Shown here piece by piece: positions 1-53,455 of a stretch of 53,455 bases of DNA. A model generated the notes under the pieces. The model was not told the origin of the DNA, made no database searches, and saw only the letters and a list, made by a program, of their open reading frames with translations. This DNA comes from an archaeon (GTDB lineage Archaea > Nanobdellota > Nanobdellia > Pacearchaeales > GW2011-AR1). The stretch lies in the NCBI GenBank assembly GCA_030679115.1, contig JAUXTS010000009.1:1-53455 (forward strand), read 5' to 3'. Both the position numbers and the translations under genes were made by a program. How positions within the stretch are numbered: position 1 is the first letter of the stretch; each line of letters opens with the position of its first letter.

Positions 1-450
1 GCTATCACAAATCTGCTTAAGCTGTTCTGGAGCTGCTGGACGATGAACGTCTAATCCTATTGCACAGACTTTATGCCCGCGCTTTGCATAATAAGAAGCT
101 AATTTTCCTATCGTCGAAGTTTTTCCCGAGCCATACAATCCGACCATTAAAAAGACATTGTGCTTCTGAAGAACGATTTCTCTTTTCTCCCCAAGAATTT
201 TTATAAGTTCGTCATGAAGAAGTTTAATTATATGCTCTTTCTTCTCCACATCTTTTATTCTTTCGTCTAATGCAGTTTGTTTTATCTTTTTTGTAATTTC
301 CAAAACAAGAGAAACATTAACGTCTGCTTCTATTAATGCTCTCTGCAAATCCTTGACTACTGAATCAACAATCTTTTTATCAAGAAAAATAGCATTGGCT
401 ATTTTGTCAGTAGTTTTCTTTAATACCTCTGAAAGCTTTGATAATAGCAT
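1..450 (-). CDS. srp54: Signal recognition particle protein SRP54, N-terminal part (gene continues beyond the left edge)
   Basis: Absent from the ORF track because it is open at the edge. Reverse translation from the ATG (complement of 448-450) gives MLLSKLSEVLKKTTDKIANAIFLDKKIVDSVVKDLQRALIEADVNV...LMVGLYGSGKTSTIGKLASYYAKRGHKVCAIGLDVHRPAAPEQLKQICDS. This shows the SRP54 N domain, the GSGKT P-loop and the D-x-x-RPAA motif. Confidence 0.9.
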   Translation of the reverse strand, partial: MLLSKLSEVLKKTTDKIANAIFLDKKIVDSVVKDLQRALIEADVNVSLVLEITKKIKQTALDERIKDVEKKEHIIKLLHDELIKILGEKREIVLQKHNVFLMVGLYGSGKTSTIGKLASYYAKRGHKVCAIGLDVHRPAAPEQLKQICDS

Positions 451-540
451 AAAAAAGGAAGTCTTTGAAGGATTAATAAAGTTGTGGTTTATCTATTTGA
501 GTATAATAATCCATATAAAGGGAATTTGTTTTAAATAAAA

Positions 541-1152
541 ATGTCAGATGCATTGAATGATCTATGTCAGGATGATAAAATCCGCGAAGCATTTGATAAA
601 TTAATTAAAAAAGAAGAAAAATTCTTAAGCGAAAAAAGAAATCCAAAAAATTCCAAAACTGACGTTATCTCCCTTATGAAAGATTGGGAAGAATATGCCT
701 ATATGAGAAGAGGATATTTCACTTCTACAAGCATGAATACTTCAGGCAGGCACATTGTCGGCCTAGGAAGATGGTTAGAAGGCAGAATTTCATATGGTGA
801 ATTAAAAGAAAATTTGAACGAAAAAGAAGACGAAAATAGCATGCACACTTATTTCGCAGTTGGGGGGCATGGACAGATGATGAATAATATGGGTGAATTT
901 ATAAGTACTGCTTTAAGGAAAAAATTCGGCGATAGATTGGATTCTTTTGTAATGAAAATTTGTGAAGATGGAAAGATAGATTTTGAAAAAGTTAGTTGTA
1001 AAATCTGCCCAATAGCAAAAGAAAGTCATTGCGGAATCAAAGAAAATTGTAATTGCTATAATGCAGAAGAATATAAAGAAATTGTAGCTCAAAAAGAAAA
1101 AGATACAGGATATCTTAGAAGAATTTTTACCGAATATAACTTGGGAATTTAA
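541..1152 (+). CDS. Hypothetical protein with C-terminal Cys/His cluster
   Basis: 203-aa ORF. Cluster is C-x2-C-x7-HC-x5-C-x-C (SCKICPIAKESHCGIKENCNC). No family recognised. Confidence 0.55.
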   Translation: MSDALNDLCQDDKIREAFDKLIKKEEKFLSEKRNPKNSKTDVISLMKDWEEYAYMRRGYFTSTSMNTSGRHIVGLGRWLEGRISYGELKENLNEKEDENSMHTYFAVGGHGQMMNNMGEFISTALRKKFGDRLDSFVMKICEDGKIDFEKVSCKICPIAKESHCGIKENCNCYNAEEYKEIVAQKEKDTGYLRRIFTEYNLGI

Positions 1153-1748
1153 TCCCAGAATTTACTTAAAGAATAAAAATAAGCCAATTTTCCCATAGCT
1201 CTTCTTTTTATTATCTGGATTCTCTGTGGGGTAACTTTGGATTGCTTTCCAATCTCTGTTTCAGTTTTGCCTTTCAAAAAAACTTCTGAAATTATATGAA
1301 ATTCTCTTTTAGAAAGAGCATTTAATGCTCTGTATAAAAAGTTAGCTTCTGCTGTTTCATTAAATTTTACTGAATTACTAATTTCATCAAGTTTTTCTTC
1401 AGGTAAACAAACTAAAGATTTTTCAAATCGTCTTTGATTATTAGATGAATATCTTATTCTTCTTTGTTCTTTTCTCAATCCTAAATATTTTATATATCTG
1501 CTCCAATCATCAAATCCAGCATTCTTAGCAGTTTCTTCATAAATAGAATCATGCCCCTTATTTTTAGCTAAAAATTCTCTATATTCAGAATAAGAATCAA
1601 AACCTTTTCTTTTAGCGCCCAATATATTGCGGCAAGAGTTATAAGATTTATTGAAAATATAAGCTGCAGCTGTTGCTATTTCAGATATCTTTCTTCCATG
1701 AATATCTAATTCTCTGATTTTCTGTTCTAATATTTCCATAAAAATCAA
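1149..1748 (-). CDS. HTH protein with a C-terminal domain resembling sigma-70 region 4
   Basis: 199-aa ORF. The C-terminus LSKREFHIISEVFLKGKTETEIGKQSKVTPQRIQIIKRRAMGKL matches the region-4 pattern (L-x-x-rE-x-vl-x-l...-s-x-x-EIa...vs-x-x-rv-x-qi-x-x-rAl-x-kL). The true start may be the internal MEILEQ. Confidence 0.55.
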   Translation of the reverse strand: MIFMEILEQKIRELDIHGRKISEIATAAAYIFNKSYNSCRNILGAKRKGFDSYSEYREFLAKNKGHDSIYEETAKNAGFDDWSRYIKYLGLRKEQRRIRYSSNNQRRFEKSLVCLPEEKLDEISNSVKFNETAEANFLYRALNALSKREFHIISEVFLKGKTETEIGKQSKVTPQRIQIIKRRAMGKLAYFYSLSKFWD

Positions 1749-1774
1749 TTTTTTAGAAGGTTTAAAAATGCTTG

Positions 1775-2899
1775 TTAATCCAGCCCCAAATTCTTCAAAA
1801 CACTGTCTTTAGTAAAAGGAGTAAAATCAGAATATTCCTGCCCCGTTCCGAGAAAATAAATTGGTTTTTGAGTCACATAACTTACAGATAATATTGTTCC
1901 TGCTTTCTCATCAACATCTGCTTTTGTAAGAATAATCCCATCTATCCCGACTGCTTCATTGAATGTTTTTGCCTGTTCAACTGCATCATTGCCAGTAATA
2001 GATTCTCCTACAAAAATCTTCAAATCCGGCTTTGAAATGCGGATTATTTTTTCCATTTCTTTGATTAAATTTTGTTTAGTATACATTCTTCCAGCCGTAT
2101 CAATAAGAACTACTTTTATCTTATGCGCTTCTGCATATTTCTTTGCATCAAAAGCCACAGCCGCAGGATCTGAGCCATAAGTATGCTTTATTATAGGCAA
2201 TCCAAGATTATCTGCATGCTTCTCTAACTGTTCAATTGAAGCTGCCCTGAATGTATCTGCTGCGGCAAGCACGCACGATATTCCAGACTTTTTCAATAAA
2301 TTTGCCAATTTAGCAATTGAAGTTGTTTTTCCCGAGCCATTTATGCCGAAAAATATTATAGTATATGGCCCAATTTTTTTGTTTATATTTTCAATCAGAT
2401 TGGGGGGCTCTATTAAAACTTCCAATATCGATTTCTTTAAGCTGTCAAAAATTGTTTTTTCTATCTTATCTTTTTTGACTTCAATTCCCAATAAATCTTT
2501 TATGAGATTTTCTTTTATCTTGTCTACAACTTCTAAAGCAACATTATTTTCCAAAAGAGTTATTTCAATCTCGGAGAATATTCCATCAATATTCTCCTGA
2601 TTCATCGTTGCTGTAGAAGAAGATATTTTTCCCATTAACTTAGAAAAAAATCCTTTTTTTTCTTCAGGCTCTTCTGATTCTTCCTCTTTAACAGATTCTT
2701 CAATCTCTTCCCCTATAGATTCCTCAATCTTTTCTTCTGAAGTCTTTTTAATCTTCTCTTTTTTTACTTTTTCCTTTACAATTTTGGATTCTTTCTTCTC
2801 TTTCTTTTCATTTTTTCCAGCTTTCTTTGAAGTTTTCTTCTTTTCTTCTTTCTTATCTGAAAACCACGAGCTGAATTTCTTCTTTAATGCATCAAACAT
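1775..2899 (-). CDS. ftsY: Signal recognition particle receptor FtsY
   Basis: Lys/Glu-rich N-terminus followed by an NG domain: GINGSGKTTSIAKLA, AADTFRAASIEQL, DTAGRM, TKADVDEKAG. Confidence 0.92.
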   Translation of the reverse strand: MFDALKKKFSSWFSDKKEEKKKTSKKAGKNEKKEKKESKIVKEKVKKEKIKKTSEEKIEESIGEEIEESVKEEESEEPEEKKGFFSKLMGKISSSTATMNQENIDGIFSEIEITLLENNVALEVVDKIKENLIKDLLGIEVKKDKIEKTIFDSLKKSILEVLIEPPNLIENINKKIGPYTIIFFGINGSGKTTSIAKLANLLKKSGISCVLAAADTFRAASIEQLEKHADNLGLPIIKHTYGSDPAAVAFDAKKYAEAHKIKVVLIDTAGRMYTKQNLIKEMEKIIRISKPDLKIFVGESITGNDAVEQAKTFNEAVGIDGIILTKADVDEKAGTILSVSYVTQKPIYFLGTGQEYSDFTPFTKDSVLKNLGLD

Positions 2900-2935
2900 G
2901 AAAATACATGGGAAAAAGAGTTTATAAAAAGTGTG

Positions 2936-3598
2936 TCAGCCTATTGTATATTCATAATAGTCGTCATAAGGTATAACCCACGAAACTGTCTCAGATATCG
3001 ACGATTTTTCCATTATTTTTCTGAATAATCTGATTGAATTTCCATGGGCTGAGATTGCTACATTTACTTTTTGCTTTTTCATCATTTTTATCAAGTCTTT
3101 GATGAAGGATTTTACGCGAATTTCGACCATTGCAAAAGATTCTCCTCCTGGGGGGGAGACATGGTATCCTCGATGTATGAGATTATATTCCTGTTCGCCT
3201 AAAAATTTTTCAACTTCTTTTTTACCTTCTGGGGACAAGTCAGATACCGTGTCTCCATGAACTTCTAAATTGTAAAGTTTTTTACCAATTTTTTTTATAA
3301 ATGCAGAATGAGTTGAGCCGTTTAATTTACCATAATTTCTTTCAATTATTCGGTCATCTTTGACGAGTTTGGTGCATTCAGGATGATATTTTAGAATTTC
3401 TTTCAATGTTTGTTTTGATCTTTTTAGATGAGTATAGAAAGCAATCTGAAATTTTTTGTTTTTTAGTTTTTTACTAATCTTTTCAGCTTGTTTTATCCCT
3501 AATTTTGTAAGTCCTGGGTTATGAAAGCCAGTAAATCTTAGATCTCTATTATAAGTAGTTTGTCCGTGTCTAAATATATAAATTTTCAGCTTTGTCAT
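2936..3598 (-). CDS. Histidine phosphatase (phosphoglycerate mutase family) protein
   Basis: RHG motif near the N-terminus (MTKLKIYIFRHGQTTYN) and a later SAHGNSIR. I trimmed the start to the internal ATG at 3598, because the upstream 54 codons of the track ORF look like AT-rich read-through. Confidence 0.7.
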   Translation of the reverse strand: MTKLKIYIFRHGQTTYNRDLRFTGFHNPGLTKLGIKQAEKISKKLKNKKFQIAFYTHLKRSKQTLKEILKYHPECTKLVKDDRIIERNYGKLNGSTHSAFIKKIGKKLYNLEVHGDTVSDLSPEGKKEVEKFLGEQEYNLIHRGYHVSPPGGESFAMVEIRVKSFIKDLIKMMKKQKVNVAISAHGNSIRLFRKIMEKSSISETVSWVIPYDDYYEYTIG

Positions 3599-3694
3599 CT
3601 TATTTATTTCATATATTTTGGCATATATAATTGTTTTTGACGGCAATTGAAGGAGTATAATCATTTTTATAAACACCCTGCAGTTAATTTTTTT

Positions 3695-4252
3695 ATGATA
3701 ACTTACAACGAGGTATATGATATAGTAAGAAAAGAAAAATATAATGAAGTTCTTCAGCAATTACCAAAAAATTTTCTTGAAGATGTTTCAGTGTTTTTAA
3801 AAGAACAAAGAGATTTAGCGATGAATGAAAGCGATTTTTTTGCAGAATCCTCAATCAAGGCAAAAAAACAGCTTGAGAATTCAATTTCTTTATTCAGAGA
3901 ATTAATGAGGCTTAGAAAGAAAAAGATATTGAATCTCACTTTTGTAGCCACGGAAACAGGAATAATGAAAAGAGACTTTGAAAACTTGCTTTCTTTTGAA
4001 AAAGAAATATTTGATATTTTAGTTAAGTCTTTTGAAGAAAATAATAAAGAATTGACTAATTTAATAAATGGAAAAAAAGAGCAGGAGAAATCAAAATATA
4101 AGATGGTTATATTTAATCAAAATATAGAGCAATTTGTTGATATGTTCGGCAATATAACTGGCCCATATTCAGCAGGACAGCTTGTAAACCTAAATTCAGA
4201 AGTTGCAGAACTCTTTGTATCCAGCAAAAAAGCAGACTTTGCTGATGAATAA
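3695..4252 (+). CDS. GINS complex subunit (Gins51/Gins15-like)
   Basis: MITYNEVYDIVRKEKYNEVLQQLPKNFLEDV..., LMRLRKKKILNLTFVA, ENLLSFEKEIF, and a C-terminal B-domain-like FVDMFGNITGPYSAGQLVNLNSEVAELFV. Start moved to the ATG at 3695, about 25 nt downstream of TTTTATAA (3664-3671). Confidence 0.6.
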   Translation: MITYNEVYDIVRKEKYNEVLQQLPKNFLEDVSVFLKEQRDLAMNESDFFAESSIKAKKQLENSISLFRELMRLRKKKILNLTFVATETGIMKRDFENLLSFEKEIFDILVKSFEENNKELTNLINGKKEQEKSKYKMVIFNQNIEQFVDMFGNITGPYSAGQLVNLNSEVAELFVSSKKADFADE

Positions 4253-4304
4253 GTAGTAATTTTAAAATGGTAACATTTAAATAGATTATTATTTAGAAAT
4301 TATT

Positions 4305-5303
4305 ATGAGTCAAGAGAATTCGTATGCTAATCTCGAGCAAACTAAAATATTTAATAGAGCAAAAAAAATTGCTAAATTCAGTCTTCTTGGTTTAACTTTA
4401 GCAATTGGAGCATTTACTTCATTCTATATTGTACCAAATAACTCGAAGGCAGTTGTTCAAAGATTTGGAGAATATGTCAGAACAGAAAATCCTGGACTTC
4501 ATGTAAAAATTCCTTTTGGAATTGAGAAAAAAACTACTATCCCTGTTACAACTATAATGACTCAAGAATTTGGATTTAGATCTGAAGGAGGAAATCAATT
4601 TAAAGGAGATACAAAAGACTTACAAAACGAATATATAATGCTTACTGGCGATTTAAATATCGCAGATGTAGAATCTTCAGTTCAATATCAAATAGAAAAT
4701 CCAGTTTCTTATTTATTCTCAGTTAAAAATCCTGAAGAATTGCTTAGAATTGCCCATGCATCTCATGTTCGAGAACTTATAGGAAATGGAAGTATTGATG
4801 AAGCTATGAACATGAAGCGTACAGAATATACCATCAAAGCCAGAGATATGCTTCAAAAATCTATGCAAGATTATCATACAGGATTATCTATAAGAAATGT
4901 TATATTTCAAAGCGTAAATCCTCCAAAAAATGTAAGAAGTTCTTTCAATGCAGTAAATAAAGCTATTCAAGATAAAGAAACTGCTATAAATAACGCAAAA
5001 AAAGAATATAACTCTATTGTTCCGCAAGCCCAGGGTACTGCTCAACAGCTTATTGCTCAAGCAGAAGCATATAGACTTCAGAGAGTTAATGGTGCAAGAG
5101 CAGAAGTAGCACAATTTTCTCAAACTTATGAGGCATATCTAAAAAATCCTGCAATAACCCGACAAAGAATTTATTTTGAAGCAATGACTGATTTATTACC
5201 TAAGATGAAAGAAAAATGGATAATTGAACAAAGAGGTCTTGAAAGTGGTCTTCTTATGAAATTAGATATTGATCAAAGAAGTATTGGGGGAACAGCAAAA
5301 TGA
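4305..5303 (+). CDS. SPFH/Band-7 protein, HflK-like
   Basis: N-terminal TM segment followed by an SPFH domain (YIVPNNSKAVVQRFGEYVRTENPGLHVKIPFGIEKK) and a coiled-coil AQAEAYRLQRVNGARAEV. Overlaps the next gene by 4 nt. Confidence 0.75.
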   Translation: MSQENSYANLEQTKIFNRAKKIAKFSLLGLTLAIGAFTSFYIVPNNSKAVVQRFGEYVRTENPGLHVKIPFGIEKKTTIPVTTIMTQEFGFRSEGGNQFKGDTKDLQNEYIMLTGDLNIADVESSVQYQIENPVSYLFSVKNPEELLRIAHASHVRELIGNGSIDEAMNMKRTEYTIKARDMLQKSMQDYHTGLSIRNVIFQSVNPPKNVRSSFNAVNKAIQDKETAINNAKKEYNSIVPQAQGTAQQLIAQAEAYRLQRVNGARAEVAQFSQTYEAYLKNPAITRQRIYFEAMTDLLPKMKEKWIIEQRGLESGLLMKLDIDQRSIGGTAK

Positions 5304-6391
5304 AACCTACAATTAAAGGATTAATAGGATTATTGGGACTTACTGCAGCAACTTGGCTAGGATTATCTATACCTTATACTGTAAATCAAACAGAACATGC
5401 TATTGTAAAAACTTTTGGTGCACCCCGTAAAGCGATACTTAATTTTTCAGAAGAAGATAAAAAAAGAGTATCTACTTTAAGAGAAGAATATGATAAAGAA
5501 GGTTTATCTGTTAGTGAAGGAGCAGGATTATACTTCAAATTGCCTTGGCCAATACAAACAGTTACAAAAATTGATAGAAGATATCTTCCATGGAATGGTT
5601 ATCCTGAACAAATAGCTACATCAGAAAAAACATATATCTGGGCAGATATTGCTGCCCCTTGGAAAGTAATAGATCCTTTAAAATATATTAATGAACTTGG
5701 AACTGAAGATAGGGCTATAAATTCTTTAAATACGGTAGTAGATGGAAAAGTTAGAGATGAAATTACATCCCATTCTTTAATCGACGCAGTAAGAATAGAT
5801 AATCGACCTATGGAAGTTCTTGACCAAGAACTCGGAGAAACAGTTAAAGTTGGAAATGTTATTGCAGGAAGAAAAGGAATTCTTAATTTAATCACGCAAA
5901 ATTCTTTACCTGAATTGAATGCACAAGGAATAACCATAGGTGAAAATTTTATGCAGGGAATTATATATATTGATGATGTAAAAACCAATGTCGAAAAAAG
6001 AATGGAATCAGAAAGATTACGTATAGCTGAAAGATATTCTTCTGAAGCAAAGGGGCAATATGATAGAATAATGGGAGAAAAAGATAGAGATAAAGCTCAA
6101 ATCATAACAGTTGCACAAAAAAAAGCTGGAGAGATTAGAGGACTTGCAGATGCTGAAGCTACTGAAATTTTTGCAAATGGATTTCAAGAAAAAGATGAAA
6201 AAACTGGAGAAATGAAAAATTTCAGAGGATTTAATATAGACCCAAATTTCTATAATCTTTGGAGAACTGCTTTATTGTATCAAGGTAAATCTCTTGAAGG
6301 AGATACAAGATTAATAATAGGAACAGATAATCCTCTTTTCAGACTTATGAAAGAAGATTATACTGAATCTAATAATCCTAAGAAGAAATAA
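5300..6391 (+). CDS. SPFH/Band-7 protein, HflC-like
   Basis: TM segment followed by YTVNQTEHAIVKTFGAPRK...GLYFKLPWPIQTV, and a C-terminal coiled coil. ATGA overlap with the preceding SPFH gene. Confidence 0.7.
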   Translation: MKPTIKGLIGLLGLTAATWLGLSIPYTVNQTEHAIVKTFGAPRKAILNFSEEDKKRVSTLREEYDKEGLSVSEGAGLYFKLPWPIQTVTKIDRRYLPWNGYPEQIATSEKTYIWADIAAPWKVIDPLKYINELGTEDRAINSLNTVVDGKVRDEITSHSLIDAVRIDNRPMEVLDQELGETVKVGNVIAGRKGILNLITQNSLPELNAQGITIGENFMQGIIYIDDVKTNVEKRMESERLRIAERYSSEAKGQYDRIMGEKDRDKAQIITVAQKKAGEIRGLADAEATEIFANGFQEKDEKTGEMKNFRGFNIDPNFYNLWRTALLYQGKSLEGDTRLIIGTDNPLFRLMKEDYTESNNPKKK

Positions 6392-6437
6392 TTAAAGTAA
6401 CATAAAGGTTTTTATAGGTATTTCAACTAATTAATAT

Positions 6438-6797
6438 ATGGCTAAAAAAGCAGTTAAAAACAAGATTAAAGAACCAGTTAAAAAAACTGACGATTCAAAA
6501 TTATTCGCATTTCTTGCAGTTCTTCTTACTATAATTGGATTTGTTATTGCTTACGCTCTGAAAAAAGACAATGAATATGTAATGTATTATGGAAAACAAG
6601 GATTAATTCTATTTATTGCGTCATTAATTGTATGGGTATTTGTAGAAACGATAGTTCCATTTATTGGATTAGTTCTATCCCCGATATTGTGGGTTGCTTG
6701 GGTAATTCTTTGGGTAATTGGGATTATATATTCTTTAAGTGGAGAAATGAAGCCAATTCCAGTTATTGGGCAGTTTGCCGATAAGATAAAGCTATAA
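6438..6797 (+). CDS. Small integral membrane protein
   Basis: 119 aa with three hydrophobic segments. Confidence 0.6.
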   Translation: MAKKAVKNKIKEPVKKTDDSKLFAFLAVLLTIIGFVIAYALKKDNEYVMYYGKQGLILFIASLIVWVFVETIVPFIGLVLSPILWVAWVILWVIGIIYSLSGEMKPIPVIGQFADKIKL

Positions 6798-6833
6798 GGA
6801 TATATTTTTAAGCACGGATTTTTCTGTTTTTTA

Positions 6834-7310
6834 ATGGATAAATTTAAAGGATTAATTAAAATTTTAACTGATAAGAAAAATCTGAAATATGCTTCTGCAG
6901 ATATAGGGGGATTTATCTGTGGAATAAGTGCTGCAACTTTAGCAACTATTGGACTTAAGGAAGCAGAAGTTTCTGATGAATTAAATGTTGCATTTACACT
7001 TGGAGCAAAAATGACAGGATTTGCAATTGGAAATATTACAACTTATTTCTTTATTCATAATTCAGAATATGACAAAGGAGAAAAGAATTGGAAAAAAGAT
7101 TTAAATTCTTTAGCAAAATCTAATTTTCATGGAGCTTGGATTGCTGGAATATTGAAAGTAGGAGGACATTATACCTTGCTTAAACTAACAGATATCCCAT
7201 ATTATATAGTTCCTGCAATTGTTTATCCTGCCGCAGGATTTGTTGGAACTGTATGCAGACATTGGAAAAATTACAAATCTGGATTAATAGGTAATGGAAA
7301 AATTGAATGA
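6834..7310 (+). CDS. Membrane protein, hypothetical
   Basis: 158 aa with several hydrophobic segments. No family recognised. Confidence 0.55.
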   Translation: MDKFKGLIKILTDKKNLKYASADIGGFICGISAATLATIGLKEAEVSDELNVAFTLGAKMTGFAIGNITTYFFIHNSEYDKGEKNWKKDLNSLAKSNFHGAWIAGILKVGGHYTLLKLTDIPYYIVPAIVYPAAGFVGTVCRHWKNYKSGLIGNGKIE

Positions 7311-7397
7311 TACATAAGTTTATAATACTATAAAATTGATTATTTTTAATATTTAGAAGGAAATTACTTTTATTTATTACAAGCGGAGGAAAAAAAT

Positions 7398-7547
7398 ATG
7401 GCAGAAAATGATGGCAGAAGATTTGGTTCTACACAGAAGCATAAAGCAGTTTGCAGTGCATGCAAGAAAGACTGTGAAGTTCCATTTGAACCTAAACCTG
7501 GAAGAGACGTCTTTTGTTTAGAATGCTGGAAGAAACAGAAGAGATAA
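7398..7547 (+). CDS. CxxC-x17-CxxC zinc-ribbon protein
   Basis: Below the ORF-track size cutoff. Translation: MAENDGRRFGSTQKHKAVCSACKKDCEVPFEPKPGRDVFCLECWKKQKR. GGAGGA lies 8 nt upstream of the ATG. Confidence 0.7.
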   Translation: MAENDGRRFGSTQKHKAVCSACKKDCEVPFEPKPGRDVFCLECWKKQKR

Positions 7548-7591
7548 AGATAGATAATATCTTTTTTAATTTTTATTTTTTTATTTTAGAA

Positions 7592-7662
7592 TGGTCCCAC
7601 CCAGAATCGGACTGGGACCTCATCCACGTCAAGGATGCGTTCTACCACTATACTATGGGACC
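7592..7662 (-). tRNA. tRNA-Val (anticodon GAC)
   Basis: The reverse complement GGTCCCATAGTATAGTGGTAGAACGCATCCTTGACGTGGATGAGGTCCCAGTCCGATTCTGGGTGGGACCA folds as a cloverleaf: 7-bp acceptor, CATCC/GGATG anticodon stem, loop TTGACGT. The T-loop is atypical (TCCGATT). Confidence 0.75.
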
Positions 7663-7730
7663 TTAAATTTTGATTGTAATTAGGGTATAAAAGACTTTTT
7701 AAATCATTAAACAATATAGAAGTTATAACT

Positions 7731-7848
7731 GCCTCCATAGCTCAGTGGTAGAGCAACAGTTTTGTACAATGCGATTGCATCGCAAGCGTTTGATGCAGAC
7801 TGTATTCAAACGAACTGTGGGTCGAGGGTTCGAATCCCTCTGGAGGCT
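7731..7848 (+). tRNA. tRNA-Thr (anticodon TGT) with 46-nt intron at 37/38 (7767-7812)
   Basis: GCCTCCA acceptor, GCTC/GAGC D stem, ACAGT...ACTGT anticodon stem, loop TT-TGT-A, T arm GAGGG-TTCGAAT-CCCTC. The intron contains hairpins TGCGAT/ATCGCA and CGTTTGA/TCAAACG. Confidence 0.88.
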
Positions 7849-8032
7849 TTCCCTAAGAAACCAATGGTTTCTTGTGGGTTCAACTTCCTTAAAAATTGTT
7901 AAAATTATTTTTAATTATTGTATAACTAATTTCTCTCATAACCATTCACTTAGTAACTAACTAACTTACTAAGTTAATAAGAAAGATTTATATATTGCCT
8001 GAAATAATAAACAGCACAAGAAAGAGAGGAAA

Positions 8033-8164
8033 ATGAAAAAATACCTGCTGTTGATAGAAGACGAGAAGCTTTGGGAGAAATTTAAGAATTCAATAGACAA
8101 CGATATAAATAGCGAAATTATTTCTTTGATAAAGAAAAAAACAGAAACGAGGGATAAAAAATGA
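8033..8164 (+). CDS. Small protein (43 aa), first gene of the surface-protein operon
   Basis: MKKYLLLIEDEKLWEKFKNSIDNDINSEIISLIKKKTETRDKK. AGAGAGGA lies upstream, and there is an ATGA overlap with the 8161 gene. It replaces the antisense track ORF 7969-8178. Confidence 0.5.
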   Translation: MKKYLLLIEDEKLWEKFKNSIDNDINSEIISLIKKKTETRDKK

Positions 8165-9993
8165 ATAAACGAGGGCAATTGACAATGATTATCATAGTCG
8201 CTTTAGTAATCGTGGCAATGATTGCAACATATTTCTTGGTAAGAGGAGCTATATTTCAAGGAGGAATTTCAAGCGAATTCCAGCCAATATATGATTCTTA
8301 TAGTTCCTGTATAGAAGACAAGGCAAAAACTGCTCTTCAAATTGCAGGAACGCAAGGAGGCTATGTCTATTCACAGCCTTTCCTTCCGGGAAGTGAATAT
8401 GCTCCTTCCTCATCGCAATTGAACTTCTTGGGATTTGGAGTGCCTTATTGGTTTTATATTACTGGAAATGGATTAATAAAAGAACAAATGCCTTCTCAAA
8501 TTCAAATAGAACAAGAAATAGCAAGATATGTTGAAGAAAATATAAGAGATTGCAATAACTTTGAACAATTTTATGCTCGAGGCTATATGATAGAATTTGC
8601 AGAACCTGAAGTTATAGTATCAATTAAAGAAACACAAGTAGACATAAATGTTAATGCCCGAGTTTCTGCATCATTGGGAGAATCTTCTGCAACGAAAAGC
8701 AATCATGATGTTGCGATAACAAGTAAATTCGGCAAATTCTATAATTTGGCAAAGCAGATTTATAATAAAGAAAAATCAGAGGCTTTCCTTGAAAAATATG
8801 CCGTAGATGTTCTTAACTTATATGCTCCTGTAGATGGAGTAGATATAAGCTGTGCTCCAAAAATCTGGCAGACAAGAGAAGTTGCAGATACAATAAAAGA
8901 TGGATTAGTGGCAAATATAGGGACAATAAAATTAGATGGAGATTATTATTCTCTGGCAAATAAAAAACAGGAATATTTTGTAGTGAATCAAAAAGTTGAT
9001 GAATCAATAAATATGATTTATTCAAAAGATTGGCCTACTAAAATTGAAATTGCGGGAGATAATGGAGATTTGATGATAGCCGAGCCCGTAGGAAACAGCG
9101 AAGGTTTGGGAATAATGGGATTCTGTTATTCTCCATATCATTTTGTCTACGATGTTACTTTCCCTGTAATGATTCAAATATACAATAGTGAAGAAATATT
9201 CCAATTCCCAGTAATTGCGATAGTGGATAAGAATCTGCCTCGGGAAGGAATGGCTGTAAAAGCAGAAATTGAAGAAACAACTGATATCTGCCAATTTAAT
9301 ACTCAAGATATTAATGTGAAAGTTTATGATAGCACACTTAACCCTCTAAATGCTAACTTAAGTTATATCTGCTTTACTCAAGAATGTTCAATTGGACAAA
9401 CAAAGAATGGTGAACTTCGCGAAAAAGTCCCATCCTGTCTTAATGGCTATATTTTAGCAAGAGCAAACGGATTTACAGAGAAAAAACAATTATTTTCAAG
9501 CAATTCGGAAACACTTGCTGAAATATTTTTAGATAGGGAATATGAAGTTGAATTAGCGCTTAGCGTTGGAGGAAAATTCTTGAAAGATAATGCAGTAATA
9601 ACGTTTGAAGGAGCAAAATCCACAAGTGCCGTGCTTCCAGGTTCTTCAAAAGTAAAATTATCTGAAGGACTCTATAATATCACCGTCTATGTTTATGGAA
9701 ATTCAAGTATAACTATTCCTGCAACAACAAAAAGACAATGTGTATCTGTAGCTAAAGGCGGACTCGCAGGATTATTCGGCGGAACAGAAGAAAAATGCTT
9801 TGATATAAGTGTTCCTTCCACAAAGATAGAATATGCCCTGCTTGGCGGAGGAGCCAGTGAAGTATATCTTCTGCCTGAAGATTTAGAAAAAGGAAGATTA
9901 GAATTAAGCGTTGATTCGCTCCCAGTTCCAAAAACACTTGAAGAACTCGCAAACAATTATGAACTATTCAGCATGAAAGGAGTAACTATATGA
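8161..9993 (+). CDS. Large protein with archaeal type IV pilin-like (class III) signal peptide
   Basis: N-terminus MNKRG|QLTMIIIVALVIVAMIATYFLV (basic residues, Gly, hydrophobic helix). 610 aa, Cys-containing extracellular part. ATGA overlap with the next gene. Confidence 0.75.
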   Translation: MNKRGQLTMIIIVALVIVAMIATYFLVRGAIFQGGISSEFQPIYDSYSSCIEDKAKTALQIAGTQGGYVYSQPFLPGSEYAPSSSQLNFLGFGVPYWFYITGNGLIKEQMPSQIQIEQEIARYVEENIRDCNNFEQFYARGYMIEFAEPEVIVSIKETQVDINVNARVSASLGESSATKSNHDVAITSKFGKFYNLAKQIYNKEKSEAFLEKYAVDVLNLYAPVDGVDISCAPKIWQTREVADTIKDGLVANIGTIKLDGDYYSLANKKQEYFVVNQKVDESINMIYSKDWPTKIEIAGDNGDLMIAEPVGNSEGLGIMGFCYSPYHFVYDVTFPVMIQIYNSEEIFQFPVIAIVDKNLPREGMAVKAEIEETTDICQFNTQDINVKVYDSTLNPLNANLSYICFTQECSIGQTKNGELREKVPSCLNGYILARANGFTEKKQLFSSNSETLAEIFLDREYEVELALSVGGKFLKDNAVITFEGAKSTSAVLPGSSKVKLSEGLYNITVYVYGNSSITIPATTKRQCVSVAKGGLAGLFGGTEEKCFDISVPSTKIEYALLGGGASEVYLLPEDLEKGRLELSVDSLPVPKTLEELANNYELFSMKGVTI

Positions 9994-12900
9994 AAAAAAG
10001 TTTAATTTTCTTATTTGTATTTGTTTTCCTATTATCTTATGCAGCAGCTGCAACATTTACTCCTGCTCAAAGCACAAGTTTTGTAAATTATCAGAAAATG
10101 TCAAGTCTTGGATATTATGCTCCGGAAGGGAGATTATCAACATATTGGCCTCAAATGGATGAAGCAAATAAAGAAAGCTGCACTTCAAGACAGGATATTT
10201 TATTGCAGATAGCTCCAGGAGGATGTCAGCCGGCTGTTGTAAGAAGTGATTTGCTTGCCGAGCAAAATGTTCCGGTTTTCTGCCAAGTTATGGCTCTGCA
10301 GATTAATCCTTTGATAAATGTTCAAGAGATAAGCAATATAAGATTCACCGGAAACTATCCTAAAGAAATAGCTGGAACAGGATTCCATCCAGCAAAAGCT
10401 GCACTAAGAACAAATGATATTCTTCTCGGAAGCCCACTGACTAATAATATAGGTTATGTTGTAGTAATATTAAAGAAAAATGAAAAAGAAAGTTCCCTTC
10501 CTGATTTTGTAAATGTCACTCTCAGCGCACAAATAAGCTATGATGCAAAAAATGCATTTGGAATTGGAAGAAGTGATTTCATTCTTGAGCCAATGACTGA
10601 TGAACAATGGAATAAAGAAAAAGCAAAGCAATCGTTCTGGGGAGGAGCTTATTCAATACGAGCCGAAAGTGTAGAAAAAGATTATGCTGTTGTTTCAGTT
10701 TATTATCAAGACAGAAAAATATCAACTCAAAAAATAAAGAGAGGAGAAACTTCAAGTGATTTATATCTCCCAGGAATGTATTGCAGAGCCGCTCTGCAAT
10801 TGCAATTTGTAGATACAACTGTTGCACAAACACGGGCTAAATTAGAAATAAGAAGCGGAGACGGAACAGACACAGTAGATGTTTATTCAGGAAGCACATT
10901 CCTAAACGATAATTGCAGAGTAGAAAGTATAATTGCTTCTGCTGATGGTTCAACTGGAAATGTAACACTGAGATGCTCCCGAACAGGATTAAGTTCTGAA
11001 AGATTTACTCTATCCTTAAAGTCGGCAACTACTGGATTAATCACAGATAAAAATTTCGGAACTGATTTGGATATAAAGTTTAATGAAACAATAGAATCCT
11101 ATGAAAAAGTTATAGATTATCCGCAGGAAAGAGAAAACGATGCGAAGGAACTTCCAAGATATGGAGAAACTGCACTATCTGAAGCAATTGATTTCGCAAG
11201 AAGTTATGGAAAAACTTCAACCGAATCAAGATTAATAAAAAAATTCATGGAAACTTATCCAGATTCCCAACTAATAAATTCCAAAGGGTATCAAGCCAGA
11301 CTGGACGAAATTGGAAAAACAGACGATTCAAATGCAGTTTACAGCATTGAGATAAGCAACTCTTTCAAATCTATAAGACTTGCTGGGTTTGTTCAGCCTA
11401 AAGAACAGCCTGCAGCTTATCTATCAATTGATTCACAAATAGAAAAACTTGTTATTGGAACTAAAAAAACATTCTTTATAAAAGATAGTGCTGGAAGAGA
11501 TATTGAAAAATATATTATAATAAAAACTCTTGATACAAATAAAGTTGTTCTTGATACAAACTGTGAAGAAGCAGGAACTCTTTTTGGAGTTGAGCTTCTT
11601 CTTGACAACCCTGAAAGAGTATCCAAAACTCTTTGCGGACACGTTATTGGAATAAATAGAATAGAGACAACAGAATCTGCAAAAATAAGAGTTATTCCTT
11701 CATTCAAGGATACACGAACTGAAACTAATCTCACAGTCGCAATAGGAATTGAAAAAAGAGCCATTCAATTATCTCCTGTAAAAACACAGGAAAAAATCAC
11801 TGAACTGAATAAAACAATAATTAAATGGGAAGGTATATCTAACAATCTCGCAAAAGTTGTTACTGGAATGAAAGGGGCCTGCTTTGCTACAGCTGCAACT
11901 CTTACTTTCAAGAATTTCTTAGTTGGATTAAGTGGTGAAGCTCTTGCAAGACAAAAAGTTATGAATGGAGAAAGCGGTTGGAAAGAATTCTGTAAAAACG
12001 AACTTGCAAAAGAATCAAGCAAATATTCAAGCCTTGATGACTGCTTTAGTTCAAATTCAGATAAAATTGATAACGATGTTTCTCTTATGAGCACCCAGAT
12101 AAATAAATTAAACAATGATGTAAAAAGCATAGATTCCAGTTCAGTAGAAAAGGGCTCATTGGGAGAGAACAATGTAGATAGTGCTAAAGCCAGACAAGGT
12201 TATGTAGATTCAATCAAAAAAGAATTTCCAGATAATCCTATTGCACAAAAAGTAAATACTGGCATGACAACTGATGAATTGAGAAATACTTGGCTTCATC
12301 TAAGATTAAATAAAAACCAAGCCAGTTTAAGTGAAGAAGGAAAAACAAGAGTTAATAATGAACTTGGCAAAATCAACAAGCAGATTGAAGAAGAAATAGC
12401 TTTCCAGAAAAAATACACTTCCGCACAGCAACTTACCGGAAAAGGATATGCTACTCCTTTCTATGGAGCCGAATTTGCAAAGAGTGTAAGTTATGCAGAT
12501 GTCCGTCCTCTAACTGGAATCTCTTCTAGTGATGCTATATCAACTCAACTAAAAACCAATTCTGATATTACAGCAACTTCAACTATAATGACTGCTAACG
12601 GAGCTTATATTCTTGGATTGCAAGATGCACAAGGAACAGGAAATTATATTCCAAAAATGGCTATAAATGCCGACACAAATAAAGTCGTAACAGGAACAGA
12701 ACTTTCTCAGTTAATGTCACTCAATGGCATCGGAGCAATAAAAAAAGCAGATTCATCAACATATAACAATCCTATGAGAACTGCCGAAGTTAAATATTAT
12801 GAAACCGAGCCTTACAAAGGAATGCCTGCAATAGTTCCATTTGATACGCAAAGAGGCTGGTATGCTGCAACTAAACAAACTATTCCGGCTTTAGGAGGAA

Positions 12901-15431
12901 TAGGTGCATTTGATGCTTCAGGAAGAGTTGCAAGTTTCTGGTTATGCAACGCGGGAGAGGGAGGAGTAATAGAATTTGAGCAATCTGGATTTGGAAATGA
13001 TGTATGCGAACAAATTAATCTTCAAACTGGACAATCCTATGATATGTTCCCAGGATTATCCCCGACCGAAACAAAGAGTCTTGTAAATAAAGCAATTAAT
13101 TCACTTACCGAAGCATCAAGACAATATAAGGGCGGAGTCTCTTCAATTTCAATCCAAGGCACGCAGATTAAAGTTGGAAAGCCCGCTATAAATATTGCAG
13201 AAACAACTTGTTCAGATTTCATGAGTCCGAAAGAATGTTTGTTAATGTTCAATCTCTGCGACCCAGTAATTTGTCCTACAAGTAGATGTGACCTTGGCGG
13301 AAAATATCCTGTATCTGATGTAGTCCAAACAGGAATAGTTGGAAGCGTATTCTTATGTCTTCCAAATATAAGAGAAGGAATAGCCATGCCTGTCTGTCTT
13401 ACTGGAATTCAAGCAGGAATAGATTCTTATCTTTCTGTGATGAAATCCTACAGAAATTGTCTGCAGGAAAATCTAAACACGGGGCAGATGATTGGAGTAT
13501 GCGACCAGGTTTATTCAGTCTATCAATGTGAATTCTTCTGGAGACAGGTTGCCCCAGTTGCAAATGTCATCCTTCCAAAATTAGCCGAGCTTGCTTACGG
13601 ACAAGGAACACGAGGCGGAGGAGAATATCTTACCGTAAAATCCTCTTGGGATAACATGCAAAACTCAATAAATTATTTCAAAGAGAGCTATGCAGTAAAT
13701 TCTCTAAAGGCATTCCAAGCACGTTCAGTTGAAGAAGCAGGAGGAGAATTCTGCAAAGGATTTATCTCGCTTAAGAGCCCTAAGAAAATACAGAGTTTGC
13801 TCGAACCTGAAAGTCCTCCTCAATTTTATGCATCATTTAGTTCAACCACATTCACAACAGCCACAGTCCCAGCAACTGCCCAGTATAAAGTATTTTATCA
13901 TATATTCGCAGGAAAAGATGCTGGAACATATTACACAGTTTATCTAAAAAGTGGAACAGGCACATCATTTTATTATCTTCCTGCTACTGTACAAGTTACA
14001 TCTGGATTCATAACAAAAGGGGAATTCAAATCTGAAACAAAAGACTTCACTGCCCCAGATGGATACAAAGAACTTTGTGTAAGAATAAATGAAGAAGAAA
14101 AATGTGGATTCAAGCAGGTTTCAACCGATTTCGCAGTTAATTATCTTAAAGATTCTTATGTTCAAAGCGAAATTGAAAAGGGAGAAATAACAACTGAAAA
14201 AGAATGTGTTAGCGGAAGTCCAAGCGTCGGTTCATTAATTGCAAATACAAATCCTCAATCTGCTTTAGAAGAAACCGCAACTCCTGAAATTTACAATAGG
14301 GGAATAGTCCGAGTCTGTGCAACATCTAACCCTGGAAGTTCAGTAGATGCCACAAGATTTGTAGCTAAAGGATATTGTGGAGATAAAAAAATAATATGCT
14401 GGCTGGATACAAGAAGTGTAGGTAACGCTATAACTGATGCAAATAAAGGATTGCAAAAAGAAACTCTTCAAAATCTCCAACAGACAACCGAGCAAAACCT
14501 CGTTGCAAGCGGAGAATTTGATACTGAAAGCGCATCAACAAAAAACATCGCAGATTTGAGAGTATCAGCCAAAGAGGTAAGCAAAGTCAAAGGAAAAACC
14601 TCTATTGAAAAAGCAACAAACGTATTAATAAAAGCAAACGAAGTTTTGAGAACAGCCGAGACTATATTTTCCAAACTTTATCTTAATAATCAGAAAGCTG
14701 AAGTTCTTTTGATTGAAGCACAAGTAAAGAGAATTATTGCTGATGCCACTAGTCCCGCAGTTGCACCTACACCCGAAGTAGTTCCTAATGCTCCTGCTAC
14801 GACGCCTCCTGCAACTCCTGCAACATGTGGTAATAATAAAATAGACGAAAATGAGCAATGTGATTATACTGCTAATCCTGAATTTAAAATAGGTATGTCA
14901 ACATGCAATGAAATTTATGGAGCAGATTATAGCGGAACGCTCATATGTGATAACGATTGCAAAATTGATTTTGGAGATTGCGTCAATGCGGAAGGAACTC
15001 CTTCAGATTCAACATCAATACTTGGTTTCCAGATAACTCCTAATAAACTTTGGGCTGATTTAACAGATGAAGAGCTAAAAAAAGTTATTGCCGATAAATG
15101 GAGCGAAGAAAGCTGGGATAATACCTATTTAGCTAGTGCAGAATCCAAAGTGCCCTCTTCAACAATTCAATTCACCCTAAAAGAAGATAGCTACGTCTTT
15201 GGATTTGGAAATATACAAAGAATATTCCAAAGTAATGAAGATACTCATCTTTATATTAGAAATGAATTTATTTATGCAGATATTTCTGGAACAGACCAAC
15301 CAGTTGGAGTTACTCCTTCAGGTACTCGCATAGTTCTTGATAAAACAAAATATAGTTTATATGATATTTTAAATCAAAATAATTTTGATTTAATTAATGG
15401 TAAAAAAATAGAAGGAACTCAATTAGTCTAG
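9990..15431 (+). CDS. Giant secreted/surface protein (1813 aa)
   Basis: Sec-type signal MKKSLIFLFVFVFLLSYAAAATF. Many Cys residues. Pro/Thr/Ala linker TSPAVAPTPEVVPNAPATTPPATPA followed by CGNNKIDENEQCDY...C...C...C (Cys-rich repeat of the CG-x-G-x-id-x-gE-x-CD type). No C-terminal TM segment. Confidence 0.85.
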   Translation: MKKSLIFLFVFVFLLSYAAAATFTPAQSTSFVNYQKMSSLGYYAPEGRLSTYWPQMDEANKESCTSRQDILLQIAPGGCQPAVVRSDLLAEQNVPVFCQVMALQINPLINVQEISNIRFTGNYPKEIAGTGFHPAKAALRTNDILLGSPLTNNIGYVVVILKKNEKESSLPDFVNVTLSAQISYDAKNAFGIGRSDFILEPMTDEQWNKEKAKQSFWGGAYSIRAESVEKDYAVVSVYYQDRKISTQKIKRGETSSDLYLPGMYCRAALQLQFVDTTVAQTRAKLEIRSGDGTDTVDVYSGSTFLNDNCRVESIIASADGSTGNVTLRCSRTGLSSERFTLSLKSATTGLITDKNFGTDLDIKFNETIESYEKVIDYPQERENDAKELPRYGETALSEAIDFARSYGKTSTESRLIKKFMETYPDSQLINSKGYQARLDEIGKTDDSNAVYSIEISNSFKSIRLAGFVQPKEQPAAYLSIDSQIEKLVIGTKKTFFIKDSAGRDIEKYIIIKTLDTNKVVLDTNCEEAGTLFGVELLLDNPERVSKTLCGHVIGINRIETTESAKIRVIPSFKDTRTETNLTVAIGIEKRAIQLSPVKTQEKITELNKTIIKWEGISNNLAKVVTGMKGACFATAATLTFKNFLVGLSGEALARQKVMNGESGWKEFCKNELAKESSKYSSLDDCFSSNSDKIDNDVSLMSTQINKLNNDVKSIDSSSVEKGSLGENNVDSAKARQGYVDSIKKEFPDNPIAQKVNTGMTTDELRNTWLHLRLNKNQASLSEEGKTRVNNELGKINKQIEEEIAFQKKYTSAQQLTGKGYATPFYGAEFAKSVSYADVRPLTGISSSDAISTQLKTNSDITATSTIMTANGAYILGLQDAQGTGNYIPKMAINADTNKVVTGTELSQLMSLNGIGAIKKADSSTYNNPMRTAEVKYYETEPYKGMPAIVPFDTQRGWYAATKQTIPALGGIGAFDASGRVASFWLCNAGEGGVIEFEQSGFGNDVCEQINLQTGQSYDMFPGLSPTETKSLVNKAINSLTEASRQYKGGVSSISIQGTQIKVGKPAINIAETTCSDFMSPKECLLMFNLCDPVICPTSRCDLGGKYPVSDVVQTGIVGSVFLCLPNIREGIAMPVCLTGIQAGIDSYLSVMKSYRNCLQENLNTGQMIGVCDQVYSVYQCEFFWRQVAPVANVILPKLAELAYGQGTRGGGEYLTVKSSWDNMQNSINYFKESYAVNSLKAFQARSVEEAGGEFCKGFISLKSPKKIQSLLEPESPPQFYASFSSTTFTTATVPATAQYKVFYHIFAGKDAGTYYTVYLKSGTGTSFYYLPATVQVTSGFITKGEFKSETKDFTAPDGYKELCVRINEEEKCGFKQVSTDFAVNYLKDSYVQSEIEKGEITTEKECVSGSPSVGSLIANTNPQSALEETATPEIYNRGIVRVCATSNPGSSVDATRFVAKGYCGDKKIICWLDTRSVGNAITDANKGLQKETLQNLQQTTEQNLVASGEFDTESASTKNIADLRVSAKEVSKVKGKTSIEKATNVLIKANEVLRTAETIFSKLYLNNQKAEVLLIEAQVKRIIADATSPAVAPTPEVVPNAPATTPPATPATCGNNKIDENEQCDYTANPEFKIGMSTCNEIYGADYSGTLICDNDCKIDFGDCVNAEGTPSDSTSILGFQITPNKLWADLTDEELKKVIADKWSEESWDNTYLASAESKVPSSTIQFTLKEDSYVFGFGNIQRIFQSNEDTHLYIRNEFIYADISGTDQPVGVTPSGTRIVLDKTKYSLYDILNQNNFDLINGKKIEGTQLV

Positions 15432-15470
15432 TGCAGGGAATTCTATCCTAATCCTCCTATATCGAAGATA

Positions 15471-15556
15471 TATGCGGAGAACAGGTACTAGCAGAACTTC
15501 GTTCCGCGGTAACTCCAACATTTACATGTTGAAGTATTCGAAATTCGAATCCTTTA
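15471..15556 (-). repeat. tRNA-Leu trailer element: inverted T-arm copy, T-loop copy, hairpins H1 and H2, repeat of the tRNA 3' end
   Basis: In tRNA sense: TAAAGGATTCGAA-TTTCGAAT-ACTTCAACATGTAAATGTTGGAGT-TACCGCGGAACGAAGTTCTGCTAGTA-CCTGTTCTCCGCATA. The last 15 nt match the tRNA end CCTGTTCCCCGCATA with one mismatch. Confidence 0.8.
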
Positions 15557-15640
15557 TGCGGGGAACAGGATTCGAACCTGTGTAAGCACTAAGCTACTTG
15601 GTCCTAAGCCAAGCCCATTTGACCACTCTGGCATCCCCGC
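15557..15640 (-). tRNA. tRNA-Leu (anticodon TAG), class II with long variable arm
   Basis: GCGGGGATGCCAGAGTGGTCAAATGGGCTTGGCTTAGGACCAAGTAGCTTAGTGCTTACACAGGTTCGAATCCTGTTCCCCGCA. It has a CTTGG/CCAAG anticodon stem, loop CT-TAG-GA, and T arm ACAGG-TTCGAAT-CCTGT. Confidence 0.9.
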
Positions 15641-15729
15641 AAATCTGAGATTTGTGGGCATTGGGATGAAATCCCTCAGCCCGCATAAATTAAAGTAATA
15701 AAAGAGTGTTTTAAATTTAACTAATAGAA

Positions 15730-16053
15730 TCAAGCTACAATCAAATCTTCTCTCAAGGCAGTTCTCTTAGCAAGAATCCAATCAAGTTTTATCAAATTGC
15801 TCACAAAAGAATGAGTTACATTCAATTTATAATAATCTGACTTTCCAATTCTCCTGGTTTTAACAACCATTCCGGAAATTATGAAGTGAGGAAAAAAAGT
15901 TTTTAGAGAGTTATAGCTGACATTTGCTCCTCTTGCAATTTCAGTCACAGGAAAATCAAAAAACTGATTATCTATCAAAAAATCAATTACTCGTAGTTGT
16001 GGAGTATCTCCGAACTGCATCAAAAACAGCGATTTATTTTCTTTAGTTTTCAT
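15730..16053 (-). CDS. Winged-helix DNA-binding protein (putative transcription regulator)
   Basis: 107 aa. LRVIDFLIDNQFFDFPVTEIARGANVSYNSLKTFFPHFIISGMVVKTRRIGKSDYYKLN looks like a wHTH fold. Confidence 0.55.
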   Translation of the reverse strand: MKTKENKSLFLMQFGDTPQLRVIDFLIDNQFFDFPVTEIARGANVSYNSLKTFFPHFIISGMVVKTRRIGKSDYYKLNVTHSFVSNLIKLDWILAKRTALREDLIVA

Positions 16054-16154
16054 GATTATTATTCTTATTATTCTTATTATTTAAATCTTTCTATTACTGA
16101 TACCATTATTTCATTAATGGAAACATTTATAATTAAGCTTTTTCAAATATATTC

Positions 16155-16415
16155 ATGTCTTTTGATTTGGAAAAAGCACAGGGGATGTTCAAATTAACCA
16201 GAAAAAATAATTGGAATGCCTGCTATGACAGATTAGAGCATTTCAAAAGATTTGAAAATCTAAAATCCATAATAAAAGAACTTTCTAATATCAACTGGAT
16301 AATAATTCACAAAAAGCCAAATTTTATAGGAATATCTCTAAATACCAAATTCAAAAAAGAGGTAGTAGAATTTATAGAAAAACATATGCCTCATCTTAAG
16401 GGAGTAATACAATAA
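16155..16415 (+). CDS. Hypothetical protein
   Basis: 86-aa ORF with an ATG start. No family recognised. Confidence 0.45.
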   Translation: MSFDLEKAQGMFKLTRKNNWNACYDRLEHFKRFENLKSIIKELSNINWIIIHKKPNFIGISLNTKFKKEVVEFIEKHMPHLKGVIQ

Positions 16416-17339
16416 CTACTTATCTGTAGAATTAGCAACCTTTGCCTTAAGTTTTTCTTCCAAATCAAGTCTGTCAATTAATTCTTTGTATCTGTTTCTG
16501 ATTGTAACTTCAGTTATTCCTGCAACATCTGCAACTTCTCTCTGTGTCTTCTTTTCATCATGTACTAAAGCTGCAACATAAAGTGCAGCAGCTGCAATTC
16601 CAGCAGGCCCTCTTCCAGAAGTCAATTCTGAAATATCTGCTTTCTTTAAAATTTTCAAAGCTTCATTTTGTGTTTTCGGACTTAAATGCAAAATAGAAGA
16701 AAATCTTGGAATATAATCTTTAGGAGAACTCGGAGTTACTTTGATTTTCAACTTTCTTACTATAAATCTATAAGTTCTTCCAATTTCTTTCCTTTCAACA
16801 TCGGATGCTCCTGCAATTTCATCTAAAGTTCTTGGAATATTGTATGAACGGCATGCCGCATAAATACACGCAGCAATTACAGATTCCATTGACCTTCCAC
16901 GAACAAGTCCTCTCTGTAATACAAAATTATAAACTCTTGACGACTCATCCCTTACAACTGAAGGCAGATTCAAGAATGAAGCAACCCTTCTAAGTTCAGC
17001 CATAGCAAGTCTAAGATTTCTTTCTATAGATGTTGATACTCTTTCCTGCCATTTTTTCAATCTAAGAAACTTTCTTGTCTGCCCTGCTTCCAAACGATAA
17101 ATATCTGATATTTCTCCTACATTTGTTGTTAATCCCTTATCAAATTTTTGCAAAGAAATCGGTGCTCCACCACGTCCTTTCTTGTCAGATTTATCAAATT
17201 GTCCGCCCATATCCTGTCCGGTATCAACCATCTTCTCTTCTACTATCAATCCGCACTCATTGCATATTATCTCACCTTTTTGGTCATCATAAGTTAAGTC
17301 TACACTTCCGCATTCAGGGCATCTTTTAACATATGTCAT
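16416..17339 (-). CDS. tfb: Transcription initiation factor IIB (TFB)
   Basis: N-terminal zinc ribbon CPECGS...CNECG, B-linker, and two cyclin-like repeats with the HTH TQREVADVAGITEVTIRNRYKEL. Confidence 0.95.
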   Translation of the reverse strand: MTYVKRCPECGSVDLTYDDQKGEIICNECGLIVEEKMVDTGQDMGGQFDKSDKKGRGGAPISLQKFDKGLTTNVGEISDIYRLEAGQTRKFLRLKKWQERVSTSIERNLRLAMAELRRVASFLNLPSVVRDESSRVYNFVLQRGLVRGRSMESVIAACIYAACRSYNIPRTLDEIAGASDVERKEIGRTYRFIVRKLKIKVTPSSPKDYIPRFSSILHLSPKTQNEALKILKKADISELTSGRGPAGIAAAALYVAALVHDEKKTQREVADVAGITEVTIRNRYKELIDRLDLEEKLKAKVANSTDK

Positions 17340-17428
17340 TGGTAATTAAGGAAACAAAAGGTTTATAAAGGAATTGCAAAGAGGGTATTTAAATCTTTCT
17401 AATTATTTTAAAAATTATCGTCGGAAAA

Positions 17429-17791
17429 CTATTTTCCAATAAGAACTGCATTGACATGTCCTTCTTGAGATGGACGATTGGTAATTCTTGCTTTTCCTAA
17501 AGAAGTTAATATAATTGCTCCCTTAACCAATCTGTTCTGTCGGGCAAAAAACTTATTCTGCGGAGTTTCTTCTACATTGATTATTTTTGCTTTTTTTGCT
17601 TTTCCCTTTTCAATAACATTGGCTATATCTGATTTGAGAACAAAAGTTTTCTTATTGCCTCCCAAAATCCTGATAATTTTTCTTTTTAGCTCTCCCAAAA
17701 ATACTCTCTTCTCCTGTCCTTTTCTTTCCAGCTTTCTGGTTTTTCTAAACTTGTGATATTTTCCGCCGGTTATCTTTCTTCCGTAATTCAT
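17429..17791 (-). CDS. rps8e: 30S ribosomal protein S8e
   Basis: MNYGRKITGGKYHKFRKTRKLERKGQ... Start trimmed to the internal ATG at 17791. Confidence 0.85.
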   Translation of the reverse strand: MNYGRKITGGKYHKFRKTRKLERKGQEKRVFLGELKRKIIRILGGNKKTFVLKSDIANVIEKGKAKKAKIINVEETPQNKFFARQNRLVKGAIILTSLGKARITNRPSQEGHVNAVLIGK

Positions 17792-17910
17792 AATATGAAT
17801 GGAAAAAGTCGATTTAAATAGTTTTTTATTTAAGAAAATCAATATTTTATCCGAAAAAATATCTTTCTTATCGCAGATAGATTTATATATAAATAAAATT
17901 GAAAAAGATT

Positions 17911-18159
17911 ATGGTTAGCGGAATCGAGAGACCTCTTGACCTTTTGAACCAATCAAAGGGAAAAGAAGTTCTTGTTCAATTGAAAGGAGAAAAGCAATTC
18001 GTTGGTACTTTACTTGCCTTCGACATACATATAAATGTAGTCTTAGACAATGCCAAGGAAATGCAAGACGGAGAAATGAAGAAAAGCATCGGCCTGACTT
18101 TTTTGAGAGGCGATACAATAATCTTCATATCGCCTGCTTCTACTTCAAGGAACAAATAA
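17911..18159 (+). CDS. Sm-like (LSm) archaeal protein
   Basis: RPLDLLNQSKGKEVLVQLKGEKQFVGTLLAFDIHINVVLDNAKE...LRGDTIIFISP matches the Sm1/Sm2 motifs. The track start is TTG, so I use the ATG at 17911. Confidence 0.88.
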   Translation: MVSGIERPLDLLNQSKGKEVLVQLKGEKQFVGTLLAFDIHINVVLDNAKEMQDGEMKKSIGLTFLRGDTIIFISPASTSRNK

Positions 18160-18242
18160 GCTTAAGTCATTATTTTTAGTTTAGGCACAAAGCACGTGAA
18201 TTCTATTCATGGCTTATGACTATTCAAGATTAGTTGGAACTT

Positions 18243-19139
18243 TTATAAAACCACTTTCTCAAAATCCTTCGCCAAAGAAACATTCTTGAAAATCTTCTTA
18301 GCTTCTTTCTCAATCATTTCAAGATTGCGTTCATATCTCTGTGAAATATGCGTTAAAAATAGCTTCTTCACTTTTGCTTTTTTTGCAATTGTTGCCGCAT
18401 CAGCAGAAGTCAGATGAAGATATTCTCTGGCTTTTTCTTTATCTTTTATAGAAAAAGCGGATTCTGCTATTAAAATATCTGAATCTTTTGCAATTTTCAC
18501 AGCATTTGAATTCATTCCGGTATCTAAGATAAAAGTAATTTTCTTTCCTTTTTCTATATATGAAACAGAAGATGCCTTTATTTTCATCCCATTTATTACA
18601 ATATCTTTTCCCTGCTGAAGATTTTTTATCAATGGAGTATTTGGAACTTTGAATTTCTTAAGTTTCTTTTTGTCTATTCTTCTTCTTTCTTCAAACACTA
18701 TGGAATAAGCATTTACTGGAGTGCCATGAGACATACTTTCAGCTTCAATATGAAAATCCTTGTCTTTTATGAATATTCCTGAAACCTCATGAACTTCTAA
18801 TTTTATGTTTATTCTTTTTATTAACTCTCTTATCAGAGAAATATAATGATTAGTTCCTTTTGGCCCATAAATTTTCAATGTCTTTGAGTAATTCATCATG
18901 AATAGCGTTTGAAGCAATCCTGGAAGCCCCAAAATATGGTCTCCATGCCAATGTGTAATTAATATCTTATCTATTTTAGTAGGGCTTATTCCCGCTATTT
19001 TCAATTGCTTTTGAGTGCCCTCTCCGCAGTCAACTAGTATATTTTCCCTTCCAATGTCTACGAATATTGCCGTATGATTCCTTTTAGCCGTAGGAATAGA
19101 ATCTCCAGTGCCCAAAAAAGTTATTTTAATCTCTTCCAT
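18243..19139 (-). CDS. rnz: Ribonuclease Z (tRNA 3' endonuclease)
   Basis: ITFLGTGDSIPT..., metallo-beta-lactamase HWHGDH motif, C-terminal LFLTHISQRY. Confidence 0.88.
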   Translation of the reverse strand: MEEIKITFLGTGDSIPTAKRNHTAIFVDIGRENILVDCGEGTQKQLKIAGISPTKIDKILITHWHGDHILGLPGLLQTLFMMNYSKTLKIYGPKGTNHYISLIRELIKRINIKLEVHEVSGIFIKDKDFHIEAESMSHGTPVNAYSIVFEERRRIDKKKLKKFKVPNTPLIKNLQQGKDIVINGMKIKASSVSYIEKGKKITFILDTGMNSNAVKIAKDSDILIAESAFSIKDKEKAREYLHLTSADAATIAKKAKVKKLFLTHISQRYERNLEMIEKEAKKIFKNVSLAKDFEKVVL

Positions 19140-19176
19140 AAATTGATTAGGTTAAATTGATTTAAATAAGTAATGT

Positions 19177-20403
19177 TTAATGGCTCTTTTTATCGGACAG
19201 TTCTTTGTAAATCTTAAGCGTTGATTTTGCGATAATTGGCCAATCAAACATTTTTGCTCTTTCAGCAGCAAGAGAGCCATATTTTTTTATTAAATTTGGG
19301 GAACGCATCAGTTTTATTATCTCGTTTGTAATCTTTTTTGCTTTCGGTTCAACCAGTATTCCAGAGTTTCCTACAACCTCTGGGATTCCCCCTACATTTG
19401 TGGCTACGATTGCATTCTTACAAGCCATCGCTTCAAGAATACAAAGTCCAAATGATTCGTAAAGAGAGGGTTGCACATAAATATTAGAATTTTGATAGTA
19501 TTTTGCCAACTCAATAACGTTTAGGGGCCGAGAAATCCAAATAAATCTCCCAAGATATTTTTTTTGTAGTTCAATAAATTTGTCCTGTACCAGTTTTAAT
19601 GTTGGAATCTGAGTCTCCTGCAATATGGCTGTAAAAGTATATTTTTTATTTGCATTCAGAACTCCCTCTATTATTTCAGGCAACATATCCACTCCCTTTT
19701 CCTTGCTAAATCTGCTTACGGTCAAAACATTTAAAGATTTATTTTTAGAAGGATTAAACAATTTAAGATCTACCCCATTTGGGATTACAACTGTTCTTTT
19801 TGATGAGCCTTTAAACGTATTCAATACCTCTTTTTTAACACTCTCTGATACTGCAATAAGCTTATCTGCATCAGCCAGAGTATCTTCTATCCAAGAAGTT
19901 ACCTTGAAAAGTTTTTTCTCCTCTTCAGTCATGGAAGAAAGTCTATTTCTCTCGAGAGCATGCACTGTATGCACCCAAGGTATATTATTAAGATATTTTT
20001 GCATAAATGCTGAACTCGTAAGCCAGCCATGTGTATGAATAACATCAAATCTTCTTCTTGTATTTTCATATAGAAATTCATTTAATACTTTGCTTTCAAA
20101 AACCGCATACCTTATTCTCTTTTGAATAACTGAATCTCCAACTTCAAAATCAAAATCACTTTTTAAGAAGTGAAGTATAATTTTTCCTTTCTCAATATGA
20201 ACATTGTGCTTAGAATCTTCTTTCCCATTCGTAAAAACATGAATTTCACATCCAAGTTTAGCAAGATGAGTCACAAGATTATAGGCGTGTATTCCTACGC
20301 CACTAGTAGAAGGTTTTTGAAATGGATAGTAATAACTAATCAGAGCAACCTTAAAGGGTTTTTCAAAAAAAGAATTAAAAAGGTTTAAAACTTCGTCAAA
20401 CAT
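19177..20403 (-). CDS. Glycosyltransferase, GT4 (GT-B) family
   Basis: SGVGIHAYNLVTHLAKLGCEIHVF and the E-x7-E region PSLYESFGLCILEAMACKNAIVATNVGGIPEVV. Start trimmed to the ATG at 20403. Confidence 0.8.
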   Translation of the reverse strand: MFDEVLNLFNSFFEKPFKVALISYYYPFQKPSTSGVGIHAYNLVTHLAKLGCEIHVFTNGKEDSKHNVHIEKGKIILHFLKSDFDFEVGDSVIQKRIRYAVFESKVLNEFLYENTRRRFDVIHTHGWLTSSAFMQKYLNNIPWVHTVHALERNRLSSMTEEEKKLFKVTSWIEDTLADADKLIAVSESVKKEVLNTFKGSSKRTVVIPNGVDLKLFNPSKNKSLNVLTVSRFSKEKGVDMLPEIIEGVLNANKKYTFTAILQETQIPTLKLVQDKFIELQKKYLGRFIWISRPLNVIELAKYYQNSNIYVQPSLYESFGLCILEAMACKNAIVATNVGGIPEVVGNSGILVEPKAKKITNEIIKLMRSPNLIKKYGSLAAERAKMFDWPIIAKSTLKIYKELSDKKSH

Positions 20404-20462
20404 TAAATAGTAAGAACAAGAAACGATTAAAAGCTTTTTGTTTTCATAATAAAAGAAATAAA

Positions 20463-21059
20463 ATGGCAAATGAATCATTACTTAATCCTAATATCTTATT
20501 AATTGCTAAGGCGTTAATTATTATTGCTCTGAGTATTTTAATAGGTTATATTGGCAAATTCCTTTTGAGAAAATTTATAGATAAATTTATTCTTATTCGA
20601 GTATTTAAGAAAGACTTGTCTGCTTACGAAGTTGCAAAGATTATCAATAAAGTATTTACAGAAATAATTCAATGGATGATAATTCTGCTTGCATTGAATT
20701 ATTCATTAGTAATGTTTAATTTTAATTTACTCACGAACATATTTTCTTTTATAATATCTGAAATCCCAAAGATAGTCTTGTTTTTAGGCATTATATCTGC
20801 TGGATTGCTCATAGCAAAATTAATTACTTCGAGAATAAAATATAAAGAAATATCAAATGCGGAAGAAGTAAGCTTTGCAATTGAATTCGTTGTAATTTCT
20901 GCATTTGCGCTTACCGCCTTAGAATTTATAGGAATCAAAGCAACTGCACTTATTGAATTGTTTAAAGTAATATTGTATGCCATAGCTGTAATAATAATTA
21001 TTCTTGTATTCAGACCAGATATGTTGAAATCTAAGCAGAAAAAAGCTAATAAAAAATGA
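20463..21059 (+). CDS. Integral membrane protein, hypothetical
   Basis: 198 aa with at least 5 hydrophobic segments. Confidence 0.55.
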   Translation: MANESLLNPNILLIAKALIIIALSILIGYIGKFLLRKFIDKFILIRVFKKDLSAYEVAKIINKVFTEIIQWMIILLALNYSLVMFNFNLLTNIFSFIISEIPKIVLFLGIISAGLLIAKLITSRIKYKEISNAEEVSFAIEFVVISAFALTALEFIGIKATALIELFKVILYAIAVIIIILVFRPDMLKSKQKKANKK

Positions 21060-21120
21060 TGTGCCTCTTGCCTTAGATTGTCCCAGTAATGTTTATAATC
21101 TTATAAGCCTATTTTAAAAT

Positions 21121-21771
21121 ATGAAAAAGAGAGATGGACTTAGGATATTAATTGTGCTTCTATTTCTTTCAATAATTGTATTTATGTTTGCCTGGAATTC
21201 GTCAAATATCACAAATATGGTAATAATTGAATTTAATGACGAAAATAAATTCAATTCAGAAACAGGATTTCTGATAAAATCGCTTGATTATGTTATAAAT
21301 GGCAATAAATTAGATATCACATATTATTTGAAAGAAGAAATTAATCTGCCTCAAAAATTGAATGTTGAAAGTATTTTGAGAAGTTTTGATGGAGAAAAAA
21401 TTTCCGAATCCTATCAAAATATAACCCTTAGTGCCGGACAGACAAAAGAATACAAACTAATTTTAGATTATCCTTTGGATACCAATAAACCTCTTAAATT
21501 TTCTCTTACAATAAGCAATGAAAGAGGAAGCGAATGGACAATTAAGGAAATAGGCAAATCACGTTCATATATTACTGGACTTACTGCATTAGATTTAGTA
21601 AATGAAGGGAAAGTAGCATGGATATTGATGATAGTTATTCTGATACTTGTTTATCTAATTATAATCTATCTGAAAAGACATCATGCACGAACAAGAAATA
21701 TCTTTCCAGCACATAAGAGAAAGGTTTTAATTCCCTTAGATCTTAAAGAAAATAATAAAAAGAGGGTATAA
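21121..21771 (+). CDS. Membrane-anchored extracellular protein, hypothetical
   Basis: N-terminal and C-terminal TM segments flank a roughly 130-aa beta-rich region. Confidence 0.55.
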   Translation: MKKRDGLRILIVLLFLSIIVFMFAWNSSNITNMVIIEFNDENKFNSETGFLIKSLDYVINGNKLDITYYLKEEINLPQKLNVESILRSFDGEKISESYQNITLSAGQTKEYKLILDYPLDTNKPLKFSLTISNERGSEWTIKEIGKSRSYITGLTALDLVNEGKVAWILMIVILILVYLIIIYLKRHHARTRNIFPAHKRKVLIPLDLKENNKKRV

Positions 21772-22331
21772 TGGAAAAAATATCAAACCTTGAACAGAAA
21801 GAACTTCTTCAAAAATCAGAAATAAGTATTTGGTTAGATAATTACAATGATATTTTTTCAGTTTTTGATTCGCGCCATTATCTTGAAAGAGCTCTTTCTG
21901 TAGACTTTTTAGATGAGATAAAAAGGGCAAGCCGAGATAAACCTTCTGGAGGATTATCATTGAATATGCTTATCCCAATTAAACAAAGAAATACGACTCA
22001 TGAAACTTTGATAAAAAAAAGGCTGAAAGAGCATTTCAAGAAACATACAGATATTCTTGAAAAAGATCAGGGTGAATTAGTTTGGCAAGGAATTTATTTT
22101 CTTTTTTTTGGCTTAATATTTATGTCTGTAGCTGCATATATATTGTTTTTCTATCATGATAAAATAAACTTTTTTAAGGAATTTCTTATTGTGCTTCTTG
22201 AGCCCGGAGGATGGTTTTTGTTTTGGGAAGGGCTGGCATTGATTATTTTTGAAACAAAGAAAATAAAACCAGATTTAGTATTTTACAGAAAAATGAGTAA
22301 AGCAGACCTTGTTTTTCATACTTATAAGTAA
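21771..22331 (+). CDS. Membrane protein, hypothetical
   Basis: 186 aa. 1-nt overlap (TAATG) with the preceding gene. Two TM segments in the C-terminal half. Confidence 0.5.
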   Translation: MEKISNLEQKELLQKSEISIWLDNYNDIFSVFDSRHYLERALSVDFLDEIKRASRDKPSGGLSLNMLIPIKQRNTTHETLIKKRLKEHFKKHTDILEKDQGELVWQGIYFLFFGLIFMSVAAYILFFYHDKINFFKEFLIVLLEPGGWFLFWEGLALIIFETKKIKPDLVFYRKMSKADLVFHTYK

Positions 22332-22344
22332 TATGTAAGATAAG

Positions 22345-22352
22345 TTTAAATA
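22345..22352 (+). promoter_or_regulatory. TATA box for tRNA-Arg(TCT)
   Basis: TTTAAATA centred about 28 nt upstream of tRNA position 1 (22377). Confidence 0.55.
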
Positions 22353-22376
22353 ACTTCTTTGTGATTTTTTGAGTAT

Positions 22377-22497
22377 GCTCCCGTAGCTCAGCCTGGATAG
22401 AGCACCTGCCTTCTATTGAAGGACTGAGTCTTCGATACATCGGAGACTTGTCTACGAAGTAAGCAGGGGGTCGCACGTTCAAATCGTGTCGGGAGCG
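22377..22497 (+). tRNA. tRNA-Arg (anticodon TCT) with 46-nt intron at 37/38 (22416-22461)
   Basis: GCTCCCG acceptor, GCTC/GAGC D stem, CCTGC...GCAGG anticodon stem, loop CT-TCT-A, T arm GCACG-TTCAAAT-CGTGT, CGGGAGC-G. Confidence 0.9.
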
Positions 22498-22626
22498 TTT
22501 AAAGGGATTTCATTCTTCAATCCCTTATTTCTCGATTTGAACTGCGAAGCACGTTCAAATACTTCAACATGTTAATGTTGAAGTCACCGCAGAGCTTTGC
22601 TCTGCAAGTGCTGTCGGGAGCGTTTA
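22498..22626 (+). repeat. tRNA-Arg trailer element: hairpin, inverted T-arm copy, direct T-arm copy, H1, H2, 15-nt repeat of the tRNA 3' end
   Basis: AAGGGATT...AATCCCTT (22502-22526). CGATTTGAACTGC (22533-22545) is an inverted copy of the T arm. GCACGTTCAAAT (22549-22560) is a direct copy. H1 is ACTTCAACATGTTAATGTTGAAGT (22561-22584). H2 is CACCGCAGAGCTTTGCTCTGCAAGTG (22585-22610). TGTCGGGAGCGTTTA (22612-22626) is identical to 22487-22501. Confidence 0.85.
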
Positions 22627-22640
22627 CACGATACTAAATC

Positions 22641-22648
22641 TTTAAAAG
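22641..22648 (+). promoter_or_regulatory. TATA box for tRNA-Cys
   Basis: TTTAAAAG, 24-31 nt upstream of tRNA position 1 (22672). Confidence 0.5.
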
Positions 22649-22671
22649 TGCTATATGTTTCTAAAATATAC

Positions 22672-22744
22672 GCGCAGGTGGGACAGTGGTTACTCCGGTC
22701 GGCTGCAGCCCGACTTTTCCCAGGTTCGAATCCTGGCCTGCGCT
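22672..22744 (+). tRNA. tRNA-Cys (anticodon GCA)
   Basis: GCGCAGG acceptor, GTCGG-CTGCAGC-CCGAC anticodon arm, T arm CCAGG-TTCGAAT-CCTGG, CCTGCGC-T. Confidence 0.9.
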
Positions 22745-22923
22745 TATTATAGTTTTGAAAGCCAGCGGAAAACTTTTTCTAAAAGTTTTTGCTGTTCGAA
22801 TCACTTCAATCTCTTTAGAGTTGAAGCTTCAAGATTCTATGAATCTTGACAGTGCTCAAGAATCAAAACTCAGGATTCTTGACATCACCGCGGAGCTTGC
22901 TCTGCGAGTGCTGGCCTGCGCTT
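22745..22923 (+). repeat. tRNA-Cys trailer element (expanded version with extra nested hairpins)
   Basis: AAAACTTTT-TCT-AAAAGTTTT (22769-22789). T-loop copy TTCGAAT (22795-22801). H1 variant ACTTCAATCTCTTTAGAGTTGAAG (22803-22826). TCAAGATTCTATGAATCTTGA (22829-22849). TCAAGAATC...GATTCTTGA (22856-22882). H2 is CACCGCGGAGCTTGCTCTGCGAGTG (22886-22910). CTGGCCTGCGCTT (22911-22923) is identical to 22733-22745. Confidence 0.85.
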
Positions 22924-23018
22924 TCATACTCTTTAACACATAAAACTCCCAGTTTAACGCCGACAATAAGTTTATAAGTATCTAAAATATAGAATTTTAT
23001 CACGGAGGTATTAAATTC

Positions 23019-23171
23019 ATGGCTACACAAGGATATTGCGTAAAATGCAAGAAAAAAGTAGATATAAAAGACCCAAAAGAGTCTCTCACCAAGAAAGGCA
23101 CGAAGATTGCTAAGGGAAAATGCCCTCATTGTGGAATAACTGTATGCAGAATGGGCGGAATCTGCAAGTAA
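23019..23171 (+). CDS. Small zinc-ribbon protein (DUF5679-like)
   Basis: Below the track cutoff. Translation: MATQGYCVKCKKKVDIKDPKESLTKKGTKIAKGKCPHCGITVCRMGGICK. GGAGG lies 9 nt upstream. Confidence 0.65.
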   Translation: MATQGYCVKCKKKVDIKDPKESLTKKGTKIAKGKCPHCGITVCRMGGICK

Positions 23172-23249
23172 ATAAACAAATTTTTATTAATTTTTTAATT
23201 TAATGCTTCTAAATGGAAAGTTTAAATATATTGATTGTAAATTAGATAG

Positions 23250-24767
23250 ATGAACAAGGGTAAAAAAGAAACAGCTAAAGAAGAGGAAAATAAGTATAAT
23301 CAAGTAATGGAATTAGCCTCCAGAAAAAGCCTGTTTTTCCCCTCAGCAGAAATATACCCTGATTCTCCAGCAGGTTTTTGGGATTTTGGCCCTTTTGGAC
23401 AGGCAATCAGAAGAAAAGTAATTGATTTCTGGAGGCATGAACTAGTGCAAAAAGAAAACATGTTAGAGATTCATGGTGCTCAAATCTTACCACAATTAGT
23501 GTTTGAAGGTTCTGGACATCTAAAATCCTTTGCAGATCCAATAATGCAATGTAAAAAATGTAAAAAATATGAAAGAGCTGACCAAATAATTGGAGAAAAA
23601 ATAGGGAAAAATGTTCCTGAATCATTAGCAATAGAAAAATTAGATGAAATGATTGCGGAACATAAAGTCAAATGTCCTAAATGTGGCGAAGAATTTGGAA
23701 AAGTTTCTAAATTTAATATGATGGTTGAAACAATTGTCGGTAAACCTGGAGAATTTAAAACTTTTCTAAGACCTGAAGCTTGTCAGTCTATATTTTTAGA
23801 TTTTGCAAGAATGACAAAAACAATGAGATTAAAATTGCCTCAAGGAATTGCACAGGCAGGAGGAGCATTCAGAAATGAAATTTCTCCAAGACAAAGCATC
23901 ACAAGAGCTGTTGAATTTGCACAAATGGAAGCAGAAATATTTTTTGATCCGATAAGAATAAATGAAATAAAAGACTTTGATAAAGTTGCAAATTACAAAG
24001 TTAACGTACTTAGATTAGGAAAAGAAAAAGTTGAAAAATTCAAAGCCTCCGAATTAATAAGTAAGAAAATCGTGCCTAAACAATTAATTGCTTATTTCAT
24101 GGCTCGCACTCAGCAAGTATGGAATAAAATGGGCATTCCTCTGGAAAAAATCAGATTTAGAGAAGTTGATAAAGATGAACGAGCGTTTTATTCTCTCGCA
24201 ACATTTGATTTTGAAGTTGAAACCAGTTTAGGATGGCTTGAATTAATAGCAAATAACTACCGAACAGATTATGATTTGAAAGGGCACGGAGAAAAATCAG
24301 GAACAGATTTAACTTATCTCACTCAAGAAGGTAAAAGAATAATTCCTCATATCTGGGAAATTTCCGCAGGTATTGATAGAACAGTTTATGCAATTCTCGA
24401 GCATTCATTGAAAAAAGGCAAAGAAGGATTATATCTTTCTTTGAATCCTAAATTAGCTCCTGCTGATTGTGCCATTTTCCCATTAGTAAATAAAGAAAAT
24501 ATGCCTTGTATAGCATTAGAAGTCAAAGAACTGCTCCAGAATGCCTGGTTTGATGTCTTATATGATGATTCTGGAAGTATAGGGAGAAGATATGCGAGAG
24601 TTGATGAAGTGGGTGTCCCCTATTGCATAACAATAGATGGCGATTCAACCAAAAAGAAAGATGTCACATTGAGAGAAAGAGATTCAGGCAAGCAGATAAG
24701 AGTCAAGATTTCCGAACTCTCAGACAAGTTAAGAAAACTTCTAAACAGCGAAATCAAATTCAAATAA
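23250..24767 (+). CDS. glyS: Glycyl-tRNA synthetase (archaeal/eukaryotic alpha2 type)
   Basis: FFPSAEIYPDSPAGFWDFGPFG, class II motifs (FRNEISPRQSITRAVEFAQMEAEIF), GIDRTVYAILEH, and a C-terminal anticodon-binding domain. Confidence 0.93.
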   Translation: MNKGKKETAKEEENKYNQVMELASRKSLFFPSAEIYPDSPAGFWDFGPFGQAIRRKVIDFWRHELVQKENMLEIHGAQILPQLVFEGSGHLKSFADPIMQCKKCKKYERADQIIGEKIGKNVPESLAIEKLDEMIAEHKVKCPKCGEEFGKVSKFNMMVETIVGKPGEFKTFLRPEACQSIFLDFARMTKTMRLKLPQGIAQAGGAFRNEISPRQSITRAVEFAQMEAEIFFDPIRINEIKDFDKVANYKVNVLRLGKEKVEKFKASELISKKIVPKQLIAYFMARTQQVWNKMGIPLEKIRFREVDKDERAFYSLATFDFEVETSLGWLELIANNYRTDYDLKGHGEKSGTDLTYLTQEGKRIIPHIWEISAGIDRTVYAILEHSLKKGKEGLYLSLNPKLAPADCAIFPLVNKENMPCIALEVKELLQNAWFDVLYDDSGSIGRRYARVDEVGVPYCITIDGDSTKKKDVTLRERDSGKQIRVKISELSDKLRKLLNSEIKFK

Positions 24768-24783
24768 TTCACACCTAAATAGA

Positions 24784-24791
24784 TTTATAAT
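24784..24791 (+). promoter_or_regulatory. TATA box for tRNA-Ala
   Basis: TTTATAAT, 24-31 nt upstream of tRNA position 1 (24815). Confidence 0.55.
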
Positions 24792-24814
24792 ATATCTTTT
24801 TATTGAATTTTCAA

Positions 24815-24885
24815 GGGCCCGTATTATAATGGTATTATTCGCCCATGGCATGGGTGAGACCCGAGTTCGATTCTCGGCGGGTCCA
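24815..24885 (+). tRNA. tRNA-Ala (anticodon GGC)
   Basis: GGGCCCG/CGGGTCC acceptor with the G3:U70 identity pair, CGCCC-ATGGCAT-GGGTG anticodon arm, T arm CCGAG-TTCGATT-CTCGG. The D stem is AT-rich and has one mismatch. Confidence 0.82.
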
Positions 24886-24969
24886 TCGAACGAGGAGAGT
24901 TCGATTCACTTCAACATGTGAGTGTTGAAGTTGTCCACGGAACTTGTTCTGTGGCATCGGCGGGTCCAT
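24886..24969 (+). repeat. tRNA-Ala trailer element (minimal version)
   Basis: ATCGAAC (24885-24891) is an inverted copy of the T-loop. GAGTTCGATT (24897-24906) is a direct copy. H1 is CACTTCAACATGTGAGTGTTGAAGT (24907-24931). H2 is TGTCCACGGAACTTGTTCTGTGGCA (24932-24956). TCGGCGGGTCCAT (24957-24969) is identical to 24874-24886. Confidence 0.85.
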
Positions 24970-25064
24970 ATCATATCGACAAAAAATACAAAAATGGAAA
25001 ACACTATCAACTGATAGTTACTTTTCTGCAGAATATTTAAATAGCCATAATTCTCGTAAAAAAT

Positions 25065-25706
25065 ATGAATAGACGATTAAGAACTAGAGGAAATGTAAGC
25101 ATAGATTTGTTTAATGATACACGAGATAATACTTCAGGATATAAGGAAAGCATGATTCGTTTTGAATTGGTCAAAAGATTGCCCTTTGCCTCTTTTTCTC
25201 ATGGAGAATTTATGAGAAAATCAGCAGAATTAATTAAACTTGTTCAAAAATATCAAAGATTGGAACCTAAAGTCGAAATATTAGGGTTTAATAGCCCTCA
25301 AGATTGTCTTGCTTTACATGGACTTGACGGCGGACAAGATGATGCAACCGCACATAAAATTTTAGATGGAAGAAATTCATATTCTTTTGAAGAGTTTACA
25401 CAAAAAGATTATGAAAGAAATATAGAACCAGAATTAATATTGAAATCTGAAGAAAAAGATTCATTTATGATTTGTTTAACTGCAACTCCAGGTATAGAAA
25501 CTAACTTTGCAGGTATTAATGCTCCAAGTTATTATAGTTTTTTTAAGTCAAAGAATTTGAAAAGAAGATTACAATTTTATGGACAAACATTGGCTCCTGA
25601 ATTATTTGAAGCAATTGTAGAAAGATATCATAAGCCAGGGTTAACTCATTCATTAAGTCATAAATATAAAGATAGCATATTGAATTATTTACAATGTGCA
25701 ATTTAG
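25065..25706 (+). CDS. Hypothetical protein
   Basis: 213-aa ORF. A TATA-like ATATTTAAATA lies about 27 nt upstream of the ATG. No family recognised. Confidence 0.55.
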   Translation: MNRRLRTRGNVSIDLFNDTRDNTSGYKESMIRFELVKRLPFASFSHGEFMRKSAELIKLVQKYQRLEPKVEILGFNSPQDCLALHGLDGGQDDATAHKILDGRNSYSFEEFTQKDYERNIEPELILKSEEKDSFMICLTATPGIETNFAGINAPSYYSFFKSKNLKRRLQFYGQTLAPELFEAIVERYHKPGLTHSLSHKYKDSILNYLQCAI

Positions 25707-25708
25707 TT

Positions 25709-26062
25709 CTAAACAATGCTTCTTAAATTATCTCTGTCTTTTCTTGGAATTATATGAATATGTGCGTGCTTAACTAATTGTCCAGCAGGTTCTAAATTAT
25801 TCATTATTACATTAAATCCATCGCCCTGTTTTTTCTCGAGTAATTCAGATGAAATTTTTTTCATAAAAGATAATAGTTCATTTCCTAATTTATCTGGAAT
25901 ATCGAGTAAAGTCACATAGTGATTTTTTGGAATTATCAAAGTATGCCCTTTAGCTTTAGGATTTATATCCAAAAAAGCAATAAAACTATTGCTTTCTCCA
26001 ACTATTTCTGATTTTATTTCTTTTCTTGCTATTTTGCAGAATATGCATTCCTTGTTTTCCAT
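25709..26062 (-). CDS. HIT family (histidine triad) hydrolase
   Basis: CIFCKI..., FLDINPKAKGHTLIIPKNH, and the histidine triad HAHIHIIPR. Confidence 0.9.
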   Translation of the reverse strand: MENKECIFCKIARKEIKSEIVGESNSFIAFLDINPKAKGHTLIIPKNHYVTLLDIPDKLGNELLSFMKKISSELLEKKQGDGFNVIMNNLEPAGQLVKHAHIHIIPRKDRDNLRSIV

Positions 26063-26071
26063 TTGCTCAAA

Positions 26072-26189
26072 TGGCTCGGGGGAGGATTGAACTCCCGGCC
26101 TCGGCCTGTCTCAAATCTGCGATTTGCGAGCAAATCCCAGTAACCTGTGATTTCATGAGAGCCGCGTTCTACCACTGAACTACCGAGCC
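26072..26189 (-). tRNA. tRNA-Met (anticodon CAT; elongator Met or Ile2-type) with 46-nt intron (about 26108-26153)
   Basis: In tRNA sense: GGCTCGG-TA-GTTC-AGTGGTA-GAAC-G-CGGCT-CTCATG[intron]A-GGCCG-AGGCC-GGGAG-TTCAATC-CTCCC-CCGAGCC-A. It is not initiator-like, because there is no A1:U72 pair and no GGG/CCC in the anticodon stem. Confidence 0.85.
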
Positions 26190-26264
26190 AAAACTACAAA
26201 TTTCAGAGGGTTTTTAATAGTTTGTCTACACAAGATTAATAAACATATTATTCTTTAAACAGAA

Positions 26265-26477
26265 ATGGTAATTGGAGAGGAAGAAATCATAAATTTGCTT
26301 ATAGAAATTGGAAAAATAGGTTATTGGCTGCAAGCAATAGGACTTATGGTTATATTGTGGATAGTATTTCAGATAGTCTCGCTTATAATAAACAAAAAGA
26401 ATAGAAATACACTAAAATATTTGAGATTAGATATAAAAAGATTGGAAACTAAAGTAGATAAACTTTCTAAAAGATGA
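26265..26477 (+). CDS. Small membrane protein
   Basis: 70 aa with one TM segment followed by a charged coiled tail. Confidence 0.45.
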   Translation: MVIGEEEIINLLIEIGKIGYWLQAIGLMVILWIVFQIVSLIINKKNRNTLKYLRLDIKRLETKVDKLSKR

Positions 26478-26729
26478 TTACTGCTCGTATTGAGGTATTT
26501 CTTCCACTACTTTTGAAACTTTCTTAGGATTATTTGCGGCAGCTATTTCTGCTTTCTTCATTCTTACTAATCTGCCGATATATCCAGCTATTTTGTTTCG
26601 CATTGACTTGCTAGGCATTCCTTCAACAAGAACTTTCTTGTTACGCTCGAAATGCTCATTAAACTTATGATCTCCTTCTAAAAGCTGTCTTGCAGCTTTC
26701 TTTATAAGTGTTGATTTTATTCTTCCCAT
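26478..26729 (-). CDS. rps17e: 30S ribosomal protein S17e
   Basis: MGRIKSTLIKKAARQLLEGDHKFNEHFERNKKVL...SMRNKIAGYIGRL. Confidence 0.88.
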   Translation of the reverse strand: MGRIKSTLIKKAARQLLEGDHKFNEHFERNKKVLVEGMPSKSMRNKIAGYIGRLVRMKKAEIAAANNPKKVSKVVEEIPQYEQ

Positions 26730-26806
26730 TAATACACCTTGAAATCGGGATTTTTAAACCTTATTACCTTTGTTTCTTAGATAATAAGGTTAGCGATGTA
26801 AGTCGA

Positions 26807-27679
26807 TTAAATCTTATCAAAACTACATCTCTCAAATTTAAGCATATTTTTCCAAATTTTATGATATTCTTTTGCCTTTTTATCCATCTCTCCAGAAGAA
26901 ATAATAACTGCAGGCATATTCAACGAATCTGATTTTTGCAGAATATTATTTAAATCAGTTTCAGTAATTTTCTTCTTATCTTTTGCTGCAAGATAAAATT
27001 CCTGTTTCCCAAAAATAGTATTTGCACAAACCTTTGCAATCAATTCCTTTTTCTTGTCTGAAATAAATTCAAGAATTTCAATATTCTTAGCAGTTAAATA
27101 TTCCTTAATTTGTCTTTGAAATTGCGACTCTCCTTCAATCTTAGCAGGTTTCTTGTTGATTAATTCAGCGGACTTATCAGATTTCTCTTGAACTTCAACA
27201 GAAGCAATTGGCAGTTGAGATTTAGGTGCTGAAACAACTGGAGAAATAGGTGCAACAGAAATTTCTTGTATTGGTAAATTAAAGAATTTCCAAAAAGTCT
27301 TTTGATTATCTCTAAAAGAAACTGCAAAATCTTTTATTGCTCTTAATGCAACACGAATAGCTGGCTGCTGAATTTCATCATCAAGAATTTTCTTTTCTTT
27401 TAAAAGAAAATATGCTTCTCTTTCTTTTTGATTGAGATATTGAATAAACTTCTCAAGTTCAGTTTCCTGCCCAGATACATAATAAAGCGGAGAACTTCCT
27501 ACCCTTAAATTGCTTATTCTTAATTTGCCTTCCCCATAAAGTTCTGAAAGAAAAGCCGAAGCAAATAACGGACTAATATTCATCATTCTGGCTATCTGCA
27601 CAGGCAAACTTGGCCCCTTTGTGCTTATCAGAGAAATTATGCGCTCTTTTGTTTCGGTATGAGTATAACTAACAGGCAT
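26807..27679 (-). CDS. Winged-helix domain protein, hypothetical
   Basis: N-terminus ERIISLISTKGPSLPVQIARMMNISPLFASAFLSELYGEGKLRISNLRVGSSPLYYV is wHTH-like. The C-terminal 90 aa (ELIAKVCANTIFGKQEFYLAAKDKKKITETDLNNILQKS...PAVIISSGEMDKKAKEY) faintly resembles a restriction-endonuclease-like fold. Confidence 0.5.
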   Translation of the reverse strand: MPVSYTHTETKERIISLISTKGPSLPVQIARMMNISPLFASAFLSELYGEGKLRISNLRVGSSPLYYVSGQETELEKFIQYLNQKEREAYFLLKEKKILDDEIQQPAIRVALRAIKDFAVSFRDNQKTFWKFFNLPIQEISVAPISPVVSAPKSQLPIASVEVQEKSDKSAELINKKPAKIEGESQFQRQIKEYLTAKNIEILEFISDKKKELIAKVCANTIFGKQEFYLAAKDKKKITETDLNNILQKSDSLNMPAVIISSGEMDKKAKEYHKIWKNMLKFERCSFDKI

Positions 27680-27924
27680 CTAAATTTTTAAAACGCATCA
27701 CATTATAAATTTTTGTATGTCAAAAAACATAACTATAACTTTGATTAATATCTTGATATTGAACTATTAATGAAAAAGGGTATAATGAAAGAGGATATTA
27801 TGATAGATTAATATATTTCCTTACTAATATGTAATTAATAAATTGAATTAATTTAAACTATTAGATTTTTACTATGTTTATGTTTGGATAACAAATAATA
27901 AATGCTATAATCTTATCAAATAAA

Positions 27925-28437
27925 TTATGGCCTTGTCCAAGAAACTTCATAATAACTTACATCTCCCTCTTCATCAACAATTCCCAAAAGAAGATTTTTC
28001 TTGGTTGAATGAGCAATTCTATTTTTTGCAGAAAAATCATGCCAGCTTAATTGCTCGTTCTCTTTTGCCGTATAAAGAATCCAATGTGCATGCTCTTCTC
28101 CCGGCTTAACTCCTTTATCATAAACCCTGAATTCCGCCCCATATTTAAGCGCAGTTTTTACAATATATCCTTTTTTCCTTAAATCTGAAAAAACTATGCA
28201 CTTCGTCTCTATCTTTTTATCACCCCTTCTTGCTTTTCTCATTAAATCTTCAAAAGAAACTACCTTCTTACCAGATTTCAAAATCATTCTTTTTTCTGCA
28301 ATTAAAAATAATGCTTCAGCAGAGGAATATTCTATATGGCTTTCTTTTTTCTCTCCAAATTTAGATTTCTCATACCATGAAAATGCATCTGAAGAAGAAG
28401 ATATTATTCTGTCCCCTGTAAGATTTGCGTCTATCAT
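27925..28437 (-). CDS. endA: tRNA-splicing endonuclease EndA
   Basis: 170 aa. FSDLRKKGYIVKTALKYGAEFRVYDKGVKPGEEHAHWILY...STKKNLLLGIV carries the catalytic Tyr/His/Lys pattern. The size fits a homotetramer-type subunit. Confidence 0.88.
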   Translation of the reverse strand: MIDANLTGDRIISSSSDAFSWYEKSKFGEKKESHIEYSSAEALFLIAEKRMILKSGKKVVSFEDLMRKARRGDKKIETKCIVFSDLRKKGYIVKTALKYGAEFRVYDKGVKPGEEHAHWILYTAKENEQLSWHDFSAKNRIAHSTKKNLLLGIVDEEGDVSYYEVSWTRP

Positions 28438-28463
28438 TTTGATATTTTATCCTCTTCTAATAT

Positions 28464-28530
28464 GAAGCAAAGCTTCTTTTAAAGATTCCGTAGGAATCTT
28501 TAACCCATTCAACTCTTTTAGAGTTGAAGT
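28464..28530 (-). repeat. Orphan hairpin-module cluster upstream of endA
   Basis: Read on the minus strand: ACTTCAACTCTAAAAGAGTTGAAT (H1 variant), TTAAAGATTCCTACGGAATCTTTAA, GAAGCTTTGCTTC. The module order matches the tRNA trailers. Confidence 0.6.
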
Positions 28531-28591
28531 TTTAAACGTTTTCGTCAGATAACTTTTATAAATCTAAAAAACTAGATATATTCAGAAAAAG

Positions 28592-29002
28592 ATGGTACTC
28601 GAAAGCATATTGTCTCCGCAATTCCTTGTAAGAAACATAAATGTAATTTCTTTGATAATTGCGGGCTTTATACTTGTTATTTTTGATGAATTTGCAACTC
28701 GAATTGCCTTTAGAATTACAGATAATTTAAGAAATAGTACAGAAAGCGGGATAAAGGAATTTGGCAAGAAAAGAAATTCTAAAGTAATACAGGGAGGAGC
28801 CACATTCTTATCCAAATCCATAGCAACAACAATTATCCTTATTTATTGTTATTTTGGAACAACTATATTAGCTTACTATATATTTGCACCCATATTAACA
28901 AGTTTAAGGGAATTTCTTCTCATAGTAATAATAATGATTTTTCTAGTAATTTCTTATATCGTAAATGAAAAAAGAGTTAGAGAAAGATTGATGAGAGCTT
29001 AA
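28592..29002 (+). CDS. Integral membrane protein, hypothetical
   Basis: 136 aa with 3 hydrophobic segments. TTTTATAAAT lies about 30 nt upstream of the ATG. Confidence 0.5.
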   Translation: MVLESILSPQFLVRNINVISLIIAGFILVIFDEFATRIAFRITDNLRNSTESGIKEFGKKRNSKVIQGGATFLSKSIATTIILIYCYFGTTILAYYIFAPILTSLREFLLIVIIMIFLVISYIVNEKRVRERLMRA

Positions 29003-29039
29003 TTGGTTATCTTTAAAAAGAGCAGAAAAGTAAATTGAC

Positions 29040-29405
29040 ATGGAAGAAAAAAATTTCGGAGATTTTGATGTAATTGAAGAAGAAGGAGTTATTAATGAAG
29101 AGCCGCAGCCAGGAATGCCTCCCCAAAGAGTAAAAATGCCCCGCGAAGGCGAATTAATCGGAATAGTAATACAAAGATTTGGAGGAAATAAGATGGAAGT
29201 TATGTCTACAGATGGAAAATCAAGAAATTGCCGTGTCCCAGGCAGATTCAAAAGAACAATGTGGTTGAAGCCAAAAGATGTCGTGATTGTGAAGCCCTGG
29301 ACAGACGATAATAGCAAGGCAGATGTTATTTACAAGTATAATTTCTCTTCTATAAATCAGCTTAGAAAAAAAGGAATTCTCAATTCCATCAAAATAGAAT
29401 TCTAA
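29040..29405 (+). CDS. eif1a: Translation initiation factor aIF-1A
   Basis: PREGELIGIVIQRFGGNKMEVMSTDGKSRNCRVPGRFKRTMWLKPKDVVIVKPW (S1-like OB fold). Confidence 0.9.
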   Translation: MEEKNFGDFDVIEEEGVINEEPQPGMPPQRVKMPREGELIGIVIQRFGGNKMEVMSTDGKSRNCRVPGRFKRTMWLKPKDVVIVKPWTDDNSKADVIYKYNFSSINQLRKKGILNSIKIEF

Positions 29406-29442
29406 AAGAAAACCTTTAAATTAACCCTCTCCTAAGAATTTT

Positions 29443-31935
29443 ATGGTGATTAAGAAAATCAAGAATAACAATGATGAAACCATAAATTTCGCAGCCATAG
29501 AGAAAAAATGGCAGAAAAAATGGGAAGAAAGCAAAATATTCCAAACAAAAGAAGACAATAAAAAAAAGAAATATTATATCTTAGAAATGTATCCTTACCC
29601 TTCCGCTTCATTCTTGCATATAGGGCATGTTAGAAATTATACTATTGGAGATATCTATGCAAGAGTAAAAAGAATGCAGGGATTCAATGTGCTCTATCCA
29701 ATGGGCTACGATTCTTTCGGACTTCCTGCAGAAACCGCCGCAAAAAAGCAGGGAATTCATCCTAAAAAATATACTGAAGAATCAATAAAAATGATAATGA
29801 AATATCAAAAAGCTCTGGGAAATAGTTATGATTGGAGCAGAATATTAGCCAGCCACGAGCCAGAATATTATCGATGGAATCAATATTTCTTCCTTAAAAT
29901 GCTTGAAAAAGGATTAGCTTATAGAAAAAAAGCACCCATAAACTGGTGCGAAAAATGCCAATCAGTTCTTGCTAATGAAGAAGCAGAAGGAGGCAAATGC
30001 TGGAGATGCGGAGAAGAAGTAACTGAAAAAGAACTTGAACAATGGTTTTTCAAAATAACTGCTTATGCAGATAAATTGCTTGAAGATTTGAAAAAGATTG
30101 ATTGGCCTGAAAAAATAAAAATAATGCAAAAAAATTGGATTGGAAAAAGTGAAGGAACTGAAATATTATTTGATATCAATGGAAAAAAATGGCCAATATT
30201 CACAACCCGCCCAGATACTCTTTTCGGAGTTACCTTTATGGTTATTTCGGCAAAGCACCCTAAATTGATGAGTTTAGTAACAAAAGAGCATAAAAAAGAA
30301 GCTGATGCATTTCTAAAAAAAATAAAATCCTCTAAGCCTGAAGACATTGAAAAGCTTGACAAAGAAGGTTTCTTTACTGGAAGTTACGCAATAAATCCTC
30401 TTTCAAAAGATAAAATTCCTATCTGGGCAGGCAATTTTGTAATTGCTGAATATGGTTCTGGAATGGTTATGGCTGTCCCAGCCCACGATCAAAGAGACTT
30501 TGAATTTGCAAAAAAATACAAAATTCCGATAAAACTAGTTGTTGTCCCTGCTGATGAAAAGTTTACTTCGGAAACACTGAAAGAAGCCTACACTGGAGCA
30601 GGAAATATAATCAATTCCGAAGCATTTGACGATTTGGAAAACATTGAAGCAATCGAGCACATCACAAAAGCTCTTGAAGCTAAAAAATTAGGCAAGAAAA
30701 CGACTAATTATAAAATCAGGGATTGGCTAATTTCACGCCAGCGTTATTGGGGAACTCCAATTCCAGTAATATATTGCGATAAATGTGGAATTGTTCCAGT
30801 TCCCGAAAAAGATTTGCCTATCCTATTGCCTGAAAAAGTAGATTTCAAATCAAAAGATAATCCTCTGACAACTGCAAAAGAATTTGTAAATGTCAAATGT
30901 CCTAAATGCAAGAGTAATGCAAAAAGAGAAACAGATACAATGGGGGGTTTCGTTGATTCTTCATGGTATTTCTTAAGATATTGTGATAATAAAAATAAAG
31001 AAAAGCCATTTGATGATAAAAAAGTAAATTATTGGATGCCTGTCAATCAATATATCGGAGGTGCAGAACACGCAGTAATGCATCTTATTTATGCCAGATT
31101 TTTCGTAAAGGTATTGAAAGATTTAAAATTCATAAATTTTGATGAACCGTTTATGAAGCTGTTTAATCAAGGAATTGTCTATAAAGATGGAGCAAAAATG
31201 TCCAAATCAAAAGGCAATGTAGTTTTCCAGACAGATATATCTGATAAATATGGAATTGATACAGCAAGATTATTCCTTATGTTCGTTGCTTCTCCAGACA
31301 AACAGATGGAATGGACAGATGAAGGTGTTGAAGGAGCATTTAGAATAATAAATAAAATTTTCAGACTAATCAATAAATTAACCGATAGCAAAAATGCAGA
31401 AGAAGAAAGTAAAATCAATCTATTGATAAAAAGAGTGAGCGAAAATATCGAGACATTTGACTATCCAAAATCTATTGTATCGTTATTTGATGCAATAAAC
31501 TATTTTGGAGAAAAAGGAATTTCCAAAGAAAATTATAAGATTTTGCTTAAGTTAATATCTCCTTTCTGCCCGCATACCGCAGAAGAGCTTTGGGAAAAAA
31601 TCGGGGAAAAAGGATTCATTTCTCTGGCTGAATGGCCTAAAGTTAATGAAAAGAAAATCGATGAAAAATTTGAACAGCTTGAGAAAGCAACAGATAAAAC
31701 CGTGCAGGATATCTTGAACATTCTTAGAATAGTAAAAGAAAAAAATGGAAAAGAAGGAGAAAAAGTGTATATCTATGCCATTCCGAAAGAACTCGAAGGA
31801 TATAATGCTGAAGATATTGGTAGAAGGATTAATAAAGAGGTTAAAGTCTTTGCAGTAAATGATAAAAAGAAATACGACCCTGAAGGAAAAGCTTCAAAAG
31901 CAAAGCCTGGAAAACCGGGGATATATATAGAATGA
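29443..31935 (+). CDS. leuS: Leucyl-tRNA synthetase, bacterial-type
   Basis: YPYPSASFLHIGHVRNYTIGDIYARVKRMQGFNVLYPMGYDSFGLPAE, YDWSR, EYYRWNQYFF, CWRCGEEV, WFFKITAYADKLL, KMSKSKGN. Collinear with the E. coli LeuS motifs. Confidence 0.95.
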   Translation: MVIKKIKNNNDETINFAAIEKKWQKKWEESKIFQTKEDNKKKKYYILEMYPYPSASFLHIGHVRNYTIGDIYARVKRMQGFNVLYPMGYDSFGLPAETAAKKQGIHPKKYTEESIKMIMKYQKALGNSYDWSRILASHEPEYYRWNQYFFLKMLEKGLAYRKKAPINWCEKCQSVLANEEAEGGKCWRCGEEVTEKELEQWFFKITAYADKLLEDLKKIDWPEKIKIMQKNWIGKSEGTEILFDINGKKWPIFTTRPDTLFGVTFMVISAKHPKLMSLVTKEHKKEADAFLKKIKSSKPEDIEKLDKEGFFTGSYAINPLSKDKIPIWAGNFVIAEYGSGMVMAVPAHDQRDFEFAKKYKIPIKLVVVPADEKFTSETLKEAYTGAGNIINSEAFDDLENIEAIEHITKALEAKKLGKKTTNYKIRDWLISRQRYWGTPIPVIYCDKCGIVPVPEKDLPILLPEKVDFKSKDNPLTTAKEFVNVKCPKCKSNAKRETDTMGGFVDSSWYFLRYCDNKNKEKPFDDKKVNYWMPVNQYIGGAEHAVMHLIYARFFVKVLKDLKFINFDEPFMKLFNQGIVYKDGAKMSKSKGNVVFQTDISDKYGIDTARLFLMFVASPDKQMEWTDEGVEGAFRIINKIFRLINKLTDSKNAEEESKINLLIKRVSENIETFDYPKSIVSLFDAINYFGEKGISKENYKILLKLISPFCPHTAEELWEKIGEKGFISLAEWPKVNEKKIDEKFEQLEKATDKTVQDILNILRIVKEKNGKEGEKVYIYAIPKELEGYNAEDIGRRINKEVKVFAVNDKKKYDPEGKASKAKPGKPGIYIE

Positions 31936-32408
31936 AATTAATAGATAAAGAAAATTTGTTGAAAGAAGCAAGAGAAAAATTTGAGTCTATAAAAAATGAG
32001 CTTGGATTTAAATCAACTTTTGAAGAAATAAATGATACTTTTTACATAAATGATTATATTTTAAGTTTAGGATTTGTCAGCGAAAGATTCTCAAGGCAGA
32101 TATGTGGAAGAATTGTTGAAAATTATATGTCTTGGTTAAATTATCTGCAGGGATTAGTCTTCCCAAATGCAGGAAATATAGTTAATTTAAATGAAAGCAA
32201 ACTTATAAACGATTCTGAAAAAAAAGAAATAGGAAAAATGTTGAGCGAAATAATGGCGATTATAACTACAAACTCTGTTGTTGCAATTACAAAAGATAAA
32301 AAAATTGAAGCGAGATTCATTGATGAATCTGTAACTTATTGGAATTCCTCTTTCAAATCCCGTGCCACCCAAATAATCAAAAAAATCAATGACGGCTGGA
32401 AGAAATAA
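31932..32408 (+). CDS. Hypothetical protein
   Basis: 158-aa ORF with an ATGA overlap with the leuS stop. Confidence 0.55.
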   Translation: MKLIDKENLLKEAREKFESIKNELGFKSTFEEINDTFYINDYILSLGFVSERFSRQICGRIVENYMSWLNYLQGLVFPNAGNIVNLNESKLINDSEKKEIGKMLSEIMAIITTNSVVAITKDKKIEARFIDESVTYWNSSFKSRATQIIKKINDGWKK

Positions 32409-32440
32409 ATCTTTATAAATTCTAGTTTTAAAGTATTTTG

Positions 32441-32950
32441 ATGGTAAGTGTTTTCTGCGAACCTAGGGAGAAATATTCAATGGCAGGCAAGTATATTGGA
32501 AATGGCGTTGAGGGTAGTTTTAGCGGAGGGTTTCATTACTACTCTGACAGGAAGATTGTCGGAATAATGACTGATGAATGCGCAGGAGTTTCGGTGAGAA
32601 AAATGCTTTTGGGCGTTCATTCTCCAGAAGACGATTCTTTATCGTTTGTCCAGTTCAGCGATTTAAGGACACTCCCTCTTCTTTGGACTACTAAAAGATT
32701 CCCTGGAAAAACTATTGGAAGATTAGGAGAAAATTACGGAGGACCTTGGGTATTTTTATCAAATCTATATGTTCCTGTTGGGTTGGATTCACTGATTGAA
32801 AACAAGCTACCTAAAATGAAGGATGTCCGAGAAATTCCTGCTGAAGAATTAAAAGGGTCTTTTTTTACAAACAAATTGCTTAAGAAAGTTAAGATTAATG
32901 CTATGAGACATGCTCTCTGCGGAGCCATCAATCTAAAACTTGAAAAATAA
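32441..32950 (+). CDS. Hypothetical protein
   Basis: The track start is TTG, so I use the ATG at 32441, about 25 nt after CTTTATAAAT. No family recognised. Confidence 0.5.
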   Translation: MVSVFCEPREKYSMAGKYIGNGVEGSFSGGFHYYSDRKIVGIMTDECAGVSVRKMLLGVHSPEDDSLSFVQFSDLRTLPLLWTTKRFPGKTIGRLGENYGGPWVFLSNLYVPVGLDSLIENKLPKMKDVREIPAEELKGSFFTNKLLKKVKINAMRHALCGAINLKLEK

Positions 32951-32951
32951 A

Positions 32952-33185
32952 TCACCCAAATTTAACAACTTCTAAAACTATTTGCTTCTTGTCAAGAGAC
33001 TTTATTCTCCAAATCCTATTTGCTCCAGTAGCAGATTTAAGCTCTATCCTATCTATTAAAATATCTCCGTTATCAGGACCAAACATCCTATATTCTCCAA
33101 GCTCCAATAAAGTTTTATCAATTTTTTCTTCTTTGATTTCTTCTATTTTTTCTTTTTGCTCCTCTTTTTTAATTTCTTCTTCCAT
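32952..33185 (-). CDS. Small acidic protein, hypothetical
   Basis: 77 aa with a Glu/Lys-rich N-terminus. Confidence 0.45.
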   Translation of the reverse strand: MEEEIKKEEQKEKIEEIKEEKIDKTLLELGEYRMFGPDNGDILIDRIELKSATGANRIWRIKSLDKKQIVLEVVKFG

Positions 33186-33452
33186 TTATATTATTGGAAA
33201 TTATAGTTTAAAAAATTAATTGTGGTTCTTTTTCTAGTAGTAAACGAGAATTTTTTAAAATTCTTATCTATCGAGAAGCCACTCGCTTAAAACTTTTAAT
33301 CTATTTATAAACTCCTGTCTCTTCTTAGTAAATAATCTCTGCAACATTCTATTCATCCCTATAAAGTAACTTAGTATATAACAATGCTTATTCTGTGAAA
33401 ATATAATTCAATTGATTGGTATATATTTAAAGAAAAGATATCTAAAAAATAT

Positions 33453-33629
33453 ATGAATTTAATTGGAAGAGTAAAGGGCATACTTTTTCAGCAGTGTGAT
33501 GAATGTGGAACTCTTTTTGATTTAAATTATGAATTTGAAGGAAGAGCAGAAGAATTATTGCAATCAAGAATTCGTGCTTCAAAACCACTTTGCTGGACAT
33601 GTAAAAATTATCAGGAGATTGAAAGATGA
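33453..33629 (+). CDS. Small zinc-ribbon-like protein (58 aa)
   Basis: MNLIGRVKGILFQQCDECGTLF...PLCWTCKNYQEIER, i.e. CxxC...CxxC. Below the track cutoff. Confidence 0.4.
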   Translation: MNLIGRVKGILFQQCDECGTLFDLNYEFEGRAEELLQSRIRASKPLCWTCKNYQEIER

Positions 33630-33769
33630 GCTATTTTGAAGATGTAATTAGAAGCGCTGGAATCAACGAAACAGATAAGGAAAAAATAGAAGAATTCCTC
33701 ATCAATGAGGACAATCCTTTGGAAGTATCGAGAGCAATAGAATGCTATTTCTGCTATACTAAAAGATAA
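33626..33769 (+). CDS. Small hypothetical protein (47 aa)
   Basis: ATGA overlap with the preceding small ORF. Translation begins MSYFEDVIRSAGINETDKEKIEEFL... Confidence 0.35.
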   Translation: MSYFEDVIRSAGINETDKEKIEEFLINEDNPLEVSRAIECYFCYTKR

Positions 33770-33838
33770 AAGTTAATCAAAAGATATGTCTAAATGAAAA
33801 CAGAAACGTTTTTAAGTCTGCTTTATCAAAATTAAATA

Positions 33839-34171
33839 ATGGAAGAAAAAAAACCTGAATGGGTAACAATGAAGCCTGCAGAATTGGAAAAAATAATCGT
33901 AGAATTAGCAAAACAAGGAGAAACTCCTGCAAAAATAGGTATGATTCTTAGAGATAAGCATGGAGTTCCAAAAGCAAAGCTTCTTGGTAAACGAATTTCC
34001 CAAATATTAACTGAAAAGAATATAAAAATTAAGTCAGAAAAAGAAAAATTGACAGAAGAAACCAGCAAATTAGAACAGCATAAGGCAAAACACAAGCATG
34101 ATTATACCGCAACACGAGCCATGACAAAAAAACTCTGGATTTTGAATAAGATTAATAAACTCGAACATTAA
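33839..34171 (+). CDS. rps15: 30S ribosomal protein S15 (uS15/S13e)
   Basis: PEWVTMKPAELEKIIVELAKQGETPAKIGMILRDKHGVPKAKLLGKRISQIL, and a C-terminal KHDYTATRAMTKK. Confidence 0.85.
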   Translation: MEEKKPEWVTMKPAELEKIIVELAKQGETPAKIGMILRDKHGVPKAKLLGKRISQILTEKNIKIKSEKEKLTEETSKLEQHKAKHKHDYTATRAMTKKLWILNKINKLEH

Positions 34172-34205
34172 TTATATTTTAGAGAGATTATTTAAAAAGA
34201 GCAAT

Positions 34206-35522
34206 ATGTTAAATAGTATTAAAGAAGCGGTAAAAAAATTAGATGAACTTAGCAAACAAAAAAAGATTTGCGTAATAAGTCATTATGATACAGATGGAAT
34301 TACTTCTGCTGCGATTATCTCCCGTGCCCTTTCCCGTTGGAATAAGCAATTCTCCATAAAAATAATAAAAGGAATAGAAGAAGAAATCATAAATGCTCTT
34401 CCGGAAAAAGAAATTCTCCTTTTCTTGGATTTAGCTTCAAATAGTCTGGATTATCTCGCCAAAAAAAATACTGAAATCTTCATTTTAGACCATCATGAAA
34501 TAACTCAAGAAATTCCACAAAATGTAACTATAATTAATCCCTTAATTTTCAAAGAAGAACCAATTTCTGGGGCAGGACTGAGTTATCTATTTGCAAAAAC
34601 AATATCCCAAGAAAATCGTGATTTAGCAACTCTTGCAGTTATAGGTATGATAGGAGATACATTAGAAACAGATATTGGAAAATTAAACAGTGAAATAATA
34701 AAGGATTCTGAAACTATAATCCGAAAAGGGCTTCTTATTTATCCATCTACACGCCCGCTTGATAGAACCTTAGAATATTCTTCAAGTCCCTATATCCCTG
34801 GTGTTACTGGTTCGTTCAAAGGCACATTAGAATTATTAAAAGATGCCAACATAACTACTAAAAATGGATATTATAAATCATTAACAGAGTTAACAGATGA
34901 AGAAATGGGTAGTTTAATCACTGCAGTTATGCTTAGATGTGCGAACACAAAACAGCAGACAAACCTAATAGGAAATCTTTACCTTGTTAAATTCTTTAAT
35001 AAAATGGAAGATGCTAGGGAGATATCTGCTTTAATTAACGCCTGTAGTAGAATGGATTGCCCGAATATCAGTCTTGGATTTTGCTTAGGAAATAAAAAAT
35101 TCAAAGAAGAAGCAGAAAAGATATATATAAAATACAAACAGCATTTAATTTCCGCATTAAAATATGTTGAAGAATTAGAAAAAATTACTGGAAAAGATTA
35201 TGCAATAATCAATACAAAGGATTATGTAAAAGATACTATTATTGGAACAGTTACATCAATAATCTCTCGTTCTCCAGTCTATTCTGAAGGCACAATTATA
35301 GTGGCTCTGGCTTATAATAAAGATAAAATAAAGGTTTCTGCAAGAATAGCTGGACGCCACGGACGTAATGTTCGTGAAGTCTTGAGCAAAGTAGTGGTTC
35401 CTCTCGGAGGAGAAGTCGGAGGGCACCCCAATGCTGCAGGTTGCCTTATATCTAAAGAACTTGAAGGAAAATTCATCGAAGAGCTTAAAAAAACACTTGA
35501 AATAGAAGTAGTAAAAGTTTAA
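34206..35522 (+). CDS. DHH-family phosphoesterase, RecJ/GAN-like
   Basis: ISHYDTDGITSAAI, FILDHH, and a DHHA1 GGEVGGHPNAAG motif. Sits in the conserved archaeal position next to rps15. Confidence 0.8.
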   Translation: MLNSIKEAVKKLDELSKQKKICVISHYDTDGITSAAIISRALSRWNKQFSIKIIKGIEEEIINALPEKEILLFLDLASNSLDYLAKKNTEIFILDHHEITQEIPQNVTIINPLIFKEEPISGAGLSYLFAKTISQENRDLATLAVIGMIGDTLETDIGKLNSEIIKDSETIIRKGLLIYPSTRPLDRTLEYSSSPYIPGVTGSFKGTLELLKDANITTKNGYYKSLTELTDEEMGSLITAVMLRCANTKQQTNLIGNLYLVKFFNKMEDAREISALINACSRMDCPNISLGFCLGNKKFKEEAEKIYIKYKQHLISALKYVEELEKITGKDYAIINTKDYVKDTIIGTVTSIISRSPVYSEGTIIVALAYNKDKIKVSARIAGRHGRNVREVLSKVVVPLGGEVGGHPNAAGCLISKELEGKFIEELKKTLEIEVVKV

Positions 35523-35690
35523 ACATTCAATCTCGTAAAATTTAAAGGATTAAAGCTTCGTGTAAGCAAATCTTAAAAACTTCAATCTCGTAAGACCTCA
35601 AGGATGTAAATCCTTGATGGCCGTCAAGAACTGAAAGTTCTTGAGAGTTGAAGGAGTAAAGATTGCAGCGCAATCTTTAAAATCCCTCCA
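35523..35690 (+). repeat. Orphan cluster of hairpin modules (possible structured RNA)
   Basis: Direct repeat ATTCAATCTCGTAA / CTTCAATCTCGTAA (35525, 35580). An H1-variant outer stem CTTCAATCTC...GAGAGTTGAAG (35580-35653) encloses TCAAGGATGTAAATCCTTGA and TCAAGAACTGAAAGTTCTTGA. It is followed by TAAAGATTGCAGCGCAATCTTTA (35657-35679). Confidence 0.6.
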
Positions 35691-35703
35691 ATAATCTATT
35701 TCT

Positions 35704-35877
35704 ATGGTAAAAAGCAGATTCCTCAAACTAACCTGTCCAAGATGTCAGAATAATCAAACTATATTTGGAAAAGCATGTTTAGAGATAAAATGCATAAAAT
35801 GCAATTATCTTCTCAATAAATCTGGTGGCGGAAAAACAAAAATAAGAGCAAAAATAAAGGAGGTTCTATGGAAATAA
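35704..35877 (+). CDS. rps27e: 30S ribosomal protein S27e
   Basis: Below the track cutoff. Translation: MVKSRFLKLTCPRCQNNQTIFGKACLEIKCIKCNYLLNKSGGGKTKIRAKIKEVLWK (C4 zinc ribbon). Overlaps the start of aIF2-alpha. Confidence 0.85.
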   Translation: MVKSRFLKLTCPRCQNNQTIFGKACLEIKCIKCNYLLNKSGGGKTKIRAKIKEVLWK

Positions 35878-36566
35878 AAGAAGGAGATATTGTTCTCTGT
35901 ACTGTAAAAAGTATGGAAGGCACAACTGTTTTCGTACATATTGAAGAAAATGGAGAAGGTTCGATTACCCTTTCTGAAGTTGCAGCAGGAAGAATTAGAA
36001 ATATCCGAGAATATGTTGTGCCAAATAAAAAAATAGTTTGTAAAGTTTTAAAAATTTCTGGGAAGCATGTAGAATTAAGCTTAAGAAGAGTAACAGGAAA
36101 AGAACGTGAGGAAGTAGTAGAAAGAAGCAAAAAAGAACTGGCTTTCAAAAATATTTTAAAAACAATTTCAAAAAATCCTGAAAAAATCATAGAAAAAATA
36201 AAAAAGAAATATGAATTGGTGGATTTCTTTGACAGAGCAAAAGAAAATAATTCTATTCTTAATGAAGTATTAACAAAAGATGAAGCGCAAAGTCTTTTAA
36301 AAATATTTTCAGAAAAACACGAGAAAGAAAAAGTTGCAAAGAGAACCATTACACTGAAAACCCTATCTCCTTCAGGATTATATGATATTCAAGATTCCAT
36401 TAAAGTGAAAAATGCGGAAATTCGTTATCTGGGCTCTTCAAAATTTTCCATTTCAGTAACAGGCAAGGATTTCAAGGAAGCAAATCTTAAAATCCAATCT
36501 ATAATTCAGCAGATAGAAAAAAAAGCAAAAGAAAAAAAGATTGATTTTTCCTCAGACGAAAAATGA
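35868..36566 (+). CDS. eif2a: Translation initiation factor aIF-2 alpha subunit
   Basis: N-terminal S1 domain EGDIVLCTVKSMEGTTVFVHIEENGEGSITLSEVAAGRIRNIREYV...VCKVLKISGKHVELSLRRV. Sits in the conserved S27e-aIF2alpha-Nop10 gene order. Confidence 0.85.
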   Translation: MEIKEGDIVLCTVKSMEGTTVFVHIEENGEGSITLSEVAAGRIRNIREYVVPNKKIVCKVLKISGKHVELSLRRVTGKEREEVVERSKKELAFKNILKTISKNPEKIIEKIKKKYELVDFFDRAKENNSILNEVLTKDEAQSLLKIFSEKHEKEKVAKRTITLKTLSPSGLYDIQDSIKVKNAEIRYLGSSKFSISVTGKDFKEANLKIQSIIQQIEKKAKEKKIDFSSDEK

Positions 36567-36712
36567 CAAAACTAAGATATCATCTTAAAGATGGCAAGAA
36601 AATTTACACTTTGAAAGAATCCGTAGATGACGTTCAAACCAAAGATGCACATTATAAATTTATAAAAATCAGAGGCATTAAAGAAAAAGCTTTAAATAAA
36701 GAACAAGATTAA
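36563..36712 (+). CDS. nop10: H/ACA RNP protein Nop10 (no zinc ribbon)
   Basis: Below the track cutoff. MTKLRYHLKDGKKIYTLKESVDDVQTKDAHYKFIKIRGIKEKALNKEQD carries the YTLK core. ATGA overlap with eif2a and the conserved operon position support the call. Confidence 0.65.
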   Translation: MTKLRYHLKDGKKIYTLKESVDDVQTKDAHYKFIKIRGIKEKALNKEQD

Positions 36713-36719
36713 ACAGATT

Positions 36720-37178
36720 ATGGACAAAAAGAGCAAATCCTTTCTAGTTTTATGTTTTATTGCCGCACTTCTGATAGGAATTATTATCACTGAATTTATT
36801 TTAATAACTTCTACTACCTTCGTTAAAGGATATTACCCTCTGTATATTATGATAATCTTAATTTTTTCAGCAATATCATTATTAACATATCTTAGTTTTA
36901 GTTCGTTTGACATCCAAGAAAAGACAATTTTATTTTTAACGCTTACGCTAAGTATAATAATCTCAATACCTGCATTTATTGGAGATTATTTCTTAAGAAT
37001 GTCTTTAAATTTAATAAGTACTAGGATAACGAATCAGTCAGGGGGAGAAGTCGCAAGTTTATCTGCAATGTTTAACATAAACGGTATGCTAAACATCTGG
37101 CTGTTAATCGCTTTGATAATAATTACTTACAATATTCCATCAATTGTTTTCATGTTATCTAAAAAGTCTCAAGAGTGA
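36720..37178 (+). CDS. Integral membrane protein, hypothetical
   Basis: 152 aa with 4 hydrophobic segments. Confidence 0.5.
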   Translation: MDKKSKSFLVLCFIAALLIGIIITEFILITSTTFVKGYYPLYIMIILIFSAISLLTYLSFSSFDIQEKTILFLTLTLSIIISIPAFIGDYFLRMSLNLISTRITNQSGGEVASLSAMFNINGMLNIWLLIALIIITYNIPSIVFMLSKKSQE

Positions 37179-37189
37179 TTAAAACAAAT

Positions 37190-37792
37190 CTAAGCCAAAC
37201 TTTTCTGCCCAATCTCCTGTTTTACCATAACCATATCATTCTCCCACTCAACCTTCAACTTCTGATTATAAATTATCGCCGCAGGATGAAATAAAGGAAT
37301 AAGTTTTATATTCAATCCATTAAAATCAATCATCCTTACTTTCCCATGCAATTTAGTAATTCCTTCCTGTTCTTTCATTTTATCAACTTCCCCATTAGCC
37401 AAAAAGAATTTTGTAGAATAATTACCCAGCGAACATATCACTTTCGGTTTCATTCCACTAATCTGTCTGCATAACCACGGCGTATGTGCTTTTATCTCCT
37501 CGCTATTAGGCTCCCTATTCTCAGGCGGACGATATTTCAGTATATTGGCGATATAAACACTCTTTAAACTTAATCCAACCTTTTCCAGCAATTTATCAAG
37601 GTTCTTTCCTGCCGCTCCGACAAACGGCAATCCCTGTAAATCTTCGTTCTTTCCAGGAGCTTCACCAACAAACATTATCTCTGCATTCAAATCTCCCTTT
37701 CCAAAAACTAAATTAGTCGCTCCAGCCTTCAAAGGCAAATCCGCATTCCGGCATTCTTCTTCTATTTCTTTTAATAATTGTATTTTATCCAT
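37190..37792 (-). CDS. udg: Uracil-DNA glycosylase, family 4
   Basis: [30 protein letters not shown] and a C-terminal FHPAAIIYN. Confidence 0.88.
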
Positions 37793-37816
37793 AAAAAATT
37801 AATAATCAGAACTTAT

Positions 37817-38161
37817 TTAATACCTTCGCCCTAAAGCGTCCATAACCTGCCTAAAACTATTTCTTGCTCCATCGCTTCTTTCCTTTAACTTAAATCCCTG
37901 CATCCAATAGCCATCGGCAGCAGGTTCATTGCTGTAACTGCCTTGATTAACTTCGATTTTTTTAGGAGAGCAATTATTACGTTCCAGCGCATCCTTTTTA
38001 AGAGAGAAATTATTACGTTCCAGCGCACCCTTAACTGTATAATATGCATAACCGCCTAAAATTATGGTCCCTGATAAAAAAATAACACCTACTGTCACAA
38101 GAATATTCTCTAAAGAAGAAAATTTTTTAGTAGACAATTCGCCAGTTTCTAAATCGTACAT
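37817..38161 (-). CDS. Membrane-anchored protein with short tandem repeat
   Basis: One TM segment followed by ALERNNFSLKKDALERNNCSPKK. The track start is TTG, so I use the ATG at 38161. Confidence 0.45.
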   Translation of the reverse strand: MYDLETGELSTKKFSSLENILVTVGVIFLSGTIILGGYAYYTVKGALERNNFSLKKDALERNNCSPKKIEVNQGSYSNEPAADGYWMQGFKLKERSDGARNSFRQVMDALGRRY

Positions 38162-38253
38162 GATAACACATAGTCTCCCTTCTTTATATAAATTATGGTA
38201 CAATGAAAATCAATCATAGCAACATTTAAAATCCTATCCTTCTGAAATCATCT

Positions 38254-38823
38254 ATGCATACAGAAAAAACTCTAATTTTAATAAAACATGATGGTTTAGC
38301 CAGAAATCTATTGGGAAAAATAATCTCCCGATTTGAAGAGACTGGACTTAAAATAGTGGGAATGAAAATGATTTGGGCGGATGAATCTCTTGCCAAAAAG
38401 CATTATGTTCTTGACGAAACTTGGGCAAAGAACGTCTTTGAAAAAACAAAAACAACTCATGAAAGAGAAGGCAAACCATTCACTTACAAAGACCCTTTGG
38501 AATTTGGAAGATTAATTCAATCATGGAATTCTGAATTCTTAAGAGAAGGTCCAGTCATAGCCGTTGTTCTCCAAGGCCCGCATGCAATAGAGGTAGTTAG
38601 AAAATTTGTCGGCTCAACTGAACCCCGCCAAGCTGCCCCAGGAACAATCCGTGGAGACTTCGCAATGATAGAATCTTATGCCATAGCAAATTCAAAAGCC
38701 CGTGTCTTAAGAAATCTCGTTCATGCATCAGATACTCCTGAAAATGCAAAGAGGGAAATAGAACTCTGGTTCTCACCAAATGAAATTCATAATTATAAAA
38801 AAGAAATTGACAAATATTTCTAA
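38254..38823 (+). CDS. ndk: Nucleoside diphosphate kinase (with insertion)
   Basis: EKTLILIKHDGLARNLLGKIISRFEETGLKIVGMKM, GTIRGDFA, NLVHASD. Confidence 0.85.
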   Translation: MHTEKTLILIKHDGLARNLLGKIISRFEETGLKIVGMKMIWADESLAKKHYVLDETWAKNVFEKTKTTHEREGKPFTYKDPLEFGRLIQSWNSEFLREGPVIAVVLQGPHAIEVVRKFVGSTEPRQAAPGTIRGDFAMIESYAIANSKARVLRNLVHASDTPENAKREIELWFSPNEIHNYKKEIDKYF

Positions 38824-39057
38824 CATCAAAAAGCACATGGCAAAAATATTTATTTGCAAACCCTATCCAAAACATATATTAGAAAAATTTCCTCTTGATA
38901 TCACACATCTAATTCATAAGTTCTCTTTTGGAATTCTCCTTGTTGAACACATTGAACCAGATAAAAGACTCGCTTCCCAGCACCATAAAGAAGAAATTCT
39001 CTTTAGAATAATCTGAATAGTTAATTTAAAAACCTCTGATTTTCTATTAAATATGTG

Positions 39058-39129
39058 GCCCCCATAGTTTATCGGATAAAACACAACCTTGCGGAGGTTG
39101 AGAGCGGTGTTCAATTCATCGTGGGGGCA
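39058..39129 (+). tRNA. tRNA-Arg (anticodon GCG)
   Basis: GCCCCCA-TA-GTTT-ATCGGAT-AAAC-A-CAACC-TTGCGGA-GGTTG-AGAG-CGGTG-TTCAATT-CATCG-TGGGGGC-A. ATTTAAAA lies about 30 nt upstream. Confidence 0.88.
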
Positions 39130-39177
39130 TTTCTTAAAATTAAATAATATCTTCAACCAATCTACTATCTACCATTT

Positions 39178-39426
39178 TTACTGAGAATCAAGAAGATACC
39201 ACAATCCTCCACAACCGCCCCCCATATCGCGTAATTTTTCAATATTGGCTATCTGTCCTATTTTATTAGGTTTCACAAAATTGCTTTCCTGTGTAACCTC
39301 AACAACTTCTAATTTATATCTTATCCATTTTAAATCAGAATTATTTTCTAATACTCTTACTCTATTCACTTCTCCATCTTCATGCAAAAAAGCTACCTGC
39401 CCTACTTGATATTCTCCTTCTCCCAT
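39178..39426 (-). CDS. Hypothetical protein, immediately downstream of radA
   Basis: 82-aa ORF that starts the nucleotide after the radA stop. The C-terminus has a GGGCGG motif. Confidence 0.5.
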   Translation of the reverse strand: MGEGEYQVGQVAFLHEDGEVNRVRVLENNSDLKWIRYKLEVVEVTQESNFVKPNKIGQIANIEKLRDMGGGCGGLWYLLDSQ

Positions 39427-41925
39427 CTACTCCTCCTCATCCTTGACGCCCTTAGTCGTAACATAAAATTGGCATTCATTGTCTGGAAGGTTTGGAGAGT
39501 CAATCAGCTTTGCAACTCTTGAGCCCTGTTTTCCTCTCCTAAAATACATACGGTAAGTAGAATTATGAACAATGAACCCATTTGCTATATAATTTTCTTT
39601 ACTTGGAACAGAAAAATCATACAATATCTTCCCATCGTTCTTTTCAATTTTTATTTCTCTTATCTTCTCAAATCTAATATTTCCATTCAGTAACTTAAAA
39701 ATAAAATCAATCTTCTGCTTTATCTGCCTGTCACTAATAGAACAACCCATTAGTCCTAAAAATGCCTGCTCAAGCTCTTTTCTGCTAACCCATAAATAAC
39801 TTTCAGCTCTCGGTTTAATAAATTTAGAATAATTTAACCCGCAGCTTTCTAAAAGTAATCTTAATTCCTCTCTTTTAACAGGCATCATTTCATAAGAATA
39901 TGTTTTCTTGCATTTTTTTATACATTCCAATAATCTTACCTGCTTATCTTCTGCAGTAAATCCAATCTGCAAATATCCAATAACATCTCTATCCGCAATT
40001 CTTAATATATTTATTTTCTTTCTCCCGATTCCAAACTTAATTGTCGACCTTATCCCGCTCCTCAATAAAAACATCTGAATATATTTTAAAATTCGGGCAT
40101 CTTTTTGTGAAACAGTTATATGTGCCCTCTTCTTATTAATATGTCCCTCGGCGTCTACAAATCCCCTAATAAAAGCATCGACAACATTTTTCTTAGACTT
40201 TCCAATCTCACTAAAAATATCCTGCTTCATAAATCTAAACAAATCAGCTATTTCCCTAGAATTAATATAGAGAGTGTAACAATTTTTATCTTTCATCTTA
40301 GTTATTTTACCATTTATATTAAAAACTCCTTTAAACAAAGAGTTATAATTCTCTAAAACACCTACCCTGGCGTCCCTAAATCTTAATCCTCCAGTTTCAA
40401 AATTTCCATCACCCATAAAATACCCAAATACTTGCGCCAGCTGAGGATTCAAAACTTCAGGAATCATCAAATCTCTATGCTTGCAGCTAAAAACAGACTC
40501 CAACTGCAAAACCAACTCGCTTCCAAAATGCGCCTGCAAATTATCTAAAACTTCAAAAGATGTTGGATATTCCTGATTCAAAACTCTTCTAAATTGTCTA
40601 GGAGTTATTCCAATATTTCCACATATTTCTTTTCTACTAACTTCTTCCCCCTTCAATTTATTGCATATAACCTTTCCGCTTTCTTTAGAAATTTTCCCTA
40701 TCTTCTTTACCTTAAATCTCGGAATTGGCATTTCTTCACCCACAACCTCAATCTTAGAAGGCTGCGCAACAAAATCTCCTCCCTTTAAATCTTTAGCTTC
40801 TTTTTCAATAACTTCAAACTTATCAATTGTAAAAAATCTATGAAGTCCAGAACAACTAATCTGATTATTTGTCTTTATATTATAAATCTCATTTACATCA
40901 GGATTAACAAAAACCTGCTCGCTCTTGCTCCCCTCAATTCCTAAAGAAGAAAAATTACCTGAAAGAACGTTATCCTTTTTCATATCTTTAATTTCAACAA
41001 TCCTCCCGTCCGCAAGCTGTATTAAAGAATCACCAGTCAAGCAAGCGTGTCCGACAATATTCCCCCCAACGGCAGTTGTAGGATCTCCAAACATCATTGC
41101 AGGATTTGCCATTACCTGATTTGTAACATAAACCGCAAGATTATGCTGTTCAGACATTCTTATCAAATTATGTAAATATCTATTCAACTTCTGTTGCCTA
41201 TCAGCCAACTGCCCTCTTCCAGCGTACTCTGCTCTGAAATGTGCAGTCAAAGAATCTATAATTACAAGTCTTATCGGCTCTCCCTCTTTTATCATCTCGG
41301 CAATTCTATCCATTAAAAGAATCTGATGGTCAGAATTAAACGCTCTTGCAACTAAAACATTTTTCAAAACCTTGTTTGCATCAGCCCCCATTCCTTCTGC
41401 TATCTGTCTAATTCTCTCAGGCCTAAAAGTTCCTTCAGTGTCTATATACACTGCCTTGCCTCCTGCTCCTCCCTGCTCTTTAGGCAGCTGCACAGTTACC
41501 GCAAGCGATAAAGCTAATTGAGTTTTTCCACTGCCATAAGCCCCATAAGCTTCCGTAAGCGCCCCAGTCTCAACACCTTTTCCTCCCAGAAGATTATTCA
41601 GATTAGAACTTCCAGTTGTGATATAAAATATGTTCTCCCTTTTCTTTGCAAATTCGGAAGCATCCATAAAACCAAGATTAAGCATTCCTCTTGCTGCTTG
41701 TATTGCCTTTCTCGCAACTGCCTCCCCAACACCTGCCATTTCAGAAAGCGCCGAAGGCGACATTACAGCCAACCCCATTAAATCATAAACGCCTGCTGCC
41801 TCAAGTTTTGCCGCAATTCCCGGTCCAATCCCAGGAATATCTGTAAGTTTGGGTGCGCTTTCCTTAATCTCAATCACCTCTTCAACCTCTTTTTCCACAA
41901 CTTCCTCTTCTTCCATAAGCCCCAC
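39427..41925 (-). CDS. radA: DNA repair and recombination protein RadA, interrupted by an intein
   Basis: HhH N-domain (LTDIPGIGPGIAAKLEAAGV), Walker A GAYGSGKTQ, Walker B LVIIDS, and extein junction VGGNIVGHA|C...HN|STYRMYFRRGKQGSRVAKLIDSPNLP. The start is GTG at 41925 or ATG at 41916. Confidence 0.95.
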   Translation of the reverse strand: MGLMEEEEVVEKEVEEVIEIKESAPKLTDIPGIGPGIAAKLEAAGVYDLMGLAVMSPSALSEMAGVGEAVARKAIQAARGMLNLGFMDASEFAKKRENIFYITTGSSNLNNLLGGKGVETGALTEAYGAYGSGKTQLALSLAVTVQLPKEQGGAGGKAVYIDTEGTFRPERIRQIAEGMGADANKVLKNVLVARAFNSDHQILLMDRIAEMIKEGEPIRLVIIDSLTAHFRAEYAGRGQLADRQQKLNRYLHNLIRMSEQHNLAVYVTNQVMANPAMMFGDPTTAVGGNIVGHACLTGDSLIQLADGRIVEIKDMKKDNVLSGNFSSLGIEGSKSEQVFVNPDVNEIYNIKTNNQISCSGLHRFFTIDKFEVIEKEAKDLKGGDFVAQPSKIEVVGEEMPIPRFKVKKIGKISKESGKVICNKLKGEEVSRKEICGNIGITPRQFRRVLNQEYPTSFEVLDNLQAHFGSELVLQLESVFSCKHRDLMIPEVLNPQLAQVFGYFMGDGNFETGGLRFRDARVGVLENYNSLFKGVFNINGKITKMKDKNCYTLYINSREIADLFRFMKQDIFSEIGKSKKNVVDAFIRGFVDAEGHINKKRAHITVSQKDARILKYIQMFLLRSGIRSTIKFGIGRKKINILRIADRDVIGYLQIGFTAEDKQVRLLECIKKCKKTYSYEMMPVKREELRLLLESCGLNYSKFIKPRAESYLWVSRKELEQAFLGLMGCSISDRQIKQKIDFIFKLLNGNIRFEKIREIKIEKNDGKILYDFSVPSKENYIANGFIVHNSTYRMYFRRGKQGSRVAKLIDSPNLPDNECQFYVTTKGVKDEEE
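39562..41043 (-). mobile_element. Intein (494 aa) with LAGLIDADG homing-endonuclease domain in RadA
   Basis: Starts CLTGDSLIQLADG (Cys codon at 41041-41043) and ends GFIVHN with Ser at +1. The two LAGLIDADG blocks are FGYFMGDGNF and IRGFVDAEGHI. Confidence 0.9.
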
Positions 41926-41969
41926 AATTTTGCTGACTATATAAAGATTATATCAATCAAAAATACATT

Positions 41970-43700
41970 TTATTTTTTCTTTACAACTTCCTCAATCAGT
42001 TTAGCATGTCTGCTTTTATTATATGTTTTATAATAATTTCTTAAAATTGCTCCACCATATGTTCTCGCACCCAGATTTCTCCATCTTCTCTTAATATCTC
42101 CCCATGTATTTGACAGAGTTTCACTAAAAATATTTTCCTGAGGTTCTGTTTCTTCAGAAAATCTTTTCTCTCTTTTTTTCTCAACTAAATTATGCAAAAA
42201 TCTTCCAGTATAATACGCTCCGAATTGTATAGGAAAACCTATCGATGCATTATATGCCCAGTTTATCCAATTCCCAAAATTTACAGTCCTGTTCATAAAA
42301 TTCCCAAGATACCAATCTTTCATAAGAATCCTTGGAAGATTCTGCAATTCATATGCATCCAATCCTTCCGGAGAGGGATTATAGCATAAATGATTCCCTC
42401 CATATTCTCCCCATCCGACTGTTTGCAAAGGGAATATTCTCCCTTCTTTCTCAAGCTTTGCTCTTAATCTGGAACCAGGTAACGGAACTGCATTCAGCAC
42501 CTGAACAGTATCTAATTTCGCTTCTTTGAAGAATTTTTTATAAGCTTTGGCTTTCATCTCAAGTGTTAATTCTGATTTATATTTAGAATCTTCAAATGTA
42601 GGATAGCCAAATATAAACATCCCATGTAAATAGAAATGTTTTGCAAGTTTTCTAGACCTCTCAACCAACTTTTCAACTGTGACTCCTTTTTTCATAGATT
42701 TCAATTCCTCATTTATCGGACTCTCATATCCTATTGCAAGAGTTGTCACACCAGCCACCTTCATAGCATCCATTAGTTCATCATTTTCTGCAACTTCATT
42801 TCTTACCTGCACTATAAAACTCGGTTTTTGTTTTCTTTTAAATTCTTTTACATAATCTTCTATATTTCTGCATAAAGATATTGTCTCCCCTGGATTTTGT
42901 GCAAAATTATCGTCTGTAAAAAAGAAATTGCGGTATCCCAAGTCGATATATTTAGCAACATCCTGAAGTGTTTTTTCAATAGACCTTGACTTATAAGGGC
43001 CATATAAATCATTCACAACACAGAATTCACAGCTATAATTGCATCCTCTTCCTCGGCTTATAGGAATTGCACTCCATTTCTTTTCGAGATGTCTTATCAA
43101 TGTTAAGTCGGGTGATTGAAGTTCATCTAAATTTTTTATAGGTTCTCTTTTTCCAGTAAATACCTTTCTATCTCCATCTAAATAACTTATCCCTCTAACT
43201 TTAGATAATCTTTCCTTATCAAATTCTACTTTTCCATCTCTTAATACTATCCCCAATATCTCTTCAGCAGTTTTTTCTCCTTCTCCATGAACAACAATAT
43301 CTGCTCCTGAATGCAGAGCTTCATCTGGCAATGCATCAACATGACTCCCTCCTATCATTGTGAGCGCCCCGAAGCCCTTATATTGCTGAGCCAATGAAAA
43401 TCCTCTAGGAATTGAATTACTCATCCCCCCATAAAACATAGCTATTTTAGCAGGTGTCCTTGACTGAAGAAAAACATGGTCTGGCTGTCCTAAAAAATCT
43501 CTCGGTCCAGAATAATTATTTTCATCTATGGCATATACATTAATTTCAGGATTGTGAGGTATTTGGCTTAAAACAGATATAATCCCAACGGGAGGCATTC
43601 TAACTTTTGTATAAATATTGTGCCTTGAACTTTTAGAATATTGAGGTACAATTCCTATAATAGAAATACCTTTCCTTTCATTATTATTAAGATTATTCAT
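41970..43700 (-). CDS. B12-binding-domain radical SAM protein
   Basis: Cobalamin-binding-like N-domain (LTMIGGSHVDALPDEAL...IVVHGEGEKTAEEIL) and radical SAM GCNYSCEFCV. The track start is TTG, so I use the ATG at 43700. Confidence 0.85.
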   Translation of the reverse strand: MNNLNNNERKGISIIGIVPQYSKSSRHNIYTKVRMPPVGIISVLSQIPHNPEINVYAIDENNYSGPRDFLGQPDHVFLQSRTPAKIAMFYGGMSNSIPRGFSLAQQYKGFGALTMIGGSHVDALPDEALHSGADIVVHGEGEKTAEEILGIVLRDGKVEFDKERLSKVRGISYLDGDRKVFTGKREPIKNLDELQSPDLTLIRHLEKKWSAIPISRGRGCNYSCEFCVVNDLYGPYKSRSIEKTLQDVAKYIDLGYRNFFFTDDNFAQNPGETISLCRNIEDYVKEFKRKQKPSFIVQVRNEVAENDELMDAMKVAGVTTLAIGYESPINEELKSMKKGVTVEKLVERSRKLAKHFYLHGMFIFGYPTFEDSKYKSELTLEMKAKAYKKFFKEAKLDTVQVLNAVPLPGSRLRAKLEKEGRIFPLQTVGWGEYGGNHLCYNPSPEGLDAYELQNLPRILMKDWYLGNFMNRTVNFGNWINWAYNASIGFPIQFGAYYTGRFLHNLVEKKREKRFSEETEPQENIFSETLSNTWGDIKRRWRNLGARTYGGAILRNYYKTYNKSRHAKLIEEVVKKK

Positions 43701-43746
43701 TTTCACAATCAAATATCTTTAATTATAAATATTTGTCTTCTTTAAC

Positions 43747-44196
43747 TCATATAAACAAAGCAATCAATAAAACAACATTTGCAAGCAAAGTAGCATAAAA
43801 TATTCCTTCTTCAATGGCTCCTCCAGTCCTTACCTTTCCAGTCACGCTATCGCTCAATGGCCAGAATACTCTTATCCCTTCTTCAGTAAAACTATCTACA
43901 AATAAATGAGATGCATATCCTAAAAAGAAAGGCAATGCGATTACAGGAATATAAAATGCAAAAATTAAAGATATTACTATGCAAATAGTCAAACTATGAA
44001 CAATTCCCCTGTGTTTTGTAAGAAATTGCAATGGCTTAAATATCCAATGATGCCCCAGCGTAGAATATGCGCAGTCTATATCAGGCAATAAAGTCGCAAT
44101 TAAAATTACAGGTATAAAAATTAATTTTGAAGAAACACTTGGCAAAAAGAAAAGCATTAATGCCGTACTTACTGCAAGATGTGTTTTTAGCATCAT
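43747..44196 (-). CDS. Membrane-bound metal-dependent hydrolase (YdjM/DUF457-like)
   Basis: MLKTHLAVS..., LLPDIDC, HRGIVHS, SHLFVDSFT. Confidence 0.7.
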   Translation of the reverse strand: MMLKTHLAVSTALMLFFLPSVSSKLIFIPVILIATLLPDIDCAYSTLGHHWIFKPLQFLTKHRGIVHSLTICIVISLIFAFYIPVIALPFFLGYASHLFVDSFTEEGIRVFWPLSDSVTGKVRTGGAIEEGIFYATLLANVVLLIALFI

Positions 44197-44231
44197 ATTA
44201 ATAAAATATAATTAATAATTATAAATCTTCC

Positions 44232-44630
44232 TTAATTGGGTTCAACCCTCTTCACCGCAGAAACTTTGTCAAAATGCCTATCAAAACTCATAATTTCTTT
44301 GCTTTTTGTAGATAAAGCAGATTGCAAAACAATTGCATCCTCATAATCTAAATTATACTTGCCCATTACATTCAATGCCTCTAACCTATCTCTCATACTT
44401 ACAGAATAAATTCTAATTCCTTTAGAATTTATTATCTTATTGATAAACTCTCTTATCTTTTTATTATCTCCCCCGTGATTACTCATAACCAAAATAACAG
44501 AATCAATCGTAAAATCTGAAACTACCGCGCTTACTTCCCCATTGGCAGTTTTATTCAAAAAAGTTCTGCACCTGTCGGAATTCTTCTGTTCAAGCAAAAG
44601 CTCCAAAAAAATATTAGCGTCTATTAGCAT
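44232..44630 (-). CDS. vapC: PIN-domain ribonuclease toxin (VapC-like)
   Basis: MLIDANIFLELLL..., DFTIDSV, YEDAIVLQSAL, SFDRHF. Start trimmed to the ATG at 44630. Confidence 0.75.
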   Translation of the reverse strand: MLIDANIFLELLLEQKNSDRCRTFLNKTANGEVSAVVSDFTIDSVILVMSNHGGDNKKIREFINKIINSKGIRIYSVSMRDRLEALNVMGKYNLDYEDAIVLQSALSTKSKEIMSFDRHFDKVSAVKRVEPN

Positions 44631-44892
44631 TTTTTCTCTTTGTATATTTATTAGCAACGGATTTCCAAGCTTCATGCTGTAAATCTACAGAATCTTTCTT
44701 AACGTGTTTCATACACCCTTCTAAAGAACCCCAATCTTCTGTTTGAACATCTCTGCCGACATTACTCCATTCACTTATAGCTTCTTTAGCCGCCTCGCTC
44801 ATTGAACCTTTCTTAAACCCGAATCTAATCATAGCTATCTTTCTAAATGCCCTTTCAATTTCATCAGGTAAAACTATTTTTAATTCGCCCAT
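44614..44892 (-). CDS. vapB: Antitoxin-like protein (VapB/RHH-like)
   Basis: MGELKIVLPDEIERAFRKIAMIRFGFKKGSMSEAAKEAISEW. Lies directly upstream of, and overlaps, the PIN gene. Confidence 0.6.
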   Translation of the reverse strand: MGELKIVLPDEIERAFRKIAMIRFGFKKGSMSEAAKEAISEWSNVGRDVQTEDWGSLEGCMKHVKKDSVDLQHEAWKSVANKYTKRKNANRR

Positions 44893-44922
44893 AAGTACTT
44901 ATGGGAACAACTATATTTAAAT

Positions 44923-45852
44923 CTATCCCTGCATCTCTTTAATCAGTTCATCTAAATTGACTGGTTCAATCTTGTCAAAATTCAGTTCAATAGTATTATA
45001 CAAAATATTATTTTTTACATTTCCTGTAAAAATAAACTCCTCTCCAAGAATTGAATTCTTTTTTTCCATAAATTTCTCAAGGGAAAATATTTCTTCATCT
45101 GTCAATCCAAGCATTTGGATATTTTCTCCGAATATGACTCCTCTCATTGAAGCGCTTCCATCGTCTACTACAACACTCAAAAGTGCTCTTTTCTTGCTCG
45201 TAACTTTCCCATGAATTACACACTGCCCATCAACTGCTTTCTTTCCGCATTCTGGGCAAACTTCAAAATATCTCGGCTCAAAACTCTGCACAATGAATGC
45301 CCTTAACTTTACTTTCTCTCCAATTTTTAAATCCTTGATTTTTTTCATCTCCCCGCTGCTCTCGGAAGCAATATTTTCAAACTTCTCATTGCTTAATCTC
45401 ATGTCTGAAAAAGAACTAAGATGTAATTCTCCATTCCTAACCATTGCATTTGAAATATCAACAACATCTCCTGCTTTAATCTTATCAGTTTCTATAAGAA
45501 CTATATGATTTGTATCCCATAATACTGCTCCAATGCGTCCGCTTTCGTCTGCAATTACCATCTTTCCAATCTTTCCTTCTTTTCCATTTTTATTATAACT
45601 TCTTACGGGAGAAATCTCAACTATTTTTCCTACAACATGTGCCTTCTTCATTCCCTGCGCGAGTTCAGAAATTTTTAATCTTTCTTTTTCAAAATTTATC
45701 CCTAATTCTGCAGCAACAATTTGTGCTGCGCCTTCTTTTGAAACTAAACCGGATAATTTAGCCCTCTTTGCTTCAACCTTCCTTTCTATCTCATCTTTTG
45801 AAACATTTCCAAGCCTAGCAATCTTATCAAGCAATTGATTATAATTATCCAT
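44923..45852 (-). CDS. rpa: Replication protein A-like ssDNA-binding protein (OB folds plus zinc finger)
   Basis: OB-fold segments (VVGKIVEISPVRSYNKNGKEGKIGKMVIADESGRI) and a Zn motif CPECGKKAVDGQCVIHG. Start trimmed to the ATG at 45852. Confidence 0.75.
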   Translation of the reverse strand: MDNYNQLLDKIARLGNVSKDEIERKVEAKRAKLSGLVSKEGAAQIVAAELGINFEKERLKISELAQGMKKAHVVGKIVEISPVRSYNKNGKEGKIGKMVIADESGRIGAVLWDTNHIVLIETDKIKAGDVVDISNAMVRNGELHLSSFSDMRLSNEKFENIASESSGEMKKIKDLKIGEKVKLRAFIVQSFEPRYFEVCPECGKKAVDGQCVIHGKVTSKKRALLSVVVDDGSASMRGVIFGENIQMLGLTDEEIFSLEKFMEKKNSILGEEFIFTGNVKNNILYNTIELNFDKIEPVNLDELIKEMQG

Positions 45853-45954
45853 TCTCCAACAAAATATTTTGACTTTAAAAGTATTTAGATAATTCAAACA
45901 CAACATAAACATAACACCTGTAAAGTTTAAATAGCCTATTTCTTACATTCGAAT

Positions 45955-46227
45955 ATGGCTACAGTATTGTTAATAGTAAAAATTATGCCCGATTCGCCAT
46001 CGACAGACTTAGAGGCAATCAAAAATCTTGCAAAAGTGTCTATGGAAAAAGAAAATGCACAGTCAATAACATTTGAAGAAAAGCCTATTGCCTTTGGATT
46101 AAAAGCAATATTCATGAAATTCTCGTTTCCTGAAGAAAAAGGCACAGACATTGTAGAGACAATTCTATCAAAAATTCCCCACGTATCTTCTATCACAATC
46201 GAAGATTACCGCCGAGCCTTCGGATAA
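45955..46227 (+). CDS. ef1b: Elongation factor aEF-1 beta
   Basis: MATVLLIVKIMPDSPSTDLEAIKN...EEKPIAFGLKAIFMKF...VSSITIEDYRR. Confidence 0.88.
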   Translation: MATVLLIVKIMPDSPSTDLEAIKNLAKVSMEKENAQSITFEEKPIAFGLKAIFMKFSFPEEKGTDIVETILSKIPHVSSITIEDYRRAFG

Positions 46228-46257
46228 ATTTATATATATAAATTAAATATCTTCTTT

Positions 46258-46527
46258 ATGAAATATTGGCTTAAAGGAGGATTAACATTTGGAATAGTTA
46301 GTTTATTTTTAGAGATTTTAGATTATATCTTAGCAAAAATCTATTGTCTTTCAATTGAAAACGCAGTTTGTATTTTCCCAACAAAAATTATAGAATCCCC
46401 AATAATTTTTATAAGAAATGTAGGCAATATACTTCCAAATGGAATCATTGTAAATATAATTTCAGTCATAATATTTTACTTCATATTAGGTTTATTCATA
46501 GGATTAATTTATGAAAAGATAAAATAA
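46258..46527 (+). CDS. Small membrane protein
   Basis: 89 aa with 2-3 hydrophobic segments. Confidence 0.45.
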   Translation: MKYWLKGGLTFGIVSLFLEILDYILAKIYCLSIENAVCIFPTKIIESPIIFIRNVGNILPNGIIVNIISVIIFYFILGLFIGLIYEKIK

Positions 46528-46711
46528 ATAATTCTATTTTATTCATCTAAGCTTCCAGCTATTCGTTTGTTGCATTAACTAATTTCTTTAAACCCTGTAC
46601 CTCCTTGCTAACCAACTAGTTCCCCCTCCAACTAAACGTTCCTCCTCACCAATCAATTTGCACATTAATCTCTCTCTAAAAATATAAATAACCCTCTTCT
46701 TTCCATATTCT

Positions 46712-47332
46712 ATGGCATTAACTCCTCAGCAGATAAAAGAACTTAAATCGCAATTATATAATCAGATAGCTCATCTCCCTCCCGAGCAGAAAAAAGCCGC
46801 CCAAGCCCAGATTGATTCTCTTTCTCCAGAAGCCCTTGAAGCAATGATTGAACAGCAAAAAGAAAAATCCCCTAAATCAAAAGCCCCAGAAAAACCAATT
46901 TTCAGAAAAATAATTGATAAAGAAACTCCTTCTGTTATAATAGATGAAAGCTTGAATGCTCTCGCCGTTCTTGATATATTCCCCATATCTCATGGGCATA
47001 CAATAATAATTCCAAAGAAGCCAATTCTTTCGCCTAAAGATTTGCCAACACAAACTCTCGCTCTTGCAAAAAAGATAGCGAAAAGAATTTCTTCAAAACT
47101 TAAAGCAAAATCAATTCAGATTCTTACTGAAACAAAATTCGGTGAAACTATCATAAACGTCCTTCCTTCTTATGAAAACCCTGTAGATTTAAGCGCTTCC
47201 CGTTCGCAGTCTTCTCCCGAGCATCTTGAATCAATAGCAAAAAAACTTCGCCCAATTAAGAAAAAATCTTCATCAAAACCAAAACAAGATCTCCTAACTC
47301 AAATTTTAACACTGCCAAGACGTATACCATAA
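46712..47332 (+). CDS. HIT-like domain protein lacking the histidine triad, with N-terminal extension
   Basis: IFRKIIDKETPSVIIDESLNALAVLDIFPISHGHTIIIPKKPI is HIT-like, but there is no H-x-H-x-H. The 3' end overlaps the convergent peptidase gene by 77 nt. Confidence 0.55.
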   Translation: MALTPQQIKELKSQLYNQIAHLPPEQKKAAQAQIDSLSPEALEAMIEQQKEKSPKSKAPEKPIFRKIIDKETPSVIIDESLNALAVLDIFPISHGHTIIIPKKPILSPKDLPTQTLALAKKIAKRISSKLKAKSIQILTETKFGETIINVLPSYENPVDLSASRSQSSPEHLESIAKKLRPIKKKSSSKPKQDLLTQILTLPRRIP

Positions 47333-48116
47333 TCAAATAAGATATTAAAAACGCAGGCACAAACGGCACTCCTTCTTTTATCCATACTTTCTTTCCCGCT
47401 TCTCTCAATAATTTTATATTTTCCCAGCTTAATCCATGTATGCTCTTTCTGATTAATTTTCCCCTAATTTTAACTTCTTGCTCAAGCCAATCTCCTTCAG
47501 TTAATTTCTTTGCATCAACAAGTTTAATCATGCAATTATCGACTGCTTTGACATAATCATACAAAATCACAAAAGCAAATAAAACCACAATACTCCAAAT
47601 CCAAAAAATCCAGGATTTGAAAGCCATCTGTAAAATTACTGAAACAATCACAGCTAAAATAAATAAAAATAAATTTTTATTCCATTGAATTTTAAAATTC
47701 TTCATGAAACTCCCGCGATTAGACAAAGCAATATAGCCGCTGCACAGCACAGTCCAAACTAACCCAGTCAAAAGAAATAAAATAAAGAATCCTCCGCCTA
47801 AACTAATAAATTCAGAATATCTTTCAAAAGGCAATACTGCTCCTATTCCCATTAATAATTTCGCATCTCCTCCTGCAAATACTCTTCCATAATAAAATGC
47901 AAATGCTAATCCAAAGAATATTGCAAATCCCATCAACCCATATAAAAAGAAATTCAAATCACCAACCTCAAGAGAAAAAAATGCCTTATATGCCAAAGCA
48001 AAAGCAATTAAGCTGAAATTCAGCCAGTTTGCAACTTCCCTCGTTTTCAAATCCTGTATTGTTGCAAACAAAATCCACACAAACCCAATAAAAAACAGAA
48101 AATAATGCTCCATCAT
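47256..48116 (-). CDS. A24-family prepilin/preflagellin peptidase (PibD/FlaK-like)
   Basis: Polytopic membrane protein. The first catalytic Asp context is TIQDLKTREVANWLN and the second is VFAGGDAKLLMGIG. It has a C-terminal extension with a soluble segment. Confidence 0.8.
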   Translation of the reverse strand: MMEHYFLFFIGFVWILFATIQDLKTREVANWLNFSLIAFALAYKAFFSLEVGDLNFFLYGLMGFAIFFGLAFAFYYGRVFAGGDAKLLMGIGAVLPFERYSEFISLGGGFFILFLLTGLVWTVLCSGYIALSNRGSFMKNFKIQWNKNLFLFILAVIVSVILQMAFKSWIFWIWSIVVLFAFVILYDYVKAVDNCMIKLVDAKKLTEGDWLEQEVKIRGKLIRKSIHGLSWENIKLLREAGKKVWIKEGVPFVPAFLISYLIMVYVLAVLKFELGDLVLVLMKIFS

Positions 48117-48177
48117 CTTTCCTCAAAACTATCAATGTTTATTAAACTTATTATTTCAATTATTTCAATTATTTCAA

Positions 48178-48537
48178 TTATTTTATATATTCGACATTAT
48201 CTATTTCTGCAAACTCCTTATCTCCTGTCAAAAATTTGAGTTTATTTTTTATTGCAACAACATAACCAATACAATCTACTGTAGATAATTTTTTATCTTT
48301 ATTTGCAAACTTAAAATCAGAAGCATTTATGGCATCTTCTTTTGTTATCTCGATTAAATTATAATTAAATCTCTTAATCCAATAATCAGCAGTTTGTTTA
48401 TTAAATTCTCTAACTAATGCCTGATGTAATTCAAAAAGATTTAATATTGTGCAAGTTGGAACTTCAACTTTATATTTTTCATAAGAAAAATTCCCGCGGA
48501 TTATCTCTATTAAAGCATAACTATCAAAAAAATACAT
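48178..48537 (-). CDS. vapC: PIN-domain toxin (VapC-like)
   Basis: MYFFDSYALIEIIRGN..., TVDCIGYVVA, FLTGDKEF. Confidence 0.75.
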   Translation of the reverse strand: MYFFDSYALIEIIRGNFSYEKYKVEVPTCTILNLFELHQALVREFNKQTADYWIKRFNYNLIEITKEDAINASDFKFANKDKKLSTVDCIGYVVAIKNKLKFLTGDKEFAEIDNVEYIK

Positions 48538-48538
48538 A

Positions 48539-48772
48539 TTAATCAGAGTCCTCGTTAATTTCCTTTAATATTTCTTCTGTAGTTCTTTTAAATTTTAAAT
48601 TTCTCTTTCTCGCTTCTCGTAACATATCTTCAACGCTTGTTTTTCTTTTAAATTGTATTTCTACGATAAGTTCATCGCCTTCTCTAAACTTATTATGATT
48701 AACGACTTCGGAAGGGACAATTATTCCTAAAGAATTGCCCATTCTTCTTAACTTAGTTTGTATATTTATCAT
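48539..48772 (-). CDS. vapB: AbrB/MazE/SpoVT-type antitoxin
   Basis: RRMGNSLGIIVPSEVVNHNKFREGDEL. There is a 1-nt gap to the PIN gene. Confidence 0.75.
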   Translation of the reverse strand: MINIQTKLRRMGNSLGIIVPSEVVNHNKFREGDELIVEIQFKRKTSVEDMLREARKRNLKFKRTTEEILKEINEDSD

Positions 48773-48825
48773 TGTATTACATGTATTACATAATATTTAA
48801 ATCTTTCTAAAAAGAGAAATATCAA

Positions 48826-48963
48826 TTATTTTTTCTCTTCCCTATTTCCGCTCAAAGAAACATTAGCGCTTCTGAACGCCCCGCCTCTTTTGTATTTCAT
48901 ATATCTGCCCTTAGCTCTCTTGTCTCCCTTCGTCTTTCTCCTGTCCGGACAGCAATAATCCAT
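48826..48963 (-). CDS. Small basic protein (45 aa), unassigned
   Basis: Below the track cutoff. Translation: MDYCCPDRRKTKGDKRAKGRYMKYKRGGAFRSANVSLSGNREEKK. It may be a small ribosomal-type protein, but I cannot assign a family. Confidence 0.35.
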   Translation of the reverse strand: MDYCCPDRRKTKGDKRAKGRYMKYKRGGAFRSANVSLSGNREEKK

Positions 48964-49021
48964 ATCTTAATCAAAGAAAACGCAGTTTATAATAATTGCT
49001 AAAAAATAATTAATAATTTAC

Positions 49022-49456
49022 TTAAGCTCCGAGAATGGTCTCACAAACAACGTCATTAACTTTTACTTTTTCAGGATTATAATTCTTGCCGAGTGTATCT
49101 CTTAAGGTAGTGCATACAGCAATATTATCTTCTGCATCATTACAAGCACCATTTAAAGTCTTGTCAGTTATATAATTTTTAACATTCTTATAATTACAAG
49201 TTACATACCTCGTCTCACTTCCATAATTTACAGGCTTAGGTTGTGTGCAATAATCAACTTTTCCCAAATCGCCAAGTTTAGCGCTAACTTCACATGCAAC
49301 CGCTATTTTTTGCAAATCACTAGGCAAATACTGCCCGGAAGTTGTGCTTGCATAAGTATAAACATAATAAATTCCTGCACCAATTACTACTAAAACCAAT
49401 AATGCGATAAGGAGAGTAATTAGTGTCCAACCTTCCTCTCCCTTTTTATTCACCAT
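49022..49456 (-). CDS. Type IV pilin-like protein (class III signal peptide)
   Basis: MVNKKG|EEGWTLITLLIALLVLVVIGAGIYYV, followed by a Cys-rich globular part. Confidence 0.7.
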   Translation of the reverse strand: MVNKKGEEGWTLITLLIALLVLVVIGAGIYYVYTYASTTSGQYLPSDLQKIAVACEVSAKLGDLGKVDYCTQPKPVNYGSETRYVTCNYKNVKNYITDKTLNGACNDAEDNIAVCTTLRDTLGKNYNPEKVKVNDVVCETILGA

Positions 49457-49500
49457 ATCTTATATACAAAGTTTTAATTTATAAATGTTCCTCTGATGCC

Positions 49501-49983
49501 CTAACCCAATCTATCGCTCTCAAAAACAAGCATTCCATCACTGAAAAATGCTATACGCAAGTCAAAATTCTTCTCAACGCTATTCGCCCCCCTCACAGAT
49601 TTAACATTAATATTAGGTATTTCCAATACATAATTTTCCTCTTGATTGATAATCTCAAATTCATCATTTCTTATTAATCCGAATAAATTCCCTGCAATTG
49701 ACAATCTATTGCTCTCACGCTTCAAAGCTACGCATCCAAATCTTGTTTTCAAATCTTTCTGCTGGCAATCCGCATCAATATTAATCATAATATCTTTTAT
49801 CATTATTTCAACTTCTTTTGTAATATATTTCTGGCTGAATTCTATTTCTGCATTCATTTCAGCAACTTGCTTGGAATTTGTAAAATTATTTCCAAAAGTC
49901 GCAAAAATAAATAATGAACTCAAAACGAGAGCTATCGCTGTAACAAAAAGCAATATTGTCGGCACATCTCCGCGTTTATTCAT
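49501..49983 (-). CDS. Type IV pilin-like protein
   Basis: MNKRG|DVPTILLFVTAIALVLSSLFIF. Start trimmed to the ATG at 49983. Confidence 0.7.
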   Translation of the reverse strand: MNKRGDVPTILLFVTAIALVLSSLFIFATFGNNFTNSKQVAEMNAEIEFSQKYITKEVEIMIKDIMINIDADCQQKDLKTRFGCVALKRESNRLSIAGNLFGLIRNDEFEIINQEENYVLEIPNINVKSVRGANSVEKNFDLRIAFFSDGMLVFESDRLG

Positions 49984-50635
49984 CCTTAATAACCTCGCAA
50001 TTACCATAATAATATCTAATATATTCTTCATCATTTTTTATATTGTCTCCTGTACTAAAATCAGGACTTAAAACAAATCTTGTCTCTCTTGCGCTCCCTT
50101 CAGAAGATTGTTTCAAAAATACGACTGCCGCCCCATATAAGGCATATACTTTACTTGCCTTAAGCACATTAAAACCAATATTCTCAACATTTCCATTATA
50201 AAATTTTACATATAAACCGCTAATCCCACTTACCTTTTCGTCAACAAAAAATGAACCTGACAAATCTAACAAAAGACAATTTGGTCCAGAAATAAGACTT
50301 TCTTCTTTTAATTTGGAAATCATCGCTTCAGTTAAACTCGTTCCAAAATCGTTACTAATTATCTTCCCGCCCAAAAACCACCATGGACTATATACGCTCA
50401 TTGTTCCATGTGATTTAACAAACCCATCCAGAATAGTCATCTCTTCTCCATTTACAATAACTTTCTCCAATAAAATAGAATCCTGCACTCCTGTAAATGA
50501 AGAAAATGCTTCGGGCTTTTTTATCGCCCCCATTCCTACAATTGCAAGAAAAATAGCAATAAGCAAAAATATTGCCAGCATAACTGGAAATGAAGTAATT
50601 ACTTTCCCCAACTGCCCTTTTTTATTAAAAATCAT
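49976..50635 (-). CDS. Type IV pilin-like protein
   Basis: MIFNKKG|QLGKVITSFPVMLAIFLLIAIFLAIV. 8-nt overlap with the downstream gene. Confidence 0.7.
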   Translation of the reverse strand: MIFNKKGQLGKVITSFPVMLAIFLLIAIFLAIVGMGAIKKPEAFSSFTGVQDSILLEKVIVNGEEMTILDGFVKSHGTMSVYSPWWFLGGKIISNDFGTSLTEAMISKLKEESLISGPNCLLLDLSGSFFVDEKVSGISGLYVKFYNGNVENIGFNVLKASKVYALYGAAVVFLKQSSEGSARETRFVLSPDFSTGDNIKNDEEYIRYYYGNCEVIKDE

Positions 50636-51093
50636 TCTGAAACTCTCCTTGGCATTTGTAAACTTGCAACAACAATTTCATAGCTTTTTCCTTCTTTCAC
50701 AACACTGCTTATTGTGCATTTAGGATATCCTTCTCCTTTCCCTGTAAATTTGCAAACTTCAAAATTACTCCCAACTGAAATAATTCCTGGCAGATTCCCC
50801 GAACAAACACCCTCGCAAATATTTATTTTATATCCTGCTTGTTCAAGAACTTCCTTATTCAATCCGCAGACTTCATAAAAACTATCCACAACCATTAATA
50901 TATAATTATTAGTCATGCATTCTTTTATTTTATAATTCAAAACATCTGCATCAAGCTGTCTTACTTCATATCCTGTTCCAAAAAACATGAATGTTCCTGC
51001 GACAATTCCTCCAGCTATCATCAATAACAAAAATAAAAATACGACAAGCATCAGCATACTTCCCGCTTCTCCTTTTCTATTCGTTGAGCTCAT
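50632..51093 (-). CDS. Type IV pilin-like protein
   Basis: MSSTNRKG|EAGSMLMLVVFLFLLLMIAGGIVAG. 4-nt overlaps on both sides. Confidence 0.7.
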   Translation of the reverse strand: MSSTNRKGEAGSMLMLVVFLFLLLMIAGGIVAGTFMFFGTGYEVRQLDADVLNYKIKECMTNNYILMVVDSFYEVCGLNKEVLEQAGYKINICEGVCSGNLPGIISVGSNFEVCKFTGKGEGYPKCTISSVVKEGKSYEIVVASLQMPRRVSE

Positions 51094-51518
51094 TCCACAC
51101 CTCTTTCTTTTATTTCAAAATAAAGAACATTCTGAGGAACTCCAAGTTTCAATTCATCATTCATAACCGCAACATTGTTGTAATATTTCATGCAAGTCTC
51201 TCTGCCCAAACTTAATTTCACGCAAACTTCGCTTCTTCCATTATTAAATCTGAAAATATCATTGAAATCAGTAACTTTATTGCTCTTTGCAATTTTTGTT
51301 GCTATCTGTGCATCAAAATTAATCTTATCTCCCGCTTCAGCCATATTAATCAATCTTGTAATTTCAGAAACGCAATACTGCTCGTATATCGCTGCCCCAT
51401 TGCTCTGTTGCCATACAAACATAAACATCCCTATTGTAAATATCACGACAAGAATTAAATAAATCGCATTGTCATATAATATGTCCCCAATCTGTCCTCG
51501 GTTATTCATATTATTCAT
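51090..51518 (-). CDS. Type IV pilin-like protein
   Basis: MNNMNNRG|QIGDILYDNAIYLILVVIFTIGMFMFV. Confidence 0.7.
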   Translation of the reverse strand: MNNMNNRGQIGDILYDNAIYLILVVIFTIGMFMFVWQQSNGAAIYEQYCVSEITRLINMAEAGDKINFDAQIATKIAKSNKVTDFNDIFRFNNGRSEVCVKLSLGRETCMKYYNNVAVMNDELKLGVPQNVLYFEIKERGVE

Positions 51519-51996
51519 TTTCTTTTAAAGAAATTTCTCCTTCAACTTTCTTTATAGTTACAGAATAAAAATTATCTCTTAAAAATACTATTGTATCAGC
51601 ATCAAAATTATCATCTCCTGCAATTTTTCTGCAGAAACCATTATTCTGGCATACCTTTACTTTATCTGCTTCTTGAACAGCACTCCCCTTGCAAATGCAT
51701 AAACAAATACTTAAAAAACATTTATCTGGTTTAGTAGTAATTGCTTTTCCCCATCCAGCAACAAACCACCCAGGCAATCCCCTCACCAAAGCTTCTGTGC
51801 TCTGTCCAACTTCAATAGCATTTATCTTTGCTTCTAAAACATCAATTGTATTTTTCGCCTTCTCGCTTTCCTGATTTACATATTTCTGATAAAGCATATA
51901 CGCTCCACCAAAAATTACCAATATCCCAATCACGGCAATAACTACTCCAAGAATATTATTCAGCAAATCTCCTCTTTTATTCATTCTTCGCATCAT
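51511..51996 (-). CDS. Type IV pilin-like protein
   Basis: MMRRMNKRG|DLLNNILGVVIAVIGILVIFGGAYML. Confidence 0.7.
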   Translation of the reverse strand: MMRRMNKRGDLLNNILGVVIAVIGILVIFGGAYMLYQKYVNQESEKAKNTIDVLEAKINAIEVGQSTEALVRGLPGWFVAGWGKAITTKPDKCFLSICLCICKGSAVQEADKVKVCQNNGFCRKIAGDDNFDADTIVFLRDNFYSVTIKKVEGEISLKENE

Positions 51997-53069
51997 GGAT
52001 TCCCCTGTATCACTTTACAGATGCTATTTATTGCCTTGAAATCGTAATTTACCGAATTCACAACTGAACATCCTTCCCAATGCCCTTCTTTTGCACTCTG
52101 GAACGCCCCGCAATAACCTGCGGCAGTTATCTGACTTTCGTATGCATTAAATGCCCCATAGATTTCTTTAGCTGTGCCCAATACTATTCCTCCAGCTAAA
52201 GCATATAATGCACTTCCCATATTCCCAATAACTGGCATCATAAATGTTGCTCCAGCCGCCGTCGCACCAGTAAGTCCAATATTTTTTAATATTCCTTCTG
52301 TACTTTTTTTCTCATCTGTCCTAACCTGCATAAAAACAAACGCCAATTCTCTATTAACTTTATCTTTAACAACTGCTTCGCTTTTAGCACCTTCCACAGC
52401 AATTTTATCCTCTCCTTCTAATTTTTTCTGAAAATTCTCAATCCCGCCAGGCGTAGCACTAACTTGAGCATAAGAATTAATTCCTTTATCGGTAAATGCT
52501 TGAAGATAAGTTATTTCTTTTCCTGGAATATTATGTGTTCTCATATATTCATTCACACTTACTTTATTTAATATATCTACAATAACACTTTCATCAAGCG
52601 CAATCCTGGAACAAACTACACAAGTAGCTTGATTAGACTCCAACCCATTTTCAGTATAAAAATTACCAAAAATATCAATTTTTCCCTGCCCCATCATATT
52701 CCAGCAATCATACATTGCATTCGCCGAAATCTCTTCAATCTTTATTCTTTTTTCTTCAACCCCTCCACTTAATCTCACGACAGTTATATCTTTCTCTCCA
52801 GCAAACTGATTACTGCATTTTCCAAATAAAGAATCTGTAATGCATATTTTATCTGTAATGCATTCTAATGGAACTAAAGATTGTGAGCCACCCACCGCAC
52901 CAGCTACAGTTCCCCTAGTTAAAACAGAAAGATGACATGTTTCTCTCTTGCCCATCTCCCCAAAATCCAGAAAGAAAAATAAATATAAAACAATTGCAAA
53001 ACCTGCAATTGCCAAAACTATCATGACAATCTGTGTAGAGGTTATCTCTCCTTTTTTATCAGATACCAT
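51993..53069 (-). CDS. Large type IV pilin-like protein
   Basis: MVSDKKG|EITSTQIVMIVLAIAGFAIVLYLFFF. 358 aa, Cys-containing. Confidence 0.7.
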   Translation of the reverse strand: MVSDKKGEITSTQIVMIVLAIAGFAIVLYLFFFLDFGEMGKRETCHLSVLTRGTVAGAVGGSQSLVPLECITDKICITDSLFGKCSNQFAGEKDITVVRLSGGVEEKRIKIEEISANAMYDCWNMMGQGKIDIFGNFYTENGLESNQATCVVCSRIALDESVIVDILNKVSVNEYMRTHNIPGKEITYLQAFTDKGINSYAQVSATPGGIENFQKKLEGEDKIAVEGAKSEAVVKDKVNRELAFVFMQVRTDEKKSTEGILKNIGLTGATAAGATFMMPVIGNMGSALYALAGGIVLGTAKEIYGAFNAYESQITAAGYCGAFQSAKEGHWEGCSVVNSVNYDFKAINSICKVIQGNP

Positions 53070-53100
53070 TAAAATTTAAGCCAAATCGGCTTTATAACGA

Positions 53101-53217
53101 TTACGCCGTCAATCTTTTTATGATAAAATACACTGCTCCTGATGCAATAATAAAAAATACTATCCATAGCAAAACGTCCGTAATTGCATTCCCCGTTAAT
53201 CCTTTTTTTCTAATCAT
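53101..53217 (-). CDS. Mini pilin-like protein (38 aa)
   Basis: Below the track cutoff. MIRKKG|LTGNAITDVLLWIVFFIIASGAVYFIIKRLTA. ATGA overlap with the upstream ORF. Confidence 0.5.
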   Translation of the reverse strand: MIRKKGLTGNAITDVLLWIVFFIIASGAVYFIIKRLTA

Positions 53218-53455
53218 CCCAAACATACCTTCCTCGTTTTAACTGGCTTTGACAAATCTACCCATAAATAACGTCCGTCATCATCGTTTATCTTACTAAC
53301 ACAAAAATTATTCAAATCTCCGCTTCCAGTTTCAGGATTTGAAGGCAACCAAGATATTTGTATCGGAACCTTAAAAACTAAATCTCTCCATTCTCTAGCT
53401 GCAGGATATATCGCTCGGCTGTTATCTTTAATCAATTTAGAAAAAATTTCTTCAT
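53214..53455 (-). CDS. Hypothetical protein, C-terminal part (frame open to the right edge)
   Basis: The track gives a TTG start at 53435, but the frame stays open (..EEIFSKLIKDNSR..) to position 53455. It is therefore probably the 3' end of a longer gene that heads the pilin operon. Confidence 0.45.
   Translation of the reverse strand, partial: EEIFSKLIKDNSRAIYPAAREWRDLVFKVPIQISWLPSNPETGSGDLNNFCVSKINDDDGRYLWVDLSKPVKTRKVCLG

Follow-up and report, generated by a model that had tools for sequence, protein, structure and literature searches.

Why are four tRNA genes at one archaeal locus each followed by a second copy of their own 3′ end, with two conserved hairpins set inside that copy? The window (the whole stretch of DNA that was analysed, 53,455 nt) is DPANN-archaeal, the named relatives of its genes being DPANN archaea. 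The small structured cassettes 3′ of four of its tRNA genes look like an undescribed kind of tiny mobile element, which inserts into tRNA genes without breaking them.

The four cassettes of the window

The intact tRNA-Leu(TAG) gene (15557..15640, minus strand; ARAGORN; Rfam 60.2 bits) is followed by a cassette at 15471..15556 (minus strand; covariance model 68.2 bits; RNAfold z = −3.3). On the same strand, this contains an antisense T-arm segment (AGGATTCGAA, 15544-15553), a T-loop copy (15536-15542), the hairpins H1 (15512-15535) and H2 (15486-15511), and a repeat of tRNA positions 61-73 plus TA (CCTGTTC(C/T)CCGCATA, 15471-15485); a four-way junction was predicted by RNAfold. The remaining three pairs lie on the plus strand. 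Behind the intact, canonical intron-containing tRNA-Arg(TCT) gene (22377..22497; Rfam 50.6 bits), the cassette at 22498..22626 (covariance model 70.9 bits; RNAfold z = −6.2) holds a non-cognate T-arm palindrome (22502-22526), antisense T-arm CGATTTGAAC (22533-22542), a copy of the T-stem 5′ strand and T-loop (22549-22560), H1 (22561-22584), H2 (22585-22610) and the direct repeat TGTCGGGAGCGTTTA (22612-22626). The cassette of the intact tRNA-Cys(GCA) gene (22672..22744; ARAGORN and Rfam) is located at 22745..22923 (covariance model, two partial hits of 40.9 and 19 bits; RNAfold z = −5.0) and consists of the closing-stem 5′ strand GCCAG (22764-22768, direct count) followed by a spacer hairpin, a T-loop copy with C61 (22795-22802), an H1 variant (22803-22826), a nested double-hairpin insert N of about 54 nt (22827-22885), H2 (22886-22910) and the direct repeat CTGGCCTGCGCTT (22911-22923). 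For the intact tRNA-Ala(GGC) gene (24815..24885; ARAGORN and Rfam), the cassette at 24886..24969 (covariance model 53.4 bits) comprises an antisense T-loop TCGAAC (24886-24891), a T-loop copy with C61 (24900-24907), H1 (24908-24931), H2 (24932-24956) and the direct repeat TCGGCGGGTCCAT (24957-24969). Four other tRNAs of the window (Val, Thr, Met and Arg-GCG) are without the element.

The positions of all four elements and the sequences of their direct repeats, as given in the initial annotation, were confirmed, and a covariance model trained on 56 copies and then run over the window returned exactly these four at the scores given above (remaining hits ≤21 bits). Other parts of the described layout held with exceptions. 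The two-hairpin module is present behind each tRNA, but is split by insert N in Cys, and the inverted T-arm copy is clear in Leu, Arg and Ala, whereas Cys has only a 5-nt stem (GCCAG:CTGGC). The proposed H1 consensus matched three window sites at ≤2 mismatches (0 expected, 100 shuffles), the Cys copy being a covarying variant; that for H2 fits only the Arg copy in its literal form (≤3 mismatches), although the structure is conserved in 4/4 copies, and since the Cys H2 loop is one base shorter, an ungapped scan cannot match it.

After in silico removal of the module, the second copies of Ala, Cys and Leu rejoin to the exact T-loop/T-stem-3′/acceptor-3′ sequence, while one base differs in Arg; these rejoined copies place the insertion point at 60/61-61/62. 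The exact restoration in 3/4 window copies, together with the EndA and RNase Z encoded in the window, would also suit a non-canonical intron at 61/62 or a split-tRNA relic, the second copy being a decaying intron-containing gene or a trans-splicing 3′ half. We regard this as very improbable: copies with the module are without exception either missing the 5′ part of the tRNA or mutated (A at position 61 in L024) and occur together with an intact copy, the junctions fold into a four-way junction without linkers rather than a bulge-helix-bulge, EndA is of the 170-aa single-subunit type, and a shared 3′ half would be purposeless for Cys with its single isoacceptor. An intron origin, raised earlier as a footprint of tRNA-intron mobility, was rejected because the module never occurs in a sole intact tRNA gene (about 85 copies) and the junctions carry no bulge-helix-bulge.

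Recurrence, insertion point and fold

The further tRNA-linked copies that the initial annotation had called for were found by a pattern scan, which gave about 95 of them in metagenome contigs, mostly from groundwater and sediment samples; the H1+H2 module was located at 99 metagenome loci and in one Nanoarchaeota MAG. Among the host tRNAs, at least 18 amino-acid identities are represented, and identical H2 sequences occur at different tRNAs (L086 Lys, L065/L115 Leu). Almost every copy sits immediately 3′ of a tRNA on the same strand, and about 72 of 108 pattern matches combine a same-strand tRNA just upstream with an exact repeat; as the pattern demanded a T-loop adjoining H1, this linkage to tRNAs is partly due to selection. 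No match for the cassette was obtained among Rfam families, phage sequences, IMG/VR sequences or the literature.

Cassette length is about 70-110 bp, rising to about 180 bp where an insert is nested, and the dominant form is a minimal unit of 85 nt. H1+H2 always takes the distal end, between the T-loop copy and the repeated tRNA 3′ end, and is placed at position 61/62 of a 5′-truncated second T-arm copy, directly after the universally conserved G53-C61 block. The cassette ends in a second copy of the last 12-16 bases of the tRNA, with the left edge at position 61 or 62 in 53/55 copies and the right edge +1 to +6 nt past the discriminator in most copies (longer in arrays). The tRNA remains intact, because the stretch running from 61/62 through the discriminator and the next 1-6 bases is found to either side of the cassette. 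The duplicated 12-nt segment differs by tRNA and is specific to each, which bears out the earlier statement against a single att site having been copied around. The cassettes lack terminal inverted repeats and the repeat length varies (13-18 nt or more), so no standard transposase fits. In most copies the antisense T-arm segment spans the module insertion point, and the T-loop variant of the cassette equals that of the host tRNA in about 74/80 cases (of 44 raw mismatches, 6 were left after one-base ARAGORN tRNA-end shifts had been set aside by eye).

The fold is kept by compensatory change, and on one strand only. Covariation in H1 and H2 is strong: paired cells make up 92.7%, versus 79.4% after shuffling and ≤44% with partners slid, 151 cells are changed on both sides against 58 expected, and 8/9 H2 pairs show compensatory change. 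G-U pairs are common, reaching 29/56, 25/56 and 10/56 at three of the pairs, and A-C pairs are rare, which indicates a single-stranded, strand-specific fold, lying on the tRNA-sense strand in most copies; the upstream antisense T-arm segment closes a four-way junction with the module.

Such a fold might be that of a functional trailer RNA, co-transcribed with the tRNA and released by RNase Z, in which the four-way junction would bear a single-stranded tail with the sequence of the acceptor 3′ strand. Such an RNA would serve the host, for instance by taking part in the processing or quality control of tRNAs, by acting as a decoy for some factor that targets tRNAs, or by forming a stable small RNA, and would have spread among tRNAs via duplication and gene conversion. 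Besides the G-U-rich, tRNA-sense fold, this explanation draws on the covariation of the antisense segment with the host T-stem across genomes, on H1 loops that are mostly GNRA-like (GTAA, GTGA, GCAA) with a conserved bulged U, on an H1-like hairpin in the endA gene leader, and on further structured motifs (K), likewise conserved, that these genomes have immediately 3′ of tRNAs. Read-through is possible, as a run of ≥5 T separates tRNA and cassette in only 14/80 copies. Against this stand an H1/H2 junction that tolerates a 54-nt insert, inverted modules that retain their own-strand polarity, the lack of an Rfam family match, remnants and decayed distal copies, and a patchy presence at orthologous tRNAs of close relatives, even where the tRNA-Ala is identical; we consider a trailer RNA rather unlikely.

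Presence, absence and rearrangement in relatives

Comparison of related loci indicates that cassettes are gained, lost, inverted, stacked in arrays and invaded by a second double-hairpin element. Empty sites at orthologous tRNA loci, a further check set out in the initial annotation, and remnants were found within conserved gene order. In L172 the cassette is absent at Leu(TAG), where the gap between the orthologous large ORF and the tRNA is 18 nt versus 125 nt in the window, as it is at Arg(TCT) and Ala(GGC), and L050 has empty sites behind its Arg, Cys and Ala tRNAs. The closest relative, L120 (GlyRS 92% identical), carries no more than a truncated remnant behind Cys, and its tRNA-Ala is identical to that of the window, yet without cassette. 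Decayed distal copies were found as well. Tandem arrays (L068, L071, L084, L101) and mixed arrays (L037, L048, L049, L056, L060, L111) are built of units that each close with a copy of tRNA 62-73, and two modules are inverted relative to the tRNA (L173, L061). Insert N is present in one and absent from the other member of the matched pairs L100/L117 and L112/L107, being missing from L117 and L107, whose cassettes otherwise match the window Cys cassette. Toxin-antitoxin-like genes occur as cargo in L099 and L089. Neither an excision product, a circle junction nor a strictly isogenic filled/empty pair was found, so movement is deduced from comparison alone.

Two independent processes could also yield this picture: integrase-borne elements would leave partial tRNA duplications (attR remnants), and an H1+H2 element would separately target GTTCRAWTC, surviving only in redundant copies since insertion into a working tRNA would be lethal. 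Second copies do have the module at a constant position although their length varies widely, the longest being nearly full-length tRNAs with 640-750 bp of cargo (L099, L089, L024, L075); in L061 the module is reversed beside an antisense T-loop, element N is an example of precise, duplication-free insertion of double hairpins, and archaeal att sites at tRNA 3′ ends go down to 13 bp (PMC8371274). Module-free partial duplications are nevertheless rare in the same loci (2 clear cases vs 78 tRNAs with module), the antisense segment is absent from empty sites, no integrase is nearby, and the dominant 85-nt unit is too regular for a deletion remnant; we judge such a double origin unlikely.

Proposed movement in trans and known systems

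The reading best supported by the data, one of those offered in the initial annotation, is a small non-autonomous mobile element at the T-loop/T-stem junction, to which the many copies behind many tRNAs, their patchiness at orthologous loci, the arrays, the inverted copy, the nested insert and the lack of a recombinase in cis all point. In the form preferred here, to which we assign about an even chance, non-autonomous cassettes insert site-specifically with restoration of the tRNA 3′ end, and a folded single strand is the form in which they are moved in trans. Very small cassettes would thus integrate into the T-arm of DPANN tRNA genes. No integrase or transposase is linked to them, none having been seen in the window before either, and a recombinase encoded elsewhere in the genome may act on the folded strand. 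The antisense T-arm segment would pair with the T-loop and T-stem-3′ copies into a duplex mimic of the target, which with H1 and H2 would form the four-way junction. The repeated tRNA end may represent either a target duplication or an att core of the short kind used by integrases with 13-bp sites, and the antisense/sense palindrome would be a product type expected of fold-back (snap-back) synthesis or of junction hairpin resolution.

Further observations, besides the lack of terminal inverted repeats and the variable repeat length, run counter to mobility. Cassettes carry host-matched T-arm sequence, antisense and sense, which is not expected of a simple mobile unit unless this sequence is templated upon insertion or homology is required for the choice of target; and the GNRA-like loops, bulged U and mostly tRNA-sense orientation equally suit a co-transcribed functional RNA.

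Tyrosine-integrase elements at tRNA 3′ ends, including short-att SNJ2 and CIME-like derivatives, likewise insert in a tRNA gene and regenerate it, are flanked by the tRNA 3′ segment as direct repeat, accrete in tandem at the same tRNA and carry cargo genes (two cassette examples). The att of SNJ2 measures 13 bp, within the att-size range reported (PMC8371274). In contrast, the cassettes span only 70-180 bp without integrase, their distal repeat is preceded by a T-loop copy with the double hairpin between, they have an antisense T-arm segment, and what is conserved in them is the fold of a single strand rather than an arm site in duplex form.

Integron cassettes are also short units arrayed at one anchor site, of both non-coding and toxin-antitoxin types. 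Like H2, attC is a unit-end hairpin of conserved shape, variable sequence, unpaired bases and strand-specific fold, and the H1 arms CTTCAAC/GTTGAAG resemble, by inspection, the integron RYYYAAC/GTTRRRY core. The tRNA cassettes differ in being anchored at the T-arm, not at attI beside intI, in a boundary at tRNA 61/62 rather than G|TT, and in the 12-16-nt repeat, specific to the tRNA, with which each unit ends; an IntI was not found.

Casposons target the 3′-distal part of archaeal tRNA genes with a duplication of about 14 bp and leave solo remnants (PMC4779613). Target, duplication length and remnants are similar in the cassettes, but the casposon duplication begins at the last 4 tRNA nt (CGCA) and runs into the AT-rich flank, whereas the cassette repeat extends from 61/62 to just past the tRNA. 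Casposons have terminal inverted repeats, Cas1 and PolB; the cassettes have neither such repeats nor genes.

MITEs, REP/REPIN, IS200/IS605-derived hairpin elements and mitochondrial double-hairpin elements are tiny, non-coding, multi-copy and hairpin-based, and need a trans-acting enzyme. Their insertion is sometimes nested and precise, as with element N; unlike them, the cassettes occur strictly at a single structural position within tRNA genes, come with a duplicated tRNA end and contain T-arm sequence that matches the host. At E. coli tyrT, Egan and Landy reportedly described in 1978 178-bp repeats, each with the last 19 nt of tRNA-Tyr. These repeat units behind a tRNA gene, each ending in a copy of its own 3′ end, resemble the cassettes, but concern a single locus of one species, whereas the cassettes share their module across tRNAs and insert at the T-loop junction.

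Anatomy, recurrence and fold of the tRNA-linked cassettes

The window has a GC content of about 32%, and its genes, of which that of glycyl-tRNA synthetase (GlyRS, 23250-24767) is an example, are archaeal housekeeping genes with best relatives named Nanoarchaeota, Pacearchaeota or Woesearchaeota. The genes of RNase Z (18246-19139) and EndA (27928-28437) were confirmed in a Pfam scan of the central window ORFs. Eight tRNAs were located with Rfam. Behind four of them, tRNA-Leu(TAG) (15557-15640, minus strand), the intron-containing tRNA-Arg(TCT) (22377-22497), tRNA-Cys (22672-22744) and tRNA-Ala(GGC) (24815-24885), a cassette containing a double-hairpin module (H1 and H2) and a split second copy of the tRNA 3' end was present as described in the initial annotation. 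The flanks of the Val, Thr, Met and Arg-GCG tRNAs were ordinary and held no cassette.

Read on the tRNA-sense strand, the intact tRNA is followed by 0-12 nt of flank, an antisense copy of the T-loop and T-stem 3' strand (such as GGATTTGAAC) and, after a further 0-4 nt, a sense T-loop copy that often includes some of the T-stem 5' strand; H1, H2 and finally tRNA positions 61/62-73 plus flank come next, the whole unit measuring 70-180 bp. H1 consists of (C)ACTTCAAY, 2-3 covarying pairs, mostly a GNRA-like tetraloop, and RTTGRAGT, often with a bulged U. In H2, an outer stem of 3 bp is separated by an asymmetric internal loop, where C faces GA, AA or UA, from an inner stem of 6-8 bp whose sequence varies. 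In 53 of 55 copies the 3' repeat began at tRNA position 61 or 62; it mostly ended 1-6 nt past the discriminator, farther in arrays, and its variable length was 13-18 nt or more. Copy and host tRNA had the same T-loop variant in about 74 of 80 cases, 6 of 44 flagged mismatches having been left after one-base shifts of the ARAGORN tRNA end were removed by eye.

Deletion of the module in silico restored an exact T-loop/T-stem-3'/acceptor-3' sequence for Ala, Cys and Leu, with Arg being one base off. Because the second copy is thus rejoined once the module is removed, the module was placed at tRNA positions 60/61-61/62; the insertion point is fixed, directly after the universal G53-C61 block, and the tRNA gene stays intact through duplication of its end. 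The antisense run of 8-12 nt pairs across this point in most copies, so that the predicted fold is a linker-less four-way junction of closing stem, T-loop palindrome, H1 and H2 (RNAfold z-scores of cassettes from -2.2 to -6.2). The antisense segment was rejected as a rigid second half-site of a dimeric recombinase, since its spacing from the tRNA end ranges from 0 to 12 nt. At 22502-22526, AAGGGATT-loop-AATCCCTT forms an antisense/sense T-arm palindrome foreign to the neighbouring tRNA-Arg; it resembles a junction hairpin, without module, from the cassette of another tRNA, and similar palindromes occur in the spacers of three non-window loci (L025, L032, L097; handles of this kind denote contigs or loci outside the window, mostly metagenomic).

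An origin from introns or split tRNAs, the former suggested in the initial annotation as a footprint of tRNA-intron mobility, is highly improbable, as it fails the defining tests. In every case examined, the copy holding the module was 5'-truncated or mutated and the intact tRNA stood apart, and the predicted folds were four-way junctions without the 3-nt bulges of a bulge-helix-bulge, in agreement with inspection of the junction sequences. A split or permuted tRNA was dismissed, as the intact gene was always there and Cys has a single isoacceptor. C/D or H/ACA guide RNAs were dismissed because box motifs are absent, and a small self-cleaving ribozyme because the junction has no conserved unpaired core.

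The H1 pattern occurred at three sites in the window, with none expected from shuffled sequence; the Cys copy has a covarying variant of H1. A covariance model (R1) recovered the four window copies with 70.9, 68.2, 53.4 and 40.9 bits; scanning the window with R1 gave no further full copy. At gathering threshold Rfam returned tRNA matches only, the module having no overlap at E up to 10, and a description of cassette or module was not found in a full-text literature search.

Far more copies were found outside the window. The strict H1 pattern, searched in the GTDB species representatives (a collection without the source genome), gave one true match, a Nanoarchaeota MAG (L017) with this layout behind tRNA-Arg(CCT), and 19 bacterial matches that were taken as unrelated. 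A degenerate pattern combining T-loop and H1 gave 99 metagenome loci, mostly from groundwater and sediments, four of which were chance matches in coding sequence. About 72 of 108 pattern matches had a same-strand tRNA directly upstream, whose 3' end was repeated exactly after a module of about 48-55 nt; the host tRNAs covered at least 18 amino-acid identities. As the pattern demanded H1 beside a T-loop, the T-loop linkage of the copies is partly ascertained; it made no demand on H2, on the 3' repeat or on linkage to an intact tRNA upstream. In IMG/VR the T-loop-linked pattern had no matches and a looser pattern gave 46 loci, none scoring as a real module with the model; the phage database contained no match to the module.

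Covariation was assessed on 56 distinct copies. Standard pairs filled 92.7% of the cells, compared with 79.4% after shuffling and at most 44% after sliding, and 151 cells were changed on both sides (58 expected), a number reached in 0 of 500 shuffles. Compensatory changes were found in 8 of the 9 H2 pairs. G-U pairs were common (29/56, 25/56 and 10/56 at three positions) and A-C combinations rare, also where the search pattern permitted them; the fold therefore belongs to one strand, as RNA or single-stranded DNA, and not to duplex DNA. This strand-specific fold is maintained by selection.

Distribution among relatives and search for a recombinase

Comparison genomes were picked via flanking genes and not via the module. 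Whereas the window has cassettes at Leu(TAG), Arg(TCT), Cys (with a nested insert, N) and Ala(GGC), the empty sites that the initial annotation had proposed to look for at orthologous tRNAs were found in several relatives. In the closest relative, L120 (GlyRS 92% identical to that of the window), Cys carries a truncated remnant, AGG-TTCGATTC-ACTTCAACACGC, and tRNA-Ala(GGC), 100% identical to the window tRNA-Ala, has no cassette and a different structured trailer; Leu(TAG) and Arg(TCT) are not on the contig. L172 (GlyRS 76%) is empty at Leu(TAG), Arg(TCT) and Ala(GGC), and its Cys has a variant cassette with H2 kept; the distance from tRNA-Leu to the stop codon of an orthologous large ORF (49% identity) is 18 nt there versus 125 nt in the window. 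In L173 (GlyRS 74%), Cys is empty, Leu(TAG) and Arg(TCT) are not on the contig, and Ala(GGC) has an inverted H1 plus H2 between the antisense segment and the 3' copy (12036-12088 of that contig, minus strand), with an H2 related to that of the window Ala. L050, which has the gene downstream of tRNA-Cys in common with the window, bears a cassette at Leu(TAG) and is empty at Arg(TCT), Cys and Ala(GGC).

A 213-aa ORF with no Pfam match (25065-25703, plus strand) lies between the Ala cassette and the HIT gene of the window. It is missing in L120, in which HIT directly adjoins the trailer of tRNA-Ala. Rearrangement has occurred downstream of tRNA-Ala.

An inverted module was also present behind tRNA-Ser(GCT) in L061, and both this one and that of L173 retain the G-U polarity of their own strand. 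Arrays comprised identical units in tandem (L068, L101), units with differing H2 (L071, L084) or mixtures with other module families (L037, L048, L049, L056, L060, L111). Every array unit terminates in a copy of tRNA 62-73, and in L048 and L049 the copy nearest the tRNA is exact and the distal one diverged. The same 26-nt H2 was located behind different tRNAs, Lys in L086 and Leu in L065 and L115. In L099 (tRNA-Val) and L089 (tRNA-Leu), the intact tRNA is separated from a long tRNA copy with the module by 640-750 bp holding two small genes that by eye are like toxin-antitoxin pairs (RelE-like; DUF433 plus PIN-like); these are cargo-carrying versions of the cassette.

The nested insert N is a hairpin pair of about 54 nt, TCAAGATTC..GAATCTTGA and TCAAGAATC..GATTCTTGA, positioned exactly between H1 and H2 in the window Cys cassette (22827-22885), as also in L076, L100 and L112. 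L117 and L107 match in other respects but lack N, the insertion being clean and without target duplication; N appears to be a second, nested mobile double-hairpin element. Judged by sequence comparison, cassettes have evidently been gained, lost, inverted, stacked and invaded by a nested element.

This record bears on two other readings. The strand polarity of the fold, its GNRA loops and the existence of other structured motifs 3' of tRNAs would suit a functional trailer RNA co-transcribed with the tRNA, which would then be a new, widespread class of structured RNA tied to tRNA maturation in DPANN archaea; we consider this unlikely, as it sits poorly with the patchy distribution of the cassettes, with remnants and inverted copies, and with the tolerance of a nested insert. 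Quite unlikely, too, are two separate processes, in which integrase att remnants were later hit by a T-loop-specific double-hairpin element: these would account for the long second copies with cargo and for the inverted module of L061, but leave unexplained both the rarity of module-free duplications (2 clear cases versus 78) and the regularity of the minimal unit.

ORFs near the copies were clustered all against all, and the only protein families recurring there were orthologues in conserved gene order. A Pfam scan of 149 ORFs located at most 4.5 kb from copies gave no integrase or transposase among the recurrent families, and none was detected among the 20 central ORFs of the window, in line with the initial reading. 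The cassettes are non-autonomous.

Proposed mobilisation in trans and comparison with known systems

With a confidence close to even, miniature insertion cassettes moved in trans fit the data better than any alternative; of the candidates in the initial annotation, the small non-autonomous mobile element is the best supported, by patchy presence, arrays and the lack of a linked recombinase. The active form would be a folded single strand, whose antisense/sense palindrome may rebuild the duplex target T-arm, with H1 and H2 attached to it through a four-way junction. The repeat of 13-18 nt could represent the core of a short att site or else a duplicated target. Fold-back synthesis or hairpin resolution at a break beside a T-arm copy would be expected to yield such an antisense segment, and this origin would explain its match to the host T-stem. 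The main weaknesses of the trans-mobilised cassette are that the unit contains host-matched sequence, that the repeat varies in length and that the enzyme is missing. The cassettes would be classed with the non-autonomous site-specific insertion elements.

Closest in logic are tRNA-targeting integrative elements and integron cassettes with attC sites. As in tyrosine-recombinase elements that integrate into tRNA genes, the cassette lies between direct repeats of the tRNA 3' part, with regeneration of the tRNA; unlike these, it has no integrase of its own. Some archaeal integrases use 13-bp att sites at the 3' ends of tRNAs (PMC8371274). Shared with integron attC sites are a folded single-strand site, conserved structure with variable sequence (8 of 9 H2 pairs covary, G-U-rich) and mixed arrays. 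Only by eye do the H1 arms resemble the core-site consensus, no intI was detected near copies (Pfam scan, ORFs within 4.5 kb), and the cassette boundary is at 61/62.

Casposons share the target region and, at 14-15 bp, a similar duplication length; their target duplication starts at the last four tRNA bases, and they carry terminal inverted repeats and genes (PMC4779613). The cassette repeat, in contrast, begins at 61/62 and ends 1-6 nt past the discriminator, the cassette ends are by direct reading not mutual inverted repeats, and there is no Cas1/PolB and no gene inside. Both casposons and MITEs were rejected on the absence of terminal inverted repeats, the repeat length moreover being variable and not fixed as in MITEs. 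MITEs, REPINs and double-hairpin elements resemble the cassettes in small size and hairpin architecture but lack a tRNA-anchored duplication. The module alone, located 3' of GTTCRAWTC with two hairpins and strand asymmetry, fits an IS200/IS605-type hairpin element; the hairpins, however, abut the ends with neither linker nor guide, duplication extends to the whole unit, and a TnpA was not found among the ORFs scanned within 4.5 kb of copies.

If mobile, the cassettes would to our knowledge be among the smallest site-specific insertion elements known, using the essential, universal tRNA T-arm as a landing pad without damage. It is possible, though less likely than not, that DPANN archaea possess an unrecognised site-specific recombination system with the T-arm of ordinary tRNA genes as its anchor, like attI, where short cassettes, non-coding or toxin-antitoxin-bearing, would be captured, stacked, shuffled and lost; the site would be a folded single strand, a four-way junction that imitates the target T-arm and is attached to the conserved double hairpin, and the recombinase, encoded elsewhere, may be of a new family. 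Such an enzyme could be traced by way of the insertion point, which is fixed, the fold of the single strand and the palindrome that mimics the target; it might be attractive as a tool for programmable or tRNA-directed integration. The genomes bearing cassettes have very small gene sets, and few mobile elements have been described from them. Partial tRNA copies, present at half of the window tRNA loci, can confuse tRNA annotation, att-site-based prophage detection and genome binning.

Further structured elements

Other module families likewise terminate in a copy of the tRNA 3' end (L062 Glu, L048, L056, L025, L113/L114 Gly, L115 Cys, L071 Gly(CCC), L046 Glu), examples being ...CTGACGRCACTAAGAAT-hairpin-TCAG and CAACGAGCAAGTCGTTG plus CCTCAAAC..GTTGAGG; the layout extends beyond the H1/H2 family. 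Another motif that is conserved and structured, K, directly adjoins the 3' ends of tRNAs or cassettes (L036, L043, L051, L086, L094, L107, L112) and comes immediately after tRNAs in L077, L089, L117, L120 (2093-2200) and L172. Its closing stem of 8-10 bp covaries, with CCGCAGCGAG on the 5' side and GAGCAAGAG(T)GAATCAGAAAT on the 3' side; at times it contains an H2-like hairpin, and it had no match in Rfam.

Hairpin modules occur away from tRNAs too, as at 35580-35653 (plus strand) two N-type hairpins stand inside an H1-like stem, CTTCAATCTC...GAGTTGAAG, with another hairpin after it; this element is intergenic, after a DHH-family gene (34206-35519), with no adjoining tRNA. Just upstream of endA, at 28465-28536 (minus strand), an H1-like hairpin, ACTTCAACTCTAAAAGAGTTGAAT, and a second hairpin are located on the coding strand after a TTTAAA box, in the presumed leader of this tRNA-splicing endonuclease gene; this may point to a regulatory link or be coincidental. 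In the 5' flank of tRNA-Leu (about 15650-15690, minus strand) there is a minihelix-like element with an acceptor-like stem, GCGGGC...GCCCAC, around GGGAT-loop-ATCCC, and one of similar kind is present in the spacer of L116.

Follow-up and report, generated by a model that had tools for sequence, protein, structure and literature searches.

The tRNA-Leu(UAG) gene of an archaeon of the Pacearchaeales is preceded by 39 nucleotides that resemble a tRNA intron found elsewhere in the same DNA and, directly upstream of these, by a second copy of its own first five bases. The locus raises the question of how such a leader came to lie between a promoter and a tRNA, and how it is removed. The window, the whole stretch of DNA that was analysed, comprises 53,455 nucleotides of contig JAUXTS010000009.1, and every sequence string quoted in the initial annotation was recovered from it at its position. 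The reading that we favour, with about even confidence, is that the leader is a 44-bp insertion at the promoter-defined start, which would be transcribed with the tRNA and cut off at G1 as a 5' leader, and which would be part of a wider process that forms cassettes at tRNA ends.

A 44-bp Insertion Upstream of tRNA-Leu(UAG)

The gene and the sequence inserted before it are as follows.

15557..15640, minus strand: tRNA-Leu(UAG), intron-less, identified by ARAGORN and Rfam
15641..15679, minus strand: 39-nt leader cassette, which reads CTGAGGGATTTCATCCCAATGCCCACAAATCTCAGATTT in tRNA sense (15679-15641)
15680..15684, minus strand: GCGGG, upstream copy of tRNA-Leu bases 1-5, kept in the related locus L042; it forms the left-hand direct repeat of the inserted DNA and lies where transcription is predicted to begin

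The 44-bp insertion between the promoter and the tRNA is composed of the 39-nt two-hairpin cassette and the second GCGGG, and a direct repeat of the target sequence (GCGGG twice) thus flanks the insert. Deletion of any 44-nt frame between the GCGGG copies yields an identical 84-nt tRNA with a complete cloverleaf, which is a trivial consequence of the direct repeat. The 5' hairpin of the leader (GGGAU-UUC-AUCCC) is nested in a GGGC/GCCC pairing that recruits the upstream GCGGG repeat, and the 3' hairpin (CAAAUC-UCA-GAUUUG) directly abuts G1 of the tRNA. The predicted fold has a free energy of -17.4 kcal/mol (z = -1.9).

The initial annotation had described a duplicated acceptor 5' end, which was confirmed, and a perfect 10-bp inverted repeat bracketing the leader and the tRNA (TTTATGCGGG, 15689-15680 in tRNA sense, versus CCCGCATAAA). 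The repeat is exact in the window, but its conservation does not extend beyond GCGGG. An alternative extended acceptor helix, also suggested there, is not upheld, as the repeat consists of GCGGG/CCCGC plus an A/U-rich extension that is imperfect in L042 (TTTAAGCGGG versus CCCGCATGAA).

The leader is the sole 5' case among 46 tRNAs. No second full copy was found in 340 kb, which held only partial relatives (the tRNA-Met intron and the tRNA-Arg trailer). In the Rfam search, only tRNA matches reached the gathering score, and nothing was matched on the leader or on the 3' cassette described below (cassette E) at permissive thresholds. Two other origins were considered and rejected. An inverted tRNA-Leu T-arm, acceptor strand and trailer aligned with the leader and upstream repeat over the 10-bp repeat only, with no extension into the T-arm. 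The L019 orthologue of tRNA-Leu has a canonical intron, whose alignment with the leader was not significant (p = 0.16). In the RNA runs, the 7% of words that were found represented the tRNA body from other organisms, and the tRNA-Leu locus itself was absent; no alternative form of the locus was found in the contigs of the source run.

Position Relative to the Promoter

15708..15715, minus strand: TATA-like octamer TTTAAAAC, promoter of the tRNA-Leu transcript, ending 23 nt before the upstream GCGGG

The distance between the octamer and the upstream GCGGG is exactly the modal TATA-to-position-1 spacing across 46 Pacearchaeota tRNAs. A TATA-like match was present in 41 of the 46 examined, and in 30 of these it ends 22-23 nt before position 1. 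The TATA of L042 likewise ends 23 nt before its upstream GCGGG, and a 21-nt promoter block (TTTAAAACACTCTTTTATTAC) is identical between the window and L042. Judged by this spacing, transcription is predicted to start at the upstream G of GCGGG. No TATA-like box was identified inside the leader; a candidate internal promoter (TTTCATCC) has the right spacing to G1, but was rejected as only 4 of its 8 positions agree with the TATA consensus.

Transcription of tRNAs with no leader has so far been known from Nanoarchaeum equitans; the strict spacing suggests that it may be common in this branch of DPANN as well and, if so, the disposal of 44 extra bases on tRNA-Leu becomes a pointed question. Some tRNAs have no correctly spaced promoter, including Ala-CGC in L019 (61 nt behind Ala-GGC) and the tRNA-Leu of L044, and a 5'-processing activity must therefore exist.

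Presence, Absence and Constraint

The insert is present in two of nine tRNA-Leu orthologues (the window and L042) and absent from L041, L019, L044, L048, L049, L050 and L051. In five of the insert-less loci (L041, L019, L048, L049 and L051), the TATA lies 21-23 nt before G1, and L044 and L050 have other upstream arrangements. The tRNA-Leu flanks are unalignable on both sides even among close relatives, and the region from TFB to the tRNA varies among relatives. The empty sites, too, have unalignable flanks, and the exact pre-insertion sequence is thus a reconstruction.

GCGGG and the leader are identical between the window and L042 at 44 of 44 positions (39/39 for the leader), loop and linker bases included. 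The nucleotide identity of the neighbouring genes is 84.8% for TFB and 73.5% for S8e, and 5 of the 10 nt immediately upstream of GCGGG differ. The tRNA itself differs at 2 of 84 positions, which form a compensatory pair (12:23, A-U to G-C). As the leader is unchanged while its neighbours have diverged, and as the tRNA change is compensatory, the gene is functional and the leader is constrained. The perfect conservation of 39 bases exceeds what removal alone would require.

Alternatively, the leader could be an RNA element kept for a function of its own and not as a tolerated insertion, either as a protein-binding or regulatory 5' domain or as a small RNA released on processing. Complete identity between lineages whose neighbouring genes have diverged by 15-26% would be consistent with such an element, as would the compact fold and the conserved promoter block with a winged-helix-like 107-aa ORF found directly upstream in both genomes. 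However, the leader matched no Rfam family, the z-score of its fold is only -1.9, and its occurrence in two lineages only offers no variation from which covariation could be read. We consider a functional element an unlikely explanation.

Predicted Removal of the Leader

27925..28437, minus strand: EndA, tRNA splicing endonuclease of 170 aa with N-terminal and catalytic domains (Pfam PF02778 and PF01974), an alpha-type subunit

Our best guess is that the leader is processed like any 5' leader, with RNase P as the likeliest enzyme. The RNA of RNase P was found neither in the window nor in 138 kb of related loci, which are a small fraction of any genome; RNP subunits are reported generally in archaeal genomes (PMC6380272). 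The 3' hairpin leaves no single-stranded nucleotide at -1, and the leader is a non-ideal RNase P substrate in this respect. A further point against RNase P is that the strict promoter spacing is reminiscent of Nanoarchaeum equitans, an archaeon in which the enzyme is missing (PMC10100707).

The window contains three canonical tRNA introns, and the initial annotation had raised the removal of the leader by EndA. In that case, the leader would be an acceptor-stem intron with the upstream G to GCGGG (1-5 nt) as its 5' exon; 44 nt would be spliced out by EndA and the exons joined by RtcB, and the leaderless logic would be kept. Several observations are in keeping with this. The upstream GCGGG lies exactly at canonical position 1, the leader has been strongly conserved, the window encodes EndA, and the block in common with tRNA-Met includes the 3' bulge-helix-bulge (BHB) strands, GAUU-UGAG-AC¦A in Met being the counterpart of GAUU-UGCG-GG¦G in Leu. 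RNase P may be of little importance in the lineage, and among DPANN, alpha4-type EndAs that have the L3 loop have been linked to disrupted tRNA genes (PMC5829648). However, no BHB, strict or relaxed, was found in any of the six equivalent registers (0/1 to 5/6, enumerated by hand), nor in the minimum free energy folds. Only register 5/6 yields a 4-bp central helix (U.G, G-C, C-G and G.U, with two G.U pairs), and it needs a base upstream of the predicted start, displaces the intron helix by 4 nt and has no outer or flanking helix. A 5' exon of at most 5 nt is too short to provide the four paired and two bulged bases, and no BHB is therefore possible. Splicing by EndA is accordingly not supported, and an acceptor-stem intron appears improbable.

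Likeness to the tRNA-Met Intron and the tRNA-Arg Trailer

26108..26153, minus strand: canonical 46-nt intron of tRNA-Met(CAU), whose hairpin CTGGGATTTGCTCGCAAATCGCAGATTTG is the block related to the leader
22503..22539, plus strand: part of the tRNA-Arg(UCU) trailer, alignable with nearly all of the leader (score 27.5, p = 6e-4)

For the tRNA-Met intron, manual inspection gives a strict BHB (CUCA/UGAG, bulges UG¦A and AC¦A). The collinear local alignment of this intron with the leader scored 28 (p = 2e-4, 5000 dinucleotide shuffles), and the similarity is partial, with 17/20 plus 6/6 matching bases around a 9-nt gap. The tRNA-Arg segment sits in a 3' cassette unit, between the end of tRNA-Arg and an inverted copy of the T-loop. 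These are the two top non-self matches to the leader in the whole window on both strands, the next scoring 24, and both are collinear, in tRNA sense and within tRNA-attached non-coding DNA, which makes up about 1% of the window. Chance scores of 26-30 also arise in 340 kb of mostly unrelated contigs; the support for relatedness comes from the placement and collinearity of the matches, and not from the score alone. On this basis, we regard the likeness as modest yet probably non-random.

The shorter strings on which the initial annotation had built its case were reproduced, with less weight for each. The 15-mers at 15640-15654 and 26112-26126 do match at 14 of 15 positions. AAATCCC is present after both, although at distances of 14 and 5 nt owing to the 9-nt indel. 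The 11-mer AGGGATTTCAT occurs exactly at 22503-22513 in the tRNA-Arg trailer, where its weight derives from the longer alignment. As an isolated k-mer, the 15-mer pattern is at chance level, with 0.41 matches expected per window, and so is the 11-mer on its own, with 2.5 expected at one mismatch or fewer. The shared block has a BLAST E of ~2.7, and an exact 15-mer of the tRNA-Met intron is also found within an ORF at 14547-14561. The proposal of collinear blocks common to leader, intron and trailer is thus supported by the two alignments.

The orthologue of the tRNA-Met intron in L050 keeps approximately 33 of 46 bases. As the intron is old and the leader younger, intron-like sequence at a new place is a reasonable reading.

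That the leader is an ordinary one, with a likeness arising by chance among A/T-rich hairpins and a coincidental GCGGG, would fit the chance-level blocks and the comparable scores in unrelated contigs, but seems quite improbable against the placement of both top matches in sense and collinear within so small a part of the window, a five-base match at the exact promoter-defined start (chance ~1e-3) and seven orthologues with no such leader.

Cassettes at the 3' Ends of tRNA Genes

15536..15553, minus strand: trailer palindrome of tRNA-Leu, AGGATTCGAA, an inverted copy of the tRNA's own T-loop and of the first part of its T-stem 3' strand; next come T and the T-loop again in direct orientation (TTCGAAT)
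15486..15535, minus strand: cassette E of tRNA-Leu, with hairpin 1 (ACTTCAACATGTAAATGTTGGAGT, GNRA-type loop) and hairpin 2 (GCGGAAC-GAA-GTTCTGC); 72.9 bits with its covariance model R1
15471..15485, minus strand: second tRNA-Leu 3' end, CCTGTTCTCCGCATA, comprising the T-stem 3' strand, acceptor 3' strand, discriminator and 2 nt; 14/15 bases match
22561..22626, plus strand: cassette E (22561-22610; R1, 69.5 bits) and second tRNA-Arg 3' end (22611-22626)
22803..22922, plus strand: cassette E in a longer form that carries two additional hairpins, and second tRNA-Cys 3' end (22910-22922)
24908..24969, plus strand: cassette E (24908-24956; R1, 51.5 bits) and second tRNA-Ala 3' end

The association of the modules with duplicated tRNA termini proved far more general than the initial annotation had recognised. 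An extra copy of the tRNA's own 3' end lies downstream of four of the eight tRNAs in the window, and the same duplication was seen in 8 of 31 tRNAs of loci fetched regardless of the cassette. Direct repeats of a tRNA 3' segment (13-33 bp) bound inserted DNA at 12 tRNA genes and leave the tRNA intact. The cassette units are 70-130 bp in length. At 30 bits or more, R1 gave 15 matches at 12 tRNA genes in 215 kb. These and the weaker independent matches all lie 20-170 nt downstream of a tRNA gene, and there were none elsewhere in the 215 kb. Cassette E serves at least eight tRNA species and is always accompanied by the inverted T-loop copy, and its hairpin 2 shows covariation. The tRNA-specific arrangement of the trailer palindrome recurs at tRNA-Arg and tRNA-Ala and in L016, L019, L021 and L023. 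Orthologous sites are variously empty, filled in the forward direction or filled in reverse, and tandem arrays are present in L044 (3 x 87 nt) and L042. Hairpin cassettes that sit at the ends of tRNA genes along with a duplicate of the end are thus a wider habit, and apparently an undescribed one. The proposed kinship of the leader with these 3' cassettes is based on one alignment.

The search for hairpin 1 of cassette E found 37 stretches in metagenome contigs, of which 8 were genuine tRNA-linked cassettes and the rest were unrelated palindromes. There were two chance matches, in bacteria, in the genome contigs collection, and none in the viral contigs collection. The search for a BHB around cassette E, at 60/61 in the partial copy of the tRNA, was also negative. 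Three simpler descriptions of the units were discarded. A simple target-site duplication is at variance with the T-loop copy, which is found across E from where it should be; a casposon-like element bounded by terminal inverted repeats is a poor fit as stated; and an inversion of one E between the window and L042 is at odds with the two copies being different variants.

No recombinase or transposase gene was identified near any cassette, and no integrase, transposase or Cas1 domain was found in 59 scanned window ORFs (at least 100 aa) or in the gene tables of nine related loci. As a further alternative, the leader could be an inert scar, left when a larger mobile element integrated in the past at the tRNA-Leu 5' end, with GCGGG as the remnant of its attachment site. 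A block of 86-aa and 107-aa ORFs upstream of the tRNA is common to the window and L042 and missing in L041 and L019, which together with the unalignable flanks would suit such a history, and the model for the tRNA-Thr of Caldiarchaeum is a precedent (PMC3293823). However, the GCGGG copies bracket only 39 nt and the ORF block lies outside them, no integrase is present, and complete identity is unexpected of a scar while adjacent bases diverge. A scar has little probability in our estimation.

Proposed Explanation

We return to the favoured reading, an insertion at the promoter-defined start. A 44-bp DNA would have been inserted at positions 1 to 5 of a tRNA-Leu(UAG) gene designed, like nearly all tRNA genes of the lineage, for transcription from the first base. 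The promoter would still fire at the old start, and the primary transcript would comprise GCGGG, the cassette and then the real tRNA. The cassette would fold on itself and the spare GCGGG would pair with an internal UGCCC, and thus would not compete with the true acceptor strand. The leader would then be cut at G1 in the ordinary manner, RNase P being the most probable enzyme. The cassette sequence would be kin to two hairpins, that of the tRNA-Met intron, which is older and conserved, and one within the tRNA-Arg trailer. More generally, small hairpin-only cassettes would come to lie at the ends of tRNA genes, accompanied by a duplicate of the terminal tRNA segment that leaves the gene intact. 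Within this reading, the insertion with its duplication, its placement relative to the promoter, the pattern among orthologues, the constraint on the leader, the continued functioning of the tRNA gene and the 3' cassettes are observed, whereas the start of transcription, the enzyme that removes the leader, the shared ancestry of the modules and the way in which the DNA was inserted are inferred.

A broader reading, which we put forward tentatively as a possibility, is that Pacearchaeota have a family of miniature, non-coding, hairpin-only cassettes that integrate specifically at tRNA termini, duplicate the ends, form arrays and seed introns and 5' leaders. The tRNA-Leu leader may then be an intermediate in tRNA-gene disruption that is perhaps not processed by RNase P, in a lineage whose tRNAs are otherwise made with no leader. 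The layout of integration in the cassette-family reading is leader-plus-repeat, as in casposon or CRISPR integration.

To our knowledge, the only proposals for the disruption of archaeal tRNA genes are DNA-level intron transposition and the integration of mobile elements, and the mechanism of neither is known. Here, one lineage holds an old canonical intron, a younger look-alike 5' insertion with a target duplication, empty orthologous sites and abundant 3' cassettes. The origin of the disruption is thereby testable through comparative genomics of Pacearchaeota and simple in-vitro processing assays.

Comparison with Known Systems

The small palindromic repeats known in bacteria (REP/BIME and the palindrome-associated elements derived from IS200/IS605) are, like cassette E, hairpin-only and non-coding, with a sequence-conserved hairpin beside a structure-conserved one. 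They insert immediately 3' of a short motif on either strand, for which the counterpart in cassette E is TTCRAAY (T-loop). They are dispersed intergenically with no long target duplication, whereas cassette E is restricted to sites behind tRNA genes, and a tRNA-end copy is present each time.

Intron transposition among the tRNAs of the Thermoproteales (Fujishima et al. 2010, as summarised in PMC4090602) also involves near-identical short sequences on different tRNAs at different positions, with a presumed gain at the DNA level. The Thermoproteales copies are all spliced introns bounded by a BHB, whereas one of the Pacearchaeota copies is a 5' leader and one a 3' trailer, neither with a BHB. 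Furthermore, the Pacearchaeota insert is flanked by a tRNA-end duplicate and shows partial similarity, in contrast to the near-identity in the Thermoproteales.

The tRNA-Thr of Caldiarchaeum subterraneum (PMC3293823) is similar in its polymorphism at one tRNA locus, in a partial tRNA copy beside the insert and in the proposed route of intron gain. Its insert is 1.8 kb in length and encodes a recombinase, whereas the Pacearchaeota inserts are 39-130 nt and hairpin-only, with no recombinase nearby.

Integrative viruses and plasmids of the SSV and pNOB8 types, for which tRNA genes serve as attachment sites (PMC4090602, PMC3293823), share the direct repeat of the tRNA 3' end flanking the insert, the intact tRNA and the tandem insertions. 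The Pacearchaeota units, in contrast, are too small at 70-130 bp to encode anything, one cassette serves at least eight tRNA species, and an inverted T-loop copy is present.

A casposon at the TΨC-loop of a tRNA with a 15-bp target duplication (PMC5137440) is comparable in that the TΨC-loop region specifies the target, the adjacent ~15 bp are duplicated, and a leader-plus-repeats layout and arrays are formed; the Pacearchaeota repeats measure 13-22 bp and begin at the T-loop or directly behind it. Unlike casposons, the Pacearchaeota cassettes lack genes for Cas1 and PolB as well as casposon-type terminal inverted repeats. Their duplicated segment lies inside the tRNA and not mostly beyond it, and cassette E is conserved, not arbitrary.

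Lastly, every tRNA of Nanoarchaeum equitans is transcribed with no leader, and RNase P is absent (PMC10100707). The strict spacing from promoter to tRNA, with transcription predicted to start at position 1, is a feature in common, whereas approximately one in ten Pacearchaeota tRNAs breaks the spacing rule, and tRNA-Leu has gained a 44-nt 5' extension.

Window and Gene Content

The window is an archaeal contig of 32% G+C originating from a groundwater metagenome, and proteins closely homologous to its TFB carry the labels Candidatus Pacearchaeota or Nanoarchaeota. It contains eight tRNA genes, three of which carry canonical introns of approximately 46 nt, and encodes a splicing endonuclease of 170 aa, an RNase Z-like metallo-beta-lactamase and LeuRS. 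Two large ORFs of 610 and 1813 aa without a Pfam match (8161-15431, forward strand) lie between tRNA-Val and tRNA-Leu, a position kept in the related loci L044, L048, L049, L050 and L051; the longer one has a signal-like segment at its N-terminus. A RadA/Rad51 recombinase gene (39427-41925, reverse strand; 832 aa in total) is split by an intein bearing a LAGLIDADG homing-endonuclease domain. Two PIN-domain proteins are encoded on the reverse strand (44232-44675 and 48178-48537), and MazE/ParE-type pairs occur near the same tRNA cluster in L049 and L051.

A Conserved Insertion in a Leaderless-Type tRNA Gene

The survey of promoter placement covered 46 tRNA genes, drawn from the window and from 14 related Pacearchaeota loci. 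Among the 41 tRNAs with a match, the TATA-like octamer ended 22-23 nt before tRNA position 1 in 30, and 20-25 nt before it in 37. The spacing is like that of Nanoarchaeum equitans, where strict promoter placement of this kind gives leaderless tRNAs (PMC10100707). Approximately one tRNA in ten breaks the rule, including L019 Ala-CGC, which is found 61 nt behind Ala-GGC. In the case of the window's tRNA-Leu(UAG), 23 nt separate the end of the octamer TTTAAAAC (15715-15708) from an upstream GCGGG (15684-15680), a spacing that fits this copy and not the real G1 at 15640. On this basis, the gene looks like one of the normal leaderless type with 44 bp, the 39-nt leader and a second GCGGG, inserted within its first five bases.

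The comparison of orthologues confirmed this insertion reading. Nine loci have tRNA-Leu(UAG) downstream of TFB. Five orthologues (L041, L019, L048, L049, L051) are free of the insert and have the TATA element 21-23 nt before G1, while L044 and L050 have upstream arrangements of other kinds and no such insert. Beyond the window, the insert was present only in L042 (GCA_964357205.1), with GCGGG and the 39 nt identical (44/44). L042 is not a close strain, with nucleotide identities to the window of 84.8% for the TFB gene and 73.5% for the S8e gene, and the DNA upstream of the TATA element and downstream of the tRNA units could not be aligned. Five of the 10 nt directly before GCGGG differ. The tRNA itself has two changed positions, together a compensatory change of the 12:23 pair from A-U to G-C, and the tRNA-Leu gene has thus stayed functional since gaining the insert. 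The identity of all 44 positions amid diverged neighbouring bases shows the insert to be under purifying selection as tight as the tRNA's own. The 10-bp inverted repeat that the initial annotation had noted around leader and tRNA lies outside the conserved part, its L042 version being TTTAAGCGGG versus CCCGCATGAA, and the extended acceptor helix proposed from it is not supported.

A block of two small ORFs between TFB and tRNA-Leu (window 15730-16415; L042 2547-3232) was seen only in the two leader-bearing genomes. One ORF encodes 107 aa, winged-helix-like and without a Pfam match, and the other 86 aa on the opposite strand. A NAD kinase gene is also within this interval in L042.

Probable Relationship of the Leader to a tRNA Intron and a Trailer

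The leader, the tRNA-Met(CAU) intron and the segment behind tRNA-Arg(UCU) had been described as related modules on the strength of short shared blocks. Each string quoted was found at its position, which confirms the observation itself. The blocks taken singly were unremarkable and near chance level, with 0.41 chance matches per window for the 15-mer pattern, 2.5 for the 11-mer at one mismatch, and BLAST E-values of approximately 2.7. An exact 15-mer of the Met intron also occurs at 14547-14561, inside the protein-coding 1813-aa ORF, and matches of such length therefore arise by chance in this A/T-rich window. Collinear alignments of the blocks were stronger. The leader aligned with the Met intron as GGGATT...TGC(C/T)C(A/G)CAAATC(T/G)CAGATTT (score 28, p = 2e-4), and with the Arg trailer over 38 columns (score 27.5, p = 6e-4). 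When the leader was slid along both strands of the whole window, these were the top two non-self places (the next scored 24), both in tRNA sense and in tRNA-attached non-coding DNA, which makes up approximately 1% of the search space. As scores of 26-30 also arise by chance in 340 kb of mostly unrelated contigs, the kinship is graded as probable, but not proven.

The orthologous tRNA-Met(CAU) of L050 (2730-2847, forward strand; window 26072-26189, reverse strand) carries an intron in the identical position that shares approximately 33 of 46 bases, at 77% nucleotide identity of the TFB genes. The conserved part includes the central hairpin with TGCTCACGAATCGCAGATTCG, the block common to the leader. 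The intron is therefore old and the leader young; if the two are related, the direction is from intron-like sequence to leader. Such conservation is unusually high for an intron.

Predicted Structure and Removal of the Leader

The leader is predicted to fold into two hairpins. In the first, GGGAU-UUC-AUCCC is enclosed by pairing of the spare GGGC with an internal GCCC; the second, CAAAUC-UCA-GAUUUG, extends up to G1. In the predicted minimum-energy structure of the whole precursor with its trailer, the upstream copy is taken as the acceptor strand, and competition between the two GCGGG copies would thus be real. The leader's own fold may prevent it.

RNase P, the obvious candidate for 5' processing, is the most likely enzyme to remove the leader. 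A 5'-processing activity must exist in the lineage, given the tRNAs without a correctly spaced promoter (L019 Ala-CGC, L044 Leu, L050 Leu and L050 Tyr); no RNase P was found within the approximately 190 kb of window and related loci searched. Removal by the tRNA splicing endonuclease EndA, raised in the initial annotation, has a small probability in view of DPANN alpha4-type enzymes with an extra loop, which may accept relaxed motifs (PMC5829648), but nothing in the structure supports it. No bulge-helix-bulge motif was present in any of the six equivalent splice registers, all drawn by hand. Register 5/6 came closest: its central helix consists of U.G, G-C, C-G and G.U and requires a base upstream of the predicted start, its intron helix is shifted by four bases, and there is no outer helix. 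Transcription beginning at the upstream G, as predicted, would leave a 5' exon of at most 5 nt, which cannot accommodate the motif.

Of the initial interpretation, the related modules and the duplicated termini stand, whereas the extended helix and removal by EndA do not. The sequence is best explained as an insertion-derived, conserved and structured 5' leader on a leaderless-type gene, most likely removed by RNase P, and as one instance of a broader, apparently undescribed traffic of hairpin cassettes at Pacearchaeota tRNA gene ends.

Repeated Units behind tRNA Genes

The duplication of tRNA termini, touched on only briefly for 3' ends in the earlier reading, extends to four window trailers. 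Units of one common build, including an approximately 50-nt two-hairpin module (cassette E), were identified behind four of the eight tRNAs.

3' units of the window and their parts, in trailer reading
15471-15556, reverse strand: unit behind tRNA-Leu
22498-22626, forward strand: unit behind tRNA-Arg(UCU)
22745-22922, forward strand: unit behind tRNA-Cys
24886-24969, forward strand: unit behind tRNA-Ala
Part 1: a few trailer bases
Part 2: inverted copy of the tRNA's own T-loop and the start of the T-stem 3' strand
Part 3: usually a direct T-loop copy, forming a hairpin with the inverted copy
Part 4: conserved cassette E, approximately 50 nt
Part 5: second copy of the T-stem 3' strand, acceptor 3' strand and discriminator, with 0-4 trailer bases

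The second tRNA-end copy comprises the last 13-15 tRNA bases in the four window units. Hairpin 1 of cassette E, ACTTCAACATGTnAnTGTTGAAGT, is nearly invariant, with a GNRA-type loop in nine of ten copies. Hairpin 2 covaries, with double changes in 8/10 pairs and 93% of cells paired, and the observed score was reached by no shuffle. A covariance model of E, run over 215 kb of Pacearchaeota DNA, gave 15 matches of at least 30 bits, each located downstream of a tRNA gene at a distance of 20-170 nt, and a metagenome scan with hairpin 1 found the same layout behind tRNA-Met, Cys, Leu-UAG, Leu-UAA and Arg-CCU in other contigs. In loci fetched via TFB irrespective of E, an extra copy of the tRNA's own 3' end was present downstream of 8/31 tRNAs. 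The direct repeats are 13-22 bp long, mostly approximately 15 (33 bp at L019), and begin at the T-loop or immediately behind it. Folded as single strands, the units are predicted to form tight multi-hairpin junctions (z -2.0 to -6.4). No Rfam family matched the units or cassette E, and no published description was found in a literature search.

Occupancy varies between relatives. At tRNA-Cys, L019 is empty, L010 has E in reverse orientation and the window has a long forward E; at tRNA-Leu, L041 is empty, the window and L019 share the forward orientation, and L042 has another variant in reverse. Three identical 87-nt units are arrayed behind tRNA-Arg(UCU) in L044 (5835-6090, reverse strand), and behind tRNA-Leu(UAG) in L042 (3497-3895, forward strand) a single E unit in reverse is joined by two 131-nt units built on another cassette, each unit closing with a copy of the tRNA 3' end. 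In 'empty' tRNA-Leu trailers, short palindromes or a degenerate form of hairpin 1 persist (AAGGAACCTACGGTTCC in L041, 4012-4040, and GTTCGAATCACTTCAATCACATTGATGTTGAAC in L049, 11926-11990, both forward strand), which look like decayed cassette remnants.

The leader-aligned Arg trailer segment is located inside a 3' unit, and a hairpin like variant hairpin 1 of E, CCTTCAATCTTATGAAAGTTGAAGG, is inside the 95-nt canonical intron of tRNA-Leu(UAA) in the related locus L021 (10680-10858, reverse strand), whose trailer also carries E. Similar small hairpins thus occur as trailers, as introns and, once, as a leader, accompanied in the trailer and leader cases by a duplicate tRNA end.

Possible Mechanism and Comparison with Known Systems

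Read in its own sense, E is always preceded by the heptamer TTCRAAY, corresponding to the T-loop or to the near-palindromic complement of that loop. Duplication covers approximately 15 bp starting beside the T-loop, and in every case the first repeat is succeeded by the inverted T-loop copy specific to the tRNA, irrespective of the orientation of E. Reversed units read T-loop to 3' end, inverted T-loop, E, repeated; this order would be expected from a tRNA recombining with a small circle or folded single strand bearing a tRNA-end copy. No enzyme gene for integration was found, with no integrase or transposase domains among the 59 scanned window ORFs of at least 100 aa. Casposon integration reads its target from the TΨC loop and produces a 15-bp duplication (PMC5137440), and the 3' units appear alike in both respects. 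They also resemble hairpin-dependent single-strand recombination, and both likenesses are offered as leads, not as tests.

Follow-up and report, generated by a model that had tools for sequence, protein, structure and literature searches.

The inverted copy of the T arm found behind the tRNA-Arg(TCT) gene in the archaeal DNA analysed here (a 53,455-nucleotide stretch of contig JAUXTS010000009.1, order Pacearchaeales, hereafter the window) is most likely the junction scar of a 50-base, two-hairpin element, called y, lying in a duplicated tRNA 3' end, and not an evolved RNA switch. Many tRNA genes of these very small archaea from groundwater show the same pattern. We consider it probable that y is a new miniature element that targets the edge of the T-loop, the duplication of the tRNA 3' end allowing the gene to survive. 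A first-pass annotation had left it as an either/or whether the arrangement works as a processing or quality-control switch or is a by-product of how an element was inserted; the latter turned out to be much the better fit, and any switch would be at most a side effect of the architecture.

All of the sequences quoted in that annotation lie at the coordinates it gave, and the two pairings it described do form, the inverted copy A' making 13 standard pairs with the real T arm around one bulged C, and 3 plus 8 pairs with the downstream copy A2 around a GAA loop. A repeat search returned a perfect 10-nt inverted repeat (22477-22486 with 22533-22542), a perfect 12-nt direct repeat between the T arm and A2, and also a second direct repeat of 15 exact nucleotides that the annotation had not listed (22487-22501 and 22612-22626), consisting of the tRNA 3' end plus TTTA. 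The repeats exceed chance: when the insert was shuffled 2000 times, only 2 shuffles gave an inverted match as long as 10 exact nucleotides to the final 25 nt of tRNA-Arg. The parts of this locus and of three similar ones are collected in Table 1. The filler x' of tRNA-Arg has no relative among the other trailers, and no repeated source was found for any of the fillers. The flank after D2 (TTTACAC...) can be compared with the TACACAC found behind the trailer-free tRNA-Arg of L006, a match of 5-6 nt only.

Table 1. Features of the four y-bearing tRNA loci in the window (hp1 and hp2, hairpins of y; D1 and D2, first and second copies of the direct repeat)
Locus	Feature	Positions	Strand	Sequence	Remarks
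tRNA-Arg(TCT)	tRNA gene	22377-22497	+		complete, canonical; 46-nt intron after anticodon; Rfam tRNA 50.6 bits; ARAGORN with introns
tRNA-Arg(TCT)	T arm	22473-22486	+	GCACGTTCAAATCG	
tRNA-Arg(TCT)	A1	22473-22484	+		T-stem 5' strand and T-loop of the gene
tRNA-Arg(TCT)	D1	22487-22501	+	TGTCGGGAGCGTTTA	T-stem 3' strand end, acceptor 3' strand, discriminator, TTTA
tRNA-Arg(TCT)	TATA-like	22498-22505	+	TTTAAAGG	
tRNA-Arg(TCT)	x' filler	22502-22532	+		31 nt; own hairpin AAGGGATT...AATCCCTT, 22502-22526
tRNA-Arg(TCT)	A'	22533-22545	+	CGATTTGAACTGC	feature of the first-pass annotation; uninterrupted T arm, positions 49-62, one base missing
tRNA-Arg(TCT)	turn	22546-22548	+	GAA	
tRNA-Arg(TCT)	A2	22549-22560	+	GCACGTTCAAAT	exact T-stem 5' strand and T-loop
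tRNA-Arg(TCT)	y	22561-22610	+		50 nt; abutting hp1 22561-22584 and hp2 22585-22610; nhmmer, covariance-model matches, covariation
tRNA-Arg(TCT)	C61, D2/B2	22611-22626	+	D2: TGTCGGGAGCGTTTA	second copy, then presumed native flank
tRNA-Cys	whole locus	22672-22923	+		
tRNA-Cys	tRNA gene	22672-22744	+		
tRNA-Cys	D1	22733-22745	+		
tRNA-Cys	filler	22746-22793	+		
tRNA-Cys	A2	22794-22802	+		
tRNA-Cys	y	22803-22910	+		58-nt nested insert 22827-22884 between hp1 and hp2
tRNA-Cys	D2	22911-22923	+		
tRNA-Ala(GGC)	whole locus	24815-24969	+		
tRNA-Ala(GGC)	tRNA gene	24815-24885	+		
tRNA-Ala(GGC)	D1	24874-24886	+		
tRNA-Ala(GGC)	A'	24886-24891	+		
tRNA-Ala(GGC)	A2	24897-24907	+		
tRNA-Ala(GGC)	pairing strands	24885-24891; 24899-24905	+	ATCGAAC; GTTCGAT	
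tRNA-Ala(GGC)	y	24908-24956	+		
tRNA-Ala(GGC)	D2	24957-24969	+		
tRNA-Leu(TAG)	whole locus	15471-15641	-		
tRNA-Leu(TAG)	tRNA gene	15556-15641	-		
tRNA-Leu(TAG)	D1	15555-15569	-		
tRNA-Leu(TAG)	A'	15544-15553	-	AGGATTCGAA	next to A2
tRNA-Leu(TAG)	A2	15536-15542	-	TTCGAAT	
tRNA-Leu(TAG)	y	15486-15535	-		
tRNA-Leu(TAG)	D2	15471-15485	-		

Four of the eight tRNAs of the window (Arg-TCT, Cys, Ala, and Leu), together with eight tRNAs on related Nanoarchaeota/Pacearchaeota-like contigs, have a common layout that runs from the intact tRNA through filler, A', a tight turn, A2, the 50-nt double hairpin y, and B2 to the native flank, where A' is an inverted copy of the T-loop and T-stem, A2 is a direct copy of the T-loop, and B2 repeats the 3' strands of T-stem and acceptor together with 1-28 nt of trailer. 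The related contigs with this architecture are L003/L008, L006, L007, L009, L010, L012, L027, and L029/L030, and also one contig from run X6. The downstream copy of the tRNA 3' end is present at 12 of 12 y-bearing tRNAs and at none of the 33 y-less tRNAs of the same contigs; its length is variable (12-41 nt), and D1 and D2 bracket an insert of 62-165 nt in all 12 cases. All 13 members of the family are shorter than 170 nt, with gene-free inserts of about 60-165 nt and no element body, and none of the 13 has y without an intact upstream copy of the tRNA. In 6 of 10 parsed cases A2 and B2 together give the exact tRNA 3' part, as they do at tRNA-Ala; the remaining four show one substitution or a 1-nt indel, L012 having both. 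At tRNA-Arg the restored part is short of a single base (G62), and at tRNA-Leu D2 carries one substitution relative to D1.

The inverted copy itself behaves as a scar, in that its length, its spacing, and its context all vary. A' measures 6-13 nt, the turn that follows is mostly of 0-5 nt but once of 54 nt, and the unrelated filler preceding A' is of 0-55 nt. In two cases A' abuts an inverted element with no adjacent direct T-loop copy, and no exact inverted T-arm match is evident before A2 in the Cys trailer of the window. The pairing logic proposed for tRNA-Arg was found again at tRNA-Ala and tRNA-Leu, as the first-pass annotation had stated, and its observation that the inverted copy follows the T-loop variant of each tRNA holds in most of the 12 parsed cases, 8 of which have an inverted match of 10 or more exact nucleotides.

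In contrast to the switch helices, the portion of the trailer that is conserved and covaries is the 50-nt hairpin pair. The length of y is 49-51 nt in 10 cases, 94.7% of its pair cells are paired against 85% in shuffles (0 of 500 shuffles reach the observed value), and both sides have changed in 8 of 21 pairs, six of these being in hp2. Because the pair cells hold 18 G.T against 2 A.C, it is one specific strand of y, its own sense strand, that is the folded one; as single-stranded DNA, the y of tRNA-Arg folds with -16.9 kcal/mol (z = -8.7). At the feet of the hairpins the terminal bases of y are paired, both in the consensus and in the individual folds, and its ends, ACTTCAAC... and ...GCGAGTG, are not inverted repeats. 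The element sits exactly at the 3' edge of a T-loop, following position 60 or 61 of the tRNA (57 in inverted copies), and the T-loop that it interrupts belongs to the partial second copy downstream, the working gene being intact. To its left the flanking sequence always ends in ...GAAT, ...AAAT, or ...GATT(C), or, read on the other strand, in GGAAT. The y of L006 and that of L029 lie in the opposite orientation to the tRNA, the gene-proximal geometry being unchanged. In L016, a y-like hairpin pair lies cleanly inside the loop of another hairpin element (the z-loop site) without duplication, and the 58-nt insert nested in the Cys trailer of the window also has no duplication and is absent from a related strain in run X2.

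Searches for y outside these loci gave the following results. Rfam returned no match to y even at E values up to 5, and only tRNA matches at the gathering score; a covariance model of y run over 213 kb of related loci found no further full-length copies, its sub-threshold matches being known y2-type variants or remnants. The hp1 pattern hit only two bacterial terminators in genome contigs, and the hp1, hp2, and z patterns found nothing relevant in viral contigs, L033 being a contig-end fragment and L034 and L024 chance matches. The trailer matched no phage or plasmid record by blastn, and literature searches returned no description of such elements. Among the window neighbours and related loci there is no transposase, integrase, or reverse transcriptase near any y copy, and no Y1 (HUH) transposase, these neighbourhoods being the ground covered; Pfam identified TFB, a tRNase Z-like metallo-beta-lactamase, and a glycosyltransferase among nine neighbouring ORFs, and no recombinase. 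These absences, together with those of a copy carrying coding cargo and of a true empty/filled pair inside one population, speak against a mobile element, as does the fact that a variable 12-41 nt duplication with an inverted junction is the signature of no characterised transposition pathway.

Trailers differ between close relatives at one and the same tRNA, and copies within a genome are akin. The tRNA-Ala of L016, whose GlyRS is 92% identical, is identical and has no such trailer, and its tRNA-Cys retains just A2 and 8 nt of y, a decayed remnant of the kind also seen at tRNA-Arg of L029. L009 is syntenic and trailer-free at Cys, Ala, and Arg-TCT, and strains of run X2 with an identical tRNA-Cys have two other trailer forms. 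The nearest relative of hp2 at the window tRNA-Arg is the hp2 of the window tRNA-Cys (88%), and the copies at Leu-TAA of L010 and Ile of L012, from one metagenome, are 92% alike with flanks that match their own tRNAs. Since A2 and B2 match the local tRNA even where the y copies at different tRNAs of one genome are each other's nearest relatives, A2 and B2 cannot be element-borne. Two further observations count against the mobile-element reading. Hosts with a GlyRS identity of only about 75% share a conserved y, which demands continuing mobility or else selection for some role in the cell. Across genomes, hp2 variants group partly by tRNA type (Leu with Leu, Ala with Ala), a resemblance that could reflect old insertions kept in step with their tRNA and would then hint at function.

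An evolved RNA switch, in which A' would toggle between the real T arm and the downstream copy and so gate 3' processing or quality control, we regard as very unlikely. The two helices exist and are mutually exclusive, and the comparison of folds of 22377-22626 gave an ensemble energy for the 250-nt tRNA-plus-trailer RNA of -104.4 kcal/mol with the T-arm-unfolding helix forced and -105.2 with the trailer hairpin forced, so that the unfolding helix is thermodynamically competitive, nearly isoenergetic in silico (about 0.8 kcal/mol apart). The whole transcript is also unusually structured (z = -7), and at least four T follow the first tRNA copy in 0 of 12 y-bearing and 8 of 33 y-less genes, a weak trend that makes read-through transcripts plausible because the T run tends to be shorter in y-bearing genes. 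RNA runs of the organism itself were looked for and none was found. One low-depth RNA-seq contig of a relative spans the tRNA end, the trailer, and y; DNA carry-over is possible there, and if the trailer is indeed transcribed this would count for the switch and against the mobile-element reading. However, an inverted copy placed between two direct copies pairs with either of them, and hence the either/or pairing follows from the architecture alone. Against the switch stand also the variable dimensions of A', turn, and filler, with alternative helices that are not conserved in register, the Cys trailer without an evident exact A', the A.C mismatches that inverted y copies have in the hairpins of a tRNA-sense transcript, the substitutions and indels of B2 copies, and the close relatives with the same tRNA and no trailer. 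Read-through transcripts would carry competitors of the T arm and the acceptor stem, a likely side effect and not the reason for the structure. As for the TATA-like TTTAAAGG, it does lie right after tRNA-Arg, and its suggested role as a promoter for independent transcription of the trailer was rejected, given that TTTAAA is common (1.5 per kb per strand, not above chance) and not conserved, the hexamer being absent from the other trailers compared.

It is likewise unlikely that y works as a small RNA or as a module for protein binding tied to the tRNA, for example one released by tRNase Z, with B2 kept identical because it serves some use, perhaps in pairing with the 5' strand of the tRNA. The strong structural conservation and the compensatory changes of y across divergent hosts would suit such a role, as would the partial grouping of hp2 by tRNA type and a predicted minimum-energy fold in which the tRNA 5' strand pairs with B2 and not with B1; nevertheless, inverted copies would need separate antisense transcription, the presence of y differs between close relatives, L016 and L029 hold decayed remnants, and neither an Rfam family nor a conserved promoter was found. 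Readings of y as a C/D or H/ACA guide RNA, a ribozyme, or a CRISPR-like unit were rejected, since by eye we saw neither conserved boxes nor internal pocket loops and no Rfam family matched. A guide RNA of a TnpB- or Cas12-like nuclease (a hairpin followed by a 13-18 nt tRNA match) seems a distant prospect, with no such gene seen, and to our knowledge 50 nt seems far too small for the known scaffolds. At the DNA level, the loci might be what is left of larger integrative elements, for example a plasmid or virus using a tyrosine integrase, that integrated into the segment from the T-loop to the 3' end of tRNA genes, in which case D1 and D2 would be the attL and attR cores and y an attP arm left after deletion of the body. 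The tRNA 3'-segment repeats at both borders (12 of 12), which begin where T-loop and T-stem meet and stop a few bases beyond the tRNA, as att identity blocks in tRNA genes typically do, and the filler placed where the body would have been, fit this highly improbable reading; however, all 13 members are bodiless, the second copy is cut by y between T-loop and T-stem so that attR is not contiguous, no integrase gene was found nearby, and y-like units are cleanly inserted at non-tRNA sites. Finally, it is hardly credible that the downstream copy is an alternative 3' exon, with y or the whole interval as a T-loop intron for the archaeal splicing endonuclease. These genomes do encode a tRNA-intron endonuclease and contain intron-bearing tRNAs, and y has a precise T-loop position, but the archaeal bulge-helix-bulge has, where exon and intron meet, a 4-bp helix with a 3-nt bulge on either side, and y ends at the feet of fully paired hairpins without that motif and also occurs inverted, on which grounds such an intron was rejected; moreover, a complete uninterrupted tRNA always lies upstream.

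The trailer is thus probably a DNA-level footprint of y as a miniature, non-autonomous mobile element. A' would be the shorter arm of the tight fold-back at which the intact gene joins the interrupted copy. We propose that, like hairpin elements of the IS200/IS605 type, y would enter single-stranded DNA at a site resembling a T-loop and that, the tRNA being presumably single-copy and essential, only events regenerating its 3' part would persist. The duplication and the fold-back may arise through repair of a nick or break, the duplication step being conjecture: DNA synthesis with strand displacement would restore the tRNA 3' end, and the flap thereby displaced, with y on it, would be retained and sealed by a template switch at the inverted repeat of the T arm. 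More tentatively, and with low odds, y could be the minimal end-pair of an undescribed archaeal ssDNA element that homes to the tRNA T-loop and whose integration itself rebuilds the target, synthesis from the nick regenerating the tRNA 3' end and the y-bearing flap being sealed behind it by a hairpin turn.

Transfer RNA genes are classic landing sites of mobile DNA, and the origin of interrupted, split, or permuted archaeal tRNA genes is an old open question. The y family is extremely small and T-loop-specific, and both a restored copy of the tRNA 3' end and the scar of a fold-back always accompany it. Its loci offer a concrete intermediate at the level of sequence, where an essential tRNA outlives the insertion and a detached 3' fragment is produced. 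If transposition does restore its target, free tRNA 3' fragments would be created continually as raw material for split tRNA genes, as would trailers able to misfold the pre-tRNA; and if the duplication belongs to the insertion chemistry, this would be a new transposon route to essential genes as safe havens. For the annotation of DPANN genomes, structured tails of 60-170 nt behind tRNAs are likely selfish DNA and not regulatory RNA.

Among known systems, the comparison with IS200/IS605 and its miniature derivatives (palindrome-associated transposable elements, and REP/REPIN with RAYT) was made from established knowledge, with no homology test. Like them, y has strand-specific imperfect hairpins at its ends, no terminal inverted repeats, a position directly 3' of a short sequence (...RAWT, the T-loop end), and no target duplication at two non-essential sites, and its 3' end GAGTG loosely resembles the target end GAATC. 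Unlike them, it measures just 50 nt with boundaries at the hairpin feet, has no Y1 transposase near it in the window and related loci, is exclusively associated with tRNA T-loop copies (the y-like units at two non-tRNA sites apart), and at tRNAs always comes with the duplication and the inverted junction. The tRNA elements of tyrosine integrases share the direct repeat of the tRNA 3' segment from the T-loop/T-stem and leave the tRNA intact; they differ from the short, gene-free y inserts in that there the second repeat is split by y and the repeats derive from the local tRNA and not from the element. A casposon of Aciduliprofundum boonei has a 15-bp target duplication overlapping the 3' end of tRNA-Pro, with a target that includes the T-loop-coding segment (PMC5137440), and the y duplications, mostly 12-18 nt, also start at the T-loop edge. 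In contrast to the Cas1-dependent casposons, with their terminal inverted repeats and 14-15 bp duplications, y loci have no terminal inverted repeats, no Cas1 nearby, only one precise junction, duplications of 22-41 nt as well, and a duplication spanning nearly the whole 3' strand and not 5 bp, and a casposon was rejected.

Classical MITEs have terminal inverted repeats and a target duplication of fixed length; y was rejected as one of them, its ends not being inverted repeats and its duplication varying over 12-41 nt. Archaeal tRNA introns of the non-canonical kind, and tRNA genes that are split or permuted, resemble the y loci in the interruption of the T-loop region in a DPANN archaeon with canonical introns and in the free-standing tRNA 3' fragment; they differ in that the y loci have no bulge-helix-bulge, keep the pseudo-fragment behind an intact gene, and hold y in either orientation. 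The junction itself resembles template switching at quasi-palindromes and fold-back inverted duplications in break repair, where a short inverted copy is likewise joined to a direct copy by a turn of 0-3 nt centred on a natural inverted repeat, here the T arm; it differs in its link to a single, particular inserted element and in its recurrence behind many tRNAs.

The trailer behind the tRNA-Arg(TCT) gene of the window is probably best explained as the scar of a mobile element, and its conserved object is y itself, a 50-nt element of two abutting hairpins. With a GC content of about 0.32, the window is AT-rich, and it is archaeal in content: several of its tRNAs have introns, and it encodes TFB and an archaeal GlyRS, with the nearest named relatives of the latter among MAGs of Nanoarchaeota, Pacearchaeota and Woesearchaeota. 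Its source run is a groundwater metagenome. All sequences named in the first-pass annotation of this trailer were found in their places. Against the T arm, the inverted T-arm copy (A') can form 13 standard pairs and leaves one bulge; with the downstream direct copy of the T-loop (A2) it forms 3+8 pairs that enclose a GAA loop. A repeat search of the trailer confirmed two perfect repeats, one inverted (10 nt) and one direct (12 nt); the inverted match was equalled in 2 of 2000 shuffles. An additional direct repeat had escaped that annotation: the last bases of the tRNA plus TTTA (TGTCGGGAGCGTTTA) occur a second time downstream.

The same arrangement, whose parts are listed in the table, follows four of the eight tRNAs of the window (Arg-TCT, Cys, Ala and Leu-TAG); in the Cys trailer, no exact match for A' stood out. 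Scanning metagenomes for the pattern of the first hairpin gave 13 loci, seven of them with the whole unit, which represent six distinct sites given that contigs L003 and L008 are identical in sequence. At all six the unit immediately follows a tRNA (Met, Cys, Leu-TAG twice, Leu-TAA and Ile); two further cases came from contigs fetched via GlyRS homologues (tRNA-Cys in L027, tRNA-Ala in L029/L030), and another from an RNA-seq contig of run X6. When y is removed and A2 is joined to B2, the second copy of the tRNA 3' part, the tRNA sequence is restored exactly in 6 of the 10 parsed cases, and in the other four with one substitution or 1-nt indel (both in L012; Arg without G62). The direct repeat of the tRNA 3' end measures 12–18 nt in most cases, and 22, 23–34 and about 41 nt in three others. 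This downstream 3'-end copy accompanies all 12 y-bearing tRNAs, whereas the 33 tRNAs without y on these contigs all lack it, and therefore the duplication is tied to y.

Order of parts in the shared tRNA trailer, with positions in the Arg trailer of the window, and coordinates of the z family
Feature	Coordinates	Strand	Description
tRNA-Arg(TCT)	22377-22497		46-nt intron; T arm 22473-22486
Order 1: tRNA and filler			intact tRNA + 1-4 nt trailer, then filler
Order 2: A'	22533-22545		inverted uninterrupted T-loop + start of T-stem 3' strand
Order 3: turn			few bases
Order 4: A2	22549-22560		direct T-loop copy + 0-5 nt of T-stem 5' strand
Order 5: y	22561-22610		conserved abutting hairpin pair
Order 6: B2/D2	22612-22626 (copy of TGTCGGGAGCGTTTA)		T-stem 3' strand, acceptor 3' strand, discriminator, first trailer bases; then native flank
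z, contig L012	12260-12305	-	behind tRNA
z, contig L029	13581-13646	-	behind tRNA
z, contig L016	2093-2200	+	behind tRNA
z, contigs L007, L010, L027			behind tRNAs

In ten cases y is 49–51 nt long, and its two-hairpin model pairs 94.7% of cells vs. 85% in shuffles, falling to 31–45% when the partners are slid out of register. Both sides have changed in 8 of 21 pairs, six of these in hairpin 2. The cells include 18 G.T vs. 2 A.C, and therefore it is one particular strand of y that folds; as single-stranded DNA, y forms a stable double hairpin (-16.9 kcal/mol, z = -8.7). No Rfam family matched y. Variants carry a CCC...GGG hairpin in place of hairpin 1 and retain hairpin 2 (L027, L016 and the Arg trailer of L029).

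Several features of its distribution point to mobility of y as DNA. It is reversed relative to the tRNA in L006 (Cys) and L029 (Ala), with a common geometry of tRNA, trailer, A' (positions 63/64 down to 54), G57, inverted y, and positions 58–73 plus trailer; read on its own strand, the inverted y again has ...GGAAT as left flank. In L016, a 48-nt y-like pair lies inside a different hairpin element, in its loop, with no accompanying duplication. This contig, whose GlyRS is 92% identical to that of the window, has an identical tRNA-Ala, yet no such trailer, and at its tRNA-Cys nothing is left but A2 and 8 nt from the start of y. Contig L009, which is syntenic, has y at Leu and no trailer at Cys, Ala or Arg-TCT, and strains of run X2 with identical tRNA-Cys and upstream region show two other trailer forms. 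In the window Cys trailer, a 58-nt nested insert (22827-22884) falls precisely at the boundary of hairpins 1 and 2 and is missing in a related X2 strain; it is made of T-loop-like palindromes, and the hairpin junction there (GTTGAAGT|C) resembles the target of y itself (GTTCGAAT|C). Copies of y at different tRNAs of the same genome or sample are mutual nearest relatives (hairpin 2 of window Arg and Cys, 88% alike; L010 Leu-TAA and L012 Ile, 92%), yet A2 and B2 match their own tRNA, and thus the tRNA-matching flanks are made locally rather than carried by the element. Decay is also seen, as B2 copies with substitutions or indels and as truncated remnants. Behind tRNA-Arg(TCT) of L029 (7668-7727, minus strand), a 50-nt unit of the y2 type precedes TTCAAATC and one half, the first, of hairpin 1, with no 3'-end copy left; the layout resembles tandem or nested units that have been deleted in part. 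The tRNA-Thr trailer of the window (7849-7890) has GGGTTCAACTTCC, in which ACTTC comes after T-loop-like sequence and which may be what is left of a like insertion after decay.

The first-pass annotation had raised, as one possibility, that A' toggles between the real T arm and its downstream copy as an RNA switch. The rival helices are indeed thermodynamically competitive in silico, given that forcing the one that opens the T arm places it only ~0.8 kcal/mol of ensemble energy above the trailer hairpin; the minimum-energy fold even has the tRNA 5' strand paired to the second copy of the 3' end. In 8 of 12 cases the exact match of A' reaches 10 nt or more, each such length equalled in at most 2 of 2000 shuffles. 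It always lies immediately ahead of A2 or inverted y, mostly across a tight turn of 0–3 nt, the junction being centred on the 5' edge of the T-loop and y lying at its 3' edge. Unlike y, however, these parts are unconstrained (A' 6–13 nt, turn up to 54 nt in L027, filler 0–55 nt), and no repeated source was found for the filler. We therefore take A' to be the scar of a fold-back junction. It holds T-stem bases contiguous with the loop and was thus made from a T arm that was not interrupted; its pairing with either direct copy follows from this origin, and a switch would be at most a side effect. Read-through into the trailer is plausible, and a transcribed trailer could, as judged from folding, compete with the T arm and acceptor stem. 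A run of at least four T directly after the first tRNA copy occurs in 0 of 12 y-bearing tRNAs vs. 8 of 33 others, a weak trend, and in the X6 metatranscriptome of a related organism one low-depth contig, which may be DNA carry-over, spans the tRNA end, A', A2, y and B2; for the organism of the window itself, a search for RNA runs found none. The TATA-like TTTAAAGG, noted earlier as a possible start for separate transcription of the trailer, finds no support in that role: the end of the first 3'-end copy (D1) and the adjoining filler make it up, hexamers of this sort turn up 1.5 times per kb per strand, and none was seen in the other trailers.

Among known systems, y is like IS200/IS605-derived miniature hairpin elements and REP-like units in its ends, strand bias and target logic, and differs from them in its 50-nt length, the duplication alongside it at tRNAs and the lack of an enzyme partner nearby, with no candidate mobilising enzyme among the genes near y copies in the window and the fetched loci. 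Integrase-type tRNA integration shares the 3'-segment repeat, whereas its other defining features are missing from y trailers. In casposons, a 15-bp duplication overlaps a tRNA 3' end and the T-loop segment lies inside the recognition site (PMC5137440); y trailers, in contrast, have no terminal inverted repeats, and no Cas1 was seen near the copies. Our literature search found no description of such a unit, and y may represent a new form within the known class of miniature insertion elements, with a duplication step that may itself be new.

With moderate confidence, we propose that y would act like the hairpin-ended, strand-specific, target-adjacent IS200/IS605-type elements and enter T-loop-like sites, and that insertions in a presumably single-copy tRNA would survive only with the 3' part present twice. 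More tentatively, insertion and duplication would be a single event: a nick on the 5' side of the insertion might prime strand-displacement synthesis, rebuilding positions 49–54 through 73 plus a variable stretch as D1, the displaced flap A2-y-B2 might be kept, and the new strand might switch template at the T-arm inverted repeat and seal to the flap end, leaving A' and the turn. Alternatively, the duplication could reflect a pure selection filter on rare rearrangements, or a recombinase that makes staggered cuts at the two edges of the 7-nt loop.

A second small family, z, absent from the window, lies behind many tRNAs of related contigs as a long hairpin (TTTGCTCACCGCAG...CAAGAGTGAGTCAAAG) from a T run directly after the tRNA, and its base CACCGC...GAGTG resembles that of y hairpin 2. 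Between the tRNA-Ala trailer and a HIT-family gene, the window has a 213-aa ORF (25065-25706) with no Pfam match, missing from the same place in L016. The upstream promoter region of tRNA-Cys is nearly identical in L016 (44-160) and the window (22634-22760) and the tRNA bodies differ at ~17 of 73 positions, four acceptor pairs included, which suggests from the sequences that the gene was replaced, not slowly diverged. Directly after GlyRS, where other relatives have tRNA-Ala, L018 carries a DDE transposase gene (10356-11864; DUF772/DDE_Tnp_1), a different mobile element in the same hotspot. The introns of the three intron-bearing window tRNAs, Thr (7731-7848), Arg-TCT and Met (26072-26189), are all 46 nt long; that of Arg-TCT is present in L029 and missing in L006, L009 and L027, and runs X2 and X3 are rich in intron-less forms.

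Follow-up and report, generated by a model that had tools for sequence, protein, structure and literature searches.

A two-hairpin module with a predicted fold behind tRNA genes of DPANN archaea

A hairpin (H2) downstream of four tRNA genes of a groundwater DPANN archaeon is maintained by paired substitutions and forms half of a ~50-nt two-hairpin module (H1-H2), undescribed in the sources searched. The module sits inside a duplicated, truncated copy of the 3' end of the upstream tRNA, occurs behind at least 31 anticodons in DPANN contigs, and is best read as the structured end of miniature tRNA-associated insertion units (probability, roughly 0.55). Here, we report the structure, context, and distribution of this family, starting from a 53,455-nt stretch of DNA (the window; GenBank assembly GCA_030679115.1, contig JAUXTS010000009.1).

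An earlier note, made from the sequence alone, had described the four H2 copies and proposed that compensatory changes reflect selection on a folded single strand, either RNA or DNA, rather than on the primary sequence. The coordinates were exact (Table 1), and the listed paired changes were all present (G:C to A:T at inner position 6, G:C to A:T at the first pair in Ala, and CAC/GTG to TAC/GTA in Leu). Each H2 was predicted to fold as drawn, with z-scores of −2.5 to −3.4 against dinucleotide shuffles, and H1 and H2 together gave z-scores of −4.2 to −6.1. Selection on a folded strand is strongly supported by the analyses below; the note, however, treated the sequences as tRNA trailers and missed that they are not ordinary trailers.

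Table 1. Coordinates of the four tRNA genes and their downstream units within the window.
Position	Strand	Feature	Sequence	Remark
22377..22497	+	tRNA-Arg(TCT), intact gene in front of unit 1		46-nt canonical intron (Rfam, aragorn)
22534..22542	+	Inverted T-loop of the Arg unit	GATTTGAAC	Reverse complement of the tRNA's own G53-T-loop
22549..22560	+	Copy of the T-stem 5' strand plus T-loop of tRNA-Arg	GCACGTTCAAAT	
22561..22584	+	H1 of the Arg unit	ACTTCAAC..GTTGAAGT	10 bp, tetraloop
22585..22610	+	H2 of the Arg unit	CACCGCAGAGCTTTGCTCTGCAAGTG	
22611..22622	+	Second copy of T-stem 3' strand, acceptor 3' strand, and discriminator of tRNA-Arg	CTGTCGGGAGCG	
22672..22744	+	tRNA-Cys(GCA), intact gene in front of unit 2		
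22794..22826	+	T-loop copy plus H1 of the Cys unit	GTTCGAATC (T-loop copy)	
22827..22884	+	Extra pair of hairpins nested between H1 and H2		58 nt; the same nested form occurs in L196 and L237 (metagenome loci)
22886..22910	+	H2 of the Cys unit		
22911..22922	+	Second copy of the tRNA-Cys 3' end	CTGGCCTGCGCT	
24815..24885	+	tRNA-Ala(GGC), intact gene in front of unit 3		
24886..24907	+	Linker of the Ala unit	TCGAAC, then GAGGAGA, then the T-loop copy GTTCGATTC	With A73, TCGAAC reads as the reverse complement of GTTCGAT
24908..24956	+	H1 (24908-24931) and H2 (24932-24956) of the Ala unit		Identical H2 allele behind tRNA-Glu in L141 (metagenome locus)
24957..24968	+	Second copy of the tRNA-Ala 3' end	TCGGCGGGTCCA	
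15557..15640	-	tRNA-Leu(TAG), intact gene in front of unit 4		
15536..15552	-	Overlapping inverted and direct T-loop copies	GGATTCGAATTTCGAAT	
15486..15535	-	H1 (15512-15535) and H2 (15486-15511) of the Leu unit		Best model score in the window (71 bits)
15473..15484	-	Second copy of the tRNA-Leu 3' end	CTGTTCTCCGCA	One mismatch

Because four copies alone are weak evidence, more were collected. A scan of a genome collection with a 16-base H1 pattern, which was too short, returned only chance hits, whereas a metagenome scan with a T-loop plus H1 pattern (GTTCRAWT[N]ACTTCAAY..GTTGRAG) returned 118 loci, of which about 11 were chance hits in coding sequence and the rest came from groundwater and sediment contigs. 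A covariance model built from 17 gap-free seeds found 99 modules, 93 of them distinct, including some that the pattern had missed. On the model alignment, all 11 H2 pairs had substitutions on both sides and 92.9% of cells were standard pairs; the covariation score was 0.474, against 0.185±0.007 for shuffled partners (0 of 500 shuffles reached the observed score) and at most 0.09 when partners were slid by 1 to 3 columns. RNAalifold predicted the same H2, with 14 of 16 pairs showing compensatory change, although on the same alignment, which had already been fitted to the model's structure. To allow for relatedness among copies, 21 non-overlapping pairs of close sequences (8 or fewer differences) were compared; these contained 18 double changes, all of which kept the pair, against 2.2 expected by chance, as well as 11 single changes that kept pairing through G.U and 9 that broke it.

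Two refinements follow. The internal loop that the earlier note drew as 1 nt by 2 nt is, in most copies, an extra C:G pair plus one bulged base on the 3' strand (A in 64 of 83 copies). The upper part of H1 also covaries, while its lower stem (ACTTCAA/TTGAAGT) is conserved in sequence. The folding strand is the tRNA-sense strand: G.T/T.G pairs outnumbered A.C/C.A pairs by 82 to 17, and 59 of 93 H1 loops were GNRA (GTAA, 39; GTGA, 12; GCAA, 7; GAAA, 1) on that strand only. The folded molecule therefore has tRNA polarity and is either RNA read through from the tRNA gene or the DNA strand of the same polarity.

Within the window, the four tRNAs that carry H1-H2 are exactly the four whose last 12 nt recur downstream, and the other four (Val, Thr, Met, and Arg-GCG) have no such repeat. 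Across the family, the order is an intact tRNA; a short, often T-rich linker; in about half of the units, the reverse complement of the tRNA's own G53-T-loop, sometimes running into the T-stem 3' strand; a few nucleotides; a copy of 1 to 5 nt of the T-stem 5' strand plus the T-loop; H1 and H2; and a copy of the T-stem 3' strand, acceptor 3' strand, and discriminator (positions 61 or 62 to 73), plus 0 to 3 nt. The inverted T-loop was found after 32 of 67 module-bearing tRNAs and 16 of 75 others, against 6 of 142 in an upstream control. The insertion point is exact, as removing H1-H2 restored a contiguous T-arm and 3' end with no mismatch in 51 of 80 units; in 29 units, an extra C61 precedes H1 and the duplicate starts at position 62, and in 22 there is no extra C and the duplicate starts at position 61, while the remaining units differ only by point mismatches. 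The module thus has no target duplication of its own, and even an unusual T-loop (TGCAATT, in one locus) is copied faithfully.

A cognate tRNA lay upstream in 85 of 121 matches, covering the 31 anticodons, at a usual distance of 13 to 28 nt (range, 10 to 1,045 nt). Tandem arrays of 2 to 3 units occurred, for example with a period of 94. H2 alleles that are identical or differ by 3 or fewer nt lay behind different tRNAs in different contigs (Ala and Glu; Leu and Lys; and Leu, His, Tyr, and Lys), with flanks matching the local tRNA. In three loci, the space between tRNA and module held small genes, namely, a DUF433 plus DUF5615/PIN-like pair, a VapB-like protein with a partner, and a DUF2283 protein with a partner. 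Among 148 distinct tRNA genes in the loci, 71 had a 3'-end copy preceded by H1, 14 had one preceded by another insert, and only 2 had an uninterrupted T-loop-to-3'-end copy. No partial copy spanned an intron position in an intron-bearing cognate tRNA. Flanking open reading frames were unrelated between loci (239 clusters among 269), so no conserved neighboring gene was found.

Presence of the units differed between relatives. A Logan contig (L121), 86 to 88% identical over the flanking genes, has tRNA-Ala followed by a different ~110-nt structured insert without H1-H2, and its tRNA-Cys is followed only by a T-loop copy and ACTTCAAC. A 77%-GlyRS relative (L122) has a plain tRNA-Cys trailer. In run X4, one of several related groundwater runs, one contig skips exactly the 58 nt nested in the Cys unit (joint 22826->22885).

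A gathering-threshold Rfam scan of the window found only its 8 tRNAs, and a permissive E-value scan of 22480-22960 found nothing credible. C/D-box, H/ACA, K-turn, and hammerhead readings of H1 and H2 were rejected on inspection, as the required boxes or bulges are absent. The Pfam content of the window is housekeeping; it encodes EndA, an RNase Z-like metallo-beta-lactamase, and RadA with an intein, and no integrase, transposase, reverse transcriptase, or Cas1 appeared among the 25 families displayed of 44 matched. In IMG/VR viral contigs, the T-loop plus H1 pattern gave one chance hit in a coding region and the commonest H1 allele gave none. Three metatranscriptomes held only depth-2 contigs, one with a homologous tRNA plus unit, and showed no joints or ends over the units. 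T-runs after the first and second tRNA 3' ends did not differ. Full-text literature searches found no description of this family.

We read H1-H2 as the downstream end of insertion units lodged at the 3' end of tRNA genes. In this reading, the core moves between tRNA loci, the flanks are copied from or matched to the tRNA at which it lands, insertion always leaves the tRNA gene whole, and repeated insertion stacks units in tandem, sometimes enclosing cargo; the stems would be kept because the unit must fold as a single strand of tRNA-sense polarity while it spreads, either as a read-through transcript or as a displaced DNA strand. Patchy and polymorphic presence, tandem stacking, cargo, decayed or foreign partial copies, and one core shared by many tRNA types fit a selfish or neutral insertion family better than a conserved host RNA. 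Mobility itself is nonetheless inferred: no candidate enzyme was found (within the Pfam limits above), no gene is linked to the units, no terminal inverted repeats were seen by inspection, uninterrupted partial copies that could serve as targets are rare, no clean empty-versus-filled pair with identical flanks was recovered, and compensatory change is equally compatible with a host function. The hardest fact for every standard mechanism is that the flanks on both sides are specific to the tRNA while the core is shared, which points, by inference only, to a process that copies the target. A speculative version, possible but not favored, is a tRNA-directed unit whose insertion is templated by its target, with the core joined to the T-loop of a tRNA sequence (perhaps at the RNA level or on a displaced strand) and a 5'-truncated copy of the chimera laid down behind the cognate gene by target-primed synthesis with template switching. 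This would yield the tRNA-matched flanks, the variable 5' extent of the partial copy, the 0- to 3-nt overlap after the discriminator, the inverted T-loop at the 5' junction, and polar tandem arrays, and would amount to a SINE-like or integron-like system anchored on tRNA genes.

The most serious rival, though considerably less likely, is a host-serving RNA element of the tRNA 3' trailer, read through from the tRNA promoter and acting in 3'-end processing, termination, stability, or quality control, with similarity between loci kept by gene conversion. The folding strand, the GNRA loops (typical of RNA), the cognate flanks, the EndA and RNase Z-like genes, and the metatranscriptome contig are in its favor, as are H1-like or H2-like hairpins in a tRNA-Thr trailer and in two mRNA leaders. 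It is opposed by presence at only 4 of 8 tRNAs in the window, absence at orthologous tRNAs in L121 and L122, copy number variation in arrays, decayed or foreign copies (four loci), cargo genes inside units, and the lack of a family-wide T-run difference marking a terminator after the unit; the RNA evidence is one contig at depth 2.

Somewhat less likely still are ordinary attR scars of integrase-driven elements, whose attP would mimic the tRNA T-arm-to-3'-end with H1-H2 as arm-type or accessory sites, and most of whose bodies would since have been deleted. An intact tRNA plus a direct partial 3' copy is the classic signature (PMC9897764, PMC3293823), cargo of 0.6 to 1 kb lies between the repeats, partial copies reaching into the variable arm or D-arm differ from the resident tRNA in three loci, and serial integration would explain the arrays. 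However, no integrase was found in or near any unit (among the neighboring open reading frames and the Pfam families displayed), the distance from tRNA to module never exceeds about 1 kb, the copy is split by H1-H2, the pattern and commonest allele were not found on viral contigs apart from the chance hit, and the same H1-H2 allele behind 4 to 6 different tRNAs with perfectly matched flanks would need very rapid attP switching.

It is doubtful that H1-H2 alone is a REP- or PATE-like single-strand transposon, mobilized in trans by an HUH/Y1 enzyme, that inserts just 3' of the T-loop motif GTTCRAWT(C) and survives only in dispensable tRNA fragments. Duplication-free, exact insertion at 60/61 or 61/62, strand-specific folding, the bulged base in H2, the conserved lower stem of H1, and H1-H2-like modules in a canonical tRNA-Leu intron and in intergenic leaders are consistent with it, but potential targets are very rare (2 of 148 tRNAs), H1 and H2 are unlike each other, H2 is too variable for one transposase to recognize, and no TnpA- or RAYT-like gene was seen among the Pfam families displayed for the window. 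A relic T-loop intron at 60/61, with the intact upstream 3' end a later replacement, is close to refuted despite its position in a region where noncanonical introns may occur (PMC4090602), the H1-H2-like pair in a canonical intron, the EndA gene, and one tRNA-His locus with the module in an otherwise complete gene with a promoter, since that locus alone (1 of about 120) gave a tRNA after virtual splicing and aragorn, its T-stem would not re-form cleanly, an intact tRNA-His lies 280 nt away, and no bulge-helix-bulge (BHB) was visible by inspection of the minimum-free-energy folds, in which both junctions abut closed helices with 0 to 1 free nt.

tRNA genes are the classic landing sites of mobile DNA, but the sites known so far are plain direct repeats, and the mobile elements and RNA processing of DPANN archaea are poorly known. 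If mobile, the units reveal a targeting principle based on the universal T-loop and a way to insert at a tRNA gene without harming it; if host RNAs, they are a new class of tRNA-linked structured RNA. Either way, they will confound tRNA annotation through partial hits, they break short-read assemblies (Logan contigs end at the units), and they are a ready marker for strain-level polymorphism in groundwater archaea.

None of the known systems fits fully. H1-H2 is not a classical MITE; it has neither terminal inverted repeats nor a flanking duplication of its own. Noncanonical archaeal tRNA introns, and intron gain through mobile elements (PMC4090602, PMC3293823), share an insertion inside the T-loop region and a proposed link between integrating elements, tRNA fragments, and inserted sequences, but here no BHB motif was visible in the predicted folds and the interrupted copy is not the functional gene. 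REP/REPIN and IS200/IS605-derived palindromic elements (PMC3733652) are likewise short, abundant extragenic hairpins, probably with a conserved foot, bulges, single-strand folding, and no target duplication; the present family has two unlike hairpins in tandem and an obligatory tRNA-fragment context, with no RAYT or TnpA identified among the Pfam families displayed for the window. Integron attC sites (PMC9668308, PMC5737091) are probably likewise conserved in structure rather than sequence, with unpaired or bulged bases, strand-specific folding, and cassette-sized (0.5 to 1 kb) toxin-antitoxin cargo in arrays, but by inspection only no R''/L''..L'/R' boxes, GTTRRRY core, or intI/attI were seen (GTTCRAWT and its inverse do not fit GTTRRRY/RYYYAAC), and the arrays are anchored on tRNA genes with each unit repeating the tRNA 3' end. 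Casposon integration at the tRNA-Pro 3' end of Aciduliprofundum boonei (PMC5137440) also targets a tRNA 3' end with the T-loop region as the recognized leader, with a 15-bp duplication (against 12 to 16 nt here, similar in size but in a different register) and polar, array-like insertion as in CRISPR; here, no terminal inverted repeats were seen by inspection and no Cas1 or PolB among the Pfam families displayed, the duplicated segment starts directly after the T-loop rather than overlapping the tRNA by 5 bp, and an extra T-loop copy and an inverted T-loop are present. The attL/attR partial tRNA duplications left by integrating archaeal and bacterial elements (Williams 2002, as cited in PMC9897764; PMC9897764; PMC3293823) share the intact tRNA gene followed by a direct partial copy of its 3' part, tandem stacking at one tRNA, foreign-looking partial copies, and small cargo, whereas in the present family the partial copy is split exactly at 60/61 by a conserved two-hairpin module, the units are mostly under 100 nt with no integrase found (within the Pfam limits above), and the same core serves more than 30 tRNA species.

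Outside the two-hairpin H1-H2 module, related or similar structures were noted at other places in the window and in the metagenome loci (numbered with the prefix L; see the table). A solitary H2-like hairpin was found 2 nt after tRNA-Thr(TGT), with a CCC/GGG outer helix, 1 nt against 2 nt unpaired, and an 8-bp inner stem, but with no H1 and no repeat of the tRNA end. In the linker between the tRNA and the inverted T-loop, an additional conserved hairpin (AAGGGATT..AATCCCTT) was present in the window and in L133, L141, and L221, and it is shared by units behind different tRNAs.

Two structures of this type lie in front of ORFs. A structured leader of ~165 nt precedes a small zinc-ribbon ORF that, judging from its sequence alone, resembles ribosomal protein S27e. 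In this leader an H1-type stem (ACTTCAATCTC...GAGTTGAAG) closes a three-way junction and is followed by a hairpin whose 3' arm reads like a promoter TATA element (AATCTTTAAAA). A weak H1-H2-like pair (19.7 bits) lies 40 nt upstream of the ATG of a 170-aa ORF; its second hairpin again contains the AATCTTTAAAA promoter-like motif, which is also seen upstream of tRNA-Cys.

In L132, a nearly complete tRNA-His with its own TATA-like box carries H1-H2 in its T-loop, with an intact tRNA-His about 280 nt away on the other strand; this is the only case found of the module in a whole gene. In L166, the canonical 94-nt anticodon-loop intron of tRNA-Leu(TAA) contains an H1-like hairpin (CTTCAATCTTATGAAAGTTGAAG) followed by a second hairpin, the two being nested in an outer helix. 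In L174, a module lies in inverted orientation relative to a convergent tRNA-Ser, with no repeat of the tRNA end and with GATTTGAAC on the far side.

Among the ORFs of the window, one matched Rad51/RadA and single ORFs matched Intein_splicing and LAGLIDADG_3, which may be one RadA with an intein. Two PIN-domain proteins, an EndA homologue, and a metallo-beta-lactamase (RNase Z-like) were also present. In the Logan runs X1 to X4, short-read unitigs end or branch at the H1/H2 units and chimeric joints occur, such as 22582->22826; the repeats break assemblies and could cause misjoins in metagenome-assembled genomes (MAGs).

Locations of additional structured features and associated ORFs in the window and in metagenome loci
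Sequence	Position	Strand	Feature
Window	7851-7878	+	Solitary H2-like hairpin after tRNA-Thr(TGT)
Window	22502-22526	+	Additional conserved hairpin in the linker
Window	22300-25100		Region of unitig ends and branches in runs X1-X4
Window	24970-25712		Region compared with L121:2094-2240
Window	25065-25706		213-aa ORF
Window	27925-28437		170-aa ORF
Window	28478-28530	-	Weak H1-H2-like pair
Window	35525-35690	+	Structured leader of the zinc-ribbon ORF
L121	2093-2205		M2 insert
L121	2094-2240		Region compared with window 24970-25712
L132	~800-900 (oriented copy) and 501-571 (complementary strand)		tRNA-His with H1-H2, and intact tRNA-His
L174	~11283-11440		Inverted module and convergent tRNA-Ser

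A second repeated structured insert of ~100 nt, here called M2, was found in L121 (an 86-88%-identical relative) and also in L156, L208, L212, L218, and L241, just after a tRNA 3' end or its copy. M2 runs TTTGTTCACCGCAGCGAG...GAGCAAGAGTGAATCAAA with a closing stem, and no Rfam match was found. It directly follows the tRNA 3' end and in L241 is itself followed by another copy of that 3' end, while the L121 copy contains an H2-like hairpin (CACCGCGGAACATAGGTTCTGCGTGTG). The 213-aa ORF of the window, which has no Pfam match, and its surroundings are absent from L121, which has the M2 insert there instead.

Further unrelated inserts of ~50-60 nt sit between a partial T-loop copy, or nothing, and a copy of the tRNA 3' end. 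These were seen in L161, L171, L133, L135, and L175 (e.g., TGACGACACTAAGAAT..ATTCTTTCAG plus the tRNA 3'-end copy) and in L151/L152/L207 behind tRNA-Gly(TCC) and tRNA-Arg(CCT). The design of a split or repeated tRNA 3' end is therefore not unique to H1-H2.
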